This document shows, in pieces, positions 1-64,000 of a DNA stretch of 64,000 bases (position 1 is its first letter; each line of letters opens with the position of its first letter). The notes beneath the pieces were generated by a model. It saw only the letters and a program-made list of their open reading frames with translations. It did not search any database and was not told the DNA's origin. Made by a program: the position numbers and the translations under genes. Source of the DNA: a bacterium. Its GTDB lineage: Bacteria; Elusimicrobiota; Elusimicrobia; UBA1565; UBA9628. The stretch lies in assembly GCA_021782205.1 (NCBI GenBank), contig JAJXVH010000009.1:3432-67431 (forward strand), in the 5' to 3' direction.

Positions 1-2310
1 GCGCCGTTGTTGGGCGGCACGACCTCGTTGGCGGTGCTTTCCTACGTGCTGACGGAACCTGCGACGGTGTATGTGGACATCTATCCGCCGAACACGCAGT
101 TCTGCAACGACAGCGCCGGCAACCCCGCGCTGGCCGACGTCAACAGCACCGCCACTGATCCGGCGACGATTCCGCCCGCGAAGAATTTTTACGCGTCGCT
201 GGGCGGATGCTCTCCTTCCAATCCCGTGTCCCCGATACGCTCGATCTCGCAGATGCAGCCGTCGCGGACCACTCAGATCAGCTTTTGGGACGGTAGGGAT
301 AATTCCGGCAACTACGTCAACGACGGGGACTACGTGTTCGTGATCTACGCCGCCCTGCCGTCCCAGCGCGGTGTCGCCTATCGCGGCAACGCCGCCGACA
401 CCCGCATATGGACCTCGACGGCCAAGCAGGGCTTCATCTCGGTGGTGCGGGGATTGGTCGGCGTCACGCAGATTTCGCCGACGTCGACGGTGATCGGCTC
501 CAGCCCCCCGGTGGGCGGCTTGAACCCGTTCTCGTTTAGCTACCAGATCTCCCGGCCGGCGACGGTGTCGCTACTTATTTACGACCAGACCGGCCTCAAC
601 GTGATCAAGACGATCGTTAATAAAGAAGCCCAGCCCGGCCAACTCACCATCACGGAGACCTGGCCCGACGGCGTGGGCGACAACGGTCTGATCGTCTCTT
701 CCGGAACGTACCTGGCCCAATTGACCGTCTTCGATCCCGCGTTCCCGGCGAAAGTCTCGACGACGACGGTTCTGTTCCCGGTGGACCTGTTCCGCATCAC
801 CGACGTGGCCGTCACGCCGCTGCTCGCGGTGGTCAACGACACGGCCACGCTCACGTATCAGCTCTCCCAGCCCATGTTCATCGCCTGGAACATATACCCC
901 CCGGGCTCGGTCGTCTTGAACAGCAGCACCACGTGGCCGCCGTGCGCCAACCAATTGCCGCCGAACGCGTGCACGAGCTCCCAGGTCGTCTCCCCGTTGG
1001 GAGTGCAGGTGGCCCCCGTCATCACCTACTACGGCATGCGGCCGGGCCGGCTCAAGATCACCGAGACCTGGGCTGGACAGAACCCGAACGGCATCTATGT
1101 GCCGGACGGGCAGTATGTCTACACGCTGAGCGCGGTCTCCACGACGACGCCGTCCTACTTTCCCACCGACCGCGTCTACGGCACGATCACGGTCGCGCGC
1201 GGCTCGGTGCTGTTCTCGAGCTTCAACGTCATTCCGACCGTGCCGACCTTGTTCAACTCCAGCAACACGATCACGCTGGACCCGTTCAGCATTCAATACA
1301 CGGTGACGCGCGAATCGTCGGTCACCATCCAGATTCTCAACACCAACATCCCTCCGCAGGTCATGACGACCGTCGTCGCCGGGGCCGTGCGCGAGCCGGG
1401 CATCCTCAACACCGACGTTTGGGACGGCCGCGACCTGGTGGGCAACTTCCTGCCCGTGCCGGTCAGCTTCGGCGGCACGGCCTACATCGTGCAGGCGGTG
1501 GCTCTGGATGTGGCGTCTTCCTTGACCATTCCGTCGACGGCGCAGGTCACCGTCGCCTACGATCCTCTGCGCATCTACGACCTGGCCGTCACGCCCATCG
1601 TCGGCGGGGGGGCGGCGACCATCGCCTACCAGGTCTCCGAGCCGATGAAGGTGTCGCTGAAGGTCTACCAGCCGAACACGATCTTCGACTACGCCGGCAA
1701 CGCGTCGCCGCCGGACTCCGTGTCGCTGGTCAAGATCATCACCGGCGTGCGTCCGCCGCGTACGGAGATCAAGGACACCTGGGACGGCACGAACATCGCG
1801 GGCACGAAGCTGCCGGAGGGCGACTACAAGTTCGTCCTCGTGGGTTCCACGGACACCAGCGCCATCGACACGCAGACCGGCAACGTGATCTACCCCAACG
1901 AGCTGGCCGATGACCATCTCATCGACGACATTCCCATGACCCTGGGTCCGTCCACCGACCCGCAGGGCGACTTCAACACCAACAGCTACGTGTTCCCCAA
2001 TCCCGTGCCCGCCTCGGCCGGCTCCGCGACGTTCTGCCTCTATAACCCGTTCCCGCACGCGCACATCACCATGCGCATGTACACGATGTCGGGCAGCCTC
2101 GTCATGACGCAGGACTTCGGTTCCAGCCTGCCGGCCAGCTATCAGACCAACGTCGGCGTGTGCGGCGGCGGCATTCCCTACGTCTGGTCGAAAGCCAATC
2201 AGGGCGGCCGCAACGTGGCGCGCGGCCTCTACTACGCGGTGCTGCGCGTCGAGCAGCAGGAAGAGGGCACGACGGTTCTTCAGACGGTCAAGAAGGTCCT
2301 CGTCCAGTGA
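1..2310 (+). CDS. Secreted multi-repeat surface protein (5' partial): about 5 FlgD-Ig-like beta-sandwich repeats plus T9SS-type C-terminal sorting domain
   Basis: The frame is open from the window edge. Repeats of about 125 aa each carry a W(D/P)G..(N/D).G..V..G.Y motif (FWDGRDNSGNYVNDGDYVF, VWDGRDLVGNFLP, TWDGTNIAGTKLPEGDYKF). The C-terminus (YVFPNPVPAS..ATFCLYNP..ITMRMYTMSGSLV..GLYYAVLRV) matches my recollection of the Por_Secre_tail/TIGR04183 pattern. Confidence 0.7.
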   Translation, partial: APLLGGTTSLAVLSYVLTEPATVYVDIYPPNTQFCNDSAGNPALADVNSTATDPATIPPAKNFYASLGGCSPSNPVSPIRSISQMQPSRTTQISFWDGRDNSGNYVNDGDYVFVIYAALPSQRGVAYRGNAADTRIWTSTAKQGFISVVRGLVGVTQISPTSTVIGSSPPVGGLNPFSFSYQISRPATVSLLIYDQTGLNVIKTIVNKEAQPGQLTITETWPDGVGDNGLIVSSGTYLAQLTVFDPAFPAKVSTTTVLFPVDLFRITDVAVTPLLAVVNDTATLTYQLSQPMFIAWNIYPPGSVVLNSSTTWPPCANQLPPNACTSSQVVSPLGVQVAPVITYYGMRPGRLKITETWAGQNPNGIYVPDGQYVYTLSAVSTTTPSYFPTDRVYGTITVARGSVLFSSFNVIPTVPTLFNSSNTITLDPFSIQYTVTRESSVTIQILNTNIPPQVMTTVVAGAVREPGILNTDVWDGRDLVGNFLPVPVSFGGTAYIVQAVALDVASSLTIPSTAQVTVAYDPLRIYDLAVTPIVGGGAATIAYQVSEPMKVSLKVYQPNTIFDYAGNASPPDSVSLVKIITGVRPPRTEIKDTWDGTNIAGTKLPEGDYKFVLVGSTDTSAIDTQTGNVIYPNELADDHLIDDIPMTLGPSTDPQGDFNTNSYVFPNPVPASAGSATFCLYNPFPHAHITMRMYTMSGSLVMTQDFGSSLPASYQTNVGVCGGGIPYVWSKANQGGRNVARGLYYAVLRVEQQEEGTTVLQTVKKVLVQ

Positions 2311-3281
2311 GAAAAGCTCCTGGGGCCGCCGCCGTGCTGGGCCTGGCGCTCGCGGCGGCGGGTCCGGCGCGGGCCATCAGCTCCGGCGCCGGCACCAGCG
2401 GCGCGAACTTTCTTGAGATCGGCCAGGGCTCGGCTCGCGCGATGGCGCTGTCGGGCGCCTACGTGGCGCTTTCGGAAGGTTCCGACGCGCTGACGTGGAA
2501 TCCCGCGGGTCTGGCGGCGACCCAGCAGCGCGAGTTCGCGTTCTCCTATCTCAGCTACGTCCAGGGCCTGCAGTCGCCCGTCTACATGGCCTACGCCCAG
2601 CCCATGGGGCGCACGGCGTGGGGCGTCAACGCCGGCTACATGTCCGAGGGCGGCTTCGACGTGCGCGACCAAAACGGCATCCCCCAGCAGAACACCAGCG
2701 CTCTGGTGCGCGACGGCTACGCGACGATCGGCGTGGCGCGCTCGTTTTTTTACGAGAAGCTCTACCTGGGCGCGTCTCTGCGCGGCATTCACCAGGAAAT
2801 CGTCGGCGCGGCCTACAACACGGTCTCGGCCGACGCGGGCGCCCTACTGCACGTGACCAATGCCCTGACCTTCGGCCTGGCGCTCCAGAATTTCGGGCCG
2901 CCCACGTCCGACGTGGCGCACACCATCCGCGGCGGCGCGGCCCTGCGCCATAATGATTTTTTCACGACCACCATGGAGCTGCGCAACGCCTCGGACACCG
3001 GCACTCAGTTCGCCATCGGCGAGGAGTTCTCTCTGCCGGAAGAGTACCTGGACGTGGGTCAGCTGTCCTTGCGCGTCGGCTATCAGACCGTCGACAGCTA
3101 CGGCCAAAGCTTCAGCAGTACGTTGAAGACCCTCTATCTCGACCAGACGAGCGGCATGTCTTTCGGCTTCGGTCTGTATACTTCGGAGGCGTTCGGCTAC
3201 GGCTTGTCGTTGGATTACGCGTTCGTGCCTTACGGCGCACTGGGAACGGTGGACCAGCTTTCATTCAAGCTGAAGTTTTAA
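2307..3281 (+). CDS. PorV/PorQ-family outer-membrane beta-barrel protein (T9SS shuttle-like)
   Basis: GTG 2307 overlaps the upstream stop (GTGA). Signal peptide VRKAPGAAAVLGLALAAAGPARA. The N-terminal motif GAGTSGANFLEIGQGSARAMALSGAYVALSEGSDALTWNPAGLA is typical of the PorV/PorQ family. The remainder has alternating beta-strand-like sequence and ends in F. Confidence 0.7.
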   Translation: MRKAPGAAAVLGLALAAAGPARAISSGAGTSGANFLEIGQGSARAMALSGAYVALSEGSDALTWNPAGLAATQQREFAFSYLSYVQGLQSPVYMAYAQPMGRTAWGVNAGYMSEGGFDVRDQNGIPQQNTSALVRDGYATIGVARSFFYEKLYLGASLRGIHQEIVGAAYNTVSADAGALLHVTNALTFGLALQNFGPPTSDVAHTIRGGAALRHNDFFTTTMELRNASDTGTQFAIGEEFSLPEEYLDVGQLSLRVGYQTVDSYGQSFSSTLKTLYLDQTSGMSFGFGLYTSEAFGYGLSLDYAFVPYGALGTVDQLSFKLKF

Positions 3282-3302
3282 CGGTTTTTTAACGACGACA
3301 AC

Positions 3303-3331
3303 TTGACACCTTTCGGGTCGGCTGTTACACT
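3303..3331 (+). promoter_or_regulatory. Sigma70-like promoter: TTGACA (3303-3308), N17, TACACT (3326-3331)
   Basis: Exact -35 consensus with a 17-nt spacer. The same TACACT -10 recurs at four other operon heads in this window. Confidence 0.5.
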
Positions 3332-3338
3332 CGGACCA

Positions 3339-3515
3339 GTGGCGAGGGATGTTCACGGGCGTATAAGAGGAAAGCGCGGTCAGACCGCGGTGGAGTATCT
3401 GCTGACCACGGTGCTGCTGGCCGGGCTGTTTGCGGGGATGTTCGGCGTGCTGCAAGGTGCCTTGAAGAAGCTGTTCATTGCGGGGGGGCTCGTGATCTTG
3501 ACCCCTCGCCAGTAG
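3339..3515 (+). CDS. flp: Flp-family type IVb pilin (copy 1)
   Basis: Prepilin motif KRG/QTAVEYLL followed by a hydrophobic helix (TTVLLAGLFAGMFGVL). The start is uncertain. The track's TTG 3303 lies inside the -35 box, and the next in-frame start is GTG 3339, 7 nt after the -10. Confidence 0.6.
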   Translation: MARDVHGRIRGKRGQTAVEYLLTTVLLAGLFAGMFGVLQGALKKLFIAGGLVILTPRQ

Positions 3516-3547
3516 CGGTCGTCAATCCGAGAGAAGGAGAAAGGGAG

Positions 3548-3763
3548 ATGAAAATGTCTCAGGTGAGGACGTGGGGGAGGACGCGGCCGGCCGGACGCCG
3601 CGGTCAGAACACCGTCGAGTATTTGTTGATGCTCACGGTCGTCGTCGGAGTCGTGCTTGTCGCGGGCGTGGCCCTCAAGAAGTTCATGCCGAGCCTGTTC
3701 CAGCAGATCCAGGGAATGATCAGCGGCGCGGCGTCTTCGATGGGGTCGGGTCCCAGTCACTGA
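3548..3763 (+). CDS. flp: Flp-family type IVb pilin (copy 2)
   Basis: Shine-Dalgarno GAGAAGGAGAAAGGGAG lies upstream of the ATG. Motif RRG/QNTVEYLLMLTVVVGVVLVAGVAL. Confidence 0.75.
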   Translation: MKMSQVRTWGRTRPAGRRGQNTVEYLLMLTVVVGVVLVAGVALKKFMPSLFQQIQGMISGAASSMGSGPSH

Positions 3764-3827
3764 CCGCCGTTTCCCCGTCCCGGTCCGGGAGGGCCGGGAC
3801 GGGGCGGCGTAATCGTTGAGGAGGATT

Positions 3828-4274
3828 ATGCGCGCGCCGGGCCGCCGGTCGGGGCAGGTCGTCGTCGAGATGATCTTGATCCTTCCGGTGTTCCTGACGA
3901 TCGTATTCTCGATCATGGAGATCGGCTACGTGTCGTTCCAGGTCATCGTGCTCAATCACGCCACCTACGAGGTCGCGCGAATCGGGGGCATGACGTCTTG
4001 CGGTCTCGGGGGCTGTCCGCAGCCGAATCAGGCCAAGCTCAGTGCGGTGATGACGTCGATGCTCAAGAACGCCACGGTTTCCTGCCAACCCGTGCCGACA
4101 GTGATGGACCAGCAGGCCAATCAGCAGAATTTCGATCTGCAGTGCGTGAGTCAGGAGAAGATTAATTTGATCTTTCCGATCAGCAGCATCATTTTGTCGG
4201 ACAAGGGCAATCCGGGCGTGAAGACGCTTTCGGCGAGCGTGGCGATGCCCATTGAGAGGCCGCTGCAGCAATAG
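3828..4274 (+). CDS. TadE-like pseudopilin
   Basis: AGGAGG lies just upstream of ATG 3828. The N-terminus RRSGQVVVEMILILPVFLTIVFSIMEIGYV fits the TadE N-terminal pattern (G-Q-x-x-V-E, then a hydrophobic helix). Confidence 0.65.
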   Translation: MRAPGRRSGQVVVEMILILPVFLTIVFSIMEIGYVSFQVIVLNHATYEVARIGGMTSCGLGGCPQPNQAKLSAVMTSMLKNATVSCQPVPTVMDQQANQQNFDLQCVSQEKINLIFPISSIILSDKGNPGVKTLSASVAMPIERPLQQ

Positions 4275-4297
4275 ACCGTTAAGAGGACGAACGATTC

Positions 4298-5062
4298 ATG
4301 GAAAAGAAAGGCGTGATGGTCCCGATGCTGCTGGCGCTGTTCGCGGCGGTGATCTACATGGTGGTGCTGTCGAGCAAGGAAAAAGCGCTCAGCCATGACT
4401 ACGAAACGGCGCAAGTGCTTGTCGCCAACGCCGACATCCCGGAGCGAACGGTGCTCAAGGACACGATGGTCGAGCAGATGGCGATCCCGCGCAAGTTCAT
4501 GCAGCAGGACGCCTTCGAGTACCGCACGCCCTCGGATTTGAAGCAGATCGTCAACTTGGTCACGCGCACGCGCGTGCCCAAGGGCAATCAGATCACGCAG
4601 TCCTCGCTCGTCGCACTTTCTCCGGAGTCGGGCCTGAGCGTCAAGATCCCGCCCGGCTACCGCGGCGCGATGCTGCCCATCGATTCCGACATGAAGCCTC
4701 TGATCAAGCCGGGCGACCGCGTCGACGTGCTGGTCACCTTCGAGGCGGTGATGAAGGACACCGGCCAGAAAGAAAAGGTCACCGCGACCATCCTGCAGAA
4801 CGTGCTGGTCATCGCCGTGGGCACGAACCTGGGCCAGGGCATGAGCGCGTCGCAGTTCAAGTCGGCGGCGGCGGCGGAGGACAAGACCGCGTCGTTCGCC
4901 GAGCACGCCAGCATCAGCCTGGCGCTGAACCCGACCGAGGCCCAATACCTGGCGCTCGCCATCAAGCAGAGCGGCGGCGAGGTCACGGTCATCCTGCGCG
5001 GCCTTGGGGACATGGAGATGCATCCGATGGAGATGGCCAGCTTCCGCAAGCTGTTCAAGTGA
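4298..5062 (+). CDS. cpaB: Flp pilus assembly protein CpaB/RcpC (TM anchor, SAF domain, beta-clip)
   Basis: N-terminal TM helix. SAF-like segment VLVANADIPERTVLKDTMVEQMAIPRKF...VPKGNQITQSSLV, then IPPGYRGAMLPID...IKPGDRVDVLVTFE. Confidence 0.75.
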   Translation: MEKKGVMVPMLLALFAAVIYMVVLSSKEKALSHDYETAQVLVANADIPERTVLKDTMVEQMAIPRKFMQQDAFEYRTPSDLKQIVNLVTRTRVPKGNQITQSSLVALSPESGLSVKIPPGYRGAMLPIDSDMKPLIKPGDRVDVLVTFEAVMKDTGQKEKVTATILQNVLVIAVGTNLGQGMSASQFKSAAAAEDKTASFAEHASISLALNPTEAQYLALAIKQSGGEVTVILRGLGDMEMHPMEMASFRKLFK

Positions 5063-5084
5063 GAATGGGGAAAGGCGCGACAAC

Positions 5085-5837
5085 ATGAATCGACAACTGC
5101 GGGCGGCGGGGCTGGCGGCGGCGGCGGCGGCGGGACTGGCGGCGGTCGCCGCGGCCCAGCCTGACGACTCGCTGATCGCCGTGTCCGCCGACGTCGTCGA
5201 GATCTCGGGGTCCTATTCGCAGAATTTGGGGTTTACTTGGACGCCGCTGCAGACGGGCGTCAACTTCGGCGAGAAGTCGATTCCCGGCATCATCCGCCTG
5301 GGAGACTTCGCGCGCACGACGGCTCTCCAAACGTCGCTGCAAATGCTGGAGACCGAGGGCAAGGCGCAGTTGCTGTCCAATCCCAAGGTCATTGTGCAGG
5401 CGCAATCGCAGGCTAACTTCGTGGTCGGCGGCGAACAGCCGTATCCCGCGGCCAACGGCAACGGTACGGTCACGACGGACTTCAAGAAGTTCGGCGTGAT
5501 CCTCAACGTCGTGCCGGTGATTAACCCCAACAAGAAGGACACCATCCGCGCCGAGCTCCAATTGGAAGTCTCGAACATGAACTTCTCGCAGACGGTGCAG
5601 GTCGGCAACACCACCGTGCCCTCGGTGGTCACGCGCCAGATCCAGACCGCCGTCGAGGTCAAAAGCGGAGACACCTTGGTCATCGGCGGCCTCAAGTCCA
5701 GCACGAAGAACGTCTCAACGACGAAGGTCCCGTATCTGGGCAGCATCCCGATCCTCGGGTGGCTGTTCACCACGAAGAGCGTGACGGAGTCGGAGGAGTC
5801 CCTGTTCCTGTTCATCACGATGGAGATCGTCAAGTAG
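5085..5837 (+). CDS. cpaC: Secretin (CpaC/RcpA family), unusually short at 250 aa
   Basis: Signal peptide MNRQLRAAGLAAAAAAGLAAVAAAQPDD. The secretin core follows directly and ends in the canonical VPYLGSIPILGWLFTTKSVTESEESLFLFITMEIVK. Confidence 0.75.
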   Translation: MNRQLRAAGLAAAAAAGLAAVAAAQPDDSLIAVSADVVEISGSYSQNLGFTWTPLQTGVNFGEKSIPGIIRLGDFARTTALQTSLQMLETEGKAQLLSNPKVIVQAQSQANFVVGGEQPYPAANGNGTVTTDFKKFGVILNVVPVINPNKKDTIRAELQLEVSNMNFSQTVQVGNTTVPSVVTRQIQTAVEVKSGDTLVIGGLKSSTKNVSTTKVPYLGSIPILGWLFTTKSVTESEESLFLFITMEIVK

Positions 5838-5841
5838 CGGC

Positions 5842-8160
5842 ATGCCCGAGCCCACGACCATGAGCGGTCCCTCGACGGCGACGCCGACGTCCTTGCGCGA
5901 CCCAGGCCGGGTCATCGTGTTCACCGGCCCCAAGGAGGGCGTGGGCAAGACGACCGCGTGCCTGAACCTGGCGCTGGCGTGGGCGGGCAGCCAGAACCGC
6001 AAGGTCGTGATCGTGCACATGGACCCGCTGTGCCGCAACGACCTGAACTTCGTGCTGGGCAACCTCAACCCGCCGTCGTTGGCGAGCATGATCCAGCTGG
6101 TCGGCGACAGCCCGACCGGAGGCCTGGGCCGCCTGCTCAAGGGACGCATCCCGTTCTCGCAGTGGGGCGTCGGGCTCCTGCCGCTGGCGTCGTCGCGCAC
6201 GGAATTCCAGAAGCTGTCGCCGAACGTGGTCGTCAAAGTGCTGGGCTCGCTGGCCGAGAGCTACGACCTATTCATCGACGTCGATCCTTTTTTTCCGATG
6301 CAGGTTTTCTCCTTCGACCTGGCCGATCTGATCTACTGGGTGTGCATGCCCCAGCGCTCGCATTTCGAGGCCACGTATTCCCTGTTCAACGAGATCAAGG
6401 CCCTGCACTTTCCGCTCGACAAGTTCGAGATCGTGGTCAACCAGGCCAACCTGCCCGGCGCTCTGGCGCCCAAGGAGGTGGCACGCTTCTTCGACGCGAT
6501 GCAGAAGAAGGTTCTGGCCTACATGCCCTGGGAGGACCTGATCCCGGAGTTCGCCAACACGCAGAAGATCCTCGTCGTCGAGCACATGCAGAGCGACTGG
6601 GTGAAATCCCTGCGCGTTCTGCTGGGCCGCACCATGGAGCAGCCCGCCACGGTCAAGCACTGGGACACGTTCGTGGGTGCCGAGGAGTTCGGCGCGTCGG
6701 CCGACATGCTGTGGCGGCCGTCTTCCGGCGCCGGCATGTCGGAGGCCAAGCCCGCGCCGACGGCGGCGGCCATTTCCGACATTCCCGATTTCTGGGACGA
6801 GTTGAAGGCCAAGATGCACAAGTTCGTGGTCGCCGGCATGGAGACCGAGCACATCCGCATCAGCGACGACCCGAAGATGAACGACGAGAACCGCACGAAG
6901 GTCGGCCTGATCATCGAGAACCTCCTTCAGCGCGAGCAGGGCCTCTCCTTGACGCGCGCCCAGCGCGAGATGTTCGTCACCGAGCTCATCGACGAGATCC
7001 TGGGCCGCGGTCCGCTGGAGGCCCTGCTGCGCGACCCGGCCATCAACGAAATCATGGTCAACGCGTTCGACAAAATTTACGTCGAGAAGCACGGCCAGCT
7101 GGTGCTTCTGCCCATGCGCTTTCGCAACGACGAGCAGGTCGTGCAGGTCATCAAGCGCATCGTCGCGCCCATCGGCCGGCGCATCGACGAGTCGGTGCCG
7201 CTGGTCGACGCGCGCCTCAAGGACGGCTCGCGCGTCAACGCGATCATAGCGCCCCTCGCCGTCTCCGGCCCCACTTTGACGATCCGCCGCTTCTCGGCCA
7301 AGCCGTTCACCTCCGACCAGCTCATCAAGTTCGGCTCCACGACGCCCCAGCTCATCGAATTTTTGCGCGCGTCGGTGATCACGAAGAAAAACCTTCTGAT
7401 CTCCGGCGGCACCGGCACCGGCAAGACGACCTTCCTCAACATGCTCTCGAACTACATCCCCGACGGCGAGCGCATCATCACCGTCGAGGACACCGCCGAG
7501 CTGCGCCTGCTCGCCGAGCACTGGATCCGCCTGGAAAGCCGCCCGCCCAACATCGAAGGCAAGGGCGAGATCACGATCCGCGACCTGATCAAGAACTGCC
7601 TGCGCATGCGTCCCGACCGCATCATCGTCGGCGAGTGCCGCGGCGGCGAGGCGCTGGACATGCTCCAGGCCATGAACACCGGCCACGAGGGCTCGCTGGC
7701 GACGCTGCACGCCAACACGCCGTCGGACGCGATCTCGCGCCTGTCGGCGATGTGCCTGATGGCGGGCACCGACCTGCCCATGAACGTGCTCATCGAGATG
7801 ATCTCAAGCGCGGTCAACATCTTCGTGCAGATCACGCGCTTTCCGGACGGCAAGCGTCGCACCACCTACATCACGGAGTGCGTGGGCCGCGACGGCATCA
7901 AGATCCTCACGCGCGAGATTTTCCGCTTTTATCAGACGCACGTCGACGAGCAGGGCAAGAGCTACGGCTACTTCACCGCGTGCGACTACGTGCCGCGCTT
8001 TTACGACGAGTTCAAGCTCAAGGGCCTGGAGATTCCCAAGGAATTCTTCATGAGCGAGCGCACGAAGAAGAAGAACGGCCTGCCCAACGCGATCGACGAC
8101 CTGCTCAAGCAGGGCATCCCTTGCCCGGAGAACGTCGAAACGCAGGGAGCGGTAGCGTGA
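5842..8160 (+). CDS. cpaF: Fusion of CpaE/TadZ-like MinD/ParA ATPase (N-terminal) with CpaF/TadA secretion ATPase (C-terminal)
   Basis: N-terminal deviant Walker A VIVFTGPKEGVGKTTACLNLALAW. C-terminal part has GGTGTGKTTFLN, RIITVEDTAEL, RPDRIIVGECRGGEALDMLQAMNTGHEGSLATLHAN. Confidence 0.85.
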   Translation: MPEPTTMSGPSTATPTSLRDPGRVIVFTGPKEGVGKTTACLNLALAWAGSQNRKVVIVHMDPLCRNDLNFVLGNLNPPSLASMIQLVGDSPTGGLGRLLKGRIPFSQWGVGLLPLASSRTEFQKLSPNVVVKVLGSLAESYDLFIDVDPFFPMQVFSFDLADLIYWVCMPQRSHFEATYSLFNEIKALHFPLDKFEIVVNQANLPGALAPKEVARFFDAMQKKVLAYMPWEDLIPEFANTQKILVVEHMQSDWVKSLRVLLGRTMEQPATVKHWDTFVGAEEFGASADMLWRPSSGAGMSEAKPAPTAAAISDIPDFWDELKAKMHKFVVAGMETEHIRISDDPKMNDENRTKVGLIIENLLQREQGLSLTRAQREMFVTELIDEILGRGPLEALLRDPAINEIMVNAFDKIYVEKHGQLVLLPMRFRNDEQVVQVIKRIVAPIGRRIDESVPLVDARLKDGSRVNAIIAPLAVSGPTLTIRRFSAKPFTSDQLIKFGSTTPQLIEFLRASVITKKNLLISGGTGTGKTTFLNMLSNYIPDGERIITVEDTAELRLLAEHWIRLESRPPNIEGKGEITIRDLIKNCLRMRPDRIIVGECRGGEALDMLQAMNTGHEGSLATLHANTPSDAISRLSAMCLMAGTDLPMNVLIEMISSAVNIFVQITRFPDGKRRTTYITECVGRDGIKILTREIFRFYQTHVDEQGKSYGYFTACDYVPRFYDEFKLKGLEIPKEFFMSERTKKKNGLPNAIDDLLKQGIPCPENVETQGAVA

Positions 8161-9695
8161 GACTCGCGGCGGCGCTCGGCGTCCTGCTGGCGGTTGGCGC
8201 CGCGCCCGCCGCGGCCCAGCAGCTTTTCAGCCGCGCCGACATCGAGTTCATCGTGGGCAAGCGCGACGCCAACGGCGCGGTGGTTCAGGAAGGTGCGGAG
8301 AGCCGCATCCAGATGGTCTACCACTATTTCAAACGCGACCGCGACCAGGGCGTCCCCGTCCCAGCTTGGATCAACGCCAAGCTCGGGGCGATGCTGAGCC
8401 ATCCGGTGTGGCAGGACCCTGACGACGGCCTGCTCAACGAGGCCCAGCTGTGGCAGTCGCCGGACTCGGTGCTCTATGAATTTTTCGAACTGGTGCGCCG
8501 CAGCTTCCCGCCCGCCGACGGCGGCAAGCTGGTCTCGCCCGGCGCGCTCGTGCGCGAGTACGAGGACAACCGCGTCAAGTTCAACATGGCCTACGACCGC
8601 CTGCTGCGCGCCCACCTGCGCGACTCGCTCAACGGCCGGGCGCGCTCGGAGATCGCGACGTACGGCCTGATCAACAATCAGCTCGACGGCGTGATGGACG
8701 GCCTGATCAACGGCAACACCCAGCGCTACAAGGACGCGGTGATCGGCATCGCCGCGCTGTGTAATTCCTCCTACGACATCCTGCAGGTCAATCCGCGCGG
8801 CTACGCGCAGGCTCCCAAGGATCAATCGAGCCTGGAGAACGTCGCGTTGTTTTTCGCGATGCTCGGCGTTCTGGTCGCGGGCCTGATGGGCTTGTCGATC
8901 GGCGTGGAGAACGACGAGAAGATCGTCGGCTTGGCGGAGCGATACAAGACGAAGGCCAAGGAGTGGGCGCACGAGTACGAGCGCCAATTCATCGTCATCA
9001 AGGTGCACTATCTCGTCGGCGCGCCGATAGCCGCGGGCTTGATCATCGGCCTGCTGACCTTCGACGTCTACGGCTTCCTGATCTTCTTCGGCATGGGCGT
9101 CTACGCGGGGCTGATCCTGCCGGGCTGGCTTTTAGGCATCATCCGCCAGCGGCGCGGCGCGCGCTGCGAGGCCCAGCTCATGGACACGATGGTGCTGATG
9201 TCCAACGGCCTGAAGTCGGGCATCGACCTGATCGGCTGCATCGGCATGGCTACCAAGGACATGCAGCCGCCCATTTCCGAGGAGTTCGGGCTGTGCCTGA
9301 AGAACTACCACCTGGGCATGAGCATCGACAAGGCTCTTGAAGGCATCGAGGAGCGCGTGCAGAGCCGCCTGCTGTCCTACATGATCAAGGCCGTCGTCAT
9401 CCAGCGCTCGGTCGGCGGCAACTTGACCAAAATCTTCGACCGCATCGTCGAGAATATCCGCGAGGAGTCGAAGCTGGTGGAGAAGACCGCCGCGATGACC
9501 GCCCAGCAGCGCATCCAGGCCATCGTCGTCGGCGTGATGCCGTGGATCATGCTGCTGATCATGTTCGCCTTCCAGCCCAAGCCCATGGCCGCGTTCTATT
9601 TCACGCCGATGGGCTTCATGACTTTGCTGTTCTGCACCATCTGGATTTCGATCGGCATGAAGGTCGTCAATAAGCTGGGAGACATCAGCGTCTGA
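8157..9695 (+). CDS. tadB: TadB-like T2SS-F-domain inner-membrane platform protein with an N-terminal exported extension of about 280 aa
   Basis: GTG 8157 overlaps the upstream stop. Signal-like VRLAAALGVLLAVGAAPAAAQQ. The T2SSF domain runs MVLMSNGLKSGIDLIGCIGMATKD...IKAVVIQRSVGGNLTKIFDRI...QQRIQAIVVGVMPWIMLLIMF. The track ORF 5958.. is an out-of-frame extension through cpaE/F. Confidence 0.7.
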   Translation: MRLAAALGVLLAVGAAPAAAQQLFSRADIEFIVGKRDANGAVVQEGAESRIQMVYHYFKRDRDQGVPVPAWINAKLGAMLSHPVWQDPDDGLLNEAQLWQSPDSVLYEFFELVRRSFPPADGGKLVSPGALVREYEDNRVKFNMAYDRLLRAHLRDSLNGRARSEIATYGLINNQLDGVMDGLINGNTQRYKDAVIGIAALCNSSYDILQVNPRGYAQAPKDQSSLENVALFFAMLGVLVAGLMGLSIGVENDEKIVGLAERYKTKAKEWAHEYERQFIVIKVHYLVGAPIAAGLIIGLLTFDVYGFLIFFGMGVYAGLILPGWLLGIIRQRRGARCEAQLMDTMVLMSNGLKSGIDLIGCIGMATKDMQPPISEEFGLCLKNYHLGMSIDKALEGIEERVQSRLLSYMIKAVVIQRSVGGNLTKIFDRIVENIREESKLVEKTAAMTAQQRIQAIVVGVMPWIMLLIMFAFQPKPMAAFYFTPMGFMTLLFCTIWISIGMKVVNKLGDISV

Positions 9696-9696
9696 C

Positions 9697-10605
9697 ATGG
9701 GCGGCATCGATCCCCTGACTCACTATTTTTTGCTCGGGCTGGCGTTCTTCGGCTCGGTGGCGGCCTACGTCACGGTCAGCCGCATGTTCGCGCCGCCGCC
9801 GGAGGACGACAAGAACGACTTGTCCAAGCTGGCCAACCGCGAGATGGGCACCAGTTCGGCGTTCTCCGGGCTCAACCCCAACGGGGGCTTGGTCGAGCGT
9901 CTGGACCTCTACCTGCTGCGCACGTTCCACCTGGACGTGAAGCTGGAGGAGCTGCACATGCTGTTGGGCCGGCCGGCCAAGCCCAGCGCGCTGGACATCC
10001 TGCACCTGAAGGAGTTCTTCGCGCTGTTGTTCGGCGGAATCGCGGCGTTCGTCACCGGCTATTGGCCGCTGCTGGGCTTCGGCGCGATCGGCTTCCTGGT
10101 GCCGGACTCTCTGATGAACGCGCGCATCCGCGCGCGTCAGGCCGACATCATGCGCAACTTCCCGACCACGGTCGACTTGATGGCGCTGACCATCGAGGCC
10201 GGCCTCGACTACATGTCGGCCATCGAGCGCATCTTGAAGAACGTGCGGACGGGACAGCGCACGGAGCTGGAAAAAGAGCTGGAGAAGATGATCAACGAGG
10301 TCCAGCTCGGCTATTCGCGCCGCGACGCGCTGACCCGTCTGGCGCTGCGCACGGGCATCTCCGAAATCCGGTCCTTCGTGGGTCTGATCATCCAGTCCGA
10401 CGAGCTGGGCACGAGCCTGGTCGAACTGCTGCGCAACTACGCGGCCGATATGCGCTTTAGGCGCCTCAATCGCGCGGAGAAGCTGGCCGCGCAGGCCTCG
10501 ACGAAGATGCTGATCCCTCTGTTCATCTTCATCTTCCCGACCGTGTTCATCCTGATGCTGGCGCCGATGATGAAGAGCCTGATCCAGGGAGGCTTGGGCT
10601 TCTGA
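9697..10605 (+). CDS. tadC: TadC-like T2SS-F-domain inner-membrane platform protein
   Basis: MRNFPTTVDLMALTIEAGLDYMSAIERI...IIQSDELGTSLVELLRNYAADMRFRRLNRAEKLAAQASTKMLIPLFIFIFPTVFILMLAPMM. Confidence 0.75.
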   Translation: MGGIDPLTHYFLLGLAFFGSVAAYVTVSRMFAPPPEDDKNDLSKLANREMGTSSAFSGLNPNGGLVERLDLYLLRTFHLDVKLEELHMLLGRPAKPSALDILHLKEFFALLFGGIAAFVTGYWPLLGFGAIGFLVPDSLMNARIRARQADIMRNFPTTVDLMALTIEAGLDYMSAIERILKNVRTGQRTELEKELEKMINEVQLGYSRRDALTRLALRTGISEIRSFVGLIIQSDELGTSLVELLRNYAADMRFRRLNRAEKLAAQASTKMLIPLFIFIFPTVFILMLAPMMKSLIQGGLGF

Positions 10606-11966
10606 TGAACGCGCGCGCCCTCGCCGTGCTGCTGGCGCTGGCCTCCGCGGTTCCTTTGCGGGCGCAAGACGACGCGCCGATGGTCAAGGACACCGAAGGC
10701 CTGTTCCTGGACATGTCGAAGGTGAACTTGGGCACGATCAGCTCCGAAGACGACAAGAAGAAATACATCTACACCATCCAGCTGGAGAAGTCGCGCCTGA
10801 CGCGGCAGGCGCTGAAGATCGTCTACGAGAACGCCTTCGACCTCTACCGCGAGGGCCAGTTCGAGAACGCCAACGAGCTGACGCAGAAAATACTGGCCAT
10901 CGATCCGACCTATGAAGACGCGCGGATCCTGAACCGCGCCACGCTCGATCTCAAGGGCTCGACCACGCCGGCGGCCTCCCGGCACCGCTTGTTGTCGGAC
11001 CGTTTCGAGGAAGGCATGTCGCTGTATCGGCAGGGGCGTCTGGTCGAGGCGGCCGACCGTTGGGACGAGGTGGTCAAGCTTTCGCCGCTGAACTTGAAGG
11101 CGCGCTACTGGCTCAAGCGCGCGCACAAGGAACTGGCCGTCGAGCACTTCCGCCGCGGGCAGAAGGCCTACGCGCAGCACCGCCTGCGCGACACGCTCGA
11201 TCAATGGTATGCGGCGCTGGTGCTGGACCCGCACTATCCCCGCCTGGCGGCGTCCATCGCGAAGGTGGAAAGCGAGGAGCGCGAGCAGGAGGCCAACGAG
11301 AAGCTGCAGACGGCGCTGAACCTCTACGGCCAGGGCCTGGTGCTAGAGGCGCTGAAGACGCTCGACGAGGTGCTGGCGATCGGCCCTGGTAACGCGAAGG
11401 CGCAGAAGCTTCAATCGGAGATCCGCGCGGAGGTCGCCAACCAGCACGTGATGGAAGGCCGCCGGCTCTACGAGTCCCGCCAATATGAGGCGGCGATCGC
11501 CGAATGGAAAACGGCCACCGATTACGGCTACGACTCCAAGGCCGCGGATCAATTGGTGGCGCGCGCCAAGGAGCAGGAGCGGCGCGAGGAGGCCGCGCGC
11601 AAGCGCGCCGCCGAGGCCGCGAAGGTGCGCGAGGAAGACGCCAAGAAGAAAGCCGACGAAGAGGCGGCGGCGGCTGAGGCCAAGAAGAAGGCCGACGCCG
11701 ACGCCAAGGCCAAGGCGGACGCCGAAGCCCAGACGCAAAGTCAGAACGGCGCGCCGGCGGCCGCGCCGGCCGCTCCCGCCGGCGTCAGCGACTCGGCCAA
11801 ACAGCAGTCCCAGCAGGCCTACTTGGCGGGCATGGTTTATTTCCAGCAGGGCAACTACGAGAAGGCGCGCGACCAGTTCATGCTCGCCAAGCAGCTTGAC
11901 CCCGGAAACCCCGACGCCGCCGCGGGGCTGGACCGCATCGAAAAGCTCTACGGCGGGGGCCAATAG
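10605..11966 (+). CDS. Exported TPR-repeat protein (TadD-like position) with a Lys/Ala/Glu-rich tract
   Basis: Signal peptide MNARALAVLLALASAVPLRAQDD. Several TPR-like A..Y..G.Y..A...W..AL.LDP units. Low-complexity EERREEAARKRAAEAAKVREEDAKKKADEEAAAAEAKKKADADAKAKADAEAQ. Confidence 0.6.
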   Translation: MNARALAVLLALASAVPLRAQDDAPMVKDTEGLFLDMSKVNLGTISSEDDKKKYIYTIQLEKSRLTRQALKIVYENAFDLYREGQFENANELTQKILAIDPTYEDARILNRATLDLKGSTTPAASRHRLLSDRFEEGMSLYRQGRLVEAADRWDEVVKLSPLNLKARYWLKRAHKELAVEHFRRGQKAYAQHRLRDTLDQWYAALVLDPHYPRLAASIAKVESEEREQEANEKLQTALNLYGQGLVLEALKTLDEVLAIGPGNAKAQKLQSEIRAEVANQHVMEGRRLYESRQYEAAIAEWKTATDYGYDSKAADQLVARAKEQERREEAARKRAAEAAKVREEDAKKKADEEAAAAEAKKKADADAKAKADAEAQTQSQNGAPAAAPAAPAGVSDSAKQQSQQAYLAGMVYFQQGNYEKARDQFMLAKQLDPGNPDAAAGLDRIEKLYGGGQ

Positions 11967-11968
11967 CC

Positions 11969-13093
11969 GTGCGCCTGTCCGCGAAGTGGTTCTTGTGGTT
12001 CGCCGGCATCGGCGTCTACGTGATGTTCCTGGGCGGCATTTTCTATTACAACCTGTTCAAGTGGACCTTCGACGAGAAGCTCAAGCAGGAGTCCATCGAC
12101 ATGGTCCGGCTGTACGCGCCGCAGCTGGTTCAGGGCTTGTCGCGCAACCAGGGCGCCATCAGCATGACGGAATACGACGTCGTCTCGCGCTTCGCCAAGG
12201 ACGACCGCGTCGCCTCGCTGCTCTACCTGAACAAGTACGGCGACGTGCGCTGGTTCCGCGACCCGGCGATGATCTCCAAGACCTTCGACGACTTCACCAA
12301 GCAGGTGACCTTGCCCACGGACGCCATCGAGCAGGCGTGGCTGGCCAAGACGCCGATCGTGCGCGCGGTGCCGAACATGGAGCTCTACGACATCGCCATC
12401 CCGCTGGCGCTGCGCGGCGACGTGCTGGGCATCATCGACCTGCAGGTCAGCCGCGCCGGCGTGGCGAAGGTCATCGACCAGGCCATGAACAAGTACGCCA
12501 TCGGCGCCGTGGGCGTGCTGCTGCTGCTGGGCATCCCTCTGTACTTTTTCCTGCACCACTTCGTGCTGTCGCCGCTGATGAACCTGCGCGACGCCGTGGA
12601 GTCGATCTCCTTTAAAAGCCTGGAGCTCAAGTTCAAGGCGGGCGGCGATGAGGTGGGGGATCTGGCCAACGCGCTGTCGATCTTCCTGTCGAAGGTGAAG
12701 GCCGAGATCGCCAACGCCCTGGCCCGCGAGCAGCGCCGCGGCGTGGCCGAGGCGCGCTGGTGGGAGTCGATCCTCAAGACCATCGTCACCAAGAACCACC
12801 GCGCGATCGTCGTCGACGAGGACAACACCGTGCTGTACACGAACTTCGCCGTCACCGGCGTGGCCACCAACGACGGCAAGCTGCACCTGCTCGACGTCAT
12901 CGACAGCCAGCAGCAGGACGTTCTGCGCCTGGTGGGCGTCGCGCTCGACCGGCCCAACCAAGTGGTGGAGGCCGACACGATGTTCCGCTCCGAGCCGTGC
13001 CGCGTGAAGGCCGTGCACCTCGACGAGGAAGGCGAGACCAAGCGCACCTTGATCTTGTTCGAGGTGAAGACGGCCGGCGCGAGGGTCGTTTGA
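11969..13093 (+). CDS. Membrane sensor protein with a HAMP domain and no recognisable output domain
   Basis: Two TM segments flank an extracytoplasmic region of about 150 aa. HAMP-like LSPLMNLRDAVESISFKSLELKFKAGGDEVGDLANALSIFLSKVKAEI. The C-terminal part is PAS-like. Confidence 0.55.
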   Translation: MRLSAKWFLWFAGIGVYVMFLGGIFYYNLFKWTFDEKLKQESIDMVRLYAPQLVQGLSRNQGAISMTEYDVVSRFAKDDRVASLLYLNKYGDVRWFRDPAMISKTFDDFTKQVTLPTDAIEQAWLAKTPIVRAVPNMELYDIAIPLALRGDVLGIIDLQVSRAGVAKVIDQAMNKYAIGAVGVLLLLGIPLYFFLHHFVLSPLMNLRDAVESISFKSLELKFKAGGDEVGDLANALSIFLSKVKAEIANALAREQRRGVAEARWWESILKTIVTKNHRAIVVDEDNTVLYTNFAVTGVATNDGKLHLLDVIDSQQQDVLRLVGVALDRPNQVVEADTMFRSEPCRVKAVHLDEEGETKRTLILFEVKTAGARVV

Positions 13094-13193
13094 CCGCGAG
13101 CGCCGCGAAGAATCCGCCGTACTTGCGCCCGTCCGCGCGCTCTGCTAAGCTTGACGGGTCCGCGGGTCGCGTCTTTGAGGAGATATTGAGGAA

Positions 13194-13625
13194 ATGAACT
13201 ACAAAATCCGGCGCATCGATCCGTATTGGATGAAGAATCCCGTGATCCCGATCGTCGCGTTGGTCGGGGTTGCCGCGGGGTTGGCGCTCGTCAACGCGGG
13301 CCAGGCGGTGCCCGCGATCATCGCCGGAGCGGTCGCCGGAGTGGCGATCGTTTTGGCGACCCAGCCGGCGGTGACGGCGGTCATGGGCGTGCTGGGCCTT
13401 CTCGGCGGCCTGACCACGTTCGTCTTCTTCCCGCGTCCCGATGTCGTCGCGATGTCTCCGCTCATGCGCGCGCTCTCGGCGGTCCTCTTCTCCGTCTTCT
13501 ACATGGTGCTGATGGACGGGGTCGTTTTGTTCATCGCGGTGCTCTACAATCTGTTTGCCGGGGCCGTGGGCCTGGGCGGGCTCAGCCTGGACCTGGACGC
13601 CGACGGCGGCGAGGGTGAGGCGTAG
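13194..13625 (+). CDS. Small polytopic membrane protein, unknown function
   Basis: GAGGAG RBS upstream. About 4 predicted TM helices and an acidic tail DLDADGGEGEA. Confidence 0.5.
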   Translation: MNYKIRRIDPYWMKNPVIPIVALVGVAAGLALVNAGQAVPAIIAGAVAGVAIVLATQPAVTAVMGVLGLLGGLTTFVFFPRPDVVAMSPLMRALSAVLFSVFYMVLMDGVVLFIAVLYNLFAGAVGLGGLSLDLDADGGEGEA

Positions 13626-13630
13626 AGCCG

Positions 13631-14437
13631 GTGCGGGTCAACGCCGTCCACGCCTCGCGCGAGCCCGGACGGGCGGCGCTCGTCGTTGAGGCGCTGCAGG
13701 GCGCCGGCGTGGCGGTCACGGCGGTCCAGCGCGCCAAGGAAGTCCAAAGCCTGCTGGCTCACCGCGGTTGCGACCTGCTGCTGGTCGGACAGAAGCTGGC
13801 CGACGAGGACGGCGTGGAGTTCGTGCGCTCCCTGCGCCTGAAAGGCCCGGCCAAGCAGCTCCCCATCGTCGCACTCGTCGAGCACGCCGAGCAGGCTCCG
13901 GCCGGCGCCTCGCCGGTCAAGCACGCCTACGCGCTGTTCGGCCGCGGCACGCCCGCGGCCGCCGCGGCGGCGACCGCCGCGGCTCCCGCCAAGGACCGCG
14001 CTTCCCTGCGCCTGGCCTTTTTCCAGGCCGGCGCCGACGAGTGCCTGTCATTAGGCTGGGACGCCGCCGAGTGCCTGGCCCGTATCAAGGCCGTTCTGCG
14101 CCGCACCCAGGCCAGCGCGCCCGAGGAAATCGTCAAGATGGGGGAAATCGAGCTCAACCTCACGAGCTACACCCTCCACGTCAGCGGCAAGCGCGTGCCG
14201 CTGACTTCCAAGGAGCTGGATCTGCTCTACGTTTTCTTGAGCTCGGCCAACCGCGTGCTCTCGCGCCCCTACCTGATCGAGCGCGTCTGGGGCTACAACT
14301 ATTTCGGCTCGCCGCGCACCGTCGACGTGCACGTGCGCCGCCTGCGCGAGAAGCTGGGCGTCGCGGCGCGCCACATCACGACCATTCCGTGCGTCGGCTA
14401 CAAGCTGGTCCCCCCCGGCGGGGAATTGAGGAGATGA
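13631..14437 (+). CDS. OmpR/PhoB-type winged-helix DNA-binding regulator with a degenerate (pseudo-)receiver domain
   Basis: C-terminal Trans_reg_C pattern GEIELNLTSYTLHVSGKRVPLTSKELDLLYVFL...RVWGYNYFGSPRTVDVHVRRLREKLG...VGYKL. The receiver-like N-terminus lacks the DD pair, the phospho-Asp (DLLLVGQKL), T/S and K. Confidence 0.7.
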   Translation: MRVNAVHASREPGRAALVVEALQGAGVAVTAVQRAKEVQSLLAHRGCDLLLVGQKLADEDGVEFVRSLRLKGPAKQLPIVALVEHAEQAPAGASPVKHAYALFGRGTPAAAAAATAAAPAKDRASLRLAFFQAGADECLSLGWDAAECLARIKAVLRRTQASAPEEIVKMGEIELNLTSYTLHVSGKRVPLTSKELDLLYVFLSSANRVLSRPYLIERVWGYNYFGSPRTVDVHVRRLREKLGVAARHITTIPCVGYKLVPPGGELRR

Positions 14438-14438
14438 C

Positions 14439-14816
14439 ATGGCGAAGCTTCTGATCATCGACGACGACGCTCATTTGCGCGAGAGCCTGGCCGAGGTCCT
14501 GGATCTCGACGGCTTCGAGTGCCACCAGGCGGGCGACGCGAAGGAAGGCATTGCGGCGGCTCAGAAGCTGTCGCCCGATGTGGTCATCATGGACATCCAG
14601 CTTCCCGACTCCTCCGGCTTCCAGATCTGCCAGGAACTGCGCAAGCGCTCGAAGACCATGATCCTGATCATGATGACGGGCCGTTTCTTGTCCTCGGAGG
14701 AGAAGACCCAGGGCTTCGAGCTGGGCGCCGACGAGTACATCACCAAGCCTTTCGACCTCGCCGAACTGTCGGTCCGGATCAAGCAGCTTCTCTCGCGCAA
14801 CGCGCCGCGCGGCTGA
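14439..14816 (+). CDS. Single-domain CheY-like response regulator
   Basis: LLIIDDD...DVVIMDIQLPDSSG...ILIMMTG...ADEYITKPFD. All canonical receiver residues are present. Confidence 0.85.
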   Translation: MAKLLIIDDDAHLRESLAEVLDLDGFECHQAGDAKEGIAAAQKLSPDVVIMDIQLPDSSGFQICQELRKRSKTMILIMMTGRFLSSEEKTQGFELGADEYITKPFDLAELSVRIKQLLSRNAPRG

Positions 14817-14847
14817 GGCGCGGCGCCGCCGGCGGGAACCCTAAGTC

Positions 14848-16725
14848 ATGCCCACGCGCAGACGCGGCAAGCTCGCGTATAAGATTCTCTTCTGGTTCCT
14901 GCTCATCTCGCTGATCCCGATGGGCGTGGTCGGCTACTACCTGATCAACGTCTCCCAGCAGTCCCTGCACAACGAGACGCTGACCATGCAGGGCTCCCTG
15001 GCGGTGGGCTTTTCCGACACCGTCGATAAATACGTGGCGACGTTTCGCAACGTGATGACGGAAACCGCCAGCCTGGACGATTTCACGTCGATGAACCCGG
15101 CCAAGCAGCAGCAATATCTCAACCGGATACTCCAAATTCATCTGGCGGTTTTGGAGTTGTCGGTGCTCAACGGCAAAGGCGTGGAGACCCTGCGCGTCGG
15201 CCGCTTCCTGGGACCGAACCCGGAACTGCGCGACTTCAGCCGCGAGGATCTTTTTCAGTCCGCGGTCGGCCCGAAAGGACAATACGTGGGGCGGCTGGAG
15301 CGCTTCCAGGGGCTTTATCCCACCGTCACCGTCTCGGTGCCCATTCTCGATGCGCACGCCCAGCCCGCGCGCGTGGCCGGCGTTCTGGCCGCGCGCATCA
15401 GCCTCAATCCGCTGTCGACGATGCTGTCCATGGAGTTCCCGTCCACCGGCAGCAGCCAGGCCGCGGTGGTGGCACCCGACGGATTTTTGATCGCGCACTC
15501 CGACCCCAAGGAGATCTACCGTCCCGACGCGCGCCTCTCCGACGACGTCCTGCGCGTGGTCACCACGCAGGCCAGCGAGCGCGGCAGCGGCGACATGGCG
15601 CTGGCCGACGGGCGGCGCATGCTGGCGTCCTTCGCGCAGTCGCGCGACCTGGGCTGGATCGTCTACGTCCAGCAGCCGGTGGAGACCGCCAACCAGTCCG
15701 CCGATCAGATGCGCTCCCAGATCGTGAAGTTTTTTCTGATCGTCGCGCTGTTCATGGTCCTGTTCTCATTGGCGATGGCCAACCACATCACCCAGCCCAT
15801 CCGCATTCTCAAAGAGGCGGCCGACCGCCTGGGCCGCGGCCAGTTCGAGGACCTGCCCGAGGTGGTGGCCACCAACGACGAGATTGGCGACCTGGCGCAG
15901 ACCTTTTTGGGCATGAGCGACTCTTTGAAGGAAAAAACCGGCGAGTTGATCCACGCCAAGCAGGAATTGGAGAAGTTCACCAAGTTTTTAGAGAAGCGCG
16001 TGGACGCGCGCACGCGCGAGCTGCGTTCCGCCCAGGACGAGCTCATCAAGAAGGAGCGCCTGGCCGCCATCGGCCAGATGGCGTCCGTCGTCGGCCACGA
16101 AATCCGCAACCCCCTGGCGGTCATCAACAACTCGATCTACTTCATTAAGACCAAGCTGTCGACCGGCCAGGAGCCCGACCCCAAGATCGCCAAGCACATC
16201 AAGATCATCGAGTCCGAGATCCAGCAGGCCAACGGCATCATCAACGAGATCCTGACCTACTCCCGCCAGCGCGACTTGAAGCCCGAGCGCGTTCAGCTCA
16301 ACACCTGGCTTGAGGAACTGCTGTCCGTGTATCCGTTCCCGCCGCACATCACCCTGGAGAAGCAGTTCGACCCGTCCAGCGTGAGCGTCGAAATCGACAC
16401 CACCGAGGTTCAGCAGGCGATCCGCAACCTGATCGGCAACGGCATCGAGGTGATGCCGCCGCCGAAAGGCGGCAAGATCACCATCCGCACCGCCATACCC
16501 GAGCCGGGCTGGGTGCGCATCGACATCGGCGACGCGGGCGGCGGCATCCCGCCGGACGTCCTCGACAAGATCTTCGCGCCGTTTTTCACCACCAAGGCGC
16601 GCGGCACCGGCCTGGGGTTGGCGGTCGTACGCAAGGTCGTGGATCGCCATAAGGGCCGCGTCGAGGTGGAAAGCAAGGTCGGCGTCGGCACGACGTTCAT
16701 GCTGTATCTGCCGACGGTCGTCTGA
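14848..16725 (+). CDS. Sensor histidine kinase (TM, Cache-like extracytoplasmic domain, TM, HAMP, HisKA, HATPase_c)
   Basis: HAMP ITQPIRILKEAADRLGRGQFEDL...DEIGDLAQTF. H-box SVVGHEIRNPLAVINN. N/G boxes IRNLIGNGIEVM, DAGGGIP, FFTTKARGTGLGLAVV. Confidence 0.85.
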   Translation: MPTRRRGKLAYKILFWFLLISLIPMGVVGYYLINVSQQSLHNETLTMQGSLAVGFSDTVDKYVATFRNVMTETASLDDFTSMNPAKQQQYLNRILQIHLAVLELSVLNGKGVETLRVGRFLGPNPELRDFSREDLFQSAVGPKGQYVGRLERFQGLYPTVTVSVPILDAHAQPARVAGVLAARISLNPLSTMLSMEFPSTGSSQAAVVAPDGFLIAHSDPKEIYRPDARLSDDVLRVVTTQASERGSGDMALADGRRMLASFAQSRDLGWIVYVQQPVETANQSADQMRSQIVKFFLIVALFMVLFSLAMANHITQPIRILKEAADRLGRGQFEDLPEVVATNDEIGDLAQTFLGMSDSLKEKTGELIHAKQELEKFTKFLEKRVDARTRELRSAQDELIKKERLAAIGQMASVVGHEIRNPLAVINNSIYFIKTKLSTGQEPDPKIAKHIKIIESEIQQANGIINEILTYSRQRDLKPERVQLNTWLEELLSVYPFPPHITLEKQFDPSSVSVEIDTTEVQQAIRNLIGNGIEVMPPPKGGKITIRTAIPEPGWVRIDIGDAGGGIPPDVLDKIFAPFFTTKARGTGLGLAVVRKVVDRHKGRVEVESKVGVGTTFMLYLPTVV

Positions 16726-16763
16726 CGCGATTTCGCGTCGACCTCGGCCGGCCTCGGCCGGCC

Positions 16764-16792
16764 TTGACAGCGCCAGCAGGCGGAGTTAGACT
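16764..16792 (+). promoter_or_regulatory. Sigma70-like promoter: TTGACA, N17, TAGACT
   Basis: -35 at 16764-16769 and -10 at 16787-16792. ATG 16804 lies 11 nt after the -10, giving a very short leader. Confidence 0.45.
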
Positions 16793-16803
16793 GAATCTAC
16801 CCC

Positions 16804-17976
16804 ATGATTCCCGCGCTTACCCTCTTGCTCGCCGCGGTTCCTTTGATGGCCCAGGATGACATGTCCTCGGCCGCGGCCGACGACCTTGTCAGCCAGGCGC
16901 GCGCGACGGCGACGCGAAATTCGGCGGCGCCGGCCGCGGGTGCCCCTGCGGCGTCGGCCCCGGCGTCGGGCTCCGCGGCCGATTCCTCCGGGTTTTTGAC
17001 GCTGGAGTGCGGTGCAAACGGAGAGCTTCTATCGCTGACGGGAGGCGGCGCCGCCTCTTCGTCGTCTTCTCCTGATCCGAACGGGCGCATGCAATTGACG
17101 GATCGCGCCCGTTCGCTCGACAGCAACCGCTCGGGTTCGTATTCCGTCGCCGAACTGCGCCGGATCGTTGACGACGCGGTTCGCTGGGGCGCGGATCCCT
17201 ATCTGGCCGCCGCGATCGACGTGCATGAGAATTCCGTTGCGAACGGGAACCCAGAGAACAACGATCTGGACTGGATGATTCATCAGCCCGCGCTTTTAAA
17301 CGCCATGGGTTGCAACGGCGTCGATGCCGCCGGTCGGCCCGTGAACGCGGCGGCGCCGACGTTTAATCTGGCTCCCGGCGGCCCCTCCGGGGGCCGCGCG
17401 ACGACGGTCCGGGCCTGCCTTCCGGAGGTCAAGGACCCATGGACTTCGCTGGTGAAGATTCCGGGGCTGATCTTCGACCCTGGGCCGGCCGGCGGCGGCG
17501 TGCTTGCGGGTTGCTGCGCGAACCTTGAAATCCCGTCGGCTTTGAGCGACACCGCAAATCCCCAGGCCAACGCCAAAATCAATGCGCTGTTCAAAAATTT
17601 CGTCGCGACGCGGGCGGTCAAAGAACTTCAGGCGCAGGCACCGGAGCGCGGGGCGGTTTTCGCCATTCAAAGCTGGAACGGGCACGGCGAGGTGCGCACT
17701 CCGTATGCGTCGATCTACAATCACCTGGACATGGGGCGCTGCCCGGTCTACGGCAACGCCGTCGCGGACGTGATGACCAACATGTTGATGAACAATCCGG
17801 AGTTCGTGGACTTGGTCCGCCAGGCGCGGGCGAAAAACGGGGAGCGGCAGCCGATCAGCATTTTCTGCCTGGGCCGCCGGGAATTTTCCTCCACGACCGT
17901 CCCGCTTGATCCCGGCCAATTCGCCGCGCGGGAGCGGGCGTACATGGCGGACCCCGGTTGCCGGGATGCCCGCTGA
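16804..17976 (+). CDS. Secreted protein of unknown function (weak SLT/lytic-transglycosylase-like motif)
   Basis: Signal peptide MIPALTLLLAAVPLMAQDD followed by an Ala/Ser-rich linker. The segment GADPYLAAAIDVHENSV faintly resembles the SLT catalytic-Glu region. Several Cys residues are present. Confidence 0.5.
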   Translation: MIPALTLLLAAVPLMAQDDMSSAAADDLVSQARATATRNSAAPAAGAPAASAPASGSAADSSGFLTLECGANGELLSLTGGGAASSSSSPDPNGRMQLTDRARSLDSNRSGSYSVAELRRIVDDAVRWGADPYLAAAIDVHENSVANGNPENNDLDWMIHQPALLNAMGCNGVDAAGRPVNAAAPTFNLAPGGPSGGRATTVRACLPEVKDPWTSLVKIPGLIFDPGPAGGGVLAGCCANLEIPSALSDTANPQANAKINALFKNFVATRAVKELQAQAPERGAVFAIQSWNGHGEVRTPYASIYNHLDMGRCPVYGNAVADVMTNMLMNNPEFVDLVRQARAKNGERQPISIFCLGRREFSSTTVPLDPGQFAARERAYMADPGCRDAR

Positions 17977-18045
17977 ACGCCGTCGCCGCCGGCGGTACTC
18001 GCGCGCGGCGGCCGCGCGCAGGACGGCGATCTTCTGATAGAATCC

Positions 18046-19173
18046 ATGTCCACTGACATGAAAGGCAAGATACTCATCGTCGACGACGACGCGAACATCC
18101 GCGAGGGACTCAACGACATCCTCGACGCCGAGGGCTACGAGATCGCCCAGGCCGGCTCCACCGCGGAGGCCCTGGCCCAGGTCCGCAAGGCCTTCTTCGA
18201 CGTGATCTTGATGGACTACAACCTGACCGACGGCACCGGCATCGACGCCATCCGCCAGATCCGCGGCATCAACGTCGACAGCCAGATCCTGATGATCACG
18301 GGCAACGCGTCGCTCGACACCGCGGTCAAGGCCATCCAGGAGTCCGTCGACGACTTCCTGACCAAGCCCGTCAGCCCGGACCTGCTCAAGCGCGCGATCG
18401 CCAAGTCGCTGGAAAAGATGAAGCTGCGCCAGGAAAACCGCCGTCTGATCGAGGATCTCAAGAAAGCCAACGAGCAGACCGCGCGCCTCTCGGCGATGAA
18501 GTCCAAGTTCATGTCCATGTCGTCGCACGACTTGTCGAACTCGCTGATGACTTTGCAGGTCAGCTTCGAGATGCTGGCCTCCACCATCAATCCCGACGAG
18601 GACCAGAAGAAGCGGATGTATTACATCGCCAACGGCATCCGCCAGCTGGCGCGGCTCATCGAGGACCTGGTCGACTGGGCGTCGATCGAGCAAGGCAAGT
18701 TCCGCCTGGAGACCAACCTCTTCGACCCCGGCGCGATGATCGAGGAGATCGTGGTCGGCCCGCAGACGCGCGCGCAGGCGCGCGGGATCAAGCTGATCGT
18801 CGAGGCGGCCAAGGGCCTGCCCACGCTCAGCGCCGACAAGAAGCGCCTGGTGCAGGTCTTCAACAACCTGATGGAAAACGCGATCCGCCACACGCCCAAG
18901 GGCGGCACGGTCGCGGTGGGGGCCGCGCGCGACGGTGCTGCGGTCCGCTTCTGGGTGCGCGACAACGGCGACGGCATAGCCCCCGCGGACCTGGAGCGCA
19001 TCTTCGAAAGCTTTTATCAGGGAACGGGCTCCTCAGGCGGACGGTTGGGTCTGGGTTTGTCGATCTCGCGCGAGATCGTGCACGGCCACAAGGGCCGCAT
19101 CTGGGTGGAGAGCCCCGGGCCGGGCAAGGGGGCCGCGTTCCTGTTCACGATTCCGGTCGGAGCCGTCTCTTGA
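18046..19173 (+). CDS. Hybrid response-regulator/histidine kinase (N-terminal REC, HisKA, HATPase_c)
   Basis: ILIVDDD...VILMDYNLTDGTG...LMITG...DFLTKPV; H-box MSSHDLSNSL; NLMENAIRHT, DNGDGI, GLGLSISREIV. The start could instead be ATG 18058, because an extended -10 TGATAGAAT ends at 18043. Confidence 0.85.
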   Translation: MSTDMKGKILIVDDDANIREGLNDILDAEGYEIAQAGSTAEALAQVRKAFFDVILMDYNLTDGTGIDAIRQIRGINVDSQILMITGNASLDTAVKAIQESVDDFLTKPVSPDLLKRAIAKSLEKMKLRQENRRLIEDLKKANEQTARLSAMKSKFMSMSSHDLSNSLMTLQVSFEMLASTINPDEDQKKRMYYIANGIRQLARLIEDLVDWASIEQGKFRLETNLFDPGAMIEEIVVGPQTRAQARGIKLIVEAAKGLPTLSADKKRLVQVFNNLMENAIRHTPKGGTVAVGAARDGAAVRFWVRDNGDGIAPADLERIFESFYQGTGSSGGRLGLGLSISREIVHGHKGRIWVESPGPGKGAAFLFTIPVGAVS

Positions 19174-19198
19174 CACGCCGGGAAAAAACCGTTATCTA
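19170..19198 (+). promoter_or_regulatory. Possible sigma70-like promoter: TTGACA, N17, TATCTA
   Basis: The -35 overlaps the stop codon of the upstream kinase. It is followed by GAGGAG and ATG 19243. Confidence 0.35.
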
Positions 19199-19242
19199 GG
19201 ACGTGCGGTAGGCCGCCCGTCACGACGCCTGAGGAGAATAGA

Positions 19243-19926
19243 ATGGCTGCGAGCAAAGCTGCGCCGAAGAAGCGGGTGAAGGTTCTGATCGCCGACGACC
19301 AGACCTTGTTTCGCGAGGGCATCAAGGACCTGCTCGACGGCGAAAAATCCATCGAGGTGATCGGCGAGGCCGCCGACGGGTTGGAGGCGGTGCGCCTGGC
19401 GCGCAAGCTGCGCCCCGACGTGATCCTGATGGACATCAAATTGCCGCACCTCGACGGCGTCTCGGCCACGCGCCAGATCCGCAAGGAACTGCCCGCCACC
19501 AACGTGCTGATCCTGTCCAGCTACGAGGACGAGGCGCACGTGATGGAGTCCATTCAGGCCGGCGCCAACGGCTATTTGTCCAAGATGCTGCCGGCGGCCG
19601 AGCTGGTCAACGCGCTCAAGGCCTTCGCCAACGACGGCGTGATGATTCCCCAGCAGGTGATGGGCAAGCTCTTGCAGGGCCTGCGTCAGATGTCCGAGGG
19701 CGGCGGTTCCTCGCCCGTCGCGCTGACCAAGACCGAGATCCGCGTGCTGGTCCTCTTGGGCTCCGGCCAGTCCAACAAGGAGATCGCGGCCAAGATGGAC
19801 TGCTCGGTCAAGACCATCAAGAACCATCTCAACGCCGTCTTTCAGAAACTGGAGGTCAGCAACCGAACCGAGGCCGTCGTCAAGGGCATCGAGATGGGCC
19901 TGATCTCTCCGGAAGAACCGAACTGA
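19243..19926 (+). CDS. NarL/FixJ-family response regulator (REC plus LuxR-type HTH)
   Basis: VLIADDQ...DVILMDIKLPHLDG...LILSS. HTH LTKTEIRVLVLLGSGQSNKEIAAKMDCSVKTIKNHLNAVFQKLEVSNRTEAV. Confidence 0.85.
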   Translation: MAASKAAPKKRVKVLIADDQTLFREGIKDLLDGEKSIEVIGEAADGLEAVRLARKLRPDVILMDIKLPHLDGVSATRQIRKELPATNVLILSSYEDEAHVMESIQAGANGYLSKMLPAAELVNALKAFANDGVMIPQQVMGKLLQGLRQMSEGGGSSPVALTKTEIRVLVLLGSGQSNKEIAAKMDCSVKTIKNHLNAVFQKLEVSNRTEAVVKGIEMGLISPEEPN

Positions 19927-19979
19927 AGCGCGAGGAATTCGCCGCCCAGTGCGAGCGCGGCGCCGCGCAGGCGGCGGCG

Positions 19980-20972
19980 TTGCCCGTCACGTCCGCCGTG
20001 CTGCGCTGGACGTCCGACCAGCTCAAGCGCGGCGAGCCGCCGTGGTGGAAAGCGATAGCCAAGGCTTGGGACAAACGCCGCTTCGTCGCGTGGACCGAGG
20101 CTTGGGGCCTCTACGTGTCGGCGCTTCACTACGAGGCCTTGAGCGACGCGCAATCCCCGCTCGTGCCGTATTTTCCGTCCTGCGGCGGCACCGCCGAGGC
20201 GGAGCCGGCGACCGGGCTGGCGCGTTTTTTCGCCGCCGCGCCGGGGTCCTTCTACGACAACCTGAGCCGGCGCCACCGCCGCACCTACATCGCGGCGCGG
20301 TCGCTCTTGTGGATGAGCCCGGCCTTGCTGTTCTTTCAGCGCAAGCGGCGCCTGCCGTATTACCTCGTGCAAATCAACGCCGGCGCCGGCCTGGACATGG
20401 CCGCCGACGTGCTGTCCAAGACGAAGGGCTTCGATTCGGGGCTGATCGCGGCGCGCATCGGGCTGGACCCCGAGCCGCTTGACACTTCGGACCTGATCCA
20501 GCGCCGTTGGCTGACCGCGGGCGTGTGGCCCGATCATCTTCCGGGCATCGCCGATCTGGACGCGGCGGTTGAAGCGGTCAAGGTCCGATGCGCCGCCGAG
20601 AGCTCCTTTCTGCAGTTGGCGCCGTGCTCTCCCGAGAAGGCTCCCGCGTTCCTGGCAAAAAACGTGCCGAACGACGACGCCGACGTCGGCCTACTGGTGT
20701 TCAACATGGCGACGACCTCGCGCATGGACGACGCCGAATACGCCGCCTATGCCGCCGCGATGGCCGCGACGCTCAAGCCCTGGGGCGACCGCGGCCTGTG
20801 GATCGAGGCCGAGCACGTGCGCGGCGAGAGCTTCCCGACGACTCTGCAGCTGCGCGCGCACCGCTTCGTTGGAGGCGCTCCGCGCAGCGCGGTGCTGGCC
20901 AGCGTGGATTTCGACGCGCGCACCCACGTCCATGACGACGCGGCCGCCCAGGCGTTCCTGTCCGTCGCGTGA
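19980..20972 (+). CDS. Hypothetical protein (possibly DUF2332-like; weak recollection)
   Basis: Coding-looking frame with a TTG start, so the start is uncertain. Segments INAGAGLDM and RRWLTAGVWPDHLPGIADLDAAV vaguely recall DUF2332. Confidence 0.4.
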   Translation: MPVTSAVLRWTSDQLKRGEPPWWKAIAKAWDKRRFVAWTEAWGLYVSALHYEALSDAQSPLVPYFPSCGGTAEAEPATGLARFFAAAPGSFYDNLSRRHRRTYIAARSLLWMSPALLFFQRKRRLPYYLVQINAGAGLDMAADVLSKTKGFDSGLIAARIGLDPEPLDTSDLIQRRWLTAGVWPDHLPGIADLDAAVEAVKVRCAAESSFLQLAPCSPEKAPAFLAKNVPNDDADVGLLVFNMATTSRMDDAEYAAYAAAMAATLKPWGDRGLWIEAEHVRGESFPTTLQLRAHRFVGGAPRSAVLASVDFDARTHVHDDAAAQAFLSVA

Positions 20973-21011
20973 GCCGCGCGGCCGCGACACCGAAATTTTA
21001 CCGCTCCGGCC

Positions 21012-21039
21012 TTGATTTTCCGCGGGACGCGGCTATAAT
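21012..21039 (+). promoter_or_regulatory. Sigma70 promoter: TTGATT, N16, TATAAT; ATG 6 nt downstream (leaderless)
   Basis: Consensus -10 at 21034-21039. ATG 21046 follows with no room for a Shine-Dalgarno sequence. Confidence 0.55.
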
Positions 21040-21045
21040 CCGGTT

Positions 21046-23994
21046 ATGACGCGCCCGTCGACTGTCGCCTTTCTGGCGGTGTTTTTTTTCGTCACCCCGG
21101 CGAACGCGGAAGACCAGTTGACGACCGTTCTGGCGGCGGTCCCGGCGGACAATTGCGGTTCGGCGGCGGGCGCGGCTCGCCTGTCGTGCGCGCAGCGCAA
21201 GGCGCAGGCGGCGGCGGAGAGCCTGGAGCTCTTCGCGACGCGCGGCGAATCCCTCCGCGACCGCGCGGCGGCGGCGGACGGCATCTCCCCGGAACTGCGG
21301 CCATTTTTTAAGGATCGCGCATCGTCTCTCAACGCGCTGTACCGGACTTTGGCGGTGCTGGACTATACGGCGGCTTTGCGCGACGGCGGCGACGCGTGCC
21401 GGGCGCGCGCTCGCCGCGGGGCGCTGCTGAGCGCGCCGGACGGGCTGTTCACCGACCCGAAGACGGGAAACGCCTCGGCATGGATCGAGCGCCTCGTCGG
21501 TCCGGCCGCGTTGAAAAAAACGTCCGAGGCGGCGTTGGATGAAGCGGGCGCGTCCGTGCCTTCGCCCCGAGACGCGGCGGGCTACGCGCGCCTGCGCGCG
21601 CGTGCGCGGCGCTTGAGCGAGGAACTGCTGAGCGCGGGCGAATCGGCGGGCCGGCGTTGCGGGCGGGCGAAGGTCTACGAGGCCCTGGCGGCGGCCGACG
21701 CGGAGCAGGGCGGCGCGGTGCTCGCGTCTCGGGACTTGTCTCCAGCGCGCCGAACCGGCCGGTCCGTACTTCTGCTGGCGCATCCGGGCGACGGTCGCAT
21801 CGAGGCATTGGGCGCTGCGACGGCGGTGGAGACGACGTCGGGAACGTTCTTGGTGACGGACGCGCGGCTGGTGGTCGACGCGCAGGGGCGTCCGCGGCCG
21901 GGCCTGGAGGTCGCGGCGCGAGACGGCGCGGGGCTGGGACGCTTCACGTCCATCAAGTTTACGCGGGTCGACACGGCGTCGGGGCTGGCGGAAGGTCCAG
22001 TGCCGGCGGGCGTGAGCGGTCTTCGTCTTGCCTCCCGCGCGCCAGCGGAAGGCGCGCTGATGAGCGCGACGGCGCAATCGGCGGCGGCGGGATATTGGGG
22101 CCGGACGACGGGCTTGGTGACGCGGTCGTCCGGGGACTGGTTCGAAACGGACGCGGCGGCCGACGACGCGATGTCGGGCGGAGCGGTGACGGACGCGGAC
22201 GGCGCGTTGGCCGGTCTGCTGGTGCTGCGGCGCGCGGCGGACGGACGGCCGTGGCCCGCCGCGGTGAGCGGCCCGGCGCTGGCGCGGTGGCTTGCGGGCG
22301 GCGAGGTCGGGGCGTTCGCGTCGTCGGGGCGCGGCGAGGGAACGGCGTCGCTGGTGGAGACGGGGCTTGCGGAGGGCCAGTCGGTGCAGGACGCGGACTG
22401 CAACGGCGAGACGACGATGGTGATGGGCCAGGCGATTCACGCGGAGTGCGCGGCCGACTGCACGGGCTGCGGCGCGCCGGCGCCGGCGCTCAGGCCGGCG
22501 ACGCCGCAAAGCAGCGCGCCGAGCGCTCCCGCGGGGCCGGACTGGGCGCAGATCTACGGGGCGCAGATGGGTCGGATGATCGGCCAGTATTTCGGGAACG
22601 TGCTGACACAGGCCTTGTTCGGCGGCGGTCCGGCCGGGCCGGCCTACGCGGCGCCCGTCGCGCCGTCCGCTCCGCCCAAGCCGAAAAAGCCGCAGGACGA
22701 ACTCAAGATCACGGGATTGAGGCTGACCGTCAGTCCGAGCGCGGCGAAGCTGGGTGACAGCGTGGAAGTGACGGCGCAGTTGTTGTTCAGCGATGAGGAC
22801 TATCCAGACAAGGCGAACGTGGACGTGGACCTGAGCGCGCCGGAAGGGACGTATTTCATCGACCGCATGGCAGGCCAGGGCCTCGACGCGGCGGAGGAAG
22901 GCGACCGAAACGTCACGCTCCAGACGGACGCGAGCGGGCGCGCGCGGGCGCGACTGCGGATCGAGAAAATGGACGCCGCTCAACCCCGGGTGGCCGACGA
23001 CAGCGAAAACGACGACGCCGGCAACGCCGATGAGACGAACGCCTCTTCGCCGTTGCATCTGCCGTCGAGCGTGGCAAGCGCTGGCCTGGTGATCCTGGCG
23101 ACGGCCCAAGCTCCGAACCGGCGCTTTCAGGCGCGCGCGGTGATTTGCTCCGTCGGCGCGTCCGGTTGCGGCGTCGATCGATCAGTCGCGGACATGCAAC
23201 TGACGGTCTCGCCGTCCGGTCCTCTGCGCCGCGATCAGAGCGTCGTCTTGAGCGCGACGGTCAAAATGTCGGACGGCGGCGGCGCGCCGGGCGTGAAAGT
23301 CGCGTTTCGAGGCCGCGACGCCGGGGACGTGCGGTTTGCGACGGGCGACGAGGCGACGGCGATCACGGACGAGAAGGGCGTGGCGCGGGTGACGGGCCGG
23401 TTGTGGCGGGCCATCCCGGCGGGGAAGACGGAGGAGGAAGTTAAAGCGGAGGTCAAGGACGCGCCCGAAGGCGGCGCTCAGACCGCCGGGGTCTCGGCGG
23501 CGGCCGTGGTCCTGATCGCTACCGAGGAATCGGACGATTGCCCGATCAAACCGGGCGAGGACCCGCTACGCCGGTTCGTGGATAAGACGGGGCTGGCACC
23601 GGGCTACCTGGAGAAGCACGAGGGGCCGGACCTTGGACACACGATCGAAAGACACGTGGCCAAGTCGCTGGCATATTTAACACATCGCGTGGTTGAAGAG
23701 AAATACGAAGAAGCGAGCACGTTCAATGATCTGCCGACGGCCGAAAATATTATTCGTAGCATAGCCCAAGCGAACGGCCCGGAGATTGTCCTATGGTTTA
23801 ATTCGCCCAATTCACGTGCAAAATCTCAAGATTTTGAAGATGAGTCCAGCAAGAGTGCGGATTCCCCCATTGGAATTCTGATTTCAGCAACCAATCCGGA
23901 CCAACCGCAACAGTGTTATAAAGCACGCATCGTCCTAAGGCGCAAGGGCCGATGCGATATCTTCATCTTGACGGCGTATCCGAAGAGGCAATGA
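21046..23994 (+). CDS. Large secreted polymorphic-toxin-like protein: signal peptide, Ala/Arg-rich region, two Big_1-like Ig repeats, C-terminal RNase A-like (CdiA-CT type) toxin module
   Basis: Signal peptide MTRPSTVAFLAVFFFVTPANAED. Ig-like LTVSPSAAKLGDSVEVTAQLLFSD and LTVSPSGPLRRDQSVVLSATVKMSDGGGAPGVKVAFRG. C-terminus GHTIERHVAKSLAYLTHRV...ASTFNDLPTAENIIRSIAQANGPEIVLW...ARIVLRRKGRCDIFILTAYP. Composition drops sharply from about 23600. Confidence 0.7.
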   Translation: MTRPSTVAFLAVFFFVTPANAEDQLTTVLAAVPADNCGSAAGAARLSCAQRKAQAAAESLELFATRGESLRDRAAAADGISPELRPFFKDRASSLNALYRTLAVLDYTAALRDGGDACRARARRGALLSAPDGLFTDPKTGNASAWIERLVGPAALKKTSEAALDEAGASVPSPRDAAGYARLRARARRLSEELLSAGESAGRRCGRAKVYEALAAADAEQGGAVLASRDLSPARRTGRSVLLLAHPGDGRIEALGAATAVETTSGTFLVTDARLVVDAQGRPRPGLEVAARDGAGLGRFTSIKFTRVDTASGLAEGPVPAGVSGLRLASRAPAEGALMSATAQSAAAGYWGRTTGLVTRSSGDWFETDAAADDAMSGGAVTDADGALAGLLVLRRAADGRPWPAAVSGPALARWLAGGEVGAFASSGRGEGTASLVETGLAEGQSVQDADCNGETTMVMGQAIHAECAADCTGCGAPAPALRPATPQSSAPSAPAGPDWAQIYGAQMGRMIGQYFGNVLTQALFGGGPAGPAYAAPVAPSAPPKPKKPQDELKITGLRLTVSPSAAKLGDSVEVTAQLLFSDEDYPDKANVDVDLSAPEGTYFIDRMAGQGLDAAEEGDRNVTLQTDASGRARARLRIEKMDAAQPRVADDSENDDAGNADETNASSPLHLPSSVASAGLVILATAQAPNRRFQARAVICSVGASGCGVDRSVADMQLTVSPSGPLRRDQSVVLSATVKMSDGGGAPGVKVAFRGRDAGDVRFATGDEATAITDEKGVARVTGRLWRAIPAGKTEEEVKAEVKDAPEGGAQTAGVSAAAVVLIATEESDDCPIKPGEDPLRRFVDKTGLAPGYLEKHEGPDLGHTIERHVAKSLAYLTHRVVEEKYEEASTFNDLPTAENIIRSIAQANGPEIVLWFNSPNSRAKSQDFEDESSKSADSPIGILISATNPDQPQQCYKARIVLRRKGRCDIFILTAYPKRQ

Positions 23995-24365
23995 CGATGC
24001 CCTCTTTCCTCAATAAATATAATAATTTTTCGGGTATTTCATTCGAGTTTCATTATCGCGAGGGGATTGAAAATCCTCTTGACGCGCCAGCGCGTTCTGA
24101 CCGCCAAATAGCGTTGGACCTGCTCTACAGAAGCGGAAGCTCGCCGTCGTTGCTAGTCATTATAACGCGGTGGTTGCGCGATTTGATCCGCGAGGCGCAT
24201 CATATCCGAGCGGACATCCAGCAGAACTGGCAGGAACTCAAGCATGAGGTTAATCGTCCGTTCAACACCGCCGAGGAAGCCAGCGCGTGGCTGGATGAGA
24301 TCATCGAGGTTTGGGAGACGGAATTGAAGCGCATCGAGGGCGCGTCCCGAAGACAAGAGCCATGA
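23991..24365 (+). CDS. Candidate cognate immunity protein (124 aa, no recognisable family)
   Basis: ATGA overlap with the toxin stop and ATGA overlap with the next gene. It shares the AT-richer composition of the toxin tip. Small, acidic, helical-looking. Confidence 0.5.
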   Translation: MTMPSFLNKYNNFSGISFEFHYREGIENPLDAPARSDRQIALDLLYRSGSSPSLLVIITRWLRDLIREAHHIRADIQQNWQELKHEVNRPFNTAEEASAWLDEIIEVWETELKRIEGASRRQEP

Positions 24366-25591
24366 TTGAAATGTCCCCGGTCGGCAAACGGAACGTCTCG
24401 ACGCTGCGTTCGCGGCTTTCGCGCGCCGGCCAGATCGTCATCCCCGCGATGCTGATCTTCCCGACGCTGTTCCTGTTCGTCTATCTCATCTACGAGACGG
24501 CGAAGCTCTCGCGCGAGAAGATCCGCCACCAGTTCGCCATGGACGCCGCCGCGTTCGTGGAGATGGCCAACTACTCGGACTTCCTGAACCGTTCGGCCTA
24601 CGTCAACGGGGCGTTTCCCATGCGCATCTTCGAGGAGGGCTACGCGGGCTTTCCCGCCGACTGCACGGGCAAGGTCGCCAACTGCCAGCAGAAGTCGTAC
24701 GCGTCGATCCTGTTCGACAACGGGGCGTTTCCGCACCTCGGCCGCCAGTACATCGATGGACATAAGGCGGAGGGAACCGCAGATTTTATCGGTAAGACGT
24801 CCTGGACGATCGAATACGGCTATAACAGCGACGGTAGTCCCACGTCGATCGCGCCGCAGTCGAACCGCACGACGATGAACGAGAATCCGCCGCAGAGCGT
24901 GGAGCCGTTCGTGCTGTTCTCGCTCAACGACGCCAATCACTTCTGGCACTCCTACCAATTGGCGACCGAGATCTACAAGCTTTGGTATCAGGTCTACTCC
25001 CTTTTGGGCTCGGTCGAGGACGCGCAGTACCAGGTGCTCACGCGCCTGACCGGAGGCCCGCCGCCGCACAGCTTCCTGCAGAAGTCCTACTGGCTCAACA
25101 CGGGCGACAGTCCCAACGACGCCGCGCAGCTCGCGACGACGTTCGGCAATCAATTGGGCAACTTCAACGGCGCCGTCGGCGTGCTTTGCCAGCAGACGCT
25201 GTTGTATTGCGGCAACCAGCACCTGGGCGGCACCGGACTCCAGCCCTATCGCCCGGAGTGCGCCAACCCCGTGATTCAATTGCAGTCCTCGGCGGGCTGC
25301 GGCGGAGACATGAGCGGCGGCAGCGGCGGACTCTTTCAGTTGGTCTACGTCAAACAGCAGATGATCTCGAATCTCAACACGCCGCACGGCGGCGGCAACT
25401 ATCCCGGGCTGTCGCTGATGATGAACTGGACGTATCCGTCCAGCAATTACTTCAACGTCAATTGGGGCCAGGAGTTCGGCAGCGCCGGTCCGCAGTTGCA
25501 CACCACGATCTCCCTTTCGGGCGATCCGAAAAACGCCCCCGCGGTGTGGCCGGACCCCACGCCGCTTTTCCAGGTGAGGCAGTTCCCGTGA
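24362..25591 (+). CDS. TadG-like minor pilin / pilus-associated protein
   Basis: N-terminus RAGQIVIPAMLIFPTLFLFVYLIYETAKLSREKIRHQFAMDAAAFVEMA fits the TadG-like N-terminal pattern (G-Q, a TM helix, then ..LQ.AaDaAAla..). Confidence 0.6.
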   Translation: MIEMSPVGKRNVSTLRSRLSRAGQIVIPAMLIFPTLFLFVYLIYETAKLSREKIRHQFAMDAAAFVEMANYSDFLNRSAYVNGAFPMRIFEEGYAGFPADCTGKVANCQQKSYASILFDNGAFPHLGRQYIDGHKAEGTADFIGKTSWTIEYGYNSDGSPTSIAPQSNRTTMNENPPQSVEPFVLFSLNDANHFWHSYQLATEIYKLWYQVYSLLGSVEDAQYQVLTRLTGGPPPHSFLQKSYWLNTGDSPNDAAQLATTFGNQLGNFNGAVGVLCQQTLLYCGNQHLGGTGLQPYRPECANPVIQLQSSAGCGGDMSGGSGGLFQLVYVKQQMISNLNTPHGGGNYPGLSLMMNWTYPSSNYFNVNWGQEFGSAGPQLHTTISLSGDPKNAPAVWPDPTPLFQVRQFP

Positions 25592-26088
25592 CGCGCCGCC
25601 GGACCGGCCAGGCGACCACCGAGGTGGTACTGCTGTTTCCGATCTTCGTCTTTTTCCTGTTCGCCTTCGCGAAAATATTCGCTCTGCTGATCCTGGTGCA
25701 GAAGCTGGAGATCGCCTCGTTCTACGCCGCGCGGCGCTGGCAGCTGGAAAGCCACCGCAACGTCGCCTATGAGAGCCAGGACCAAGGGGCCCTGCTCACG
25801 AACATCAACGGCAACGTCATGAGTTACTTGGGCTACAATACGCCGAGCGTCTCCTCATTCCTAGACCTGGATCAGAATTGCCGCTCGACGACGACCTGCC
25901 CGTCCTCCGTGCCCGGCGTCACGGTCCAGCGCGCGCAGGTTTGGAACGTGGTCACCGTGACCGTGTGCACCAAGCCGCTGACCTTGCCGCTGTACACGTC
26001 TCCCGGCTTCGTGTTCTGCTCGACGAAATACGTGCCCAACCGCGACCGCCCCATCGCCTTCGTCCTGCCCGGCGGCTCCAGCCATTAA
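25588..26088 (+). CDS. TadE-like pseudopilin (second copy)
   Basis: GTGA overlap with the upstream stop. RRTGQATTEVVLLFPIFVFFLFAFAKIFALLILVQKLEIASFYAARR. Confidence 0.6.
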   Translation: MTRRRTGQATTEVVLLFPIFVFFLFAFAKIFALLILVQKLEIASFYAARRWQLESHRNVAYESQDQGALLTNINGNVMSYLGYNTPSVSSFLDLDQNCRSTTTCPSSVPGVTVQRAQVWNVVTVTVCTKPLTLPLYTSPGFVFCSTKYVPNRDRPIAFVLPGGSSH

Positions 26089-26157
26089 GCCCGCCCGCGC
26101 GGGCAAAAAAGCTATCATGATCAATCGCCGTCAACGACGACGCCGACCGGAGAAGAC

Positions 26158-27843
26158 ATGTTCTGGGCGAAAATGAAGCTGTTCCTGCAGCGCTGGTGGG
26201 TGCCCCTGCTCATCGTTTTCGGCGTGGTGCTGTCCATCGTCATCCCGGCCTGGTATCTGTCCGGGATGGAAGAGAGCGTGCGGCGCTACATCGTCGGCAT
26301 CAACGTGGCGTCTTTGCCGTTCAGCATACTGTCGACCTTGGTCTTCGTCGGCTTCCTCTACCTTTTGCAGTACGGCGGGGGCTTTGCGATGTTCCGCAAG
26401 TCCAAGATCGACTCCGCGCACGTCAACGTGCGCTTCTCCGACGTGATCGGCAACGACGAGGCCAAGCGCGAGGCCTGGGAGGTCGTGGAGTTGCTCAAGG
26501 ATCGCGCCATGCTCAAGCGCGTGGGCGGCAAGATCCTGCACGGCCTGCTCATGGTCGGTCCGCCCGGCTGCGGCAAGACCATGCTGGCCAAAGCGATCGC
26601 CACGGAGGCGGGGGTGCCGTTTCTGTCCACCGCGGGCTCGGAGTTCGTGGAAATTTTCGTGGGCGTGGGGGCGAGCCGCGTGCGCAAGCTCTTCAGCCAG
26701 GCGCGCCAATACGCGAAGGCCTACGGCGCGTGCATCATCTTCATCGACGAGATCGAGGTGCTGGGCCGCACGCGCGTGGTCTACGACGCGTTCGGCGGCG
26801 GCCAGGAAGGCAACTCCACCTTGAACCAGCTTCTCGTCGAGATGGACGGCCTGACCGATTCCGACGCCCCGGTCGTGGTCATCGGCGCGATGAATATGAA
26901 GGAAGAGGTCCTGGACCCCGCCCTGCGCCGCCCGGGCCGCTTCGACCGTCAGATCTCCATCGAACTGCCCAACCTCAAGGAGCGCAAGGACATCTTCGAC
27001 TACTACTCGAAGAAGATCAAGGTCGATCCCGCGCTGGACTTCGCGCGCCTGGCGCGCAAGACCATCCGCTATTCTCCGGCCGAGATCGAGAACGTGCTCA
27101 AGGAGTCCATCCTGATCGCCACGCGCGAGAAGCGCGAGGTGGTCACCTACAAGGATTGCACGCGCGCCCTGGAGCGCATCGAACTGGGCATCGCGCACCG
27201 CGTCATCATGACGCCGCGCGAGCGGGAAATGACGGCCTACCACGAGGCCGGCCACCTGGTGCTCGTCTACCTCCTCCACCCCACCAACGACGTGTTCAAG
27301 GCCTCCATCATCCAGCGCGGCGGCGTGCTGGGCGTGGTGCACTCCGTGCCGCGCGAGGAATATATTCTCAGCGACTCCGCCAGCCTCTACGCGGACCTGC
27401 TCGTCTCCATGGGCGGCTACCTGGCCGAGAAGATCAAATACGGCGTGACCACCGAGGGCGTGGGCTCCGATTTCTCGCATGCGATGTCGCGCGCGCACTA
27501 CATGGTCTGGGTGATCGGCATGGGCGAAAGCGGCCTGATCGGCAACTACCACTCATTGCCGCCCAACGCCTTGTCCGACGTCATGCGCGACCGGCTGATG
27601 AACGACACGAACGCCCTGCTGAACAAGGCCATCAAAGAGGCGGAAGCCGTTCTGCGCGCCGAGTGGCCCATCGTGGAGCGCTTCGCCTCGGAACTGCTCA
27701 AGCGCGACGAGCTGGACTACGACGAGATCGTCGAGATCTTCCGCGAATACGGCAAGCCGCCGCACCCTCTGCCGGGCGCGGCACAGGCTGCCGTCTTGCC
27801 GAGTTCCGACGCTCCGCGGATTACGCCGGGCATGGCCGCCTGA
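26158..27843 (+). CDS. ftsH: FtsH-family AAA+ zinc metalloprotease paralog with a very short periplasmic loop
   Basis: GPPGCGKTMLAKAIA, IIFIDEIEVLG, PGRFDRQISIELPN, HEAGH. Two N-terminal TM helices are separated by only about 20 aa. Confidence 0.85.
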   Translation: MFWAKMKLFLQRWWVPLLIVFGVVLSIVIPAWYLSGMEESVRRYIVGINVASLPFSILSTLVFVGFLYLLQYGGGFAMFRKSKIDSAHVNVRFSDVIGNDEAKREAWEVVELLKDRAMLKRVGGKILHGLLMVGPPGCGKTMLAKAIATEAGVPFLSTAGSEFVEIFVGVGASRVRKLFSQARQYAKAYGACIIFIDEIEVLGRTRVVYDAFGGGQEGNSTLNQLLVEMDGLTDSDAPVVVIGAMNMKEEVLDPALRRPGRFDRQISIELPNLKERKDIFDYYSKKIKVDPALDFARLARKTIRYSPAEIENVLKESILIATREKREVVTYKDCTRALERIELGIAHRVIMTPREREMTAYHEAGHLVLVYLLHPTNDVFKASIIQRGGVLGVVHSVPREEYILSDSASLYADLLVSMGGYLAEKIKYGVTTEGVGSDFSHAMSRAHYMVWVIGMGESGLIGNYHSLPPNALSDVMRDRLMNDTNALLNKAIKEAEAVLRAEWPIVERFASELLKRDELDYDEIVEIFREYGKPPHPLPGAAQAAVLPSSDAPRITPGMAA

Positions 27844-27889
27844 CCGTCGCCGCGCGTCGGTTATTTTTCGGTAAATTATCGCGTTTTCG

Positions 27890-27918
27890 TTGACTTTGCG
27901 TGCGGCCGGAGGCATACT
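27890..27918 (+). promoter_or_regulatory. Possible sigma70-like promoter: TTGACT, N17, CATACT
   Basis: Located in the 102-nt intergenic gap upstream of the kinase gene. Confidence 0.4.
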
Positions 27919-27945
27919 CGCTTCGGCCGCGGCGGCGGCAAAATT

Positions 27946-28845
27946 ATGACCCCGCTTGACGCTTCAATCCTCGCCGCTTTCGCACTGTTGCTGCTCCTCC
28001 TGGCGGCCTGTGCGCGTCTGCGGCGGCGGGCCGCAGCGCTGGATGGCCGCTACGAGCTGCTGGAGTTTGTCGGCGCGGGCGGGATGGGCACGGTGCGCCG
28101 CGGCTGGGACCGGGCGGAGGGCGCGCCTGTCGCGATCAAGAGCCTGCGCCGTGAACTGCGTGCCAGCCCGCGCCAACGCGAGCGCTTCCTCTCCGAGGCC
28201 CGGCTCGGCGCGCGGCTCCGGCACCCGAACATCGTGGCGTTTCGCGGCGTCGCCGGCCGGGACGGCGACCGACTGGTCTTCGAGTATGTTCCGGGACGTA
28301 CGGTTCACGCGCTGCTGGCGACCGCGCCGGGACGGTGCCTGGATCTTGACCGCGCGCTGAAGATCTTGACCTTCGCCGCGGAAGCGGTCGATTACGCGCA
28401 CTCGCGCGGCGTCATCCACCGCGACCTCAAGCCCGCGAATATGATGATCGCCGAGGATGGGACCGTGAAGGTGCTGGATTTCGGCGTGGCGTGGGAGTCC
28501 CTGGAAAAGAACGGTCGCGCGGCGGGTCCCGCTGTGGGCACTCCCGGCTATCAAGCCCCGGAACTGACGTGGGGCGCGGCCTCCGCGGCATCGGATCAAT
28601 ACGCGCTGGCGGCGAGTTTTTACGAAATGCTCACGGGGCGGCTGCCGTTTCACGGCCCGCGAACTCTGGAGGACAAGCGTGCCGGACGTTTCACGCCGCC
28701 GTCGACGGTGAAGCCGTGCTTTCCTCCCGCGTTGGACCGAGTTCTCTCGCGCGCGCTGGCGCCTCGTCCGGAGGATCGCTTTGGTGATTGTGCCTCCTTT
28801 TCCCGTGCGGCGGGGGCCGCCCGGGAGCCCGCGATCGCGCGGTAA
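27946..28845 (+). CDS. Hanks-type Ser/Thr protein kinase with an N-terminal TM anchor and no sensor domain
   Basis: [44 protein letters not shown]-terminal [16 protein letters not shown]. Confidence 0.85.
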
Positions 28846-28871
28846 AAATCCGGTAAAGGCAAGAGCTTGCC

Positions 28872-28901
28872 TTGACAAATTCTCGCGTCGGGGGCTACAC
28901 T
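28872..28901 (+). promoter_or_regulatory. Sigma70-like promoter: TTGACA, N18, TACACT; ATG 5 nt downstream (leaderless)
   Basis: -35 at 28872-28877, -10 at 28896-28901, ATG at 28907. Confidence 0.55.
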
Positions 28902-28906
28902 CGAAA

Positions 28907-30025
28907 ATGATCATGAGTTCTTCCCTGTCGCCGGTTTCGCCGCGTACGTTGTCCGTGGGCGTCTCGGAGGACCCCTATAAGAAGTATTGGTGGGTGCTTC
29001 TCGCGGGATTCGCTTTCACGGGGCTTTGGCTGTGTCTTCCCATGTTGGGAACCCCGGTCGGATCGGTCAGCGTCAATCCCGATAAAGGCGCCGCCGCCTT
29101 GGCCTCAGGCGAGGGCGGACTTGACGTGGCCGCGGCGGGAGGCAATTCCGGCGGCATCGACGGCGGGCGCGGCTACGATCTGTCGATGGGCGCGGGGGCC
29201 CAGGCCAAGGGCGAACCGGTGGACGGCCCGGACGCGTCAGGCTCGTCTCTGTACCAGGCGCCGGCGGACGCGACTGCGGGCGCACCCGTTGCGGGCGGCG
29301 CACCTCTGGGCACGGCGACGGGCGGGTCCTCGGCCAGCCTGGCCCAGGCGCTCAAGAACGCGGGGCAGGGCGCCGACCCGTCGGGCTGGGGCGGAGAGAA
29401 GGCGCGGCGCGGGTTCGACGCGCCGCATCTGTCCGGCGGGGGCCTGGGCGGCTTGGGAGGAGTCAGCGGCGGCAACGGCGGTTCATCGGGGGGAATGGGA
29501 GCTTTCGGCGCGCGCAATTCGCAAGTAGGGGCGAGCGCGGGACAGGGCTTGACCCAGGACGGCTCGACTTCCGCGGCGCCCGCCGGCGCGGGCGGAAGCT
29601 TCGCGGCTCTCCAAAAAATTTCCGGTAGCGCGACGAAGGCGGCGAGGGCCGCCGGCAGCGACGCTGCGGCCGGCGGAATGAATTCGCTTTTCGACGGCGC
29701 GAAGGCCAGGGGCGGCAGCGGTATCGGACCTGCGAGCGCCGCGGCGAATGCGGCCTACGCGGCGCTCAATTCTGCGCCCGCCAACTTGAAGACGAATCCG
29801 TCGGGCCTAAACCAGAATGGCACGCTTGCGCCCCCGCCGTCGGCTCCGGTTCCACCGACGGCCAGCGGCAGTGCCATGGGCCAGCAGCTGGCGATGATGG
29901 CGGTGGGTATCGTGGTGAGCACGGTTGCCGGAGGTTTGGTCAGCGGCTTGATGGGCCAGATGGTCGGCGCTGTTGGAGTGGCGCCAGTGTCAATGTTTGC
30001 ACAGCAGGCATCGGCGGCGCACTAG
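28907..30025 (+). CDS. Gly/Ser/Ala-rich membrane protein, paralog P1 (N-terminal TM, low-complexity region, C-terminal hydrophobic segment)
   Basis: KKYWWVLLAGFAFTGLWLCLPML; GGLGGLGGVSGGNGGSSGG; C-terminal QQLAMMAVGIVVSTVAGGLVSGLMGQMVGAVGV. Confidence 0.6.
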   Translation: MIMSSSLSPVSPRTLSVGVSEDPYKKYWWVLLAGFAFTGLWLCLPMLGTPVGSVSVNPDKGAAALASGEGGLDVAAAGGNSGGIDGGRGYDLSMGAGAQAKGEPVDGPDASGSSLYQAPADATAGAPVAGGAPLGTATGGSSASLAQALKNAGQGADPSGWGGEKARRGFDAPHLSGGGLGGLGGVSGGNGGSSGGMGAFGARNSQVGASAGQGLTQDGSTSAAPAGAGGSFAALQKISGSATKAARAAGSDAAAGGMNSLFDGAKARGGSGIGPASAAANAAYAALNSAPANLKTNPSGLNQNGTLAPPPSAPVPPTASGSAMGQQLAMMAVGIVVSTVAGGLVSGLMGQMVGAVGVAPVSMFAQQASAAH

Positions 30026-30043
30026 ATATTGAGGAGAGAATTT

Positions 30044-31681
30044 ATGGACCCCAAAACCAGAGTCCCGGAGATCAAGCCAGACGTGAACCGGGAGAAAGAC
30101 CGCGAGCGCAAGAAAGGCGGGTTTCTGGTGCGCCTCTTCGGCGCCGGCGCGGCGGAGGGCGGCGCGGGCTTGAGCGGCGGCGTCGTCGACATTGGGGGTG
30201 CGGCGGTCGGCGGGGGATTGTTGGCCACGAAGGCGGGCCTCATCGCGCTGCTGGTTGCGGGTTCGACGGTCGCGGCGGGCATCGGCTTGGTCGGCTATCG
30301 CGCGTTCGGTCCGGGCTCCGACCAAAATTCTGAAAATAACTTGGCGTTGTTCGCCCCGCGTCCCAAGACGACGGCTGGTCCGACCGCGCCCGCGCCGGGC
30401 AGCCAGAACGGCACGTCGCCCTCTTTGGGCATGCTGACCCAGGCCAACAGCAGCGGTTCCGGCGACGGCTCCGCCGGCGCGTCCGGCGGCGTGCAGGACC
30501 AGGTCGCCGCGTCCGCGGCGTCGGCCTCGGCGGGGACGACCAGCTCCACCGACGGCGGCACGGCGATGAGCGGCTCCGGCGGCGGCGCGACGGGCCAGCC
30601 GATGGCGAACATCGCGAAGTTCGGCGCGCTGGGCGCGTCCACCGGCGGGAGCAGCGGCGGCGGCGCGGTTTCGTCCGCGGCCAGCCCCCAATCCCGCGGC
30701 GAGATGTCCGCCAACTCCGCCTCGAAAGGCAACCTCAGCGGCATGATGGGCAAGAGCGGCCCCGGCGCGCGCTCCAATTCCGCGATGGCGCGCAGTTTCA
30801 ACCATTCCAGCGGCGCCACGGGCCAGGCCTTCAGCGCGCTGGGCAACCAGCGCGGAGGTATGGCTCCCTCCAGTTACTCCGCGGGCCAGACCTACGACGG
30901 CTCGGCGGGCGTGGGCGGCTCCGCGGTCGGCCCGTCGGCGGGCGTGCCCACGGTCGCCGGCGCCAGCGAAAGCGGCGGCCAGGCCGCGGCCAAATCCACG
31001 CCCAACACCGCCAACCAGGGCAGCCAGATTCAGCCGCCGCCCACGCCTCCGGCCACGAATGTGACGCCTTGGCAGGGGGACATCAACGCGGCGGAGATGA
31101 TGATAGGCTTAGGAGTTCTGTTGTTGCTCGCCAAACACACGATCGCTGCTTCCCTTTTGGATAAAACGAATCCGGTTACTGCGGGTTATGCGAAGACGGC
31201 GATGCTTGTTATCGACGGTATCATCGCTGTGTTGGGGGTGGCGATCATCGCACTGGGTGCCAGAATCGGAGGGGGCCAATACGGGCAAATCCTTCAAGGG
31301 CGTCTTTTGGCCACGGCCGGAGTGGGACTTATGATTGCGGGCGTAGGATCTGGAATCAGCGACAACGGAATGGATACCTCGACATCTTCCTTTGACAGCA
31401 GTAGCAGTTGCGGCGTGAATGGTAGCTTTTCGGATTGGGCGAGCAAATTCAGCAACGCGACGACTATGTCTACTCTAGCTTCACCGTATATCATGTTGGG
31501 TGGGGGCCTGGCGCTTATTGGTTTGGCGGGGGCAGCACTTTCGCCCCAACAACAGTATCCCTCGACGGATTTTAACAACGGGATACCGCCGGGCCAAGGT
31601 ATGTTCTCGATGGGTCATATGCCTTCTCAGGACGGGGTCTTATCCGCGCTGAACGGTTCCAAGAAGACCGCGCTTGGTTAA
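30044..31681 (+). CDS. Gly/Ser/Ala-rich membrane protein, paralog P2 (basic N-terminus, TM, low-complexity region, multi-TM C-terminal module)
   Basis: GAGGAG RBS. REKDRERKKGGFLVRLFG; the C-terminal module MMIGLGVLLLLAK...AMLVIDGIIAVLGVAIIALGARIGG...LLATAGVGLMIAGVG sits in an AT-richer stretch. Confidence 0.6.
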   Translation: MDPKTRVPEIKPDVNREKDRERKKGGFLVRLFGAGAAEGGAGLSGGVVDIGGAAVGGGLLATKAGLIALLVAGSTVAAGIGLVGYRAFGPGSDQNSENNLALFAPRPKTTAGPTAPAPGSQNGTSPSLGMLTQANSSGSGDGSAGASGGVQDQVAASAASASAGTTSSTDGGTAMSGSGGGATGQPMANIAKFGALGASTGGSSGGGAVSSAASPQSRGEMSANSASKGNLSGMMGKSGPGARSNSAMARSFNHSSGATGQAFSALGNQRGGMAPSSYSAGQTYDGSAGVGGSAVGPSAGVPTVAGASESGGQAAAKSTPNTANQGSQIQPPPTPPATNVTPWQGDINAAEMMIGLGVLLLLAKHTIAASLLDKTNPVTAGYAKTAMLVIDGIIAVLGVAIIALGARIGGGQYGQILQGRLLATAGVGLMIAGVGSGISDNGMDTSTSSFDSSSSCGVNGSFSDWASKFSNATTMSTLASPYIMLGGGLALIGLAGAALSPQQQYPSTDFNNGIPPGQGMFSMGHMPSQDGVLSALNGSKKTALG

Positions 31682-31706
31682 AAAATAGTAATTGGGACGG
31701 CTTTTC

Positions 31707-31735
31707 TTGACAGCGGGAGAGTGTCGGGCTACACT
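31707..31735 (+). promoter_or_regulatory. Sigma70-like promoter: TTGACA, N17, TACACT
   Basis: -35 at 31707-31712 and -10 at 31730-31735. A leader of about 45 nt carries CAGGAG before ATG 31787. Confidence 0.55.
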
Positions 31736-31786
31736 CCGTTGTAGATTCAAAAATGATTTTGGAGTTCGAATTTCAGGAGCGACGCC

Positions 31787-33286
31787 ATGGAAACCGCGGT
31801 GAACGACGTTCCGACTTTTAAGCTGGCCAAGGTCGGCAAGGAGCGCGACCGCAGGCGCGGAGGCGGCGCGTGGTGGAGCGGCGCGCGCGGGGCGGGTTCC
31901 GGCTTCGGCGGCCTGGGCGGAGCCGGCTCGGAGGGTTTGGCGGGGCTGTTCAGTGCCGGAAGCATGGGGCTGGGAAAAATGCTGGCGCTCTTGGCGGTTT
32001 GTGGGGTCCTGGGAGCGGGCGCGTGGCAGATGGGAAAGATGTTCAGCGTCGGCACCGGTTCGGCGGCCTCGGGTCATGCGAAGCTGTTCGCGGATCGCGG
32101 CGGTAAGTATGCCGACGCCTCCGACGTGGTGCGAGACAACAACGCGATCCCGAATTCGATCGGCTACGTGACGGGCAGCGACGACGGTATGACGCCGGAG
32201 GAGCGCGCCAAGAAGGCCGCGGAGGCGGCGGCGGCGCGCAAGGCGGCCGAGGACGCGGCGGCGGCCAAGGCGGCCGCGGATAAGGCGGCGGCGGACAAGG
32301 CGGCCAAGGACACGGCGGCCGCGGACAAGACTCCGACCGACGCGACGGCGGGAGCGGCGACGGGCGGGGGCAGCTATTTGAAGAATGCGTTCGCCTCCCG
32401 TTTCGGCGCATTGAGCAGCGGTCTGTCCGGCGGCTCCGGCTTGTCCGGCGGCATAGGCCAGAGCTTCGGTGGATTGGGCGGTGCTGGCGGCGGCTTGCCC
32501 GGCGCGAAAGGGACCAACGGATCCTTGACCGCCATGGCTTCGAGCGCGCGGCCGTCGACTTCGCACTCCACGCCGCGGGCGACTCCGCACTCCGGCGGCA
32601 ACGCGTTCTCTCAGCTGGGCATGGCGCAGAGGGCGGGAGCCGCGGCCGCGGGCACGTCGGGCGAGACGTCCGCGACGACCGCCGGCGCGCCGTTCGACGG
32701 CGGCGTGCCGGGCGGCGGCAACTCGATCGACGGGCCGGGTGCGGGTTACGGCTCGACGGGCGGCTCCGGCGTCAACTCCGGCACGAACAACCCCGGCGGC
32801 GGCCCCGTGGGCGGCGGCGGCTCCGCGTGCTCCGCGGGTCAGGGCATGGACTCTAACGGCAACTGCACGAATCTTGGCACGCCGACATCTTCGAACGCGG
32901 CAAGCTACCAACCGTTGATTGATGCGGCGATGGCGATGTTGCTAATCATGGCGATCTTGGCGGCGATTGCGTTAATGGCGGAGAAGATGGGTTGGTTTGG
33001 TGGTATAGGCGAGGCGATCGCAAAAGCAATCGAAGCGATCATGGTGGTTATGGGGTTGATGATCGCGGCGATGGGTGCGATGATCTTCATGATGAGCGGT
33101 GATAAAATGATTGGCGGCATCGTCACGACTGTCGGTTTGGCTACGGCGGCGTGGGCCCTCTGGGGCCCGAATCTTCTGACTAATGCTGACGCCACGATCG
33201 TTCAGGCCGCCGGAGGGTTGATTGCGAGTTCAGTCGGCTTGCTTGCCGCGTCAGCGGCGAGCGCGAACAATCTGGGGGCGTTGTAG
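31787..33286 (+). CDS. Gly/Ser/Ala-rich membrane protein, paralog P3
   Basis: GKERDRRRGGGAWWSG; TM MLALLAVCGVLGAGAW; KA-rich AAKKAAEAAAARKAAEDAAAAKAAADKAAADKAAKD; C-terminal multi-TM AMAMLLIMAILAAIALMAEK...IMVVMGLMIAAMGAMIFMM. Confidence 0.6.
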   Translation: METAVNDVPTFKLAKVGKERDRRRGGGAWWSGARGAGSGFGGLGGAGSEGLAGLFSAGSMGLGKMLALLAVCGVLGAGAWQMGKMFSVGTGSAASGHAKLFADRGGKYADASDVVRDNNAIPNSIGYVTGSDDGMTPEERAKKAAEAAAARKAAEDAAAAKAAADKAAADKAAKDTAAADKTPTDATAGAATGGGSYLKNAFASRFGALSSGLSGGSGLSGGIGQSFGGLGGAGGGLPGAKGTNGSLTAMASSARPSTSHSTPRATPHSGGNAFSQLGMAQRAGAAAAGTSGETSATTAGAPFDGGVPGGGNSIDGPGAGYGSTGGSGVNSGTNNPGGGPVGGGGSACSAGQGMDSNGNCTNLGTPTSSNAASYQPLIDAAMAMLLIMAILAAIALMAEKMGWFGGIGEAIAKAIEAIMVVMGLMIAAMGAMIFMMSGDKMIGGIVTTVGLATAAWALWGPNLLTNADATIVQAAGGLIASSVGLLAASAASANNLGAL

Positions 33287-33299
33287 CGGAGGCGGGGCC

Positions 33300-34931
33300 A
33301 TGGGCAATGAAAAGGACGACGTACTCAAAGCGAACCAGGGCGCTCCCGCGGCCGACATCCCGGATTTGAAGAAGAAGGAAAAAGAGCGCAAGAAGGGCGG
33401 GGTTGCGTGGGGCGGCGGCGCCAACGGAGAAGCCGGTTCGTTTGCGGGGGCTTCGGGCGGCACGGTCGCGCGCGCGGCGGCAAGCGCTGCGCTGGGGGCG
33501 GCGGAAGCGGGCGAGACGGGCGGGCTGCTGGCGACGATTTCGGAATTTTTGACGGGGTTGACGGCCACTCTTGCGGGCAAACTGGCAGTGGGAGCGGCGG
33601 CGCTTCTGATGATGATGGGCGCGGGAGCTCTCGCGTACTCGCTTCTGCACGGCGGGGCGGGCGCGGGCGCGGGCGGGATGGGACGTCCGGACCTGGGCGG
33701 GATTGCGTCCTCGCTGCACGTGCGCAGCGGCGACGGCGACATGATGGGCGTCAACGGCAAGGGCGAGTTGGCCTTCGGCGCGGCTAAGGCTCCAGCCGCA
33801 CCCACGGACGCGACCGCGGGTGCCAAGGCCGACGACAAGACGGCACCGGCACCGAAAGCGGACGACAAACCGGCGCCGAATCCGGCCGACTCCCAACCGT
33901 ACGTCCGCCAGGACGTGCTGGCGCACAACTTGAGCGGGGCGAAGCTGTCGTCGAGCTTGGGCGGCGACTTCGGCGGCAAGAACATCTTCGCGGGCGGCAA
34001 CGGCGGCTACGCGCCCAAGTTCAACGCGGGTTTGTCCCAGCTTTCCGGCACGGGGGCCAAGGGCGCGAAGGGGAATCTGGGTTCGATGGCGGCGAAGTCC
34101 ACGCGCGGCTCGATTGCCTCCTTGCAGATGCAGCGCGCGCGCTCCAGCCAAGCCATCGGCCAGCTCAAGATGGCGCGCGGCATGTCGACCATGGGCGTGG
34201 GCGCGGGGACGGCGGAAGGCGCGGCGGCGGCAGCCAACGGCGCGTTCGACCAGCAAAATCCGACGGGTGGTTCGCTCAACACCATCGGCGGCGCGGGCAT
34301 CGGCAGCGGGCCGACGAGCGGCGCCTCATCGGGATCCGGAGCGCCGGACACCACGAGCATGCCCAACGCGCCGGCCACCCCTCCCGGCACCATCACCGAT
34401 CCGGGCCTGCAGAACAGCATGAACCAGATTCAGCAGATGGCCCAGCAGGCCGGCCAACTGCAGAAAGAAGGCATGATGATGATCGTGGCCGGCATCGCTT
34501 TGATCGCGGTCGGCATTGCCTTGATGAACTCCGGTCCCTGGGGTGCCGCGATCGGCGCCGTACTCATCGGCATCGGCGGTATGCTGGTCGGCATGGGCTT
34601 CATGATGGAACAGATGGCCAGCATGATGGCGCAGATGGCCAATCAACTGGGCAGCATGGTGGCGTCCCAGGTGGGACCCTATCAGGGCCAGATCGTTCAG
34701 CAATGCACCGCGCAATCCCTGCAGGGCAACTCGAACTGCACGCCGGCGGAGACCACGGCCATTCAACAGCAGGTCAGCGGCACCACATCCGCCGGCGATC
34801 CGGGCGGCAGCAATGGCACCGCCCTCAAACAGCAAAGCACGATCGGTACGGCGACGCCGGTCCTGAGCAACGCGGGCGGAGGCACGACCAGCGGCGGGAC
34901 TTTGGCCGGCAGCGGAGGAGTCAAGCAGTAG
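33300..34931 (+). CDS. Gly/Ser/Ala-rich membrane protein, paralog P4
   Basis: GGAGG RBS. KKKEKERKKGGVAWGGG; TM LAVGAAALLMMMGAGALAYSLL; KGNLGSMAAKSTRGSIASLQMQRARSSQAIGQLKMARG; C-terminal MMMIVAGIALIAVGIALMNSGPWGAAIGAVLIGIGGMLVGMGFMM. Confidence 0.6.
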   Translation: MGNEKDDVLKANQGAPAADIPDLKKKEKERKKGGVAWGGGANGEAGSFAGASGGTVARAAASAALGAAEAGETGGLLATISEFLTGLTATLAGKLAVGAAALLMMMGAGALAYSLLHGGAGAGAGGMGRPDLGGIASSLHVRSGDGDMMGVNGKGELAFGAAKAPAAPTDATAGAKADDKTAPAPKADDKPAPNPADSQPYVRQDVLAHNLSGAKLSSSLGGDFGGKNIFAGGNGGYAPKFNAGLSQLSGTGAKGAKGNLGSMAAKSTRGSIASLQMQRARSSQAIGQLKMARGMSTMGVGAGTAEGAAAAANGAFDQQNPTGGSLNTIGGAGIGSGPTSGASSGSGAPDTTSMPNAPATPPGTITDPGLQNSMNQIQQMAQQAGQLQKEGMMMIVAGIALIAVGIALMNSGPWGAAIGAVLIGIGGMLVGMGFMMEQMASMMAQMANQLGSMVASQVGPYQGQIVQQCTAQSLQGNSNCTPAETTAIQQQVSGTTSAGDPGGSNGTALKQQSTIGTATPVLSNAGGGTTSGGTLAGSGGVKQ

Positions 34932-34966
34932 ACGCGTAAAAAGGCGGTAAAGGCGACCGGCCGTGG

Positions 34967-34995
34967 TTGACAAAGCGGAGGCCGGCCGCTACACT
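34967..34995 (+). promoter_or_regulatory. Sigma70-like promoter: TTGACA, N17, TACACT
   Basis: -35 at 34967-34972, -10 at 34990-34995, ATG at 35018. Confidence 0.55.
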
Positions 34996-35017
34996 GGGCA
35001 AGTCGCGCAATTGAGCC

Positions 35018-36472
35018 ATGACCAATAAATTCTTGGAGCGCAACAAGAGAAAGAGCCTGCTGGCGGCTCTGCTGTTGTTCCTGCGCGAGCGCAAGATGCT
35101 GGCTCTTCTGCTCCTTCTGGTGATCGGAGCGTCGACCATCTTCGTCTCGCCGTCCACGTATTGGGGCGACATTCCTGGCGGCTCGCACATGGAAGCCGGC
35201 ATCGCGTGGCTGGCCTCGCGCCTGGGCGTGGACGTACGGCGCTGGGGCTTGATGTCGGGCAACGCCCGCTTCGGCGACCTGCTGGCGGCGTTCCAGTCGG
35301 CGCGCACGGGCGGCAAGCGCGCGGGCTGGGGGCCGTTTTTCACCGCTTCCAGCGATGATGCAAAGTCGGGCTATGGCGCCGGTTCGTTGGCCTACGTCAA
35401 AGGCAGTCGCGCCGATCTGGGCGAGGGAGACACCCGCTCCGGTAACGGTAGCGGCGCGGGCGGTCCGGGTGCGTTCCAGGGGATCGTCGATCCGGCGCAA
35501 GCCGCGAAGGACGGTGACGCTTTGACTTTAGGGCCGGGAGATGTCGGCGGTCAGCGCGAGGGCTTCGTCAAAGCCGCGTTCGCGGGCGGATTCTTCAGCG
35601 GCCTGATGGGCGGCGCGGGGGGAACCGGTGCCGATGCGTTGTCCGGCGGCGCATACGCGGGACGCGGTTTCTTCAGCGGTTCGGTCGGAGCGGTCTCTGG
35701 CAACGCGGCGCAGGCGGGCTTGGCGAATATGCCGACGGTCGCGAACCCCGGCGCGGCCGCCAGCGGCATGGGCGGACGGATCTCTGGACGATTTGCGCGG
35801 GAGTTGCAGGCGCATGAGTCTCAGGGCATGGCGGGGGCCGCCTCATTGGGTGCGGGCCGCGCCTATACGCAATTGGCGCAGGGCAACGCCCAGGCGCAGA
35901 TTTCCGTCACGCCGAACTGCGGCGCCGGTTGCCCGAGCGAGTTCGCCGCGACCAACACCGGCGCGATTTACGACGGGAACACGGTCAACAATCCTGCGAC
36001 CAACGGCCTGGTCACGGGTACGCCGATGGATCCGGGCGGCTCACCGAACCTGCCGAGCTCCGGCTTGGCTCAGACCTATCTGAACAACGCTCAGCAGATG
36101 GGCCAGGACGCGCAAACCTGCCAGGCGCTTGATTCGCAATACGGCCCGCAGGAGGACGCGCTCAACACTCAGATGCAGGACCAGTCTCAGCAGTTCGCCG
36201 CGGCCAGCTGCGGCAGCGGAGGCTGCAGCCAGAGCAAGCTCAATTACTGCAATGGGCTGGCCAGCCAGATGCGCAGCACGTGCCGGCAGTATATGTCCGT
36301 GCGCTGCCAGCACACGCGCGCCTGCCCGTTGACCGCCGCGGACTCGGCGACCACCTGCAACGACGAGTGCAACCAGATCGGCAACGGCATCACCGCCCAG
36401 CAGGTGAACGTGTCTCAAGACCAGAGCGGCAACGCCGACGGTCAGGGAGTGCAGAGCGCCCCGTCGCATTAG
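35018..36472 (+). CDS. Gly-rich membrane-anchored protein, paralog P5, with a Cys-rich C-terminal module
   Basis: N-terminal TM LALLLLLVIGASTIFV, then a Gly-rich region. RAYTQLAQGNAQ motif. About 10 Cys fall in the last roughly 110 aa (CQALD...CGSGGCSQSKLNYC...STCRQYMSVRCQHTRACP...TTCNDECNQ). Confidence 0.6.
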   Translation: MTNKFLERNKRKSLLAALLLFLRERKMLALLLLLVIGASTIFVSPSTYWGDIPGGSHMEAGIAWLASRLGVDVRRWGLMSGNARFGDLLAAFQSARTGGKRAGWGPFFTASSDDAKSGYGAGSLAYVKGSRADLGEGDTRSGNGSGAGGPGAFQGIVDPAQAAKDGDALTLGPGDVGGQREGFVKAAFAGGFFSGLMGGAGGTGADALSGGAYAGRGFFSGSVGAVSGNAAQAGLANMPTVANPGAAASGMGGRISGRFARELQAHESQGMAGAASLGAGRAYTQLAQGNAQAQISVTPNCGAGCPSEFAATNTGAIYDGNTVNNPATNGLVTGTPMDPGGSPNLPSSGLAQTYLNNAQQMGQDAQTCQALDSQYGPQEDALNTQMQDQSQQFAAASCGSGGCSQSKLNYCNGLASQMRSTCRQYMSVRCQHTRACPLTAADSATTCNDECNQIGNGITAQQVNVSQDQSGNADGQGVQSAPSH

Positions 36473-36496
36473 TGCTTTAATTCAGGAGAAACCCCC

Positions 36497-39121
36497 ATGG
36501 ACCAGCCCAAGATCCCGACTCTCAAGGACTCCCAAAAGCCGCAGGTGAAGGTGCGCGGCCTGGGCGCGGGACTTTCTTTCTTCGACCGGATCAAGCAGTT
36601 CAACAAGAAGGACCTGGCCTTCATCCTGGCGGGCCTGGGCACCTTGTTCATGGCCCCGCTGGCCGAGCACTTCATGATGAGCCCGGACAACGGCGACGCA
36701 AGCTTAAGCCCCGGCTTCGGCAGCGGCAAGGGCGCCGGCCCCGGCATCTTCGGCGCGGAGGACCGCACCAGCGACGGCTCCGGCACCGCGGTGGGCAGCC
36801 CCGTGGGCGGCTCCGACGTGATCACTCCGCTGAACGTGCGCGACCCTTCCTCCCTGATCATGGGCCCCGGCTCGTCTTCCCAGCCGCCCACCAATTCCTC
36901 GGCCTCGGTCGCACCGTCGGTGAGCGCGCCGGGTCGCTCCGACCAGGACGTGCGCGACGCCTTGGCCGGCGCCGCCTCCCACGCGGCCAGCGCCGCCGTC
37001 AAGAAATCCCTATTGCCGGTTCCCAAGATCGGCCTGTCGGGCTCAAGCCTGCGCGGCCTGGGTGTCGCCACCGGCAACTCCAGCGCGACCGCCGGAGGCG
37101 GGCCGTCCATGCAGGGCCTGGGTCTGGGCAGCCACGGCAACGTGGCCAACAACATGGCCGGCGTCAAGGGCGGAGGCAACATCGCCAGCGTGGGCCCGCG
37201 CGGCCTGACCACTGGTGCCGACGCGCTCACCGCGCTGAAGGCCGCCGGAGACAAGGCCGGAGGCATGTTCGACCGCGCCGCCGGCTCGGCCCAAGGCAAC
37301 CTGAATGCGGCCGCCAATGAAGCCATTCCGTCCGGCGGCGGCCCCTCGGCCGGCGGCGGCTCCGGCCCGGGCGGCGGCGGTCCCGGCGACAAGCCCGGAA
37401 ACGGCGGCGGCCCCAAGGATTCCAAAAGCGGCGGCGAGTCCCTGGCCTACGAGCTGATGAAGCAGAACCTCCAGAAGCAGTTGGAACTGTACTGGAAAGA
37501 GCAGGAGGCGATGGATCCCACGCTTGAGCTCTACAAGATGCGCAACTCCATGGCGGAGGCGGTGGCGGGGCAGATAGGTACGACGATCGGCAACTTTGCT
37601 GGTGGAGCATTGACGGGCGTGCTTTGTAAATCGGGATTATTTGGGGGATCGGTCGCGGCATGCTTCGGACTTCAATCGACTTTCAGTTGCATCCCCATAG
37701 GTACGAATGGTCAAAACTTACCTAACGCACAGCCCATTCAGGTTGCAAATTATGGAGGGACACAGGTGGGTGGTGCGTGCGGGATGAATCAATCGACGAC
37801 AGGGGTAGGCACGCCTGGCGCAGCGACTTCGACCACTTACGCGGTCCTTGCGTTTGCGAATGATGGAAATTCGAATCATTATTTTTATTGCCAAACGTCT
37901 CCTCCCGAATTGGTCAACTGCACGGGGGCTTCGCCGGCCAACCCAACTGCACCCGGTTCGGGAACGCCCCCCCCTGCCGTCGGCCAGTTGGACGGCGGTA
38001 TCAGTGGTGCCGTGGGCGGAACGAACGCCGGTGGGTTATCTGGGATTGCGACGCAATGCAACACCATCCCGCAACTCCTGAGCACCCAGTCTTCAGGAGG
38101 CACGGTCTCCGCGCTCAGCAGCGGCCCGGCGGCGACGTGGCTAAAGGGCGCCCAGGTACAGATGCATTCTTTGGCGACGGCGCGCATGGAGTTGACGGGT
38201 GCAAGCGACGGGGCCTGCGGCGTTCAGATCGGCGATAACGTGCCGAACTTGAGGTCGATGGCTATTCACAATATTCAATCGGCGATGCAGGCCCTGACGA
38301 TCGTCGGTAGCGCGTCTCCTCTCAATCAAACCATCGCTGACGGAGGAAGCGCGCTGGGCTTGGCCGCGGGACAGGTGGCCCAAGCGCGGCAATCGTTCGA
38401 TCTGGCGAGCTCAAAAATAGCGGATGCGCTTAGGCAGGCCAGCGGCATGAATCTAAACGCGTATTCGGGGTCGGATTGCGGCCAGAATTGCAGCGGCGTT
38501 TATAGCGGCGCGACCGCCGGGCAGGCGTCCATCAACAGTGCCGCTCAAACGATGCAGCAGGCTCAGACCCAGCTCGGAGCGTTGCTCTCCCAGGCGGAGG
38601 ATGCGGTTAAATCTCAGGCGGGCGGGGGCCAGCCTGCTGCGAATGACCCGACTGCCCCGACGGATCCGACGGTGAAAAAAGTTCAGGGCACTAACACTCT
38701 CGCGGATAACCTTAACAAGGCGATTCAGGCCTACAACAATGAGACCCCCGCGCCCGCGACGCCGCTGACTCCGCCGCAGTTGACGCCTGCGGGCGGTCAG
38801 GGTGGAAGCGCTGCCGCGGCCGGCGCGGCGCCGGCTTCTCAGACACAGGCCGTCGATACTCAGGTCGCCGCGGCAAACAACGCGATCTCGTCGGCGTGTG
38901 GCGCGATGGGTTGGACTCCGAATTGTGGTCGAAAGTTGACGTCCACGGATCCTCAGCCGGCTCCGTTGGCATCAGGCACGACTCCGCAGAACGTGATCGA
39001 CCAGTCGGCTAAGCCCATCAACGGCGCGCGCAACACGCAGTGGGGGGCTCTGAACGCGATCAATACGGCGACCTCGGCCCTTATCCCGGCACAGGCACCC
39101 GCGGCGGCGGCGTCGCACTAG
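36497..39121 (+). CDS. Large Gly/Ser-rich membrane-anchored protein, paralog P6
   Basis: AGGAGA RBS. N-terminus FFDRIKQFNKKDLAFILAGLGTLFMAPLAEHFMM, Gly-rich region GGGPSAGGGSGPGGGGPGDKPGNGGGPKD, and an AT-richer Cys-containing central module. Confidence 0.6.
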   Translation: MDQPKIPTLKDSQKPQVKVRGLGAGLSFFDRIKQFNKKDLAFILAGLGTLFMAPLAEHFMMSPDNGDASLSPGFGSGKGAGPGIFGAEDRTSDGSGTAVGSPVGGSDVITPLNVRDPSSLIMGPGSSSQPPTNSSASVAPSVSAPGRSDQDVRDALAGAASHAASAAVKKSLLPVPKIGLSGSSLRGLGVATGNSSATAGGGPSMQGLGLGSHGNVANNMAGVKGGGNIASVGPRGLTTGADALTALKAAGDKAGGMFDRAAGSAQGNLNAAANEAIPSGGGPSAGGGSGPGGGGPGDKPGNGGGPKDSKSGGESLAYELMKQNLQKQLELYWKEQEAMDPTLELYKMRNSMAEAVAGQIGTTIGNFAGGALTGVLCKSGLFGGSVAACFGLQSTFSCIPIGTNGQNLPNAQPIQVANYGGTQVGGACGMNQSTTGVGTPGAATSTTYAVLAFANDGNSNHYFYCQTSPPELVNCTGASPANPTAPGSGTPPPAVGQLDGGISGAVGGTNAGGLSGIATQCNTIPQLLSTQSSGGTVSALSSGPAATWLKGAQVQMHSLATARMELTGASDGACGVQIGDNVPNLRSMAIHNIQSAMQALTIVGSASPLNQTIADGGSALGLAAGQVAQARQSFDLASSKIADALRQASGMNLNAYSGSDCGQNCSGVYSGATAGQASINSAAQTMQQAQTQLGALLSQAEDAVKSQAGGGQPAANDPTAPTDPTVKKVQGTNTLADNLNKAIQAYNNETPAPATPLTPPQLTPAGGQGGSAAAAGAAPASQTQAVDTQVAAANNAISSACGAMGWTPNCGRKLTSTDPQPAPLASGTTPQNVIDQSAKPINGARNTQWGALNAINTATSALIPAQAPAAAASH

Positions 39122-39192
39122 GACTTTAGACCCAGGCGCGATGGAGGACGAAGAGCTATATTGACGCACAGGAAGCAGTTCTGGAGAACGCC

Positions 39193-41868
39193 ATGAAACC
39201 CCGTAGTCCCGTCATGGTGGCGGCGTGGGCGGCGGTCTGGGCGGCGTGCTTGACGCCGGGACCGGCATTCGCCGACGCGGCCGCGACGAATGTACCGACG
39301 CCGGCGTCGAAGCCGGTCGCTTCCGCCAAGAGGGCGGACGCGCCGCATGCGCTCGAGGTCCTGATCAAGAAGGGCGGTCAGGCCCAGAAGGACGTGGAGG
39401 CGGCCGTTCAGGCCCTGGTGCTGGACCCGGATAAAAAATACGCGGCCGACGACGTGCGCGCCAGCGCGGACGATGCCAAGTTGATCTCGGCCGTGGTGGA
39501 CAAATGGGTGGGAGCGGCGCCCTTGCACGCCGCGACGCTCTACTTCGTGCTGGCTTCCAAGGATCCGGCGCCGGACTGGGTCAAGAGCGACCCGACGGCG
39601 TCCAAGCTGTTCGCGCCGAGCCAATACGATCTGCCGGCGTGCCTGGCGGATCGCCTGACGACGGCGCCGAAGTCCCAGGTGGGGCTTATTCAGCAGGCGA
39701 GCTTGGCGACGTCGCTGGGTAATTTCCTGATCGCGGCGGGAACGGATGCGCAGAAGGTCCTGCTGGATTGCGGGCACAAGCGACAAATCGAAAACAGCAT
39801 CGCCGCCCACGATCAAGGGACCGTCCCGGCGCCGATGTCTCCCGGATACGACAGCGCCAACGGGGGCGGCAACGTCCTGCAGAACGCTCCGGCCAGTAGC
39901 TTCCAGAACCTCTACGTGGACGGCGCCGTCGTGGCCAACGTCTACCGCGACAAGCAGGACGGCTACCGCAAGCTGTCGATCAAAGAGTACACCGTCAAAG
40001 GGCCGGATGGGGCGCTGACCAGTCAGATCGGCGTGGTGGACATCACCGACCCGGCGCACATCTACGCGCCGGCCTTCGTGCCGATCGGCACCGGAAAGAC
40101 CACGATTTCCGTCTACGGCGGCCATGACGGCGGCGCGCCCATCACGCGCAATTATGAATTGACCGTGGGGCCCGACGGGACCATCACTTTGGCCCGCCCG
40201 AAGACCCAGGACGGTCAAGGCGGCGTGGCCAAGTTCTCGCCCGGCGAGTTGGCGACGCTGCGCGCCAATCAGGTGGCCGCGCAGGGCGGCCAGGTCAGCA
40301 TCGACGGCAAGAACTATTATGTTCTGGGCCAGGGGGGTGCGACGGGCTCCTATCTGTTCTTCGACAAGAGCATGATCGACGCCCGCGGCAACGGCGGCAA
40401 TCCGCTCCTGCTGCGTCCGGCCGCCGTCGCCGACGGCGTGGAGACCGTCGACGCGGACGGGATGTCCGTGCCCGCGTCGGGCAAGAAGCCGGACATGGGC
40501 ACGTTCTACAATCCGGCGACGGGCGCGCAGGACCCCTATCATCTGCAATTCAACCAAGCCAGCGGCCAGTGGGAGGTCAAGCCCGGACCCGGCGACCCGC
40601 CTCCAGCGCCGCCCGGCAGCAGTACCGACACGGCCCACGTGAGCGCGGCCGCCGCTGCCGGCGCGAATACGAGTACAACCGGCGGGGCCGGGGGCGCGGG
40701 CGGTCCCGCGGCGGCGGCCAGCCCCTGCGGCGCGGCGGCGTGCGGCGACTTCAAGGACGCCTACACGGGCCGCGACGGGAACGCCGATCTAGACCAGGTG
40801 GATTTGGCGAAGGTTCACATCATGAAGGACAAGAACCAGGCGAACACGTTCTACCTGGTGTTCGCCAAGGGCCTGGTCCAGGCGCACGGCCAGGCTCCGG
40901 CGGACTCGCCATTGGTGTTCGGGCCCAGCGTGCTGCCGGGCTTGATCGGGGCGCGCGGCTTGGACGATCAGATCGTTTTCGAACAGAAAAAGGGCCAGGA
41001 TTTGACCGTGTCCTACTATCCCATCAGTGCGATCCTGGCGCAATACAACGAGGGCAAGACCTTCAACCCCGCTCTATACGATACCGGCAACAACGTGATT
41101 TCCGGCGCTCCCGCCATCGATGTCGCCCTCGACGTCGTCGTGACCTACTCCCAGGGCATCACCGACGCCTCGGGCAAGCCGGTGGATTACAAGACGGCGG
41201 CCGAGGCCATCGTTGCGAATTTCAAGAAGATAGAGGCCAAGCTCGGGGACGGCGGATATATGGTCAGCGGTTCGTTGGACGGCAAGCAGACGGGAAATAA
41301 TACGTTGCGCGTGATGCCCGACGACAAGAGCCTGCCTTACTTCGAGATATGGCCTGAGGCCAAGACGGTCGCCCGCGACGCGACGTCGAGCGGCACCGGC
41401 ACGGGCACCGCGTTCCAGATGGCGGACGTCTCTACGCTGTCCGGCGACCACTCTTTCGCGCCGGGCTTCAAGCTGGCCGACGACGCGAAGAATCCGAACG
41501 CGGCCCTGTACGTGGACGACGGCGGCGACTGGTCCGTCGTCCTGCGCATGAACCGGGCCGAAGGCGGAAAGACCTATCCGGTGCGCTCGGCGAACATCCC
41601 GCTTCAGGGCGGTATCGCGCAATGGATGAAGGCCGGAGGCGTGAAGCTTCAGGGCCTGCAAGGCGTGGGTCCGGTGTCCATCAACAACTCGAAGATCGTG
41701 TTCTTCGGCGACGATACGAAGGGCGCCTACGTGGTCTACCGCGACGCCGTGCCTTCGCCCGACAACAGCAACATTCAAAACGCGAAGGCCAACTGCGCGG
41801 GCCCCGTCATCTGGCGCGGCATGAGCAAGGCCCAAGCGCAGGCCGTCTGCGTCCAGGGACATCTCTAG
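39193..41868 (+). CDS. Secreted 891-aa protein, unknown function
   Basis: Signal peptide MKPRSPVMVAAWAAVWAACLTPGPAFADAAA. Consistent coding frame; I recognise no family motif. Confidence 0.6.
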   Translation: MKPRSPVMVAAWAAVWAACLTPGPAFADAAATNVPTPASKPVASAKRADAPHALEVLIKKGGQAQKDVEAAVQALVLDPDKKYAADDVRASADDAKLISAVVDKWVGAAPLHAATLYFVLASKDPAPDWVKSDPTASKLFAPSQYDLPACLADRLTTAPKSQVGLIQQASLATSLGNFLIAAGTDAQKVLLDCGHKRQIENSIAAHDQGTVPAPMSPGYDSANGGGNVLQNAPASSFQNLYVDGAVVANVYRDKQDGYRKLSIKEYTVKGPDGALTSQIGVVDITDPAHIYAPAFVPIGTGKTTISVYGGHDGGAPITRNYELTVGPDGTITLARPKTQDGQGGVAKFSPGELATLRANQVAAQGGQVSIDGKNYYVLGQGGATGSYLFFDKSMIDARGNGGNPLLLRPAAVADGVETVDADGMSVPASGKKPDMGTFYNPATGAQDPYHLQFNQASGQWEVKPGPGDPPPAPPGSSTDTAHVSAAAAAGANTSTTGGAGGAGGPAAAASPCGAAACGDFKDAYTGRDGNADLDQVDLAKVHIMKDKNQANTFYLVFAKGLVQAHGQAPADSPLVFGPSVLPGLIGARGLDDQIVFEQKKGQDLTVSYYPISAILAQYNEGKTFNPALYDTGNNVISGAPAIDVALDVVVTYSQGITDASGKPVDYKTAAEAIVANFKKIEAKLGDGGYMVSGSLDGKQTGNNTLRVMPDDKSLPYFEIWPEAKTVARDATSSGTGTGTAFQMADVSTLSGDHSFAPGFKLADDAKNPNAALYVDDGGDWSVVLRMNRAEGGKTYPVRSANIPLQGGIAQWMKAGGVKLQGLQGVGPVSINNSKIVFFGDDTKGAYVVYRDAVPSPDNSNIQNAKANCAGPVIWRGMSKAQAQAVCVQGHL

Positions 41869-41916
41869 GCGCGGCCGGCAGGTCTGAAGGCCTAGAAAGA
41901 CGAAGCCCTTTGGGCC

Positions 41917-41945
41917 CTGACAGGGCGGGCCTCCTCTGCTACACT
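41917..41945 (+). promoter_or_regulatory. Sigma70-like promoter: CTGACA, N17, TACACT
   Basis: Same -10 hexamer and spacing as the other TACACT promoters. ATG 41971 is downstream. Confidence 0.45.
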
Positions 41946-41970
41946 GAGCGGGTCCGATGGCCCCTCTCCC

Positions 41971-44900
41971 ATGAATAGGCTCGCGCGTCGTCTGTTGGCC
42001 GTCTCGGTCGCGGCGGCGTTGGCGTCCGGCTCCTGGCCGGCCGCCGCGTTTGCCGACACGACGAGTTCGGTCAGTCCGGCGCAGGCGCTGGCGCAGATGA
42101 AAGCCTGGGGCGTCTACCAAGGCGACGGCGACGTGCTCAAGAGCTATTTAGGCGACAGCCATAAACTGACGCCCATCGGCCAGGCGATTTACGACGCCTT
42201 GTCGCCGCGCGACAATCCCGTCGACGCCGCCGCGGCACTCCAGCCCACGCTTCAGACTTTGCGCGGCAACGGACCCTACACGCCGACCAGCGCCAAGGCG
42301 GCGGCCAAGCTCATCGGCACGGTCCAGCAGCAGATCGCGGGCCTGCCCGCGCCCGCCGACCCCGCCGCGGCGTCCGCGGAAGACGAGTTCCGCCGCGGCG
42401 CGTTGGCCCAGGCGGCGCTTTCGGGCGCGGCCGTCGTCGATCCGCCCAACGCCGCGTCCATGGTCCGCGTCCAGACTCCCGACGGCACCGAGTTCTACGA
42501 CAAGAAGGGCGATCTGGTCTACGTGATGAACGCCGCGCAGACCACCACCTATAACCGCGCCCTGCAGAAGCAGCAGCACGCCATGAACCAGGCGCCCCAG
42601 GTCGGCGCGCCGTTCGTGCCCGAGACGGGACGCTACAACCGGCAGATGTTCGACTATTCCTACGCGGCCGTCGACAACCAATACAACGCCCTCATGGACG
42701 GCCTGCGCCGCGACCGCATGATCGAGCTGGCCGACCTTCTGGGCAAGACCGGCCAATACCGCGACGACATGTGGTTTACCGACAAGACGCTGGAGGCCGA
42801 CCTGATCGCTCAGGCCAAGAAGAAGACCTATAGCAGCGGTGGAAAGACCTACAGCGTCTACGACATCGTCGAGGCGGATTTCCGCGCGCGCGCGAAATAC
42901 TTGGCCCAGGCGCGCGCCGACATCGACGCCTACAAGCGCGACGTGGCCGCCCTGCTGGGCTCCCTGTCCAAGAACCCGGTCGTCAGCGACGGCGCGGTCA
43001 AGAGCCTGGCGCTCGACGAGCAGGTCGCGCGCGTCGCGCTCACGCGCGCGGTGCTGGAGACCCAGGAATACTATGTCAAGAATCAGGAGAACCGCCTGGA
43101 TCCTTCGTCGCCGGACTCCAAGCAGCTGATGGACGCGCTCGAGAAGCTGAACGTCCCGCTCCAGATGAAGGTTCTCTACAAACAGCGCGGCCGGGACATG
43201 ATCGCCCAGCTTCAGCAGGTGCGCGCGCAGCTGGACCGCGTGCGGCTCTTGCTCGACAAGACCGACCCGTCCGCCAGCTTGGACACCGCCAACGCTCTGC
43301 TGACCGCCAGCCAGACCACGCTCGGCACGATCTCGACCGACTACTCCATCTACGTCGAGGTGCCCACCGTGGCCTCCCTGACCCAGGAGCAGACCGGCGT
43401 GGGCGTCGTCGACAAGGGCATCGCCTGGGCCGCGCACAAACTCGGCGCGCAGGCTCCCGGCATGAATTGGTCGTATTGGCTCTACGGCCGCGTCGACGGC
43501 GGCTATCGCGCGAACATGAACACGCTGGCGGCCGACACGCCCAAGTTCCAAGCCATCATGGGCCAGATCGCCGGCGGGGACATGGCCGGCGCTCGGCGCG
43601 CGGTCATCGCGATGAACCCCGACGCGGCCAGCACCCACTTCTCGGCCGCGCTGTTCGGCGACCAGCCCAAGCGCGTGACCGACGACGTCAAGATCGCGGC
43701 GTCCTTGACCGCCAACCGCGACCGCATCGTGTCCGTGTTCACCACGAACAAGTGGATCGACACCGGGCGCAGCCTGGTGGAGTGGAGCGTCGCCATCGGC
43801 TTGGGCGGCGGTGTGGCGGCCCGCGGCTTGACGGGACTGGCCAAGGGGCTGGACGCGACGGGCCTGACGGTCGCGGGCGAGGACGCGGGTGTGATGCGCC
43901 AGGTGCTGGCCCGGACCTCGATCATCACCCGCGAGGTCGCCCTGCACACGGCGGCGCGCTTGACCACTTTGCAGTCCGAATCGTCCTTGGCCATGACCGG
44001 CCGCATCGAGAACGGGGCCGTGCGCTACCTGGCGGAAAGCGGCGTGCGCACGCTCAACGCCGCGGCCCGTCAGGCGACCTTCACCGCCATGTCCTCGGGC
44101 ATCTCCGGCGGCTTCATGCTGGGCCAGCATCTCTATCAAGACGCGACCGGCGGCCACTCCGTCTACACCAGCGACTTGTCCGGCGCCGCGCAGGCGGTCT
44201 GGACCGGCGCCAAGGGCGGCGCGTGGTGGGCCAACGAGTCCTGGCATCCGATGCTCAACTACGTGGGCGTGCCGTCCTCGGCGTTCGCGGGAACGCGTCT
44301 GGCCGCGGCGATGGACGTTCTCGGCTCTCGCGGCGTGGTGGACACGGCGTGGAGCGGGCTGGGCGGCCTGGCCTCCTGGGTGATGCCCACGGCGGTGAAG
44401 CTGGCGGGTGAGGACTCGGCGTTGGCGGGCGCGATGACCCAGGCTAACTCCGTCCTGTGGCCGGCTGTGGAAGGCGGGGCCGGAAAAGGACTGATCGACC
44501 GACTGGCCGAGCAGGGCGTGGCCGGCAAGATCGCGGCGTTCCCGCTCAGCATGGCCGACAACGTGGCCAAATACGCCTTGGTCAGCGATGCCGCCAGCGG
44601 CATCGGCCACTGGGTCGCCTACAACGCGCCCTCGGTCAGCCTTCCGGGCGTCGGCCAAGTGACGTGGGGAAGCTCCGCCGACGTGGAAACGCGCATCAAG
44701 GGCGCCAATCAGACCGGACAGGAGCTGATGAACGCGCCCATCTGGCTGGCCCTGCCGACCTTCTCCGCGCACGCGGCGCTTGAGGCCGCGCCCTTCATGG
44801 GAGGCGCCGAAGGCATGCGCCAATACGACGCGGCCGGCCGCACACACGAGTACGCCAACGCCGAATCGGGGCAGGAACTGCCGTTTCTTGAGACGCCCAA

Positions 44901-47900
44901 GACCCCGATCTCCCAGCGCGTGTTCGACTTCCACTTCTTCCGCGATCCGCCGAACGGAAAATGGACCGTGACCGAGCAGGCCCGGCGCCAAGGCATCGAG
45001 AAGACCATGTTCGAGGCCGCCGGCGGCAAGAATGCCGATCCGCTGGTGTTCCAGAGCATCACGAAGATGGCGGACGGAGAGCTTTTCGCGCGCCGCTTGA
45101 AGGTCAACGACGAGGTCCGTCTTCTCGCGCATAAAAACTTCATCCGCGCCCTGCTAGACGACCCCGCGCGCGCCAAGGCCATACTGGAGGCCAAGCCGGG
45201 AGAGATCGTCGACGGCGTCGGAAGGATCACCCCGGAGATTCAAAAGGACGTCGCCGTCGCGCTGTATTCCTCGGACATCCAGATCGGCAAGGCGATGCCG
45301 CGGTCGCTGTCCGCCAGCGTGGACAAGGTGCTCAAGCCTTACCTGGAAGCCAATCTGATCACGCGCGAGCCCGCGCGCGAGCTGGACGCCGCCCTGCGCC
45401 GCCTCAAGCCGCGCGACGCGTTCTCCGGCGACAACGGCGTGCTGGCCAAGATTCGCGACGACGTGTCCGAGTGGCGCGTGAAGGGCGAACCCGAGGGAGT
45501 CGGCTACAAGGACTATCTTGAGGGCCTGCGCGCGCGCGTCAAGCAATGGGAGACCGACGGCACGGTCACGCCGCCGGAGGCCGACGTGCTGGCCAAGCTG
45601 GTCGACTACGTGGAGGCCATCGACCAGCGCTTCAACAGCTTCAACAGCGTGGAGAAAGCCTATGCGCTCGCCGACGAATCCCTGCAGGCCCTGATCACCG
45701 AGTTCCGCACGCGTCCGGCGCCGGCGTCCTTGCTCAACAGCTTCCAGACGAAGCTCGAGAATTGGAAAAAAGGCCGCCGTCCCGACGAGCCGGTCGCGGG
45801 CAAGACCGCCGACGGCTCCTTTGGGCGCTTGATCGCGGGCCTGCGCGAGGACCTGCAGTCCGCGCAGGGGCTGACCTCGGAAGAGCACACGAAGATCGTC
45901 CGCGCGATCGACGACATGGAGGCCTCGCCGTGGGCCCTGCACGACGCGAAGGGCACGGCGCTCAAGGGCTGGCGTCCGGAGCAGTTCGAGGCGCTGATGG
46001 GCGCCTTGACCGCGTTCGTGGCGCGGCGGCCGATGGGCTCCGTGCGCGTGTTCCAGATGCTCAAGACCGGCGGCGGCAAGACCTTCGTCGCCTTCGAGGG
46101 TCTTTTGCCGCTGGTGGAGGCTGACGCGCAGGCCACGGGCAAGAAGGTGGCGTTCCTGACGGTGCAGTCCAACCTGGAGGCCCAGGCCCGGATGGACTTC
46201 ATCGCCTACAAGAAGATCGGCTCGAAGCTGACGTTCGAGACCTACGAGAGCCTCAAGACCAAGGCCGCCGAGGGCAAGACCAAGGGCCGCAGCGCGCTGC
46301 GTGATTATTGGATCCTGGGCGACGAGATGGACGGCGCGGCCATGCAGCCCGCGCTGACCATCGGCCAGGTCTCCGGGCGCGTGTCGCGGCTGTCGCCGTT
46401 CTACGCGCGGGCCGACGCCCTGGACTTGAGCGTGCAGAGCCGGATCGATAGCGCGGCGTCTTCCCTGGGCATGCGCGCGCAGACCGCGGCGGGCCGCGCC
46501 CAACTGCTGACGGCGAACGTGCCGGGATTGGACGCGGCGGCGGTCAAGGCCGGATTCGACCGGCTGGACGAGGCTTCCGGCCGTCTGGCGCAGGCCGACG
46601 GTCCGCTGGATCGGTTCCTAGCCGAAACCGACGTGCGCGACGCCGCGGCCGGGCTTCAAGGCCTGCTGAGCTCGCCTTCGGCTTCGGGCCTGGACGCGCA
46701 GGCGCTCGCGCAGGCGCGCGGCGCGCTGAGCGACGTTACGGCCTCGCTCGACGCTCCGGCCGACGACGCGTCCTTGCGCGGCGGCGTGCTGGAGCAACTG
46801 ACCGGCAATCTGCGGCGGGAGAGCAACCTTCTTGATCTGGGCGGCGGCGAAGACGGACTTCTGCGGCTGACGCGCGACGCGGCCGTGCGTTCCGTGGAGT
46901 TGGGCGCGCGCATCGACAGCCTGAACGCGCAGGCGGACGCGGCGCAAGGCTCCTCGGCGCCGGGCGCCTCCAGCCGCGCGCAGGCCTTGCGCGACGAGGC
47001 GGCCCTGCTCGGCCGCGAGAAGGCGATGACCGACCGCTTCCAGGCGGTCGATGCGGGCCGGCGCCTGAGCGGCCTGCAGGACCGCGTGGCCGCCGCCGAG
47101 GCCGGGCCGGAGGCCCAGCGGCCCGTAGCACTTGCGGACTGGAAGGCGAAGGCCGCCGAGCTGGAAAACTCGCTGCCCGCGGACCTCCAGCCCGTCGCGC
47201 GCCGGCGGGCCGCGGCGCTGGCGCGAAGCTACGAGATCGGCGGGCGCGCGGCGGAGGTCGACGACGCGCTGATCGCCGCGCGGCGCGACGGCGGAGACAC
47301 GGCGGGACTTGAGGCGCGCAAGCAGGCCTTGGAGTCCGACTACTCGGCCGTGCGCGCCGAGGAGTCTCGCCTCAAGGGCGAGCTGGGGCGCGGCTCCGAG
47401 AGCGGGGACCTGGGCGGCCTGCTGAGGCGCATCGAGACCTTGCCGCGCGAGGGCCCCGGCGCGCGCGAGCGCGCGCGACTGATCGACAAGGCCCGCGCGC
47501 AGGTGCGCCGGAACTTGAGCGAGATCGGCGACGAGATCGCCGCGATCGTGCGCGAGGGCCAGCGCGGCTGGGAGGATCGCGCGCGCCGGCTCATGGAGGA
47601 GCGCCGCGCCTTGCTCAAGTCCTTCGCCGGCGACGAAAATCCGATGTATTCCGTGTTCCGAGCCATGAAGGAAGACATGCAGTCCTTCGCGATCAGCAAT
47701 CAGTTGCGCAGCCAGGACCCGGCCGAATATAAAGCCGCGCAGAAGCGCTTCGACAAGCTGGTCGACGGTGAGCGGCTGGGCGTGGGCGAGACGCTGAACC
47801 TGCTGTGGAGCCTTCTGCGTGGGCGCGAGCCGGACATCCCCGTGGCGCGCCTGGGCTTGACGCGCCTGCGCGCCATACAGCTGCTGCGCGCGCTGTCGGA

Positions 47901-49953
47901 AGATCCGACCATGCCCGGGCACCAGGCCGACGGGCTGTTCTGGAATTTGTTCACGTCCGCGCTGAATCCTGAGGGCCTGGGCGGACGCGGCTCCTGGGTG
48001 CGCCTGGAGCTCAAGCGACAGCTCGACGGCTTCTTCGAGGACCCGGCCGGAATCCGCCTGGACAACCGCACCGGCCGCATCAACGTCGTCCACAACGGCC
48101 AGTGGTTCGAGTCGATGGACAACGAGACGCGCCGCTATTGGGAACTGGCCTACGGCACCGACCTGACCTTGCCCTACACGCACCAGTCCATCAGCACCAT
48201 CAAGGACCTGACCACGGACAAAGAGACGAACTTCATCTCCTTCTCGGGCACGGCGGGCGACAAGCTGCGCGAGCACTTCAAGAAGAACGACATCATGATG
48301 GTGGGCCAAGGCTCCACGCCGCCGCCGAACGTGGGCGTGGAGCTGACGGCACGGCCGGTGGACAGCTATGCGCGCATCGGGCGCGCGCTGGCCGACCTGG
48401 ATTCGGCGCGCGGCCAGGTGGTGGTGCCGGACTTGAAGCAGGCGCCGCTGGAAGTGCGCGAGGCGCTGGTCGACCGCGCCGGCGGCGTTCTGCCCAAGCC
48501 GGTGGAACTGCGCTTGGACGCTTTCGCGGGCGAGGGGGCCGCCGCGGACCGGGCCTGGCTTGAGCAGCACGGCCGTTCCGCCAGCGACGGCGCGGTCGCG
48601 CTCGGCGACGTCAAGGGCGCCCCGGAGGACGTGCGCCTGGCCGCGCTCGACGCGTTGAGCGGGCCGGCGACGCTGACGTTGTCCGATTTCGCCCGGCAGG
48701 CCGAGGGCGCCGCCGCCCACGACGACCCGCGCGCCGGCGTCTACGAGAAGGCCCTGGGTCAACTGCGCGATTTGCGCGCCGGCACCGGCGACGCCGACGG
48801 CGTGGTCCTGCGCGTCGCCGCCGATGGAGCCGTCCCCGCCGATGAGATTCCCGCCGACGTCCGGCCCACGATCGACGCCTACCTGTCCAATCCGAAGTTC
48901 AAGGGCAAGGACTCCGTCGTGGTGCGCGTCTCCGACGTGCGCGGCAAGACCGCCGCGGACACCGCCGCGGCCCGCCAGTGGCTGCTGGACCTGCGCCGGA
49001 CCGTGAGCGTCAATCCCGGCGATATTCCCGAAGGCGCGCGCCCCGCGCTCGAAAAATACCTCTCCGCGCCGCGTTACAAGGGCGTCAAGGCACCCGTGGT
49101 GCGCGTGGCCGACGTGCGCGCCGGCGACGGCGTCAGCGAGGCGCAGGCCGAGGCCGCGCGCGCCTGGCTGAGGACGCAGCCCGACTCCCAGGAGTCCGGC
49201 CTGATGGTCTTGAGCGTCTCCGACACGCGCGTGCTCAAGACCGTGCGCGACTACTTGATCCGCGTGAAGGGCCTCAAGCCCGACGAGATAGCGATGGTCT
49301 TCTCGGACACCGAATATCTGCGCAACAACGTGCCCGAGGCGCGCGTGGCCGAGCAGATGAACCTGGGCGCGCTGGACACGGGCCGCGCGCGCGTCTTGAT
49401 CCTGGACACGCGCGTGGGCGGCCGCGGCCTGGACCTGAACTTCAAGGGCCAGCGCGGCAGCGCCGTGCCGGAGGCCTTCCGCGGCTACACCGATTTCGAG
49501 ATGCTGATCGTCGACCCGCACAAGATGTCCTCGGTCCACCTCCTGCAGGCCGAGGGCCGCATCGACGTGGGCCGCGTTCTGCCCAACGCCGACCGGTCCT
49601 TCTCCCTGGTCATGGACATGGACTCCGTGGCCGGCTACCGGGTGTTCCGCGACATGCTGGCCAAGGATCCGTTCTTCACTCAACTGCGCGCCGACCCGCG
49701 CTTCGTCGCCTTCGTCAAGGCGCGCGGCGGAGTTCCGGACTGGGCCGCTTGCGACGCCTACGTCCGCCTGCGCGCCGCCCAGGGCGGCGACGAGGGCGCG
49801 GCCCTGGCCGCCGACTACGCCGCCGCCGTGAAGAAAGCGCTCGACATCCAGCAGGCCCAGGTCGAGGAGGGCCAACTGCGCTCTTCCTCGGTGCTCAACG
49901 ACGGACGGCCGACCACCAACGGGCTGTTCCCCGGCATCGAAGGGCTGAAGTAG
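41971..49953 (+). CDS. Giant (2660 aa) signal-peptide protein containing a split SecA-like DEAD/SF2 ATPase motor
   Basis: Signal peptide MNRLARRLLAVSVAAALASGSWPAAAFAD. NBD1-like VFQMLKTGGGKTFVAFEGLLPLVEADAQATGKKVAFLTVQSNLEAQARMDF and YWILGDEMDGAAMQPALTIG (46040-46380). NBD2-like RVLILDTRVGGRGLDLNFKG, MLIVDPHKMSSVHLLQAEGRIDVGR, RSFSLVMDMDS (49190-49640). Confidence 0.8.
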   Translation: MNRLARRLLAVSVAAALASGSWPAAAFADTTSSVSPAQALAQMKAWGVYQGDGDVLKSYLGDSHKLTPIGQAIYDALSPRDNPVDAAAALQPTLQTLRGNGPYTPTSAKAAAKLIGTVQQQIAGLPAPADPAAASAEDEFRRGALAQAALSGAAVVDPPNAASMVRVQTPDGTEFYDKKGDLVYVMNAAQTTTYNRALQKQQHAMNQAPQVGAPFVPETGRYNRQMFDYSYAAVDNQYNALMDGLRRDRMIELADLLGKTGQYRDDMWFTDKTLEADLIAQAKKKTYSSGGKTYSVYDIVEADFRARAKYLAQARADIDAYKRDVAALLGSLSKNPVVSDGAVKSLALDEQVARVALTRAVLETQEYYVKNQENRLDPSSPDSKQLMDALEKLNVPLQMKVLYKQRGRDMIAQLQQVRAQLDRVRLLLDKTDPSASLDTANALLTASQTTLGTISTDYSIYVEVPTVASLTQEQTGVGVVDKGIAWAAHKLGAQAPGMNWSYWLYGRVDGGYRANMNTLAADTPKFQAIMGQIAGGDMAGARRAVIAMNPDAASTHFSAALFGDQPKRVTDDVKIAASLTANRDRIVSVFTTNKWIDTGRSLVEWSVAIGLGGGVAARGLTGLAKGLDATGLTVAGEDAGVMRQVLARTSIITREVALHTAARLTTLQSESSLAMTGRIENGAVRYLAESGVRTLNAAARQATFTAMSSGISGGFMLGQHLYQDATGGHSVYTSDLSGAAQAVWTGAKGGAWWANESWHPMLNYVGVPSSAFAGTRLAAAMDVLGSRGVVDTAWSGLGGLASWVMPTAVKLAGEDSALAGAMTQANSVLWPAVEGGAGKGLIDRLAEQGVAGKIAAFPLSMADNVAKYALVSDAASGIGHWVAYNAPSVSLPGVGQVTWGSSADVETRIKGANQTGQELMNAPIWLALPTFSAHAALEAAPFMGGAEGMRQYDAAGRTHEYANAESGQELPFLETPKTPISQRVFDFHFFRDPPNGKWTVTEQARRQGIEKTMFEAAGGKNADPLVFQSITKMADGELFARRLKVNDEVRLLAHKNFIRALLDDPARAKAILEAKPGEIVDGVGRITPEIQKDVAVALYSSDIQIGKAMPRSLSASVDKVLKPYLEANLITREPARELDAALRRLKPRDAFSGDNGVLAKIRDDVSEWRVKGEPEGVGYKDYLEGLRARVKQWETDGTVTPPEADVLAKLVDYVEAIDQRFNSFNSVEKAYALADESLQALITEFRTRPAPASLLNSFQTKLENWKKGRRPDEPVAGKTADGSFGRLIAGLREDLQSAQGLTSEEHTKIVRAIDDMEASPWALHDAKGTALKGWRPEQFEALMGALTAFVARRPMGSVRVFQMLKTGGGKTFVAFEGLLPLVEADAQATGKKVAFLTVQSNLEAQARMDFIAYKKIGSKLTFETYESLKTKAAEGKTKGRSALRDYWILGDEMDGAAMQPALTIGQVSGRVSRLSPFYARADALDLSVQSRIDSAASSLGMRAQTAAGRAQLLTANVPGLDAAAVKAGFDRLDEASGRLAQADGPLDRFLAETDVRDAAAGLQGLLSSPSASGLDAQALAQARGALSDVTASLDAPADDASLRGGVLEQLTGNLRRESNLLDLGGGEDGLLRLTRDAAVRSVELGARIDSLNAQADAAQGSSAPGASSRAQALRDEAALLGREKAMTDRFQAVDAGRRLSGLQDRVAAAEAGPEAQRPVALADWKAKAAELENSLPADLQPVARRRAAALARSYEIGGRAAEVDDALIAARRDGGDTAGLEARKQALESDYSAVRAEESRLKGELGRGSESGDLGGLLRRIETLPREGPGARERARLIDKARAQVRRNLSEIGDEIAAIVREGQRGWEDRARRLMEERRALLKSFAGDENPMYSVFRAMKEDMQSFAISNQLRSQDPAEYKAAQKRFDKLVDGERLGVGETLNLLWSLLRGREPDIPVARLGLTRLRAIQLLRALSEDPTMPGHQADGLFWNLFTSALNPEGLGGRGSWVRLELKRQLDGFFEDPAGIRLDNRTGRINVVHNGQWFESMDNETRRYWELAYGTDLTLPYTHQSISTIKDLTTDKETNFISFSGTAGDKLREHFKKNDIMMVGQGSTPPPNVGVELTARPVDSYARIGRALADLDSARGQVVVPDLKQAPLEVREALVDRAGGVLPKPVELRLDAFAGEGAAADRAWLEQHGRSASDGAVALGDVKGAPEDVRLAALDALSGPATLTLSDFARQAEGAAAHDDPRAGVYEKALGQLRDLRAGTGDADGVVLRVAADGAVPADEIPADVRPTIDAYLSNPKFKGKDSVVVRVSDVRGKTAADTAAARQWLLDLRRTVSVNPGDIPEGARPALEKYLSAPRYKGVKAPVVRVADVRAGDGVSEAQAEAARAWLRTQPDSQESGLMVLSVSDTRVLKTVRDYLIRVKGLKPDEIAMVFSDTEYLRNNVPEARVAEQMNLGALDTGRARVLILDTRVGGRGLDLNFKGQRGSAVPEAFRGYTDFEMLIVDPHKMSSVHLLQAEGRIDVGRVLPNADRSFSLVMDMDSVAGYRVFRDMLAKDPFFTQLRADPRFVAFVKARGGVPDWAACDAYVRLRAAQGGDEGAALAADYAAAVKKALDIQQAQVEEGQLRSSSVLNDGRPTTNGLFPGIEGLK
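48410..49190 (+). repeat. Four tandem protein-level repeats of about 55-65 aa inside the giant SecA-like ORF
   Basis: IPADVRPTIDAYLSNPKFKGKDSVVVRVSDVRGKTAADTAAARQWLLDL versus IPEGARPALEKYLSAPRYKGVKAPVVRVADVRAGDGVSEAQAEAARAWLRTQ. Two more divergent copies lie upstream (APLEVREALVDRAGG...ADRAWLEQ; APEDVRLAALDAL...). Confidence 0.5.
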
Positions 49954-50094
49954 CGCGAAGCGGCGCACTTGATTCCAGGATGGGGAGTGAACTGAGTAGG
50001 GTCAGGCGGCCGATTTCCCAATTCTACAGAATCCGTTTCTGGTTGCCGCCCCAGAATATTAACGGCGCACAATCGATTCTGCGAATGGTGTGAT

Positions 50095-50541
50095 ATGGGG
50101 GCTAAAATGGAAGTTCACGACTGGATTACAATCACCTCAGTAATAATAGCCGGCGCTGGTTGGTTCGTAAACGGTTGGCTGAGTCGCCGGCACGAGATTG
50201 CAAAGAGGCGCATGGATTTTCGTCTCAACGCCCTCTGTTCGTTTTTGCCCGTTCTGTTCGCGATCAAGGAAGATCGGACGCAGGATGATCGATTCGCAAG
50301 AGATATCGCTGCCTGTCGAACCAACTTTCAACTTTACTGTTTCGGAAATGAAGTGGAAGAATTTGAAAAACTCATCACGGCTATTGAGTCGAAGCAGCAT
50401 AAAAACTTTAAAGAGTTGCTATTGAAAGTCACGCATATGGTCAGAAACCAGGTTAGGAAGCAGCTCGGCCTGGATGAATTTATGCCAAAAAAGAGTCCAG
50501 GTGGGTCAAGTAGTTGCTCGCGATCAAGTTGCGGCTCCTGA
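50095..50541 (+). CDS. Hypothetical membrane-anchored protein in a visibly AT-richer segment
   Basis: N-terminal TM WITITSVIIAGAGWFVNGWL. Its codon usage is atypical for the window. No family recognised. Confidence 0.45.
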   Translation: MGAKMEVHDWITITSVIIAGAGWFVNGWLSRRHEIAKRRMDFRLNALCSFLPVLFAIKEDRTQDDRFARDIAACRTNFQLYCFGNEVEEFEKLITAIESKQHKNFKELLLKVTHMVRNQVRKQLGLDEFMPKKSPGGSSSCSRSSCGS

Positions 50542-50574
50542 GGCAGGCCGTGCCCCCTGAAACTTGGCCGTTGC

Positions 50575-50800
50575 GTGTTGCGACTGCTGCGCTGGATCGA
50601 TGTGCGGCGCTTCTGGGCGCTGGACGAGTCGGCGACCTTCCTGAACCACGGTTCGTTTGGCTCGTGCCCCATTCCAGTGCTCGAGGTGCAGTCCGAGCTG
50701 CGACGGAGGACGGAAGCCGAGCCGGTTCATTTTCTTGACGGCGAGCTCGAATATCTGCTCGACGCGGCGCGCGCGGCGCTGGGGAACTTCGTCGGCGCGC
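50575..50800 (+). pseudogene. N-terminal remnant of a class-V aminotransferase (isopenicillin-N-epimerase/cysteine-desulfurase-like)
   Basis: FWALDESATFLNHGSFGSCPIPVLEVQSELRRRTEAEPVHFLDGELEYLLDAARAALGNFVGA matches the family's N-terminus as I recall it. Sense is lost after about 50800, and neither the PLP-lysine region nor the rest of the fold follows. Confidence 0.55.
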
Positions 50801-50918
50801 AGATTTCGACTATCAGCATCCTATCGTTACGCCCGGTCAGCCTGGCTTGTCCTGCGGGCCGACCTGCTGAGTTCGGGACGCTCGCTTCTGAGCGAGGGGC
50901 GGCGGCGCAACGACATCG

Positions 50919-51176
50919 TTATAGGTTCCTGTACGTTCCTTCGTTGCGTCGCAAGACGCGCAGAATCGTGACCAGTTCCTCGGCATCCTGAATCGCATAC
51001 AAGACGCGCCAATCACCCACGCGTATGCGATGAAGCGCGTCCTTCAGTTTCTTGACTCCCGGCGGACGAGGATTTGATGCCAGCGCGAGGACGTGCTTCT
51101 CGATCCTGAGAAGGTCCGCTCCCTCTATCCGGTCCAAATCGCGTCGGGCGGTTTTTGCGAGGTCGACGCTATACAC
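50919..51176 (-). CDS. RelE/ParE-family type II toxin
   Basis: MYSVDLAKTARRDLDRI...NPRPPGVKKLKDALHRIRVGDWRVLYAIQDAEELVTILRVLRRNEGY-type pattern. It overlaps the upstream antitoxin gene by 8 nt. Confidence 0.8.
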   Translation of the reverse strand: MYSVDLAKTARRDLDRIEGADLLRIEKHVLALASNPRPPGVKKLKDALHRIRVGDWRVLYAIQDAEELVTILRVLRRNEGTYRNL

Positions 51177-51405
51177 GGCTCTTCGCGCGCTTGGAGAAGT
51201 ATTCCCGAGCGGAAATCGTCTTGTCCTCGACCTTGGAGTGGGTCGTCCATGCCTCGCGTGCCGCGCGCAGATCGGAGAGGTCGTCTTTGTAGAGGCGCTC
51301 CGCTGCTTCGCGTAGAAGGTCGGCCATGGAACAGCGCCGCTCGATGGCGAGATGCTTCAAATTGGCGTGAAGATCTTGGGGTAAGAAAATCGTGGTTCTA
51401 ATCAT
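51169..51405 (-). CDS. Ribbon-helix-helix (CopG-like) antitoxin
   Basis: MIRTTIFLPQDLHANLKHLAIERRCSMADLLREAAERLY. Start set at ATG 51405, since the promoter lies inside the track's longer ORF. Confidence 0.7.
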   Translation of the reverse strand: MIRTTIFLPQDLHANLKHLAIERRCSMADLLREAAERLYKDDLSDLRAAREAWTTHSKVEDKTISAREYFSKRAKSRV

Positions 51406-51411
51406 TCTGTA

Positions 51412-51440
51412 AGTATAACATATAAACATATATATGTCAA
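51412..51440 (-). promoter_or_regulatory. Sigma70 promoter (minus strand): TTGACA, N17, TATACT; ATG 6 nt downstream. The spacer contains the palindrome CATATATATG (51427-51436) and ACATATA repeats.
   Basis: The minus strand reads TTGACAtatatatgtttatatgtTATACTtacagaATG. Confidence 0.55.
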
Positions 51441-51521
51441 CGCGGGCGCGGGGCCGGGTGTCGCCGTGATTGTTGATCCGAGACCGCTTCGGATGCGGCC
51501 TTTTTCGTAGAATCGACGCCC

Positions 51522-52553
51522 ATGGACCAGCTTCGCGACGTGCGGCGGCGCCTGCTGGGGGTCGCGTCCCTGCTGGTCGCGTGCCTGATCACGGGCACGC
51601 TCGGCTACCGGCTGGTCGAGGGCTGGAGCCTGTTCGACGGGCTCTACATGACGGTGATCACTTTGGCCACGGTCGGTTACGGCGAGACGCACCCGCTGTC
51701 GACGGCCGGCCGGGCCTTCACGATGCTGTTGATCCTGGGCGGCATCGGCGTGGTCGCCTACGCTTTCTCCACGATCACGGCCATCGTCGTGGAAGGGGAA
51801 CTCACCAAGGCGCTGCGCAGGAGGCGTATGGACAAGAACATTGCCGGGCTGGAAGGGCACTTCATCGTGTGCGGCGCGGGACACACCGGCGGCGTCATCT
51901 GCGCGGAACTGCTCAAGACCGGGCGTCAGTTCGTGGTCGTCGACCGCGACGCGTCGGCCATCGACCGCCTGGTCGCGCGGCTGGGCGCGGACGTGCCGCG
52001 GCTGGTCGGCGACGGCTCCGAGGACGAGGTCCTGCGCCGCGCCGGCATCGAGCGCGCCGCGGGCGTGTTCGCGGTGCTGGCCACCGACCAGGACAACGCG
52101 TTCGTGGTCCTGAGCGCCAAGGGCCTCAACCCGAAGGCGCGCGTGCTGGCCTGCCAGAAGACCATCGGCGTGCGCGACAAGCTTCTGCGCAGCGGCGCCG
52201 ACGGCGTGGTCGACCCGGAGTTCATCGGCGGCATGCGCCTGGCCTCGGAGATGATCCGGCCGGCCACCGTTGGTTTCCTCGACGCGATGCTGCGCGAGCG
52301 CAGCGTGCACGTGCGCTTCGACGAGATCGTCGTGGGCGAAGGCTCGCCCGCCGTGGGCCGCTCCGTTGATGAGCTGCGCGGCTCGGGCGCGGGCCCGCTG
52401 CTGGTCGCGGTCGTGGCCGCGTCCTCGGATAATTACGAGATCAATCCGCCGCCGCGGCGCCTGGTGCGCGCGGGAGATCGCCTGGTGCTGATCGGCGAAA
52501 CCGCGGCGCTGCAGGCGCTGCGCGAGCGGCTGGCGCAATCCCAACACCATTAA
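51522..52553 (+). CDS. Two-TM K+ channel with cytoplasmic RCK (TrkA-N/TrkA-C) domains (MthK-like)
   Basis: Selectivity filter TLATVGYGETHP. Rossmann motif HFIVCGAGHTGGVICAELLKTGRQFVVVDRD. C-terminal TrkA-C-like region. Confidence 0.8.
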   Translation: MDQLRDVRRRLLGVASLLVACLITGTLGYRLVEGWSLFDGLYMTVITLATVGYGETHPLSTAGRAFTMLLILGGIGVVAYAFSTITAIVVEGELTKALRRRRMDKNIAGLEGHFIVCGAGHTGGVICAELLKTGRQFVVVDRDASAIDRLVARLGADVPRLVGDGSEDEVLRRAGIERAAGVFAVLATDQDNAFVVLSAKGLNPKARVLACQKTIGVRDKLLRSGADGVVDPEFIGGMRLASEMIRPATVGFLDAMLRERSVHVRFDEIVVGEGSPAVGRSVDELRGSGAGPLLVAVVAASSDNYEINPPPRRLVRAGDRLVLIGETAALQALRERLAQSQHH

Positions 52554-52564
52554 AAGCCTGGCAC
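52554..52564. repeat. 11-bp direct repeat AAGCCTGGCAC, left copy
   Basis: Sits immediately after the TAA stop of the K+ channel gene. An identical copy lies at 53493-53503. Confidence 0.5.
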
Positions 52565-52593
52565 TGGCTGAATTTATTTTGTAAGATCGCAGG

Positions 52594-53493
52594 ATGGGAA
52601 GACCGCAGAGAATACAATTCGCCGGGGCCTGCTATCTGGTCGCGCTGCAGGGCAACAATCGCCAGGACCTGTTCGTTTCCAACCAGGACCGCCGCCTGTT
52701 CCTGGCCCAACTGAAGGCCTACAAGGAACGTTTCGCTCTCAAGGTCTACGCCTACAGCCTGCTCGGCCGCTCGGCCAGCCTCCTCTTCGAGACCACGCGG
52801 CCCAACTTGTCGGCCGCCATGCAGGGCCTGAACACGCAATACACGAAGTCTTTCAACGCCGCGCACGGCACCGTCGGGCACGTGTTCCAGGGCCGCTACA
52901 AGGCCTGGGTCGTGGACAAGGACACGCACCTGGCGGAGATGACGCGCTGGGTCCACCTGGAATGCGCGCGCGAGGGCCTCTTGGACAAGCCTTGGCGCTA
53001 CCAGTGGTCGTCGTGCGCCGCCTACGTCGAGGCCCAGCACAAGGATCCCCTGGTGGACTCCGCCGCCGTCCTGCAGAATTTCGGCCACGCGCGTCTGAAG
53101 CAGTCGGTGCGCTACCTGCAATACCTCCAGGAGCGTCCGGCCTCGGCTCAAGACAGCCTGCCCGTCGTCGGCGGCGTGGCCATCGGCGGGCCCGAGTTCC
53201 TGGACCGCGTCGGCGCGTGGCGCGCCACACCGGCCCAGCGTCCCGTGCCCGTGGAGGCCGCGCGCCGGATCATCGCCGAGGTCGCCACCCGACGCGGGAT
53301 CAGCGAAGAGAAGATCCTGGGCCGCGTGCAGTGGCGCGAGGTGTCCTCCGTGCGCCGCGAGGCCGTCCACCGGGTCTGGCGCGAGACGCGCATGGGCGTG
53401 ACCGAGCTGGCGCGCCTGTTCCAGCGCACGCCCAGCGCCATCAGCCAAACCCTCCGCGCGCTGGAAGATTCGCGCCCTTCTTCAATGAATTGA
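52594..53493 (+). CDS. IS200/RAYT-like (COG1943-type) Y1-transposase homolog with a degenerate HUH motif, fused to a DnaA-C-like HTH
   Basis: The overall pattern matches the family (RPQRIQFAGACY...RQDLF...VYAYSLL...GHVFQGRYKAWVV...WRYQWSS). The expected N-H-x-H-LL is GRSASLL, and Y-I-H-x-NP is WVHLEC. C-terminal RETRMGVTELARLFQRTPSAISQTLRAL. Confidence 0.65.
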   Translation: MGRPQRIQFAGACYLVALQGNNRQDLFVSNQDRRLFLAQLKAYKERFALKVYAYSLLGRSASLLFETTRPNLSAAMQGLNTQYTKSFNAAHGTVGHVFQGRYKAWVVDKDTHLAEMTRWVHLECAREGLLDKPWRYQWSSCAAYVEAQHKDPLVDSAAVLQNFGHARLKQSVRYLQYLQERPASAQDSLPVVGGVAIGGPEFLDRVGAWRATPAQRPVPVEAARRIIAEVATRRGISEEKILGRVQWREVSSVRREAVHRVWRETRMGVTELARLFQRTPSAISQTLRALEDSRPSSMN

Positions 53494-53503
53494 AGCCTGG
53501 CAC
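53493..53503. repeat. 11-bp direct repeat AAGCCTGGCAC, right copy
   Basis: Overlaps or follows the TGA stop of the transposase-like gene. Identical to 52554-52564. Confidence 0.5.
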
Positions 53504-53591
53504 CGAGGGCCCTTAGTCCCAGGTCCCCGGGGGCCGTTTTCCCTGTCTTTTTCAGGCTTTCGGGGGCGTGCATTATTGGCGTACCGGAGCT

Positions 53592-56500
53592 ATGCTTCCG
53601 GTAATGAACCCGCGCCCGAAGCGAGGGGGGTGGACGCGTGCGGCGGCGGCCGTCGTCTCGGCTGCCGTGCTCATGACGTCGTTCGGCCCGGGGGCCGCGG
53701 CCGTCGCGGCGGAAATCGACCTGGACCGGCCCGTCGACGCCGCGCCCGCCGCGGGCTCCGCCCTTCCCGTCTTGCCGCCGGCGGCCGCGTCGCTGGCGCC
53801 GGCGCTGTCCGTCGCGTCGTTGGGCGCGCTTTCTCCGGCGTTGTCCGCGCCCGCTCCGGTGCCCGCCGCGGCGGCGCTGGGCGGGCATGACCGGCCGGTC
53901 GCCGTCGTCGCCGTCCCCAGCCTTCTGCCGGCTCCCGCGCCCGCCCTGGTTGCCGCGCCCGCCGCGGCGCTCTCGGCACCGGCCGACGAGGGGCCGATGT
54001 CCCGCGCGAGCGCCTGGTTGCGCGCCGCGACCGGACGCGCCGCGGCGCCCGGCGCCGTTCAGGTTCCGGACGCGGCCGCAGGGGCTTCCGCCGCCGCCGC
54101 GAAGTCCGCCGCCGACGCCTCCTTCCGGCGCCTGACCGGCGAGCAGTTCGCGCGCGAGGACGGCGACGTCTCCGACCCCGCCGCGATCGTGTCCGTGCGG
54201 CCCGAATCCGAGACGACGCGGCTTTCGGCCGCGTCGTCGGCGCGTCCGGGGGCGGGGCCGTCCGCGAGCGTTCCGCCCGCGCCGAGCGGCGCGAAAAGCG
54301 AAACTCCGAAATACCTGAGCGAGGATTTCCTCGGTTTCCGCACCGTGCGCGGCTTGACGCGCGCGCCGGGGCTGGGCCGCCTTCCGCGCGACGCGGACGC
54401 GGCGCGCGTGGTCGACCAGATCGCGGGCCAGTTCGGCCTGCCCCGTCGCGAGGTGCTGGAGCTGGCGCGCGGCTTCGGCCTGGATGAGACCAGCCCGCGC
54501 GAGAGCTGGCTGTCCGTCTACGACCGCCTGCAGGCGGTCAACCGCGACCACTTCAAGCGCCTGGACTCGCACAAATACAACGGGTTCGCGAGCTTCCGAG
54601 AGTTGACGAACTGGTCCTACGCGCCGGGCCTGCGCGGCGTCGGCGAGCGTCTGCTGGAAGTCCACAAGCTCTTTCTGGGCGTCGCGGTGCGCTTCCCGTA
54701 TCACCTGTTCGACATGTTCGTGTTCGGCTATTTCCGTCAGGCGATCTCCTTCGAGTTCTTCCACTCGGGCGAGGATTTCCTCGGCCTGTCGAAGGAGCCG
54801 GATCTGGCGCGTAAATGGCTGGAGGCGTCGTTGCGCCGTGAGCGCCTGCGCGGTCCCGGAACTTTGGGCCGCCTGCGCGCGCGCGCCTGGTTTCGCGAGA
54901 TCGAGCGCTGGTTCTTGACCCCGCTGGCGCGGCCGCTGGCCACGTTCCTGGCGCGCCGCCTGACGCTGGCGGTGCTGAGCGCCGTCGCCATGGGCCTTCT
55001 CGGCGCGTTCGCGCCGGTTCTGCCGCTTTCCTTTGCTCTGACCTCTATCCCGCTCCTCGGACCCGCGCTGATCTGGGGCCTCAACGGCCTGCCTGTCGTC
55101 GTCGGCGCCACGCCGCTGGTCGGCCATCTGCTGGCGCCCGTCGTGGCGGCCGCGGCGGGGGGCTTGGCGCGCGACTTGGTGGTGGGCCCCCTGCTCAACA
55201 CCATGATCCTCTCGACTTTGTTGACCTTCCCGGCCAGCGCGCGCGACGCGATCGCAAAAATCCGCGACCGCCACCCGTTGACCGACCTGACCGCCCGGGA
55301 GTGGCTGCACGCCATCGCCGGCACGGCGCTCTCGCGCGCCTTCTGGAGCGCCAACCTCAAGTCCTTCGTGGGCCTGGCGACCGTCGGCGCGGAGATCTCC
55401 GGCATCATGACCTACGCGGGGCAAATCGACGCCTCGATCAACCCCGCCTATCACGCCGTCACCGGCGGTCAGTTCCACCTGTTCGAGGCTGTGGGCTCCG
55501 CCGTGGAGCGGCCCAAGGGCCAGAGCGTGATCCCGTTCGGCGGCGCGATCACGTGGGGCAGCACCTTGCTCTTTAAATTGCAGGAGGTCAGCGGCCTCCA
55601 CATCTCCGACGCGGTCATGGGCGCGGCTCTGACCGTCAAGAGCGGCCTGGGCTTCGAGGACGCCGCGCACGTGGGCGAGGCGCGGGCCCCGGCGCAGGCG
55701 CTGGTGAGCGCGGCCGAGGCGCGCCCGGACTCGAAGATGCCTTTCGACGCCGATCTTTGGAAAAGCTCTCCGGCCGACGCGCTGGCGCGAATCCGGTCGC
55801 TGGCGGCGGGGGCGGGCGGTCTTTCGGCGGAGACCGCGGCGGTGGAGGCGCGCATGACCGCACTGCGCGCCAAGCTCGGCGACGCGGCGGCGCAGGAGGC
55901 CGCGCTGAAGGCGCAAAGCCGGCCGATCACGGCGGCGGAGCGCGCGCAGTACGCGGCACTCCTGCGCGAACTGGCGGCCAAGCGCGACGAGGCCTACGTA
56001 CAGGCCAAGCTCTCTGAAAAGCGCGACATCACCAACCCGACCGCCGCCGACCTGTCCGACCTGCGGCGGCTGAAGGCCCTGAGCGACCGCTACGGCCCGC
56101 TTCTGCCTCCGCCGCCGACGGACAAGGACGGCACGCCCGACGAGATGGCCGCGCGCGAGGCGGCCTACAAGGCTCTGGCCGCGCGCATCGACGGTGTACT
56201 CCATGGAGGAACGGGCGGCGTTGCGGGCCCGACCGTGACGCCGCGGCTCAGCCCGGACAAGGAAGCGGCGATCCAAGGTATGGTCGACCGCATTTATAAA
56301 GAACGCGAGCAGGTGAAGGCCGAACTGGCCCAGCGCGACGCGACTCAAGCCCTGCTCGCCGCGTCCAACCGTATCCGCAACCACGCGCTGGCGGATCGCC
56401 GCAACGGCCAGGGCATGATGCAGTTCCACACGGACTTCGCCAAGCTCGACAGCGTCGTCGACCTGGCTCTCTCGCTCAACGAGATCTCCGCCGCCGAGGC

Positions 56501-59500
56501 GGCGATCGCCAAGATGCAGGGCCTGCTCCAGCAGAGGACGACCGCGATCAACAGTTCGGCCGCGCAGAACCAGCAGAACCTGGCCGCCAACAACGCGACC
56601 GCCGCCCAGCAGGCCCAGTGGCAGCAGCAGGCCCAGCAGGCCGTCACGCTGGATCAGGCGTCCCAGAAGAGCTTGGCGGGCCTGCAGACCGAGGCCGCCA
56701 CCGCCACGCAGAACATCGGCCAGTTCCAGCAGACGATCGGCGGCTTTATTTCCGAGGTCAACGCTCAGGACAAAGGCCAAAGCGCCACCGCCGCGGCCGA
56801 ATACGCGCGCCGTCTGGCCCTTCTGCCCCAGGCCGCGCAGTGGGCGACGAGCGGCAACCCCAACGATCCGTCGGCGTTCTCGTTGTCCGGCTTCCAAGCC
56901 GACCTGACCGAGGTCAACTCGGCGCTGAGCCAGGCGCAGGCGGGCCTGGCCAAGATCCCGACCGTGCCGGTGGAGTTCGCGGGCGCGCTGGTCATCGCGG
57001 TGCCGGGCTCCGCCCCGGGGCAGCCGAATCCGACCGTGAGCAATCCGACGAAGGCCGAGGTGCTCCAGATCCTTTCCCAACGGCAGGCGGGCTGGCAAAA
57101 AGAACTGGCCACGAAACAGTCGTTTCTGACCCAGGTCAACCAGATGATGGACCCCAACTACACGGGCACGACGACCGACGCCTTCGGCGACGTCAACCCG
57201 GTGTCCTTGCCGCGCTGGCTGGCGCAGACGCAGACGGACCTGAGCGCCAAGCAGACGGCGGCCCAGCAACTGCTCGCCCAGTTGGACGCGACCGCCGCGC
57301 AGATCAACAAGGCCGCCGGTTCCAGCATCCCCATGCTGTCCGGGATGTCTTTGACGCAGTTGCAGACGGCCATCCAGAACTACGGCACCACCTTGGAGAG
57401 CGTCCAGTTCCCCAACGACGGCTCGGTGGCCACCTTCCAGGCCAAGATGGCGCTGATCACGGCGGCGCAGAACGTCCCGTTGGCCGCGCGCGCGATCGTC
57501 CAGTGGTCGCAGGACCAGGCGACCGTCACCGCGATCCAGACCGCGATGTCGACGACCTTGCCCAAGGTCCAGCAGTCCCTGCAGGGCTTGGTCAACATGG
57601 AGCAGGCGATTTTGGCCGATATCCAGGTCGATGTGAATTTCGTCAACACCGGCCAGGGCGGCGGCCAGGCGCTGATCGACCGCAAGACCGCGCTCCTGCA
57701 GAACACCATCATCCCGGCCCTGCAGAACGCCCAGCAGATGATCACCGGGACCTTGATCCCTTATCAGCAGAGCAGCGTCGCCTCCTACGCGGCCAACAGC
57801 AACGGCTCCTACTATACGCTGTTCACGGCCGAGCAGAACCTGCTGACCCAGACCAACAATCTCTACAACAACACGATCCCGTGGGCCGTCGTCACGCAGG
57901 GCGCGCCAACGGGCAACGCCGCGGCCGCGCACGCCAACATCGCCTCGTTCCGCCAGACCTTGCAGAACTACATGACCGGCTACACGGATTCAGCCGGCCA
58001 GCACGAAGGCATCACGCAGTACCTGCAGGACATGAAGGACCGCCAATGCACGTCCGGCTGCACGCGCACCGAGACGCTCTACGGCGAGGTTCAGCCCTAC
58101 AGCCTGCCGATGAAGATCACGCAGTATAACGCGGAAGAGGCCCAGCGCGCGACGCAGATCAACACCGAAGACGCCCAGATCAATCAGATCCTGACCCAGA
58201 TACAGACGTTGTCGAACGGGAAATACAATTTGCAGGCCTACATGCTGCCCGTCGGCGTGGGCGCCGACGCGGGCAGCGTGGCCAAGATGAACGCCATCGT
58301 CAACGCGAGCTTGATCCCGAACCTGGGCACCGAACTGCAGACCATCGCCAAGGCCGCCCAGGCCGCCGCGGGCTCGACGTCGATTTCCGTCGGCGCGGGC
58401 AGCGGCGGCGCGGTGCCGGTCGGCAAGCAGCCCTCGCCGACGATCTCGACCGACCAGCAGATCTCGATTCTGGCCCTGAACGCGGCCCAGCGCCTGGTGC
58501 CTTCCAGCATCGCCCAGCCCGCGGGTGCTCCGGCCGCCTACGCGGTCGCGCGCTACCTCTACGCCAACTCGGTGGTCACGGCCGCGCAGTCGGCGCTGAC
58601 CAGCCAGGTTCCGCAGGCGGTCGCGTTCCTGAACACGGCGTCCCAATCGCTGGGGGCCGCGATCGCCGACACGCAGATCGACGACGCCTATGTGAACTCG
58701 AACGGCACGAACGCGACTCCGGCCGCCGTCTACGCGCGCAAGACCGCGATCTACAGCCAGCTCAACGGCTTCCTCCAGCAGGCCGACGCGTTCTACGCGA
58801 TGAAGACCGGCTGGGACCAGCAGGCGTTCGGCACGCTGAACTCGGTGCAGACGTATTACAACTCGTTGGGCACGATCTACTCCAACGGCTCGGCGGTCAA
58901 CCAGAACGAGCTCACCGAGATCAACACGATGTCGCAGGCGCTGGCCACGACCCTGAGCGGCCTGCAGGCCACGCAGGCGAAGGTGCTGTCCTGGATGTCC
59001 CAGCTCGACCCGGCCCAGCAAAGCGCCCTGCGCAACGTCGCCGACGACGTGTCGAGGCTCCAGGACCAGACCAAGGCCGTCCTCGACGCCAACATCAACT
59101 GGCACCAGCTCGAAAACGACCTGTCGCGGTCGCAGCAGATCGTGCAGGCCGACCTGACCGGCGTCGACTCCGATCAGCAGAAGCTCACGCAGCTGCTGAC
59201 CGACCCCGCCGTCCAGGGCTCCCTGCCGCCGGACCTGGTGCGCCGCATCGAGGCCCTGCGCCTGGGCCAGGGCGGCGGCGCCTGGGCCATGGGCGGCGGC
59301 GACGGCGGGGCGACGCAGGCGATCGTGATCAAGAAGTCGGATTTCTCGTCCTTCCTCGATGCGATGCTGGGGATGGTCACGCAGAACTCGCAGAACATCG
59401 CCAATCAGGATATCTCCTCTCTCAAGAGCAGCCTGCTCTCCGACCCGGCGAACATTTCAAACTTCATCCCCGGCGCCAGCATCATGCAGTTCGGCGACAA

Positions 59501-62500
59501 CGCCGACGGCTTCTACCTGGTCTACCAGTCGAACTTCTCGGTGCCCAACGGTCTGCAGACCGGCACCTGGGCGACGCTGGGCAACGTCGCCCACGTCTGG
59601 GGCAACAACATCAGCGTCAACAGCTACGAGTTCACCAGCCCTCCCAGCGCCGGCGGCCAGAACGCGCCTTTCGGCGACAAGGGCGTGGAAGTCCAGGTCG
59701 AGTCCTTGCAGGGCCAGAACTGGGTCAACTACCTGAACGTTGACCTGCATCGTTTCGGCTTCGACATTCCGACCACGAACACCATCGGCTCCACGCTGAG
59801 CCCGTCGCGCCTGATGATCTTCGACGACTACGCGGTGATGCTGCTCAACAACAAGCTCTACGTGGGCCTGGCCGGCTACGGCGACGTCGCCGCCAACCAG
59901 CCGGGACAAAATCCTTACTTCTACGGCGGCAACCTCAAGACCTCGTTCAAGCTCAACGACGTGATGAGCCTGGACGCGTCCCAGCAGGCCTTGTTCATCA
60001 AGGATCCGCGCACGTTCTTGGAAACCGCGAATCTCAATTTCACGGGCTTCGACCCCAGCCTGAACCAGGACTTCCAGATTTCGGCCAACGGCGACAACAA
60101 ATACTACTCGCGCACGCAGATCGGCCCCACGTTCGACGTCAATCGGCTTCTCGGCAACGATACCGGCGACTCCTTTACCGTCAGCATGTACTACGCCAAC
60201 ACGCGCGGCACCGACGACATCCAGCAGCAGTCGCTGGGCACCACGATCGTCAAGGGCATCTCGATCAAGAACGACCAGGGCAAGACCTGGCTGCAGATCA
60301 ACAACAGCCTGACCGCCGAGGCGGGCCAGCAGGCCAATACCTTGGGCGACCAGATCGCGTTCACCTTGCCGGACAAGGGCATCACCTTGAGCGGCCAAGG
60401 ACAGATCATCGGCGGGGCGAGCACGTATTACGCCCAGTTGTCCAAGAAGCTCAGCGACAATTCCTCGGTCGACCTCGGCTACGGCTCCCAATACATCGGC
60501 ATGGGCAACCGCCTGTCGCTGACCATGAATACCTCTTTCACGCTCGCCCAACTGTGGCAGGCGGTGGCCGACCACGCGCATCAGGAACTTCAGGGCGGCC
60601 GGACCTTGGCGGCCTTCGACAAGGACATGACCGACTTCTTCGGTCCCAACGCGAAGGATGCCTCGCCGACGGTGCAGGCTCTAAGCCAGGTCTACGCGGC
60701 CGACGTCGCGCGCAAGCTGATCACGCAGGACATGGGCGGCCTGACCAGCGACATCGACGACCTGCGCAAGGCCGGCGCGTTCATGGACAACACGCGCACG
60801 CGCGGCATGATCGGCTTCGTCTCGCGCGCGGTCGACAACACCACCGCCGACCTGGCCGTCGGCGGCGGCCCGACCGTGGGCACGTACACGGAGATGACGT
60901 TGACCAAGACGCAGAAGACGCTGATCGAGGACAAGACTCTTTCTCTGACTCAGGAGGGTCTTAAGCTCCAGGATCGGCTCATCGCGCTGACCAAGGAATG
61001 GCAGTCGGACGTGGCCGCGCTTGCCGAGGCGCAATGGGACCTGCGCCTGGCCGACTACGAGGTGCGCAACGCGCCCAACGACGCCGTGCGCGCCGATGCG
61101 CGCGTGCGCCTCTCCGAAGCGCTGGACCGCTACAACCAGACGCTCGCGCGCTACAACGCGCTGGCCGGACGCGATCCGACGGCGGCTTCGCCGTTCGCCC
61201 AGCTCAACGCGGCCGACCTCCAACAGTTGATGGGCAACATCCGCGCGCTCGTCTCCGCGCCCGACCGCCTGACCAAGATCCTGGGCACGCTCAATCCCGA
61301 CGCGCTGCGCAAGGACGTCGGCGCCGTTCCGTTCAACGTGATGAACTGGCTGCCGTGGGTCGACCGATTGTCGGCCGGCTTCGGCGTGCAGTATCAGGAC
61401 ATGATGAACAATCAGGTGCTGACCATGGGCGTGTCGATGCGCCTGCCCATTTATGATCCTTCCTCCAAAGCCGCCGACCATTCCTATGTTTTGGAAAGCC
61501 AGGCGACCAACTTGGAGATCGATCAGCTTTACGCCGACCGCAACGTCCAGCGCCAGGCCGACCTGGACCGCGCGCGCGCCTGGCAGGCCGCCTCCGACGC
61601 GGCCGCGCCCCAAGGTCCGGCCGCGGCCGCGCGCCTGGGCGACGCGATCCGAGCCTACCGCAACGGATTGATCGGTCCCGACGGCCTGCGCCATGCGTTC
61701 GACGCGTGGCGCTGGTACGCGCAGACCGCGCTCGACGCCAGCGCCAACGCCTCCGTCGCCGCCGCCGCGGCCGCCATTGAGGAACCCGCTTCGCAGCACC
61801 AGCCCCTCCTGCCCTCCGGGCCTGCCCGCATCGCCTCGTTCGACGACGCCTACGCGTTGGCCGTCGCCGACTCCAAGAACCTGGGCGCGCTCGCCGACCG
61901 CGCGCAGGCGGCCGAGGAGATGGCGCGCTCTCAAGAGCACCGCATTCAGAAGGCGTGGCTGGACCTCAACGTCGGCGTCGGCCTGACGGATTCGGGACTG
62001 GGCTGGATACCGCAGATCGCGATCACCGGCATTCCGGTGACGCCGGTGTTCGGCTTCGAGTTCAAGCCCGAGGAGCTGCGCGAGCTGCAGGTAAGCCAGC
62101 ACGACCAGCAGGAGGCGTATTACCAGGCGCTCCAGGCCAGCCTGAAGACCGGCCTGGCCGTGCAGTTCTATCAAGAAGTCGTCGCCTACCGCACGGCGCA
62201 GAACGCCGTCGGTCTCTACGACTCGCGCGTGCTGCCGGCGCTGGCCGCGGCCGCCGCGGCGGGGGGCGCGGACGCGGCGCAGAAGCTCGATGATGCGCGC
62301 GTCAAGCGCGGGCTGGCCCTCTCCGCGCAGAACGCGGCCGCCGCGCAGTTGAACTTCCTTTTGGGCCGCGCCGCCGGGGCGCCTCTGGAAATCGACATGG
62401 ACCCGGTCCAGGCGCTGGCCGCGCTCAAGGCCTTGGTCGAGGCGCAGAGCCCCGTCGTCACGCAGACGCGCGTGCTGGACGCGCGCGTCGCCGTGGCGCG

Positions 62501-64000
62501 CGCCGTCGAGCAGATGGTCGACAAGAACCTGAAGGTCCAGGTGCTCCAGCTGGAGCCGGTGTCGATCGTGGTGCGGGCGTTCACGCGCCTGATCGGCGCC
62601 CTCGGCGACGGGCCGGTCTACGATCCCGACAAGGCCGCCGCCGCGCGCATCAAAACGTTGACGGCGGAGCGCGCGCTGGCGGCCCTGCCCGCTCAGGTGG
62701 CCGACCAGCGCTCGCGCCTGCAGCAGCGTCTGGCCGACGACCAGGCCCGGCTCGCGGCGCTGGCCGGCTCCCGCGACCCGTCGGCGGCGGTGACCGCCGC
62801 CGAGCTCCAGGGCGACATCCTCAAGGAACGGGCCGGCCTCTACGCGCTCTATGACCCCTCGGCCCCGTCCGCCGCGGCCGCCGTCAACGCGCCGACGCCG
62901 CCGTCGAACTGGGCCCAACTGCAGGCCGAACTGGGGCGCTCCGAGCAGGCCTTGGCGCCCGCCGCCCCGAGCGCGCCTCCCGACATTCCGTCGCCCGTCG
63001 TGACCGAGGGCAACTCGTCGGCGTACGCGCGCTACGACTACGCCAAGCAGACCTTGGGCGAAGTTCCGATCAACAAGCACTTCGTCGAGGGCTGGATCGA
63101 GGTGCGTCTGCGCGATCCCAGCACTCCGCCTAATGTCCTTCTCGCCCTGTCGCGCCTGCGCGACCAGAAGGCGGCGCGCATCTATCAGACCGAACTGGCC
63201 GGCGCGCAGGTGAACGCCGGAGTTTTGGCCGCGCAGTTCCAAACCGACGTGGGCCTGGAGCGCTGGGCCGAAGCGCAGCTGCGGGCGCGCGGATTCTCGC
63301 CGGTGCCGCCGGCCGCGGCGCGGCCCGGCGACCCGGCTCGCCCCGCCGAGCTTGACGCCCTGCGCGCCAGCGCCGCCGCGCGCGTGGCCGGGGAAGCCGA
63401 CCGGATCGCCGCCCTGCTGGGCCTTGCCCCCTCGGCCGCGGCCGGGCTGGCCGCGCTCGTGCCGCAGGACGCGACGCCGGCCGCCGACCCCGCCGACATG
63501 GCGGCGACCTTGATCAAGAACATCCAGACGCGCGAGGTCGGCATCATCCAGCAGACCCTTTTCTCCGACGGCGGTCTGCCCGCCGGCTTCGGCGCCGAGG
63601 ACGGCCTGATGGGGCAGATCCGCGCCAACACCATCGCCGAGCGCATGAGCTACAAGGGCTTCACGCCCGTGCTCGCCAGCGGATTGTTCCAGGGCCAGAG
63701 CATTTCCGGCGTTTTCCTGGAGGCCCCGGACCCCCGCGACATTCAGAAAGGGCTGGAGAGCATCATGTCGGACGTCCTGCGCAAGCAGTTGGAGTCCGAC
63801 GGGCGCATACAGCAGCTGTCGCTCCAGTTGAATCTGCTGATGACCCAGGTGCAGGACGGCGAACGCGAACTGCAGGCGCGCAGCGCGCAGATCCAGGCCG
63901 ACGAGGCCGACCTGCGCGCGCGCACGGCGCTCATCGACCAGCCCGGCGGGGCGGCCGCGCTGGCCGCGTCCCAGCAGAGGCTGGCCCAGGCGTGGTCCGA
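53592..64000 (+). CDS. Giant protein (at least 3469 aa, 3' partial): signal-like N-terminus, TM cluster, Gln/Ala-rich coiled-coil region, beta-rich module, TolC/OMF-like repeats
   Basis: The reading frame of positions divisible by 3 is open from TAG 53514-53516 to the window end; I spot-checked about 35 sequence lines by hand. The ORF is absent from the supplied track. See findings for motifs. Confidence 0.8.
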   Translation, partial: MLPVMNPRPKRGGWTRAAAAVVSAAVLMTSFGPGAAAVAAEIDLDRPVDAAPAAGSALPVLPPAAASLAPALSVASLGALSPALSAPAPVPAAAALGGHDRPVAVVAVPSLLPAPAPALVAAPAAALSAPADEGPMSRASAWLRAATGRAAAPGAVQVPDAAAGASAAAAKSAADASFRRLTGEQFAREDGDVSDPAAIVSVRPESETTRLSAASSARPGAGPSASVPPAPSGAKSETPKYLSEDFLGFRTVRGLTRAPGLGRLPRDADAARVVDQIAGQFGLPRREVLELARGFGLDETSPRESWLSVYDRLQAVNRDHFKRLDSHKYNGFASFRELTNWSYAPGLRGVGERLLEVHKLFLGVAVRFPYHLFDMFVFGYFRQAISFEFFHSGEDFLGLSKEPDLARKWLEASLRRERLRGPGTLGRLRARAWFREIERWFLTPLARPLATFLARRLTLAVLSAVAMGLLGAFAPVLPLSFALTSIPLLGPALIWGLNGLPVVVGATPLVGHLLAPVVAAAAGGLARDLVVGPLLNTMILSTLLTFPASARDAIAKIRDRHPLTDLTAREWLHAIAGTALSRAFWSANLKSFVGLATVGAEISGIMTYAGQIDASINPAYHAVTGGQFHLFEAVGSAVERPKGQSVIPFGGAITWGSTLLFKLQEVSGLHISDAVMGAALTVKSGLGFEDAAHVGEARAPAQALVSAAEARPDSKMPFDADLWKSSPADALARIRSLAAGAGGLSAETAAVEARMTALRAKLGDAAAQEAALKAQSRPITAAERAQYAALLRELAAKRDEAYVQAKLSEKRDITNPTAADLSDLRRLKALSDRYGPLLPPPPTDKDGTPDEMAAREAAYKALAARIDGVLHGGTGGVAGPTVTPRLSPDKEAAIQGMVDRIYKEREQVKAELAQRDATQALLAASNRIRNHALADRRNGQGMMQFHTDFAKLDSVVDLALSLNEISAAEAAIAKMQGLLQQRTTAINSSAAQNQQNLAANNATAAQQAQWQQQAQQAVTLDQASQKSLAGLQTEAATATQNIGQFQQTIGGFISEVNAQDKGQSATAAAEYARRLALLPQAAQWATSGNPNDPSAFSLSGFQADLTEVNSALSQAQAGLAKIPTVPVEFAGALVIAVPGSAPGQPNPTVSNPTKAEVLQILSQRQAGWQKELATKQSFLTQVNQMMDPNYTGTTTDAFGDVNPVSLPRWLAQTQTDLSAKQTAAQQLLAQLDATAAQINKAAGSSIPMLSGMSLTQLQTAIQNYGTTLESVQFPNDGSVATFQAKMALITAAQNVPLAARAIVQWSQDQATVTAIQTAMSTTLPKVQQSLQGLVNMEQAILADIQVDVNFVNTGQGGGQALIDRKTALLQNTIIPALQNAQQMITGTLIPYQQSSVASYAANSNGSYYTLFTAEQNLLTQTNNLYNNTIPWAVVTQGAPTGNAAAAHANIASFRQTLQNYMTGYTDSAGQHEGITQYLQDMKDRQCTSGCTRTETLYGEVQPYSLPMKITQYNAEEAQRATQINTEDAQINQILTQIQTLSNGKYNLQAYMLPVGVGADAGSVAKMNAIVNASLIPNLGTELQTIAKAAQAAAGSTSISVGAGSGGAVPVGKQPSPTISTDQQISILALNAAQRLVPSSIAQPAGAPAAYAVARYLYANSVVTAAQSALTSQVPQAVAFLNTASQSLGAAIADTQIDDAYVNSNGTNATPAAVYARKTAIYSQLNGFLQQADAFYAMKTGWDQQAFGTLNSVQTYYNSLGTIYSNGSAVNQNELTEINTMSQALATTLSGLQATQAKVLSWMSQLDPAQQSALRNVADDVSRLQDQTKAVLDANINWHQLENDLSRSQQIVQADLTGVDSDQQKLTQLLTDPAVQGSLPPDLVRRIEALRLGQGGGAWAMGGGDGGATQAIVIKKSDFSSFLDAMLGMVTQNSQNIANQDISSLKSSLLSDPANISNFIPGASIMQFGDNADGFYLVYQSNFSVPNGLQTGTWATLGNVAHVWGNNISVNSYEFTSPPSAGGQNAPFGDKGVEVQVESLQGQNWVNYLNVDLHRFGFDIPTTNTIGSTLSPSRLMIFDDYAVMLLNNKLYVGLAGYGDVAANQPGQNPYFYGGNLKTSFKLNDVMSLDASQQALFIKDPRTFLETANLNFTGFDPSLNQDFQISANGDNKYYSRTQIGPTFDVNRLLGNDTGDSFTVSMYYANTRGTDDIQQQSLGTTIVKGISIKNDQGKTWLQINNSLTAEAGQQANTLGDQIAFTLPDKGITLSGQGQIIGGASTYYAQLSKKLSDNSSVDLGYGSQYIGMGNRLSLTMNTSFTLAQLWQAVADHAHQELQGGRTLAAFDKDMTDFFGPNAKDASPTVQALSQVYAADVARKLITQDMGGLTSDIDDLRKAGAFMDNTRTRGMIGFVSRAVDNTTADLAVGGGPTVGTYTEMTLTKTQKTLIEDKTLSLTQEGLKLQDRLIALTKEWQSDVAALAEAQWDLRLADYEVRNAPNDAVRADARVRLSEALDRYNQTLARYNALAGRDPTAASPFAQLNAADLQQLMGNIRALVSAPDRLTKILGTLNPDALRKDVGAVPFNVMNWLPWVDRLSAGFGVQYQDMMNNQVLTMGVSMRLPIYDPSSKAADHSYVLESQATNLEIDQLYADRNVQRQADLDRARAWQAASDAAAPQGPAAAARLGDAIRAYRNGLIGPDGLRHAFDAWRWYAQTALDASANASVAAAAAAIEEPASQHQPLLPSGPARIASFDDAYALAVADSKNLGALADRAQAAEEMARSQEHRIQKAWLDLNVGVGLTDSGLGWIPQIAITGIPVTPVFGFEFKPEELRELQVSQHDQQEAYYQALQASLKTGLAVQFYQEVVAYRTAQNAVGLYDSRVLPALAAAAAAGGADAAQKLDDARVKRGLALSAQNAAAAQLNFLLGRAAGAPLEIDMDPVQALAALKALVEAQSPVVTQTRVLDARVAVARAVEQMVDKNLKVQVLQLEPVSIVVRAFTRLIGALGDGPVYDPDKAAAARIKTLTAERALAALPAQVADQRSRLQQRLADDQARLAALAGSRDPSAAVTAAELQGDILKERAGLYALYDPSAPSAAAAVNAPTPPSNWAQLQAELGRSEQALAPAAPSAPPDIPSPVVTEGNSSAYARYDYAKQTLGEVPINKHFVEGWIEVRLRDPSTPPNVLLALSRLRDQKAARIYQTELAGAQVNAGVLAAQFQTDVGLERWAEAQLRARGFSPVPPAAARPGDPARPAELDALRASAAARVAGEADRIAALLGLAPSAAAGLAALVPQDATPAADPADMAATLIKNIQTREVGIIQQTLFSDGGLPAGFGAEDGLMGQIRANTIAERMSYKGFTPVLASGLFQGQSISGVFLEAPDPRDIQKGLESIMSDVLRKQLESDGRIQQLSLQLNLLMTQVQDGERELQARSAQIQADEADLRARTALIDQPGGAAALAASQQRLAQAWS

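Follow-up and report, generated by a model that had tools for sequence, protein, structure and literature searches.

Why should a protein that begins with a Sec signal peptide also carry an ATP-driven motor resembling SecA? This question is raised by a very large gene, here called Giant1, in a 64,000-nucleotide stretch of an Elusimicrobiota genome (the window; GenBank assembly GCA_021782205.1, contig JAJXVH010000009.1, positions 3,432 to 67,431). Giant1 occupies positions 41971-49953 of the plus strand, on which all features below lie unless otherwise stated, and encodes 2660 aa plus a stop codon, just as a first-pass annotation made from the letters alone had read it. That annotation had also described a SecA-like motor split by a single insertion of about 1000 aa at the PPXD position, and had objected that an exported ATPase makes no sense in the periplasm. 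Close homologues number 28 (1899-2969 aa, with several partial sequences), and the named ones are all Elusimicrobia; every Giant1 relative that bears a name comes from Elusimicrobiota.

The predicted signal peptide (aa 1-28, ending A-F-A/D; 41971-42054) was read off the sequence and is kept in homologues. It has a basic n-region, some 15 residues of hydrophobic core and an A-x-A motif (MNRLARRLLAVSVAAALASGSWPAAAFA followed by D), a pattern present in 22 of the 23 aligned homologues, and the hydropathy maximum of Giant1 falls in this region, in agreement with the earlier call. The conserved N-terminal region that follows (aa 29-597, 42055-43761; conservation 0.5-0.7) is predicted to be extracytoplasmic and returned zero matches in Pfam, NCBIfam and PDB searches. 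Beyond a short hydrophobic segment, an Ala/Gly-rich, weakly hydrophobic stretch (aa 625-950) and a conserved linker region (aa 951-1327), together spanning 43843-45951 and delimited by composition and conservation, are without any known domain in family searches. A profile of the whole family likewise left the N-terminal 1,300 aa unmatched in the PDB, and full-length Giant1 has no significant match in Pfam, NCBIfam, PADLOC or PDB sequences.

The C-terminal half is an intact, very divergent predicted superfamily-2 (SF2) ATPase of the SecA/DEAD-box branch, and its layout is that of SecA: lobe 1, a domain between motifs II and III, and lobe 2, with no scaffold or wing. The RecA-like lobe 1, or NBD1 (Block A, aa 1328-1482, 45952-46416; invariant residues, AlphaFold2 pLDDT ~85-95), contains WRPEQF, the Walker A motif TGGGKT (46066-46083; G1369-K1370-T1371) and DEMD (46321-46332; residues 1451-1454). 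Block B (aa 1958-2124, 47842-48342), the most highly conserved part of all Giant1, comprises in its 167 aa a domain at the PPXD position, then motif III (S2092-G-T2094, 48244-48252) in its closing part, and the strand that leads back to lobe 1. The RecA-like lobe 2, or NBD2 (Block C, aa 2400-2600, 49168-49770; invariant R, G, Q, G, R and R, pLDDT 80-92), holds motif V in VGGRGLDL (49414-49437; R2485-G2486) and motif VI in QAEGRIDVGR (49546-49575; Q2526, G2529, R2530, R2535). The NBD1 and NBD2 strings picked out in the first-pass annotation were correctly identified, since they contain Walker A and DEMD in the one case and motifs V and VI in the other, and these residues are invariant across 23 homologues, far beyond chance. 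Among 79 relatives, motifs I (GKT), II (DExD), III (SxT), V (RG) and VI (QxxGRxxR) are invariant or nearly so.

Such conservation bears directly on whether the motor still works. A degenerate, non-catalytic relic, with the motifs as remnants in a purely structural protein, would fit the lack of any significant family-model match to the motor, but this reading is very improbable: the catalytic residues (the Walker A lysine and threonine, the DE of motif II, the arginines of motif VI) stay unchanged, or almost so, in relatives down to ~22% identity, and the three motor blocks are the best-conserved stretches of Giant1.

What had been taken for one insertion at the PPXD position (aa ~1476-2406, ~930 aa) proved to be composite, consisting of Insert 1, Block B and Insert 2; there is indeed a domain between motifs II and III, but the description of an Ala/Arg/Glu coiled coil with repeats overlooked Block B and its motif III. 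Insert 1 (aa 1483-1957, 46417-47841) lies immediately past the strand following Walker B. Its 475 aa are rich in Ala, Leu and Arg and helical or coiled-coil-like in composition, its length varies from 38 to 1217 aa among relatives, and in the whole-family profile search against the PDB it drew nothing more than marginal coiled-coil-type matches. Insert 2 (aa 2125-2399, 48343-49167), recognised by self-comparison, places about four 59-aa tandem units between lobes 1 and 2. The number of repeats given earlier thus holds approximately, but the relationship is clear only for units 3 and 4, and weak for units 1 and 2. No DNA-level tandem repeat of this 59-aa period was found, the only Pfam match is to Big_9 and below threshold, and the region measures 13-364 aa in relatives. 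Compact relatives lack both expansions and have contiguous A, B and C blocks, with Block B still between motifs II and III. Their spacing from motif II to motif III, roughly 150-180 aa as estimated from block coordinates, is about that of SecA, and that of Giant1 is ~640 aa.

Fold comparison points towards SecA. The AlphaFold2 model of the insert-free motor, built on a deeper family alignment, has two lobes (pLDDT 83.4, pTM 0.73); the two halves form one two-lobe motor, the outcome that the first-pass annotation had proposed to look for. In a Foldseek search of the PDB with this model, ranks 1-13 are all SecA or SecA2 (E 1.1e-11 to 2.1e-8; TMq 0.44-0.51, and 0.50 for the SecA-SecY complex). 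The next family is MDA5, from E 2.5e-8, and DEAD-box proteins appear near 1e-6 with TMq 0.27-0.33, a difference of 3-5 orders of magnitude in E in favour of SecA. An initial model from 23 sequences (pLDDT 59.7), with which MDA5, Dicer and UvrB led the Foldseek ranking and SecA stood at rank 7, was replaced by the deeper-alignment model.

Profile alignment is less discriminating. Against a 10-sequence SecA profile, hhalign aligned the motor collinearly over SecA 57-621 (NBD1-PPXD-NBD2) with 93% probability and P 3.4e-7, compared with P 0.12-0.7 for a reversed-SecA null, and paired GGGKT with GEGKT, DEMD..TIGQVSG with DEVD..PLIISG, DNRTGR with DEHTGR, SGTAG with MTGTA, and GGRGLDL with AGRGTDI (motor first). 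The 23-sequence profile reached only P 0.0017 against the SecA alignment, and E. coli SecA on its own gave no significant alignment. At equal depth the whole motor scored about equally with SecA and DEAD-box (SecA5 58.0, DEAD5 53.3; DEAD-box P 5.5e-6). By block, Block A aligned onto SecA 57-240 with P 2.5e-5, equal to DEAD-box; Block B was placed on SecA 225-420 with P 0.03-0.05, not significant alone; and lobe 2 (Block C) scored higher with DEAD-box (43.1) than with SecA (30.8). Among single-sequence SF2 templates, UvrB, RhlE, DinG, HsdR, RecQ and RecG scored at least as high as SecA, and RapA lower.

Pfam SecA_DEAD, the search suggested by the first-pass annotation, gave no match, and neither did SecA_PP_bind or SecA_SW (Giant1 at E<=10, relatives at E<=0.1). 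The sole Pfam and NCBIfam signals are generic SF2 (ResIII and EcoAI-R-type, i.e. type I restriction R subunit), of which ResIII is weak (E 0.017 on Block A of Giant1; at threshold in the relative P0094), and HMM profiles of the individual motor blocks found nothing significant. The annotation had itself named a generic SF2 assignment as evidence against SecA, and that outcome was in part found, as these databases return generic SF2 matches and never SecA_DEAD. Furthermore, with no more than about 125 residues left beyond motif VI, there is no helical scaffold, wing or two-helix finger after lobe 2; the modelled portion (to aa 2600) forms short helices, and the short, conserved tail (aa 2601-2660, ...QLRSSSVL...FPGIEGLK; 49771-49953) contains neither a scaffold or wing nor a toxin domain. 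Because the fold matches SecA while Pfam misses, hhalign ties and scaffold and wing are absent, the Giant1 motor is SecA-like in architecture and fold, yet is no member of the SecA family. The original claim therefore survives for the two-lobe SF2 fold and its SecA/SecA2 ranking, but not as family membership.

The likeness to SecA and SecA2 thus lies in collinear SF2 motifs, the domain between motifs II and III, and the top PDB match. There are also differences from the SecA order NBD1-PPXD-NBD2-HSD-HWD: Giant1 lacks scaffold, wing and two-helix finger, adds a signal peptide, a 1,300-aa N-terminal extension and two large lineage-specific inserts, and is nearer in lobe 2 sequence to DEAD-box proteins. 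Canonical SecA is found in the cytoplasm, soluble or peripheral, and docks on SecYEG; Giant1 bears a conserved signal peptide.

Could the motor instead be a membrane-tethered nucleic-acid helicase or translocase of the DEAD-box/ResIII type, serving RNA or DNA uptake, export or defence? In that case it would look like SecA only through the ancestry that SecA and DEAD-box proteins share and through an unrelated inserted domain. Giant1 shares with such helicases WRPxQ, GKT, DExD, SxT and, as in DEAD-box proteins, RGLD in motif V and QxxGRxxR in motif VI; the ResIII and restriction-subunit signals, the lobe 2 scores and the near-equal whole-motor alignment also fit. We nevertheless regard this as unlikely. 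DEAD-box and ResIII helicases have a contiguous lobe 1 with motifs II and III ~30 residues apart, whereas at this point Giant1 has a 100-170-aa domain, which the helical insert expands to ~640 aa; it occupies SecA's position and would not be expected in DEAD-box helicases. Foldseek ranks DEAD-box folds below SecA, the DEAD and Helicase_C models do not recognise Giant1 (ResIII alone does, below threshold), and the inter-lobe repeats and signal peptide set it further apart. No nucleic-acid-binding or nuclease domain was detected in Giant1 or its gene cluster, there is no PADLOC match, and the gene context consists of envelope proteins throughout.

The location of the motor also has to be explained. 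A conserved hydrophobic segment at aa 598-624 (43762-43842; family-averaged KD 1.26) is a candidate single transmembrane helix. In Giant1 it is marginal (KD 1.2, with a charged residue within the core) and fails the Hessa-scale threshold, which it passes in the relatives P0017, P0019, P0058, P0122 and P0123; P0058, P0122, P0017 and P0019 have exactly one strong transmembrane segment between signal peptide and motor. If it crosses the membrane, this segment would place the motor in the cytoplasm. The 'exported ATPase' paradox is therefore probably resolved, because the segment is a clear transmembrane helix in several relatives and the only one between signal peptide and motor; the predicted signal peptide behind the objection is conserved, but the motor would stay inside, although the helix is marginal here. 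Distant paralogues also have transmembrane anchors C-terminal to the motor, and anchors next to the motor are marginal in Giant1 and clear in P0122, P0058 and P0109. The positive-inside rule gave no signal as a topology test.

The neighbouring genes offer a further view of the system. Five conserved upstream partner genes (31787-41868), encoding the membrane proteins w499, w569 and w484 together with w874 and w891, have collinear orthologues in two other loci, L001 and L002; w891 has a signal peptide ending AFAD. Between Giant1 and a second giant gene lie a gene for a conserved TrkA-type K+ channel (51522-52553) and one whose orthologues are annotated as Y1_Tnp (52594-53493), both 70-83% identical to their L001/L002 orthologues. 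The second giant gene, Giant2 (53592-63998), is open from 53517, extends over at least 3,469 codons if read from the ATG (53592), and runs past the end of the window; its L001/L002 orthologues have 5108 and 5256 aa. It encodes a signal peptide, an Ala/Pro-rich linker and transmembrane-like segments, and no P-loop. In all, the cluster comprises the five partner genes, the two giant genes and the two small genes between them, and encodes polytopic membrane proteins and three signal-peptide proteins. The upstream partners have no match in Pfam, NCBIfam or PADLOC, and the partner proteins and Giant2 none in the PDB or NCBIfam. The cluster is kept in L001 and L002, where Giant1 identity falls to 35%, and the pairing of Giant1 with Giant2 holds even beside a paralogue with ~26% identity to Giant1 (260-aa alignment).

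Taken together, these observations are best accounted for, in our estimate with a probability of about 45%, by Giant1 being the ATPase subunit of an envelope system specific to Elusimicrobiota, with a membrane-tethered motor acting on polypeptide. The signal peptide would be cleaved, leaving ~570 residues on the outer side of the cytoplasmic membrane; with a single crossing at the hydrophobic segment around residue 600, the remaining ~2,000 residues, motor included, would be cytoplasmic and membrane-tethered. By analogy with what has been proposed for the Omnitrophota giants, the motor may spend ATP to push or remodel polypeptide at the membrane. Likely substrates would be the giants of the cluster, either Giant1 itself or Giant2, its partner with a signal peptide, together with the toxin domain at the C-terminus of some paralogues; the conserved membrane proteins encoded upstream would be working partners of Giant1.

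The toxin enters through one paralogue, P0123 (locus L017), which has a C-terminal CdiA_C toxin (E 4.5e-20) past the conserved end of the motor and a SitI3-family immunity gene immediately after it; a Giant2 relative stands beside this toxin-tipped paralogue (41% identity over 2528 aa). In paralogues, an SSG motif equivalent to the Giant1 tail is followed by transmembrane anchors or by CdiA_C. This resemblance to polymorphic toxin systems (CdiA_C/SitI) keeps alive a reading in which the whole mature protein leaves through Sec as an exported delivery platform or effector, the motor being active only inside another, ATP-containing cell; on this view the family would represent a novel type of scaffold for polymorphic toxins or effectors. 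The conserved signal peptide with A-x-A, the lack of a convincing transmembrane helix in Giant1 on a Hessa-type scale and the variable low-GC slot after the gene are consistent with it, as are the SecA-like helicase-related domains reported in Amoebophilus effectors (PMC3482391). Giant1 differs from known polymorphic toxins in having no toxin domain or recognisable immunity gene, in containing an ATPase, and in an N-terminal trafficking part that does not resemble the scaffolds of TPS, Rhs, LXG or lipoprotein SitA. The effector reading is doubtful. In the clade of the window, Giant1 has a conserved, non-polymorphic C-terminus with no toxin domain. The one strong transmembrane segment before the motor and the anchors after it in relatives fit a cytoplasmic tethered motor, and neither the scanned genes of the window nor the 10-kb flanks at two homologue loci yielded any known delivery machinery (T5SS, T6SS, T7SS).

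A bolder form of the tethered-motor reading can be put forward, though we think it improbable as a whole. The cluster could be an unrecognised Elusimicrobiota-specific translocation or toxin-delivery system, independent of SecYEG, in which a tethered motor, derived from SecA and fused to an N-terminal domain that is itself exported, exports Giant2 and, in some paralogues, a CdiA_C toxin through a channel formed by the upstream membrane proteins.

The closest precedent is found in other phyla. Giant proteins of Omnitrophota and Actinobacteriota have SecA-like domains without scaffold or wing beside transmembrane anchors, and it has been proposed that these domains drive export of the giants that contain them (West-Roberts et al., 2023, bioRxiv 10.1101/2023.11.21.568195). 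Giant1 resembles them in having a SecA-type motor with a domain at the preprotein-binding position and no scaffold or wing towards the C-terminus of a very large envelope-associated protein, and in the T2SS/Tad-like genes of the wider neighbourhood. However, those giants, likened to Giant1 here by their description, exceed 30,000 aa, with many transmembrane helices, carbohydrate-active domains and SecA-like domains detectable with Pfam SecA_DEAD, whereas Giant1 has 2,660 aa, at most one marginal transmembrane helix, no recognisable accessory domain and a motor that SecA_DEAD misses, and belongs to another phylum. A SecA-like motor without scaffold and wing in giant proteins is thus already known, and Inserts 1 and 2 are an expansion in the Giant1 lineage.

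The known pairing of SecA-like motors with giant envelope proteins reaches a third phylum and a much smaller, differently built protein. A SecA-type motor architecture can survive undetected by Pfam, NCBIfam and HMM-versus-PDB searches, and that of Giant1 was recovered only through a deep family alignment and structure prediction. Furthermore, a conserved cluster without annotated function is now defined in a poorly known phylum, and P0123 ties the Giant1-type scaffold to polymorphic toxin delivery. If the motor does export its own giant or the partner, the export of multi-thousand-residue proteins would become testable in a compact system.

Several other features of the neighbourhood were considered. 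Tad-like genes in the window (5958-10605), whose co-occurrence with such giants had been suggested for a survey, are 30 kb distant and do not recur within 10 kb at two homologue loci; a functional link was rejected. Upstream, three membrane proteins (550, 499 and 569 aa) are alike in architecture, but share no BLAST similarity and were not accepted as paralogues, and minus-strand ORFs at 53148-63242 were dismissed as antisense to Giant2. The 148-aa gene downstream of Giant1 has no family match.

Giant1, the 2660-aa protein encoded by a single plus-strand ORF at 41971-49953, is most likely a membrane-tethered, SecA-derived polypeptide motor, which would serve specifically the giant proteins encoded in the conserved cluster around it. 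The NBD1- and NBD2-like motif strings quoted in a first-pass annotation are present in the protein and contain Walker A (G1369-K1370-T1371), DEMD (1451-1454), motif V (R2485-G2486) and motif VI (Q2526, G2529, R2530 and R2535), and all of these motif residues are invariant across 23 homologues. A 79-sequence alignment extending to ~22% identity shows no substitution at R2485, G2486, Q2526 or R2530, and the remaining motif residues are at least 90% conserved. The profile search for SecA_DEAD proposed in that annotation returned only generic SF2 matches in Giant1, namely ResIII (full-length protein, E 0.017, aa 1335-1426) and the EcoAI R subunit, all sub-threshold; ResIII reaches 22.7 bits in the compact relative P0094, just over its gathering score of 22.5. 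SecA_DEAD, SecA_PP_bind and SecA_SW were never matched in Giant1 or the relatives searched, and PDB sequences searched by phmmer and block HMMs gave no match for Giant1.

Conservation along Giant1 forms three peaks: block A (lobe 1, aa 1328-1482), block B (the PPXD-position domain and motif III, aa 1958-2124) and block C (lobe 2, aa 2400-2600). The highest peak is block B, around NVVHNGQWFESMDNETRR...LTLPYTH...FISFSGTAG, at the end of which motif III (S2092-x-T2094) is nearly invariant in the 79-sequence alignment. Using HMMs, the blocks were located on 121 relatives, and in compact ones (P0091, P0093, P0094, P0058, P0037 and P0102) the A-B gap is only 38-85 aa and the B-C gap 13-25 aa, compared with maxima of 1217 and 364 aa among the others. 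These small gaps indicate that the ancestral motor was a contiguous A-B-C unit, in which a domain of ~100-170 aa lies between motifs II and III, and to which the Giant1 lineage has added two expansions. Expansion 1 (aa 1483-1957, 475 aa) is Ala/Leu/Arg-rich and, judged by composition, helical, with no more than marginal coiled-coil-type matches in the PDB, and expansion 2 (aa 2125-2399) consists of approximately four tandem 59-aa units. What had been described as one insertion between the lobes is therefore three pieces: expansion 1, block B and expansion 2. Among the four tandem repeats also described there, the relationship is clear between units 3 and 4 but weak between units 1 and 2; no DNA-level repeat of the 59-aa period was found.

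Structure prediction of the two-lobe motor was another check suggested by the annotation. An initial AF2 model of the insert-free composite motor, built on 23 sequences, had a poor pLDDT (59.7), and a second model, from a 40-row alignment including distant relatives supplied by an exhaustive HMMER search, was confident (pLDDT 83.4, pTM 0.73). Foldseek ranks 1-13 against the PDB were all SecA or SecA2, such as B. subtilis SecA (1tf2, E 1.1e-11), the SecA-SecY complexes 5eul and 3dl8 (TMq 0.50-0.51) and C. difficile SecA2 (6t4h). MDA5 followed from rank 14 (E 2.5e-8, TMq ~0.35), and DEAD-box proteins were listed with E near 1e-6 and TMq 0.27-0.33. Giant1 has only ~125 residues beyond motif VI, and since the modelled portion of these is predicted to form short helices, the SecA scaffold, wing and two-helix finger are absent.

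Profile-profile comparison used ten SecA/SecA2 sequences, each verified against annotated records. A 59-sequence motor alignment matched this profile collinearly with SecA 57-621 (93% probability, P 3.4e-7, 452 columns), compared with P 0.12-0.7 for a reversed SecA control. Each block was also collinear on its own: A with SecA 57-240 (P 2.5e-5), C with 443-621 (P 0.02) and B with 225-420, at a P of 0.03-0.05 that is not significant by itself. Giant1 may alternatively be a membrane-tethered nucleic-acid helicase. Several control comparisons set limits to the SecA reading: single-sequence templates of UvrB, RhlE, DinG, HsdR, RecQ and RecG gave 33.7-37.5 versus 27-32 for single SecA/SecA2 sequences, and lobe 2 alone is nearer DEAD-box proteins (43.1 versus 30.8 for SecA). 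At equal depth (five sequences per profile, pairwise identity 31-55% and 33-39%), the whole motor gave 58.0 with SecA (P 3.5e-6, 458 columns) and 53.3 with E. coli DEAD-box helicases (P 5.5e-6, 352 columns), two profiles that match each other at P 4.6e-10. The motor is placed in the SecA/DEAD-box branch of SF2, and what makes it specifically SecA-like is its architecture, where a domain separates motif II from motif III, and its fold-level ranking rather than any sequence-profile preference. The initial SecA-like reading stands for architecture and fold but not for profile specificity or family membership; the motor resembles the SecA core in look and predicted working yet lies outside the SecA family.

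The Giant1 N-terminus, MNRLARRLLAVSVAAALASGSWPAAAFA followed by D, combines a basic n-region with a hydrophobic core of ~15 residues and an A-x-A site, and it forms the strongest hydropathy peak of the protein. This pattern is kept in 22 of 23 aligned homologues, and the Sec signal peptide recognised at first reading is predicted from these sequence features. The sole conserved hydrophobic segment after it is aa 598-624 (family-averaged KD 1.26). In P0017, P0019, P0058, P0122 and P0123, the equivalent segment passes a Hessa-type TM threshold and is the only one to do so between the N-terminus and the motor, and more distant paralogues carry C-terminal TM anchors beyond the motor. These features favour a topology in which the signal peptide is cleaved, ~570 aa lie outside and a single TM helix tethers a cytoplasmic motor. 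In Giant1 itself, however, aa 598-624 fails the threshold, with a hydrophobic run of ~14-17 residues and charged residues in the 21-residue core, and the positive-inside test is flat (K+R 31 versus 33 across the flanks). About two-thirds of the weight is given to a cytoplasmic motor, in which case the paradox of an exported ATPase raised by the annotation would vanish.

Giant1 may also be an exported effector or toxin-delivery platform. P0123, a distant paralogue at locus L017 that is truncated at a contig end and aligns with Giant1 over 260 aa at ~26% identity, has a Giant1-type motor, then a Pro/Ala linker and finally a CdiA_C toxin domain (E 4.5e-20); this layout indicates that a Giant1-type scaffold is able to carry a polymorphic toxin. 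Directly 3' lie a 139-aa SitI3-family gene (27-6677 of L017 spans P0123 and this neighbour) and a homologue of Giant2, the second giant gene of the window (41% identity over 2528 aa). P0123 is thus a putative polymorphic toxin on an ATPase-containing scaffold, with the SitI3-family gene as its predicted immunity gene, and the adjacent Giant2 homologue argues that the Giant1-type/Giant2 pairing is ancient. Compact relatives are also modular: P0093 has its motor fused to an AAA_5 (MoxR/dynein-type) ATPase domain (aa ~1059-1153), and P0094 has a 1,687-aa tail (aa 1256-2942) with kinase-like and peptidase-like motifs by eye and no Pfam match. Furthermore, effector modules of Amoebophilus include SecA-like helicase-related domains (Zhang et al., 2012, PMC3482391).

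Giant1 fits into an emerging class of giant proteins with SecA-like motors. Giant proteins of Omnitrophota and some Actinobacteriota contain divergent SecA_DEAD and preprotein-binding domains, lacking scaffold and wing and lying beside TM anchors, for which export of giant or accessory proteins has been proposed (West-Roberts et al., 2023, bioRxiv 10.1101/2023.11.21.568195). In comparison, Giant1 comes from another phylum and is approximately ten times smaller, its motor is undetected by Pfam SecA models and split by two lineage-specific expansions, and its family has toxin-tipped paralogues. A word-indexed search gave 28 homologues (1899-2969 aa, several partial), the named ones all from Elusimicrobia MAGs, and 97 relatives came from searching 1.84 billion cluster representatives exhaustively; organism-level names retrieved for distant or compact relatives were Elusimicrobiota in every case. 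Scanning 185,579 species-representative genomes with two exact peptide patterns gave a lower bound of 32 loci, of which 29 carry the label Elusimicrobia or Elusimicrobiota (among them a complete 3.8-Mb chromosome and an entry labelled Ca. Endomicrobium) and three just 'bacterium'. No publication on this Elusimicrobiota family came up in a literature search.

Giant1 ends a run of same-strand genes, named here by length in aa (w550, w499, w569 and w484, which encode membrane proteins, then w874 and w891), for which Pfam, NCBIfam and PADLOC searches gave no match; the w891 signal peptide ends in AFAD, as does that of Giant1. On the downstream side, a variable low-GC slot is followed by a TrkA-type K+ channel gene and by a 299-aa gene with a weak DnaA_C HTH match, which is an orthologue of Y1_Tnp-annotated genes (the two genes lie within 51522-53493, plus strand), and then by Giant2. 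The order w499-w569-w484-w874-w891-Giant1-TrkA-Y1-Giant2 is collinear at two homologue loci, where Giant1 identity is 67% and 35%. Giant2 is open on the plus strand from 53517 to 63998, off the window end (at least 3494 codons, likely start ATG 53592; orthologues 5108-5256 aa), and combines a signal peptide with an Ala/Pro-rich linker and several TM-like segments, without a P-loop or family match. The cluster merits attention because it is functionally dark as a whole, phylum-restricted and open to experiment.

The slot after Giant1 (50001-52000, GC 0.59 versus ~0.70 around) looks like a variable cassette site. It holds a 148-aa membrane-protein gene (50095-50541) whose homologue is absent from the loci L001 and L002, a Wzy_C gene in L002 and a SitI3 gene in L017. 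The TrkA/Y1_Tnp-orthologous pair shows 70-83% identity in distant loci, and these are odd companions for synteny. Long minus-strand ORFs opposite Giant2 in high-GC DNA (53148-57932, 57990-59105, 59457-60581 and 60681-63242; up to 1594 aa) are almost certainly artefacts, with Arg-rich N-termini and no matches. Directly upstream of the dark cluster are genes for an FtsH-like AAA+/M41 protease and a membrane-anchored Ser/Thr kinase (26158-28845, plus strand).

T2SS-like genes have been reported close to giant Omnitrophota genes (bioRxiv 10.1101/2023.11.21.568195). In the window, Tad/T2SS-like genes (5958-13093, plus strand) encode a 1245-aa protein whose C-terminal domain is T2SSF, a 302-aa T2SSF protein and a TPR protein. 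Their distance from Giant1 is 30 kb, and none turned up within 10 kb of either of two homologue loci, so the co-occurrence with Tad loci that the annotation proposed to check was not borne out there. A 767-aa protein (7-2310, plus strand) has FlgD_ig-like repeats and a weak match to CHU_C, a type IX secretion sorting signal. A separate polymorphic-toxin-like gene ~18 kb upstream of Giant1 (21046-23994, plus strand) encodes a 982-aa protein with a C-terminal CdiA-CT RNase A-type toxin domain (E 9.8e-19) and weak trypsin-like and Big_1 signals.

Follow-up and report, generated by a model that had tools for sequence, protein, structure and literature searches.

The window analysed here, a stretch of 64,000 nucleotides from an Elusimicrobiota bacterium, ends inside a gene of about 4,800 codons, the 5' part of which occupies positions 53592 to 64000 on the plus strand (3,469 codons, stop-free to the window end). 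On balance, its product is probably an Elusimicrobiota-specific giant envelope protein of about 4,800 aa, with a highly divergent outer membrane factor (OMF) module of the TolC type at its core. This module has diverged past ordinary sequence detection, and apparently carries six repeats in one chain. Residues of the window protein are counted from the ATG at 53592 and are given with the prefix W.

A giant gene family of the Elusimicrobiota

The plus-strand frame is free of stops from 53517 to 64000, i.e. over 3,494 codons, a length that random codons would reach with a chance of about 1e-33 at a GC content of about 68% (calculated from base frequencies). The starts considered in an earlier note on this sequence (ATG 53592, GTG 53568 and ATG 53604) all lie in this frame, and the closest full-length relative, P0016, begins at the equivalent of ATG 53604. 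As W 3469 corresponds to residue 3471 of the 4,785 residues of P0016, about 1,300 C-terminal residues fall beyond the window. The giant ORF does not appear in the ORF track of the window because the lister omits any ORF still open at the window end, which is the explanation the earlier note had offered. The antisense shadows that it described across the region (1594, 371, 374 and 853 aa) are exactly those in the track, every peptide that it quoted is present where it had been placed, and each module has the composition stated there.

The giant ORF is a real and constrained gene. Its GC content is 0.91 at codon position 3 versus 0.49 at position 2, and comparison with a 91%-identical ortholog (L003) gives 277, 119 and 721 differences at codon positions 1, 2 and 3, the codon changes being synonymous in 668 cases and non-synonymous in 294. 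Orthologs are uninterrupted single frames in three independent MEGAHIT short-read assemblies, L003 (4,379 codons open, running off the contig), L004 (4,912 codons, with a stop) and L005 (4,996 codons, with a stop). The collinear sequence of the long-read assemblies L001 and L002 switches frame at abutting points, and these switches are read as probable assembly indels, not as boundaries of separate genes. Orthologs are 40–68% identical over more than 4,000 aa, almost without gaps. Clustering at 50% gives 110 representatives of the family, of which 34 are at least 3,300 aa long; more than 30 span 3,400–5,900 aa, and those that carry names belong to Elusimicrobiota. Single-ORF orthologs, a family of more than 100 members and codon-position bias thus establish as both real and conserved the giant gene that had been proposed from the sequence of the window.

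Beside the core family there is a distant subgroup, to which it aligns by profile over 917 columns (probability 100%, E 3e-38). Most core members end in a transmembrane (TM) helix followed by RRR, and full-length relatives show F/W-W-x-W before the TM helix; this terminus, seen in the full-length relatives, lies outside the window, and no Pfam model matched their C-terminal region. With its motif, TM helix and basic cluster, it might be compared to C-terminal sorting signals of the PEP-CTERM or LPXTG types. The distant subgroup lacks both this helix and the N-terminal hydrophobic cluster described below, and inner-membrane anchoring is therefore not universal in the wider family. No paralogs of the giant were found among the other large Pfam-less neighbours. 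A mobile-element or viral origin was considered and rejected: an ortholog lies in a 3.8-Mb chromosome, and a viral fold search gives nothing specific.

Signal peptide, hydrophobic cluster and beta-rich module

The protein begins with a signal-peptide-like sequence (W 1–41, 53592–53714, plus strand, as are all features below), consisting of a basic n-region and an Ala/Val-rich core, then GPGAAAVAA/E. The pattern S/T-x-P-G...Y-x-A-x-A-A is kept in most full-length relatives on inspection of their sequences, which makes the signal-like N-terminus that had been noted a likely signal peptide across the family. There is no Cys near the N-terminus, and the signal is consequently not of the lipoprotein type; a lipoprotein-type outer-membrane factor was rejected on the same ground. 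The whole 3,469 aa contain only two Cys. A poorly conserved Ala/Pro-rich linker follows (W 42–300, 53715–54491), in place of which L004 and L005 have a different, longer N-terminal region, and then a conserved Arg/Phe-rich domain that has no known homolog (W 301–456, 54492–54959).

Adjoining this domain is a hydrophobic Pro/Gly-rich cluster (W 457–548, 54960–55235) with room for about 3–4 membrane segments. The cluster, which had been picked out earlier as of inner-membrane type, is real and almost invariant among orthologs, and is absent from the distant subgroup; it may lie in the inner membrane. Its richness in Pro and Gly is unusual for transmembrane helices, and the Arg-rich flanks on either side are an awkward fit with those flanks being periplasmic. 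A conserved region with the motif VGAEI...PFGGAITWG (W 549–950, 55236–56441) leads into a low-charge region rich in Gln, Ala, Thr, Asn and Ser, which is conserved, almost gap-free and has no known homolog (W 951–1933, 56442–59390). Low charge and richness in Gln, Asn, Ser and Thr extend over W 951–2335, and such a composition, poor in Cys, is typical of extracytoplasmic proteins. Neither the N-terminal nor the Gln-rich modules had sequence relatives in a profile search of the PDB.

The most conserved part of the protein is a beta-rich module, rich in aromatics, Gly, Asn and Ser (W 1934–2335, 59391–60596), which ends in GNRLSLTMNTSF, its last residues being TSF. It is also the only part in common with an Omnitrophota giant (P0105). 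No Pfam model matched it. The first of two AlphaFold models (model 1, W 1934–3133) places eight long strands, arranged as a meander, at W 2194–2314 (pLDDT 50–60). In this low-confidence model the module resembles KdgM (E 7e-3) and phage porin-like proteins (probability 0.95–0.99), with weak fold matches to intimin/invasin barrels and the PapC usher (E 0.26–0.31). The beta-rich character that had been claimed for the module is thereby weakly borne out, through a possible likeness to small outer-membrane beta-barrels.

Structure models and a distant relative point to a TolC-type module

The TolC-like alpha/beta region extends over W 2336–3469 (60597–63998). It is covered in part by model 1 and in full by model 2 (W 2318–3469), both of low confidence (mean pLDDT 49.7 and 55.2, pTM 0.37 and 0.42, respectively). 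When model 1 was searched against the PDB with Foldseek, the top 38 matches were all TolC-type factors (ST50, TolC, SilC, CusC, VceC, CmeC, OprN, OprM, OprJ and TOprJ1), with E-values of 1.8e-8 to 5e-3, probability 1.00 and 375–490 aligned columns. The top 39 matches of model 2 were only of the TolC family, after which there was a sharp fall to probabilities of 0.35 or less. The alignments cover near-whole protomers in both cases (about 370–490 columns), with TM-scores to TolC of 0.30–0.48 and rmsd of 9–17 Å. A viral library without such factors, used as a control, gave just generic, low-probability coiled coils. The two models thus predict for W 2336–3469 the fold of an OMF protomer, with beta-hairpins, long helices and return helices. 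Beyond W ~3190, the alignment behind model 2 consists of the window sequence alone, because a database search with the conserved W 3300–3425 alignment recovered only an 85-aa fragment; a search with W 2934–3469 gave no matches, low-complexity candidates swamping the results.

Direct sequence comparisons with the OEP family were negative. The earlier note had read TolC-like signatures in the C-terminal part of the window protein and had proposed that these residues be compared with PF02321 by HMMER; this comparison gave no match, either with the whole window protein at E of 1 or less or with eight separate chunks of it at E of 10 or less. NCBIfam likewise gave no OEP match on the window protein, these Pfam and NCBIfam negatives being subject to the filters of HMMER. 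Searches of the PDB with profiles of alignments A1, A2 and A4 found no OEP or TolC match. By hhalign, family profiles of 4 and 33 sequences scored probabilities of 2.7% or less against E. coli TolC and CusC, versus 72% for TolC against CusC as a control, and the distant subgroup scored 2.3% or less.

A distant family member, P0071, scores 31.3 bits against the Pfam OEP model (E 2.3e-7), above the gathering cutoff of 22, and is named “TolC family protein” by NCBI. Two further members, P0087 and P0082, match more weakly at the same place; NCBIfam gave no match on P0071 or P0087. The OEP segment of P0071 maps to W 2752–2900 (nt 61845–62291), a position homologous to the motifs quoted in the earlier note. 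By this transitive profile link, the window protein is probably homologous to the OEP family, and the TolC likeness that had been claimed finds its support in the two structure models and the P0071 match, rather than in the test originally proposed.

Six probable OEP-type repeats in one chain

The architecture of the region suggests six OEP-type repeats of about 193 aa, i.e. the equivalent of three TolC protomers, in one chain. Six long helices begin in model 2 at W 2439, 2623, 2827, 3012, 3180 and 3381, and conservation within the family shows six peaks, each just ahead of a long helix. The autocorrelation of conservation peaks only at lags of 193 and 389, a value reached by 2 of 1,000 block shuffles; the 193-residue period is absent from other regions of the protein, and the pattern ends after the sixth peak. 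The Pfam OEP model has 187 positions, as compared with the 193-aa period here. OMF protomers are described as made of two structural repeats each, in which conservation lies mainly at the ends of helices and the alpha/beta junctions (PMC8277102).

Individual repeats differ in how clearly they can be seen. Repeat 1 (W 2381–2575, 60732–61316) has a conserved hairpin-like patch at 2381–2440, followed by a helix of 54 aa starting at W 2439 and by a return helix, with weak strands in model 1, a conservation peak and profile matches to repeats 2 and 3. Repeat 2 (W 2576–2750, 61317–61841) consists of hairpin B (W 2592–2621, 61365–61454), which contains MGVSMRLPIYDP and is found in both models, followed by a 49-aa helix. 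Hairpin B is also the only patch that aligns, though not significantly, to TolC (residues 291–319). Repeat 3 (W 2751–2960, 61842–62471) has hairpin C (W 2785–2824, 61944–62063; in both models), a 63-aa helix and a 31-aa return helix. The conserved patch of repeat 4 (W 2961–3140, 62472–63011), KNLKVQVLQLEPVSIVVRAF, precedes a 46-aa helix, its hairpin not being modelled as strands. Repeat 5 (W 3141–3335, 63012–63596), with AYARYDYAKQ...HFVEGWIEVRLRDP and a 33-aa helix, is of low confidence because the alignment there is the window sequence alone. Repeat 6 (W 3336–3469, 63597–63998), which is cut by the window end, has the most conserved patch of all, ERMSYKGFTPVLASGLFQGQSISGVFLEAPDP, then a 65-aa helix (pLDDT 67–81).

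Against the twelve strands and twelve helices of TolC, there are thus six long helices and six conservation peaks, with only two to three hairpins modelled as strands: B and C alone in both models, A weakly, and D, E and F not as strands. Neither model produced a closed barrel. Internal repeats were not significant with a 4-sequence profile; with 33 sequences there was one credible match of 54 columns at an offset of 399 aa. Unit HMMs connect repeats 1–3 only, the matching pairs being 1 with 3 and 1 with 2.

Gene neighbourhood

Two genes upstream of the giant are conserved neighbours, a K+ channel with Ion_trans_2, TrkA_N and TrkA_C domains (51522–52553) and a 299-aa Y1-transposase-like protein with a weak DnaA_C-type HTH (52594–53493), the latter lying directly upstream of the giant gene in L001, L002 and L003. 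A terminator-like hairpin and T-run, recognised by consensus match only, lies in the gap before the giant ORF (53528–53545), and suggests that the giant gene may have its own transcript start. Downstream, the conserved neighbour is a wall-associated protein with LysM, FecR and Glucodextran_B domains. Domains of efflux partners (HlyD, ABC, RND, MFS) were absent from those ORFs of the window that were scanned and from the called genes of orthologous loci. As no adaptor or transporter genes are linked, the gene context gives no support to a transport activity. The genes for such partners may lie in another part of the genome.

Proposed assembly and position in the envelope

A protein with these parts would be exported by the Sec pathway through its conserved N-terminal signal peptide. 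The six tandem repeats (W ~2381–3470), each a beta-hairpin, a helix of 46–65 residues and a return helix, would then form a TolC-like beta-barrel and alpha-tunnel in the outer membrane, the fold being that of the low-confidence models. Six repeats equal three TolC protomers, and therefore the simplest assembly would be a single-chain pseudo-trimer. Beside the TolC-like part, the porin-like beta module may insert in the outer membrane, as its weak fold matches hint, while the hydrophobic cluster and the C-terminal helix with its Arg cluster would hold both ends in the inner membrane. One polypeptide could in this way bridge both membranes and itself contain the exit duct or tether, there being no gene for a separate adaptor or pump in the neighbourhood. 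The signal peptide, hydrophobic cluster, porin-like module and the C-terminal anchor of relatives fit an envelope-bridging protein, and the envelope-spanning conduit that had been envisaged earlier would be consistent with that anchor in the full-length relatives. In its strictest form, as a 12-strand, 12-helix duct of a single chain, anchored covalently at both ends in the inner membrane and acting as an adaptor-free trans-envelope conduit or tether, the proposal is less likely than not to hold; the papers searched do not describe an envelope-spanning architecture of this kind.

How the chains assemble, and on which side of the outer membrane the remainder lies, could be read differently. Several chains, for example three, might build one or more TolC-like channels between them, as would be conventional given that the characterised OMFs are all homotrimers (PMC8277102; Bucl8, PMC7682875) and that a single-chain closed barrel is seen in neither model, where just two to three hairpins are strands. 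However, six repeats per chain is the exact number in one complete TolC trimer, and a trimer of six-repeat chains needs three channels or an unprecedented 36-strand barrel, and we consider this arrangement rather unlikely. Somewhat less likely still is a giant surface fibre or adhesin, in which the TolC-like and porin-like modules would do no more than anchor the protein in the outer membrane or export it, and the Gln/Asn/Thr-rich region and/or the C-terminal ~1,200 aa would lie outside the cell, as in the Bucl8 extension or in autotransporters. The composition of W 951–2335 suits surface proteins in general, and the intimin/invasin and usher matches of the beta module, the extracellular extension carried by the OMF Bucl8 (PMC7682875), the distant subgroup without inner-membrane anchors and the wall-associated protein conserved downstream all lean the same way. 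Yet the hydrophobic cluster and C-terminal TM/Arg cluster of the core family would keep these regions at the inner membrane, and domain searches found no adhesin-type domains (Ig, cadherin, beta-helix) anywhere.

The TolC likeness itself might be an artefact of low-confidence helical-hairpin models, the protein being a membrane-associated coiled-coil giant unrelated to OMFs. The low pLDDT and pTM of both models, the failure of every direct sequence test on the window protein and the hhalign result for the distant subgroup are what such an artefact would give. We nevertheless hold it to be quite improbable: two different constructs give only OMF matches over near-whole protomers and then a sharp fall, the control library yields low-probability coiled coils only, P0071 has an above-threshold OEP match in the homologous segment, and the 193-aa period agrees with the OEP repeat length. 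That the giant ORF arose through mis-assembly, or through a sequencing error that joined several genes, is barely credible; the region is indeed called as several genes in L001 and L002, but their breaks are frame switches at abutting, collinear positions in long-read assemblies, and the region is a single ORF in three short-read assemblies and in more than 30 database proteins.

Relation to known systems and significance

TolC-type ducts are built from three identical subunits of ~450 aa each, and depend on an adaptor and a pump that are proteins of their own. In the literature searched, we found no description of a giant chain with a TolC-like module, membrane anchors and a porin-like module, which agrees with the earlier note, according to which no described protein is known to combine these parts at this scale. 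The giant has in common with OMFs (TolC, OprM, CusC and VceC; PF02321) the predicted repeat unit of a beta-hairpin, a helix of about 50–65 residues and return helices, the conservation at alpha/beta junctions and the signal peptide. In contrast, an OMF protomer is about 450–500 aa with two repeats, whereas the module here is internal to a chain of ~4,800 aa and has apparently six; OMFs are often encoded next to an adaptor and an ABC, RND or MFS transporter, and the giant has no linked genes of this kind. Unlike OMFs, it also carries putative membrane anchors, a porin-like module and ~3,000 aa of no known relation.

Additions to OMFs have been described on a smaller scale. Bucl8 of Burkholderia pseudomallei/mallei resembles the giant in having extra non-OMF sequence in the same polypeptide, but it forms a normal homotrimer and has two OEP domains; its added part is a short collagen-like tail, C-terminal and extracellular, and its gene belongs to an efflux-pump locus (PMC7682875). 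In the giant, the added sequence is tenfold larger and flanks the module on either side, and there is no pump locus. AMIN-OEP fusions also join OEP to another envelope-targeting module, although there a single small N-terminal domain is attached to a normal two-repeat factor (PMC2572700). For the beta module, KdgM-type porins and intimin/invasin beta-domains are the best fold matches, weak ones to a low-confidence model; no sequence similarity of small outer-membrane beta-barrels to it was found, and it is internal to the giant chain.

The giant genes of Omnitrophota and related phyla are likewise huge, mostly unannotated, envelope-associated and from uncultivated phyla, and Elusimicrobia have been noted as rich in huge proteins in the same papers, which do not mention a TolC-like module (bioRxiv 10.1101/2023.11.21.568195; PMC11573180). 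At 3,400–5,900 aa, the family described here is smaller than these giants, and its conserved architecture is distinct. Its case indicates that fold searches, together with bridging through distant members, can recover homology that is missed by Pfam, PDB-sequence and hhalign searches.

Elusimicrobiota have few cultured members, and their envelope is poorly known. If confirmed, the protein would exemplify another route to a connection or duct between the two membranes, and would be a naturally occurring single-chain form of a channel for which three subunits are otherwise needed. It would also provide a first structural role for more than 100 “hypothetical” giants of this phylum.

Reality of the giant open reading frame

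No stop interrupts the + frame between 53517 and the window end, a run of 3,494 codons, or 3,469 when counted from the ATG at 53592, from which residue numbers (W) are taken here. Alternative in-frame starts are GTG 53568 and ATG 53604, the latter being equivalent to the start of the closest full-length relative (P0016, 4,785 aa). As the earlier note had reported, the ORF is missing from the ORF track, which carries antisense shadows of 1594, 371, 374 and 853 aa over it; this is because the ORF listing leaves out frames that run off the window. All peptide strings quoted in that note are found in the translation. About 1,300 C-terminal residues of the protein, judging from its relatives, fall outside the window.

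GC-rich DNA often carries long ORFs, and length alone is little proof of a gene. Within the giant ORF, GC is 0.91 at codon position 3 and 0.49 at position 2, and comparison with a 91%-identical ortholog (L003) gives 277, 119 and 721 differences at codon positions 1, 2 and 3, respectively. A scan of reference genomes identified orthologs on three short-read (MEGAHIT) Elusimicrobiota MAG contigs, each as one unbroken frame: 4,379 codons in L003, open and running off the contig, and 4,912 (L004) and 4,996 (L005) codons, both closed by a stop. The long-read assemblies L001, a 3.8-Mb chromosome, and L002 have the orthologous region annotated as several genes; tblastn finds a single collinear sequence there, with frame switches at abutting positions, which read as assembly indels. 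Ortholog identity is 40-68%, nearly without gaps, across a span exceeding 4,000 residues. Searched exhaustively with HMMER, 1.84 billion representatives yielded a family of 110 members, 34 of them at least 3,300 aa long, with core members ranging from 3,357 to 5,940 aa. The named members are Elusimicrobiota "hypothetical proteins", plus one distant member labelled "TolC family protein". Because the unbroken short-read orthologs, the codon-position bias and the long members of a conserved family agree, mis-assembly of the region is ruled out with near certainty, and the giant ORF is a real gene, as had been proposed.

Architecture of the protein

The signal-peptide-like N-terminus anticipated from the sequence (W 1-41) has a pattern that is kept in most full-length relatives. 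It is followed by an Ala/Pro-rich linker (W 42-300), poorly conserved in sequence comparison, in place of which L004 and L005 carry a different N-terminal region. This other, longer part (L004 2-1483, L005 2-1333) stands instead of the region before W ~229 and has a weak PepSY-like match; both ORFs reach the start of the fetched locus, and these orthologs may be even longer. A conserved Arg/Phe-rich domain (W 301-456) precedes the hydrophobic cluster (W 457-548), which had also been noticed earlier; it is found in all core members, is almost invariant among orthologs and is unusually high in Pro and Gly. The conserved stretch at W 549-1933 is without detectable relatives and includes ~1,000 residues of low charge, rich in Gln, Ala, Thr, Asn and Ser. 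The beta-rich module (W 1934-2335), the most conserved part of the protein, leads into the alleged TolC-like part (W 2336-3469).

No Pfam match was found in the ~1,250 C-terminal residues of complete relatives. Most of these relatives finish, within the last ~45 residues, with an aromatic motif followed by a hydrophobic helix and then an Arg cluster. This three-part conserved C-terminus (F/W-W-x-W motif, TM helix, RRR...PA; P0016 4740-4785, L004 4881-4899) resembles a C-terminal sorting signal in its layout and is matched by no known model. An Omnitrophota protein of 6,932 aa (P0105) has only the beta-rich module in common with the giant family (profile positions 19-316), and the module may serve giant envelope proteins of different phyla as a mobile building block.

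Likeness to TolC

The HMMER check proposed in the earlier note was negative: PF02321, the TolC/outer-membrane factor (OMF) family OEP, does not match the window protein, either whole (at E <= 1) or in eight separate chunks (at E <= 10). NCBIfam gave no TolC-family or OEP match, and PDB-sequence profile searches no TolC-family chain. In hhalign, family profiles of 4 and 33 sequences reach a probability of at most 2.7% against E. coli TolC and CusC (control, TolC against CusC: 72%), and the sole patch aligned is the beta-hairpin of the second repeat, hairpin B (MGVSMRLPIYDP), against TolC residues 291-319.

Structure models point to TolC. Model 1 (W 1934-3133, 15 sequences, mean pLDDT 49.7) contains an eight-strand meander, then beta-hairpins, each with a 48-63-residue helix and a return helix behind; confidence is highest in the helices. 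Its top 38 Foldseek matches in the PDB are all TolC-type outer-membrane factors (E 1.8e-8 to 5e-3, probability 1.00, 375-490 columns on targets of 402-493 residues), followed by small outer-membrane barrels. Model 2, built on another construct that leaves out the beta module (W 2318-3469, pLDDT 55.2), repeats hairpin B (W 2592-2621) and hairpin C of the third repeat (W 2785-2824), and its top 39 matches are again exclusively of this family, with a sharp fall thereafter to probability <=0.35. Against a viral fold library without TolC-type factors, the helical part finds low-probability coiled coils only, and phage porin-like barrels (probability 0.95-0.99) come up for the beta module. TM-scores are modest (0.30-0.48) and both models are weak; despite this, the specificity and replication of the matches argue for a true TolC-like fold, in line with the likeness first read from the sequence.

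Distant relatives provide a bridge to the family. Pfam OEP is found in two of eleven diverse members scanned; the match in the distant member P0071 reaches 31.3 bits (E 2.3e-7; gathering cutoff 22), and P0087 and P0082 match OEP more weakly at the same place, with 19.3 and 15.2 bits. By family alignment the P0071 segment maps to W 2752-2900 (window 61845-62291), exactly where the motifs "SFDDAYALAVADSKNL..." and "QEAYYQALQASLKTGLAVQFYQEVVAYR" had been quoted as an OEP signature. Over 917 columns the alignment between core family and distant subgroup is collinear (probability 100%, E 3e-38). These steps support, by transitivity, homology with the OEP family, with the window protein itself below every direct threshold. 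By direct sequence matching, protomer size and gene linkage the protein falls outside OEP, whereas by fold and transitive homology it falls within. That the likeness is an artefact is quite improbable given the agreement of two models and the mapped OEP match.

Number of repeats

Six long helices begin in model 2 at W 2439, 2623, 2827, 3012, 3180 and 3381. The six most conserved patches of the region in the 33-sequence alignment (W 2381-2440, 2590-2629, 2803-2828, 2968-2998, 3172-3189 and 3343-3414) sit just before them. Conservation autocorrelation peaks at lags 193 and 389 only, and the observed value is reached in only 2 of 1,000 block shuffles; this period is absent from the Gln-rich and C-terminal regions and ends after the sixth patch. 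Repeats 1 and 3 match by profile at an offset of 399 aa (probability 78%, E 1.8e-5; best i-E 8.8e-5, seen in about 30 members). A further profile match joins repeat 2 to repeat 1. No strands are modelled for hairpins 4-6, the alignment consisted of the window sequence alone beyond W ~3190, and neither model yielded a closed barrel. The canonical OMF protomer has two structural repeats, with conserved residues at helix ends and alpha/beta junctions (PMC8277102). We infer six repeats per chain, which would amount to three protomers, or a complete TolC.

Gene context

The conserved gene order is K+ channel, Y1-transposase-like gene and giant gene, with a LysM/FecR/Glucodextran_B protein downstream in orthologous loci. 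Adaptor, ABC, RND or MFS genes were not found in the window or the orthologous loci. Between the giant gene and the gene before it lies a terminator-like hairpin. That upstream gene (52594-53493, +) encodes 299 aa, has a weak DnaA_C-type HTH and directly precedes the giant gene in L001, L002 and L003 as well. Its orthologs there (72-93% identity) have Y1_Tnp matches; a domesticated transposase is one possible identity, a regulator another.

A second giant ORF (2,660 aa, 41971-49953, +, GC3 0.91) has no Pfam domain and was rejected as a paralog of the giant envelope gene. Over its C-terminal ~850 aa it shares 47-63% identity with L002 sequence upstream of the K-channel/Y1-like/giant block, and the two giant genes are therefore syntenic. 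Together with seven consecutive + strand ORFs without any Pfam match (28781-41868; 414, 550, 499, 569, 484, 874 and 891 aa; GC3 0.76-0.86), it forms a ~21-kb block of unannotatable genes. Elsewhere on the + strand are a 767-aa protein at the window start (7-2310) that matches FlgD_ig and the type IX secretion signal-like CHU_C, a Tad/Flp-type pilus cluster (5004-11966; secretin 5004-5837, CpaE-like plus T2SSE ATPase 5842-8160, two T2SSF proteins, one ending at 9695 and the other at 9697-10605, and a TPR protein 10605-11966), and a 982-aa candidate polymorphic toxin (21046-23994) with a C-terminal CdiA-CT RNase A-like domain (PF18431, E 1e-18).

A possible envelope-bridging protein

The closest published OMFs with extra parts are Bucl8, which carries a collagen-like tail besides its two OEP domains and is encoded in a pump locus (PMC7682875), and the AMIN-OEP fusion (PMC2572700); their extras are small additions to ordinary trimers. 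Giant-gene papers describe Elusimicrobia as rich in huge proteins, with the TolC-like module unmentioned (bioRxiv 10.1101/2023.11.21.568195; PMC11573180), and our literature search turned up no TolC-like protein that is giant or single-chain. Already on record is the automated label on the one distant member.

A chain that bridges the envelope is weakened as a reading by the Arg-rich sequence flanking the hydrophobic cluster on either side, by the Pro/Gly content of this cluster, and by a distant subgroup in which both anchors are missing. A channel assembled between several chains, rather than within one, is a minority possibility, and a surface fibre, with the TolC-like and porin-like modules serving as its anchor, is somewhat less probable still. 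In the envelope-bridging arrangement, which is the leading one of these readings, Sec would export the chain, the TolC-like repeats together with the porin-like module would insert in the outer membrane, and the hydrophobic cluster and C-terminal anchor, its Arg cluster toward the cytoplasm, would keep the chain anchored in the inner membrane. A single polypeptide would in this way span the envelope, with a duct or tether of its own.
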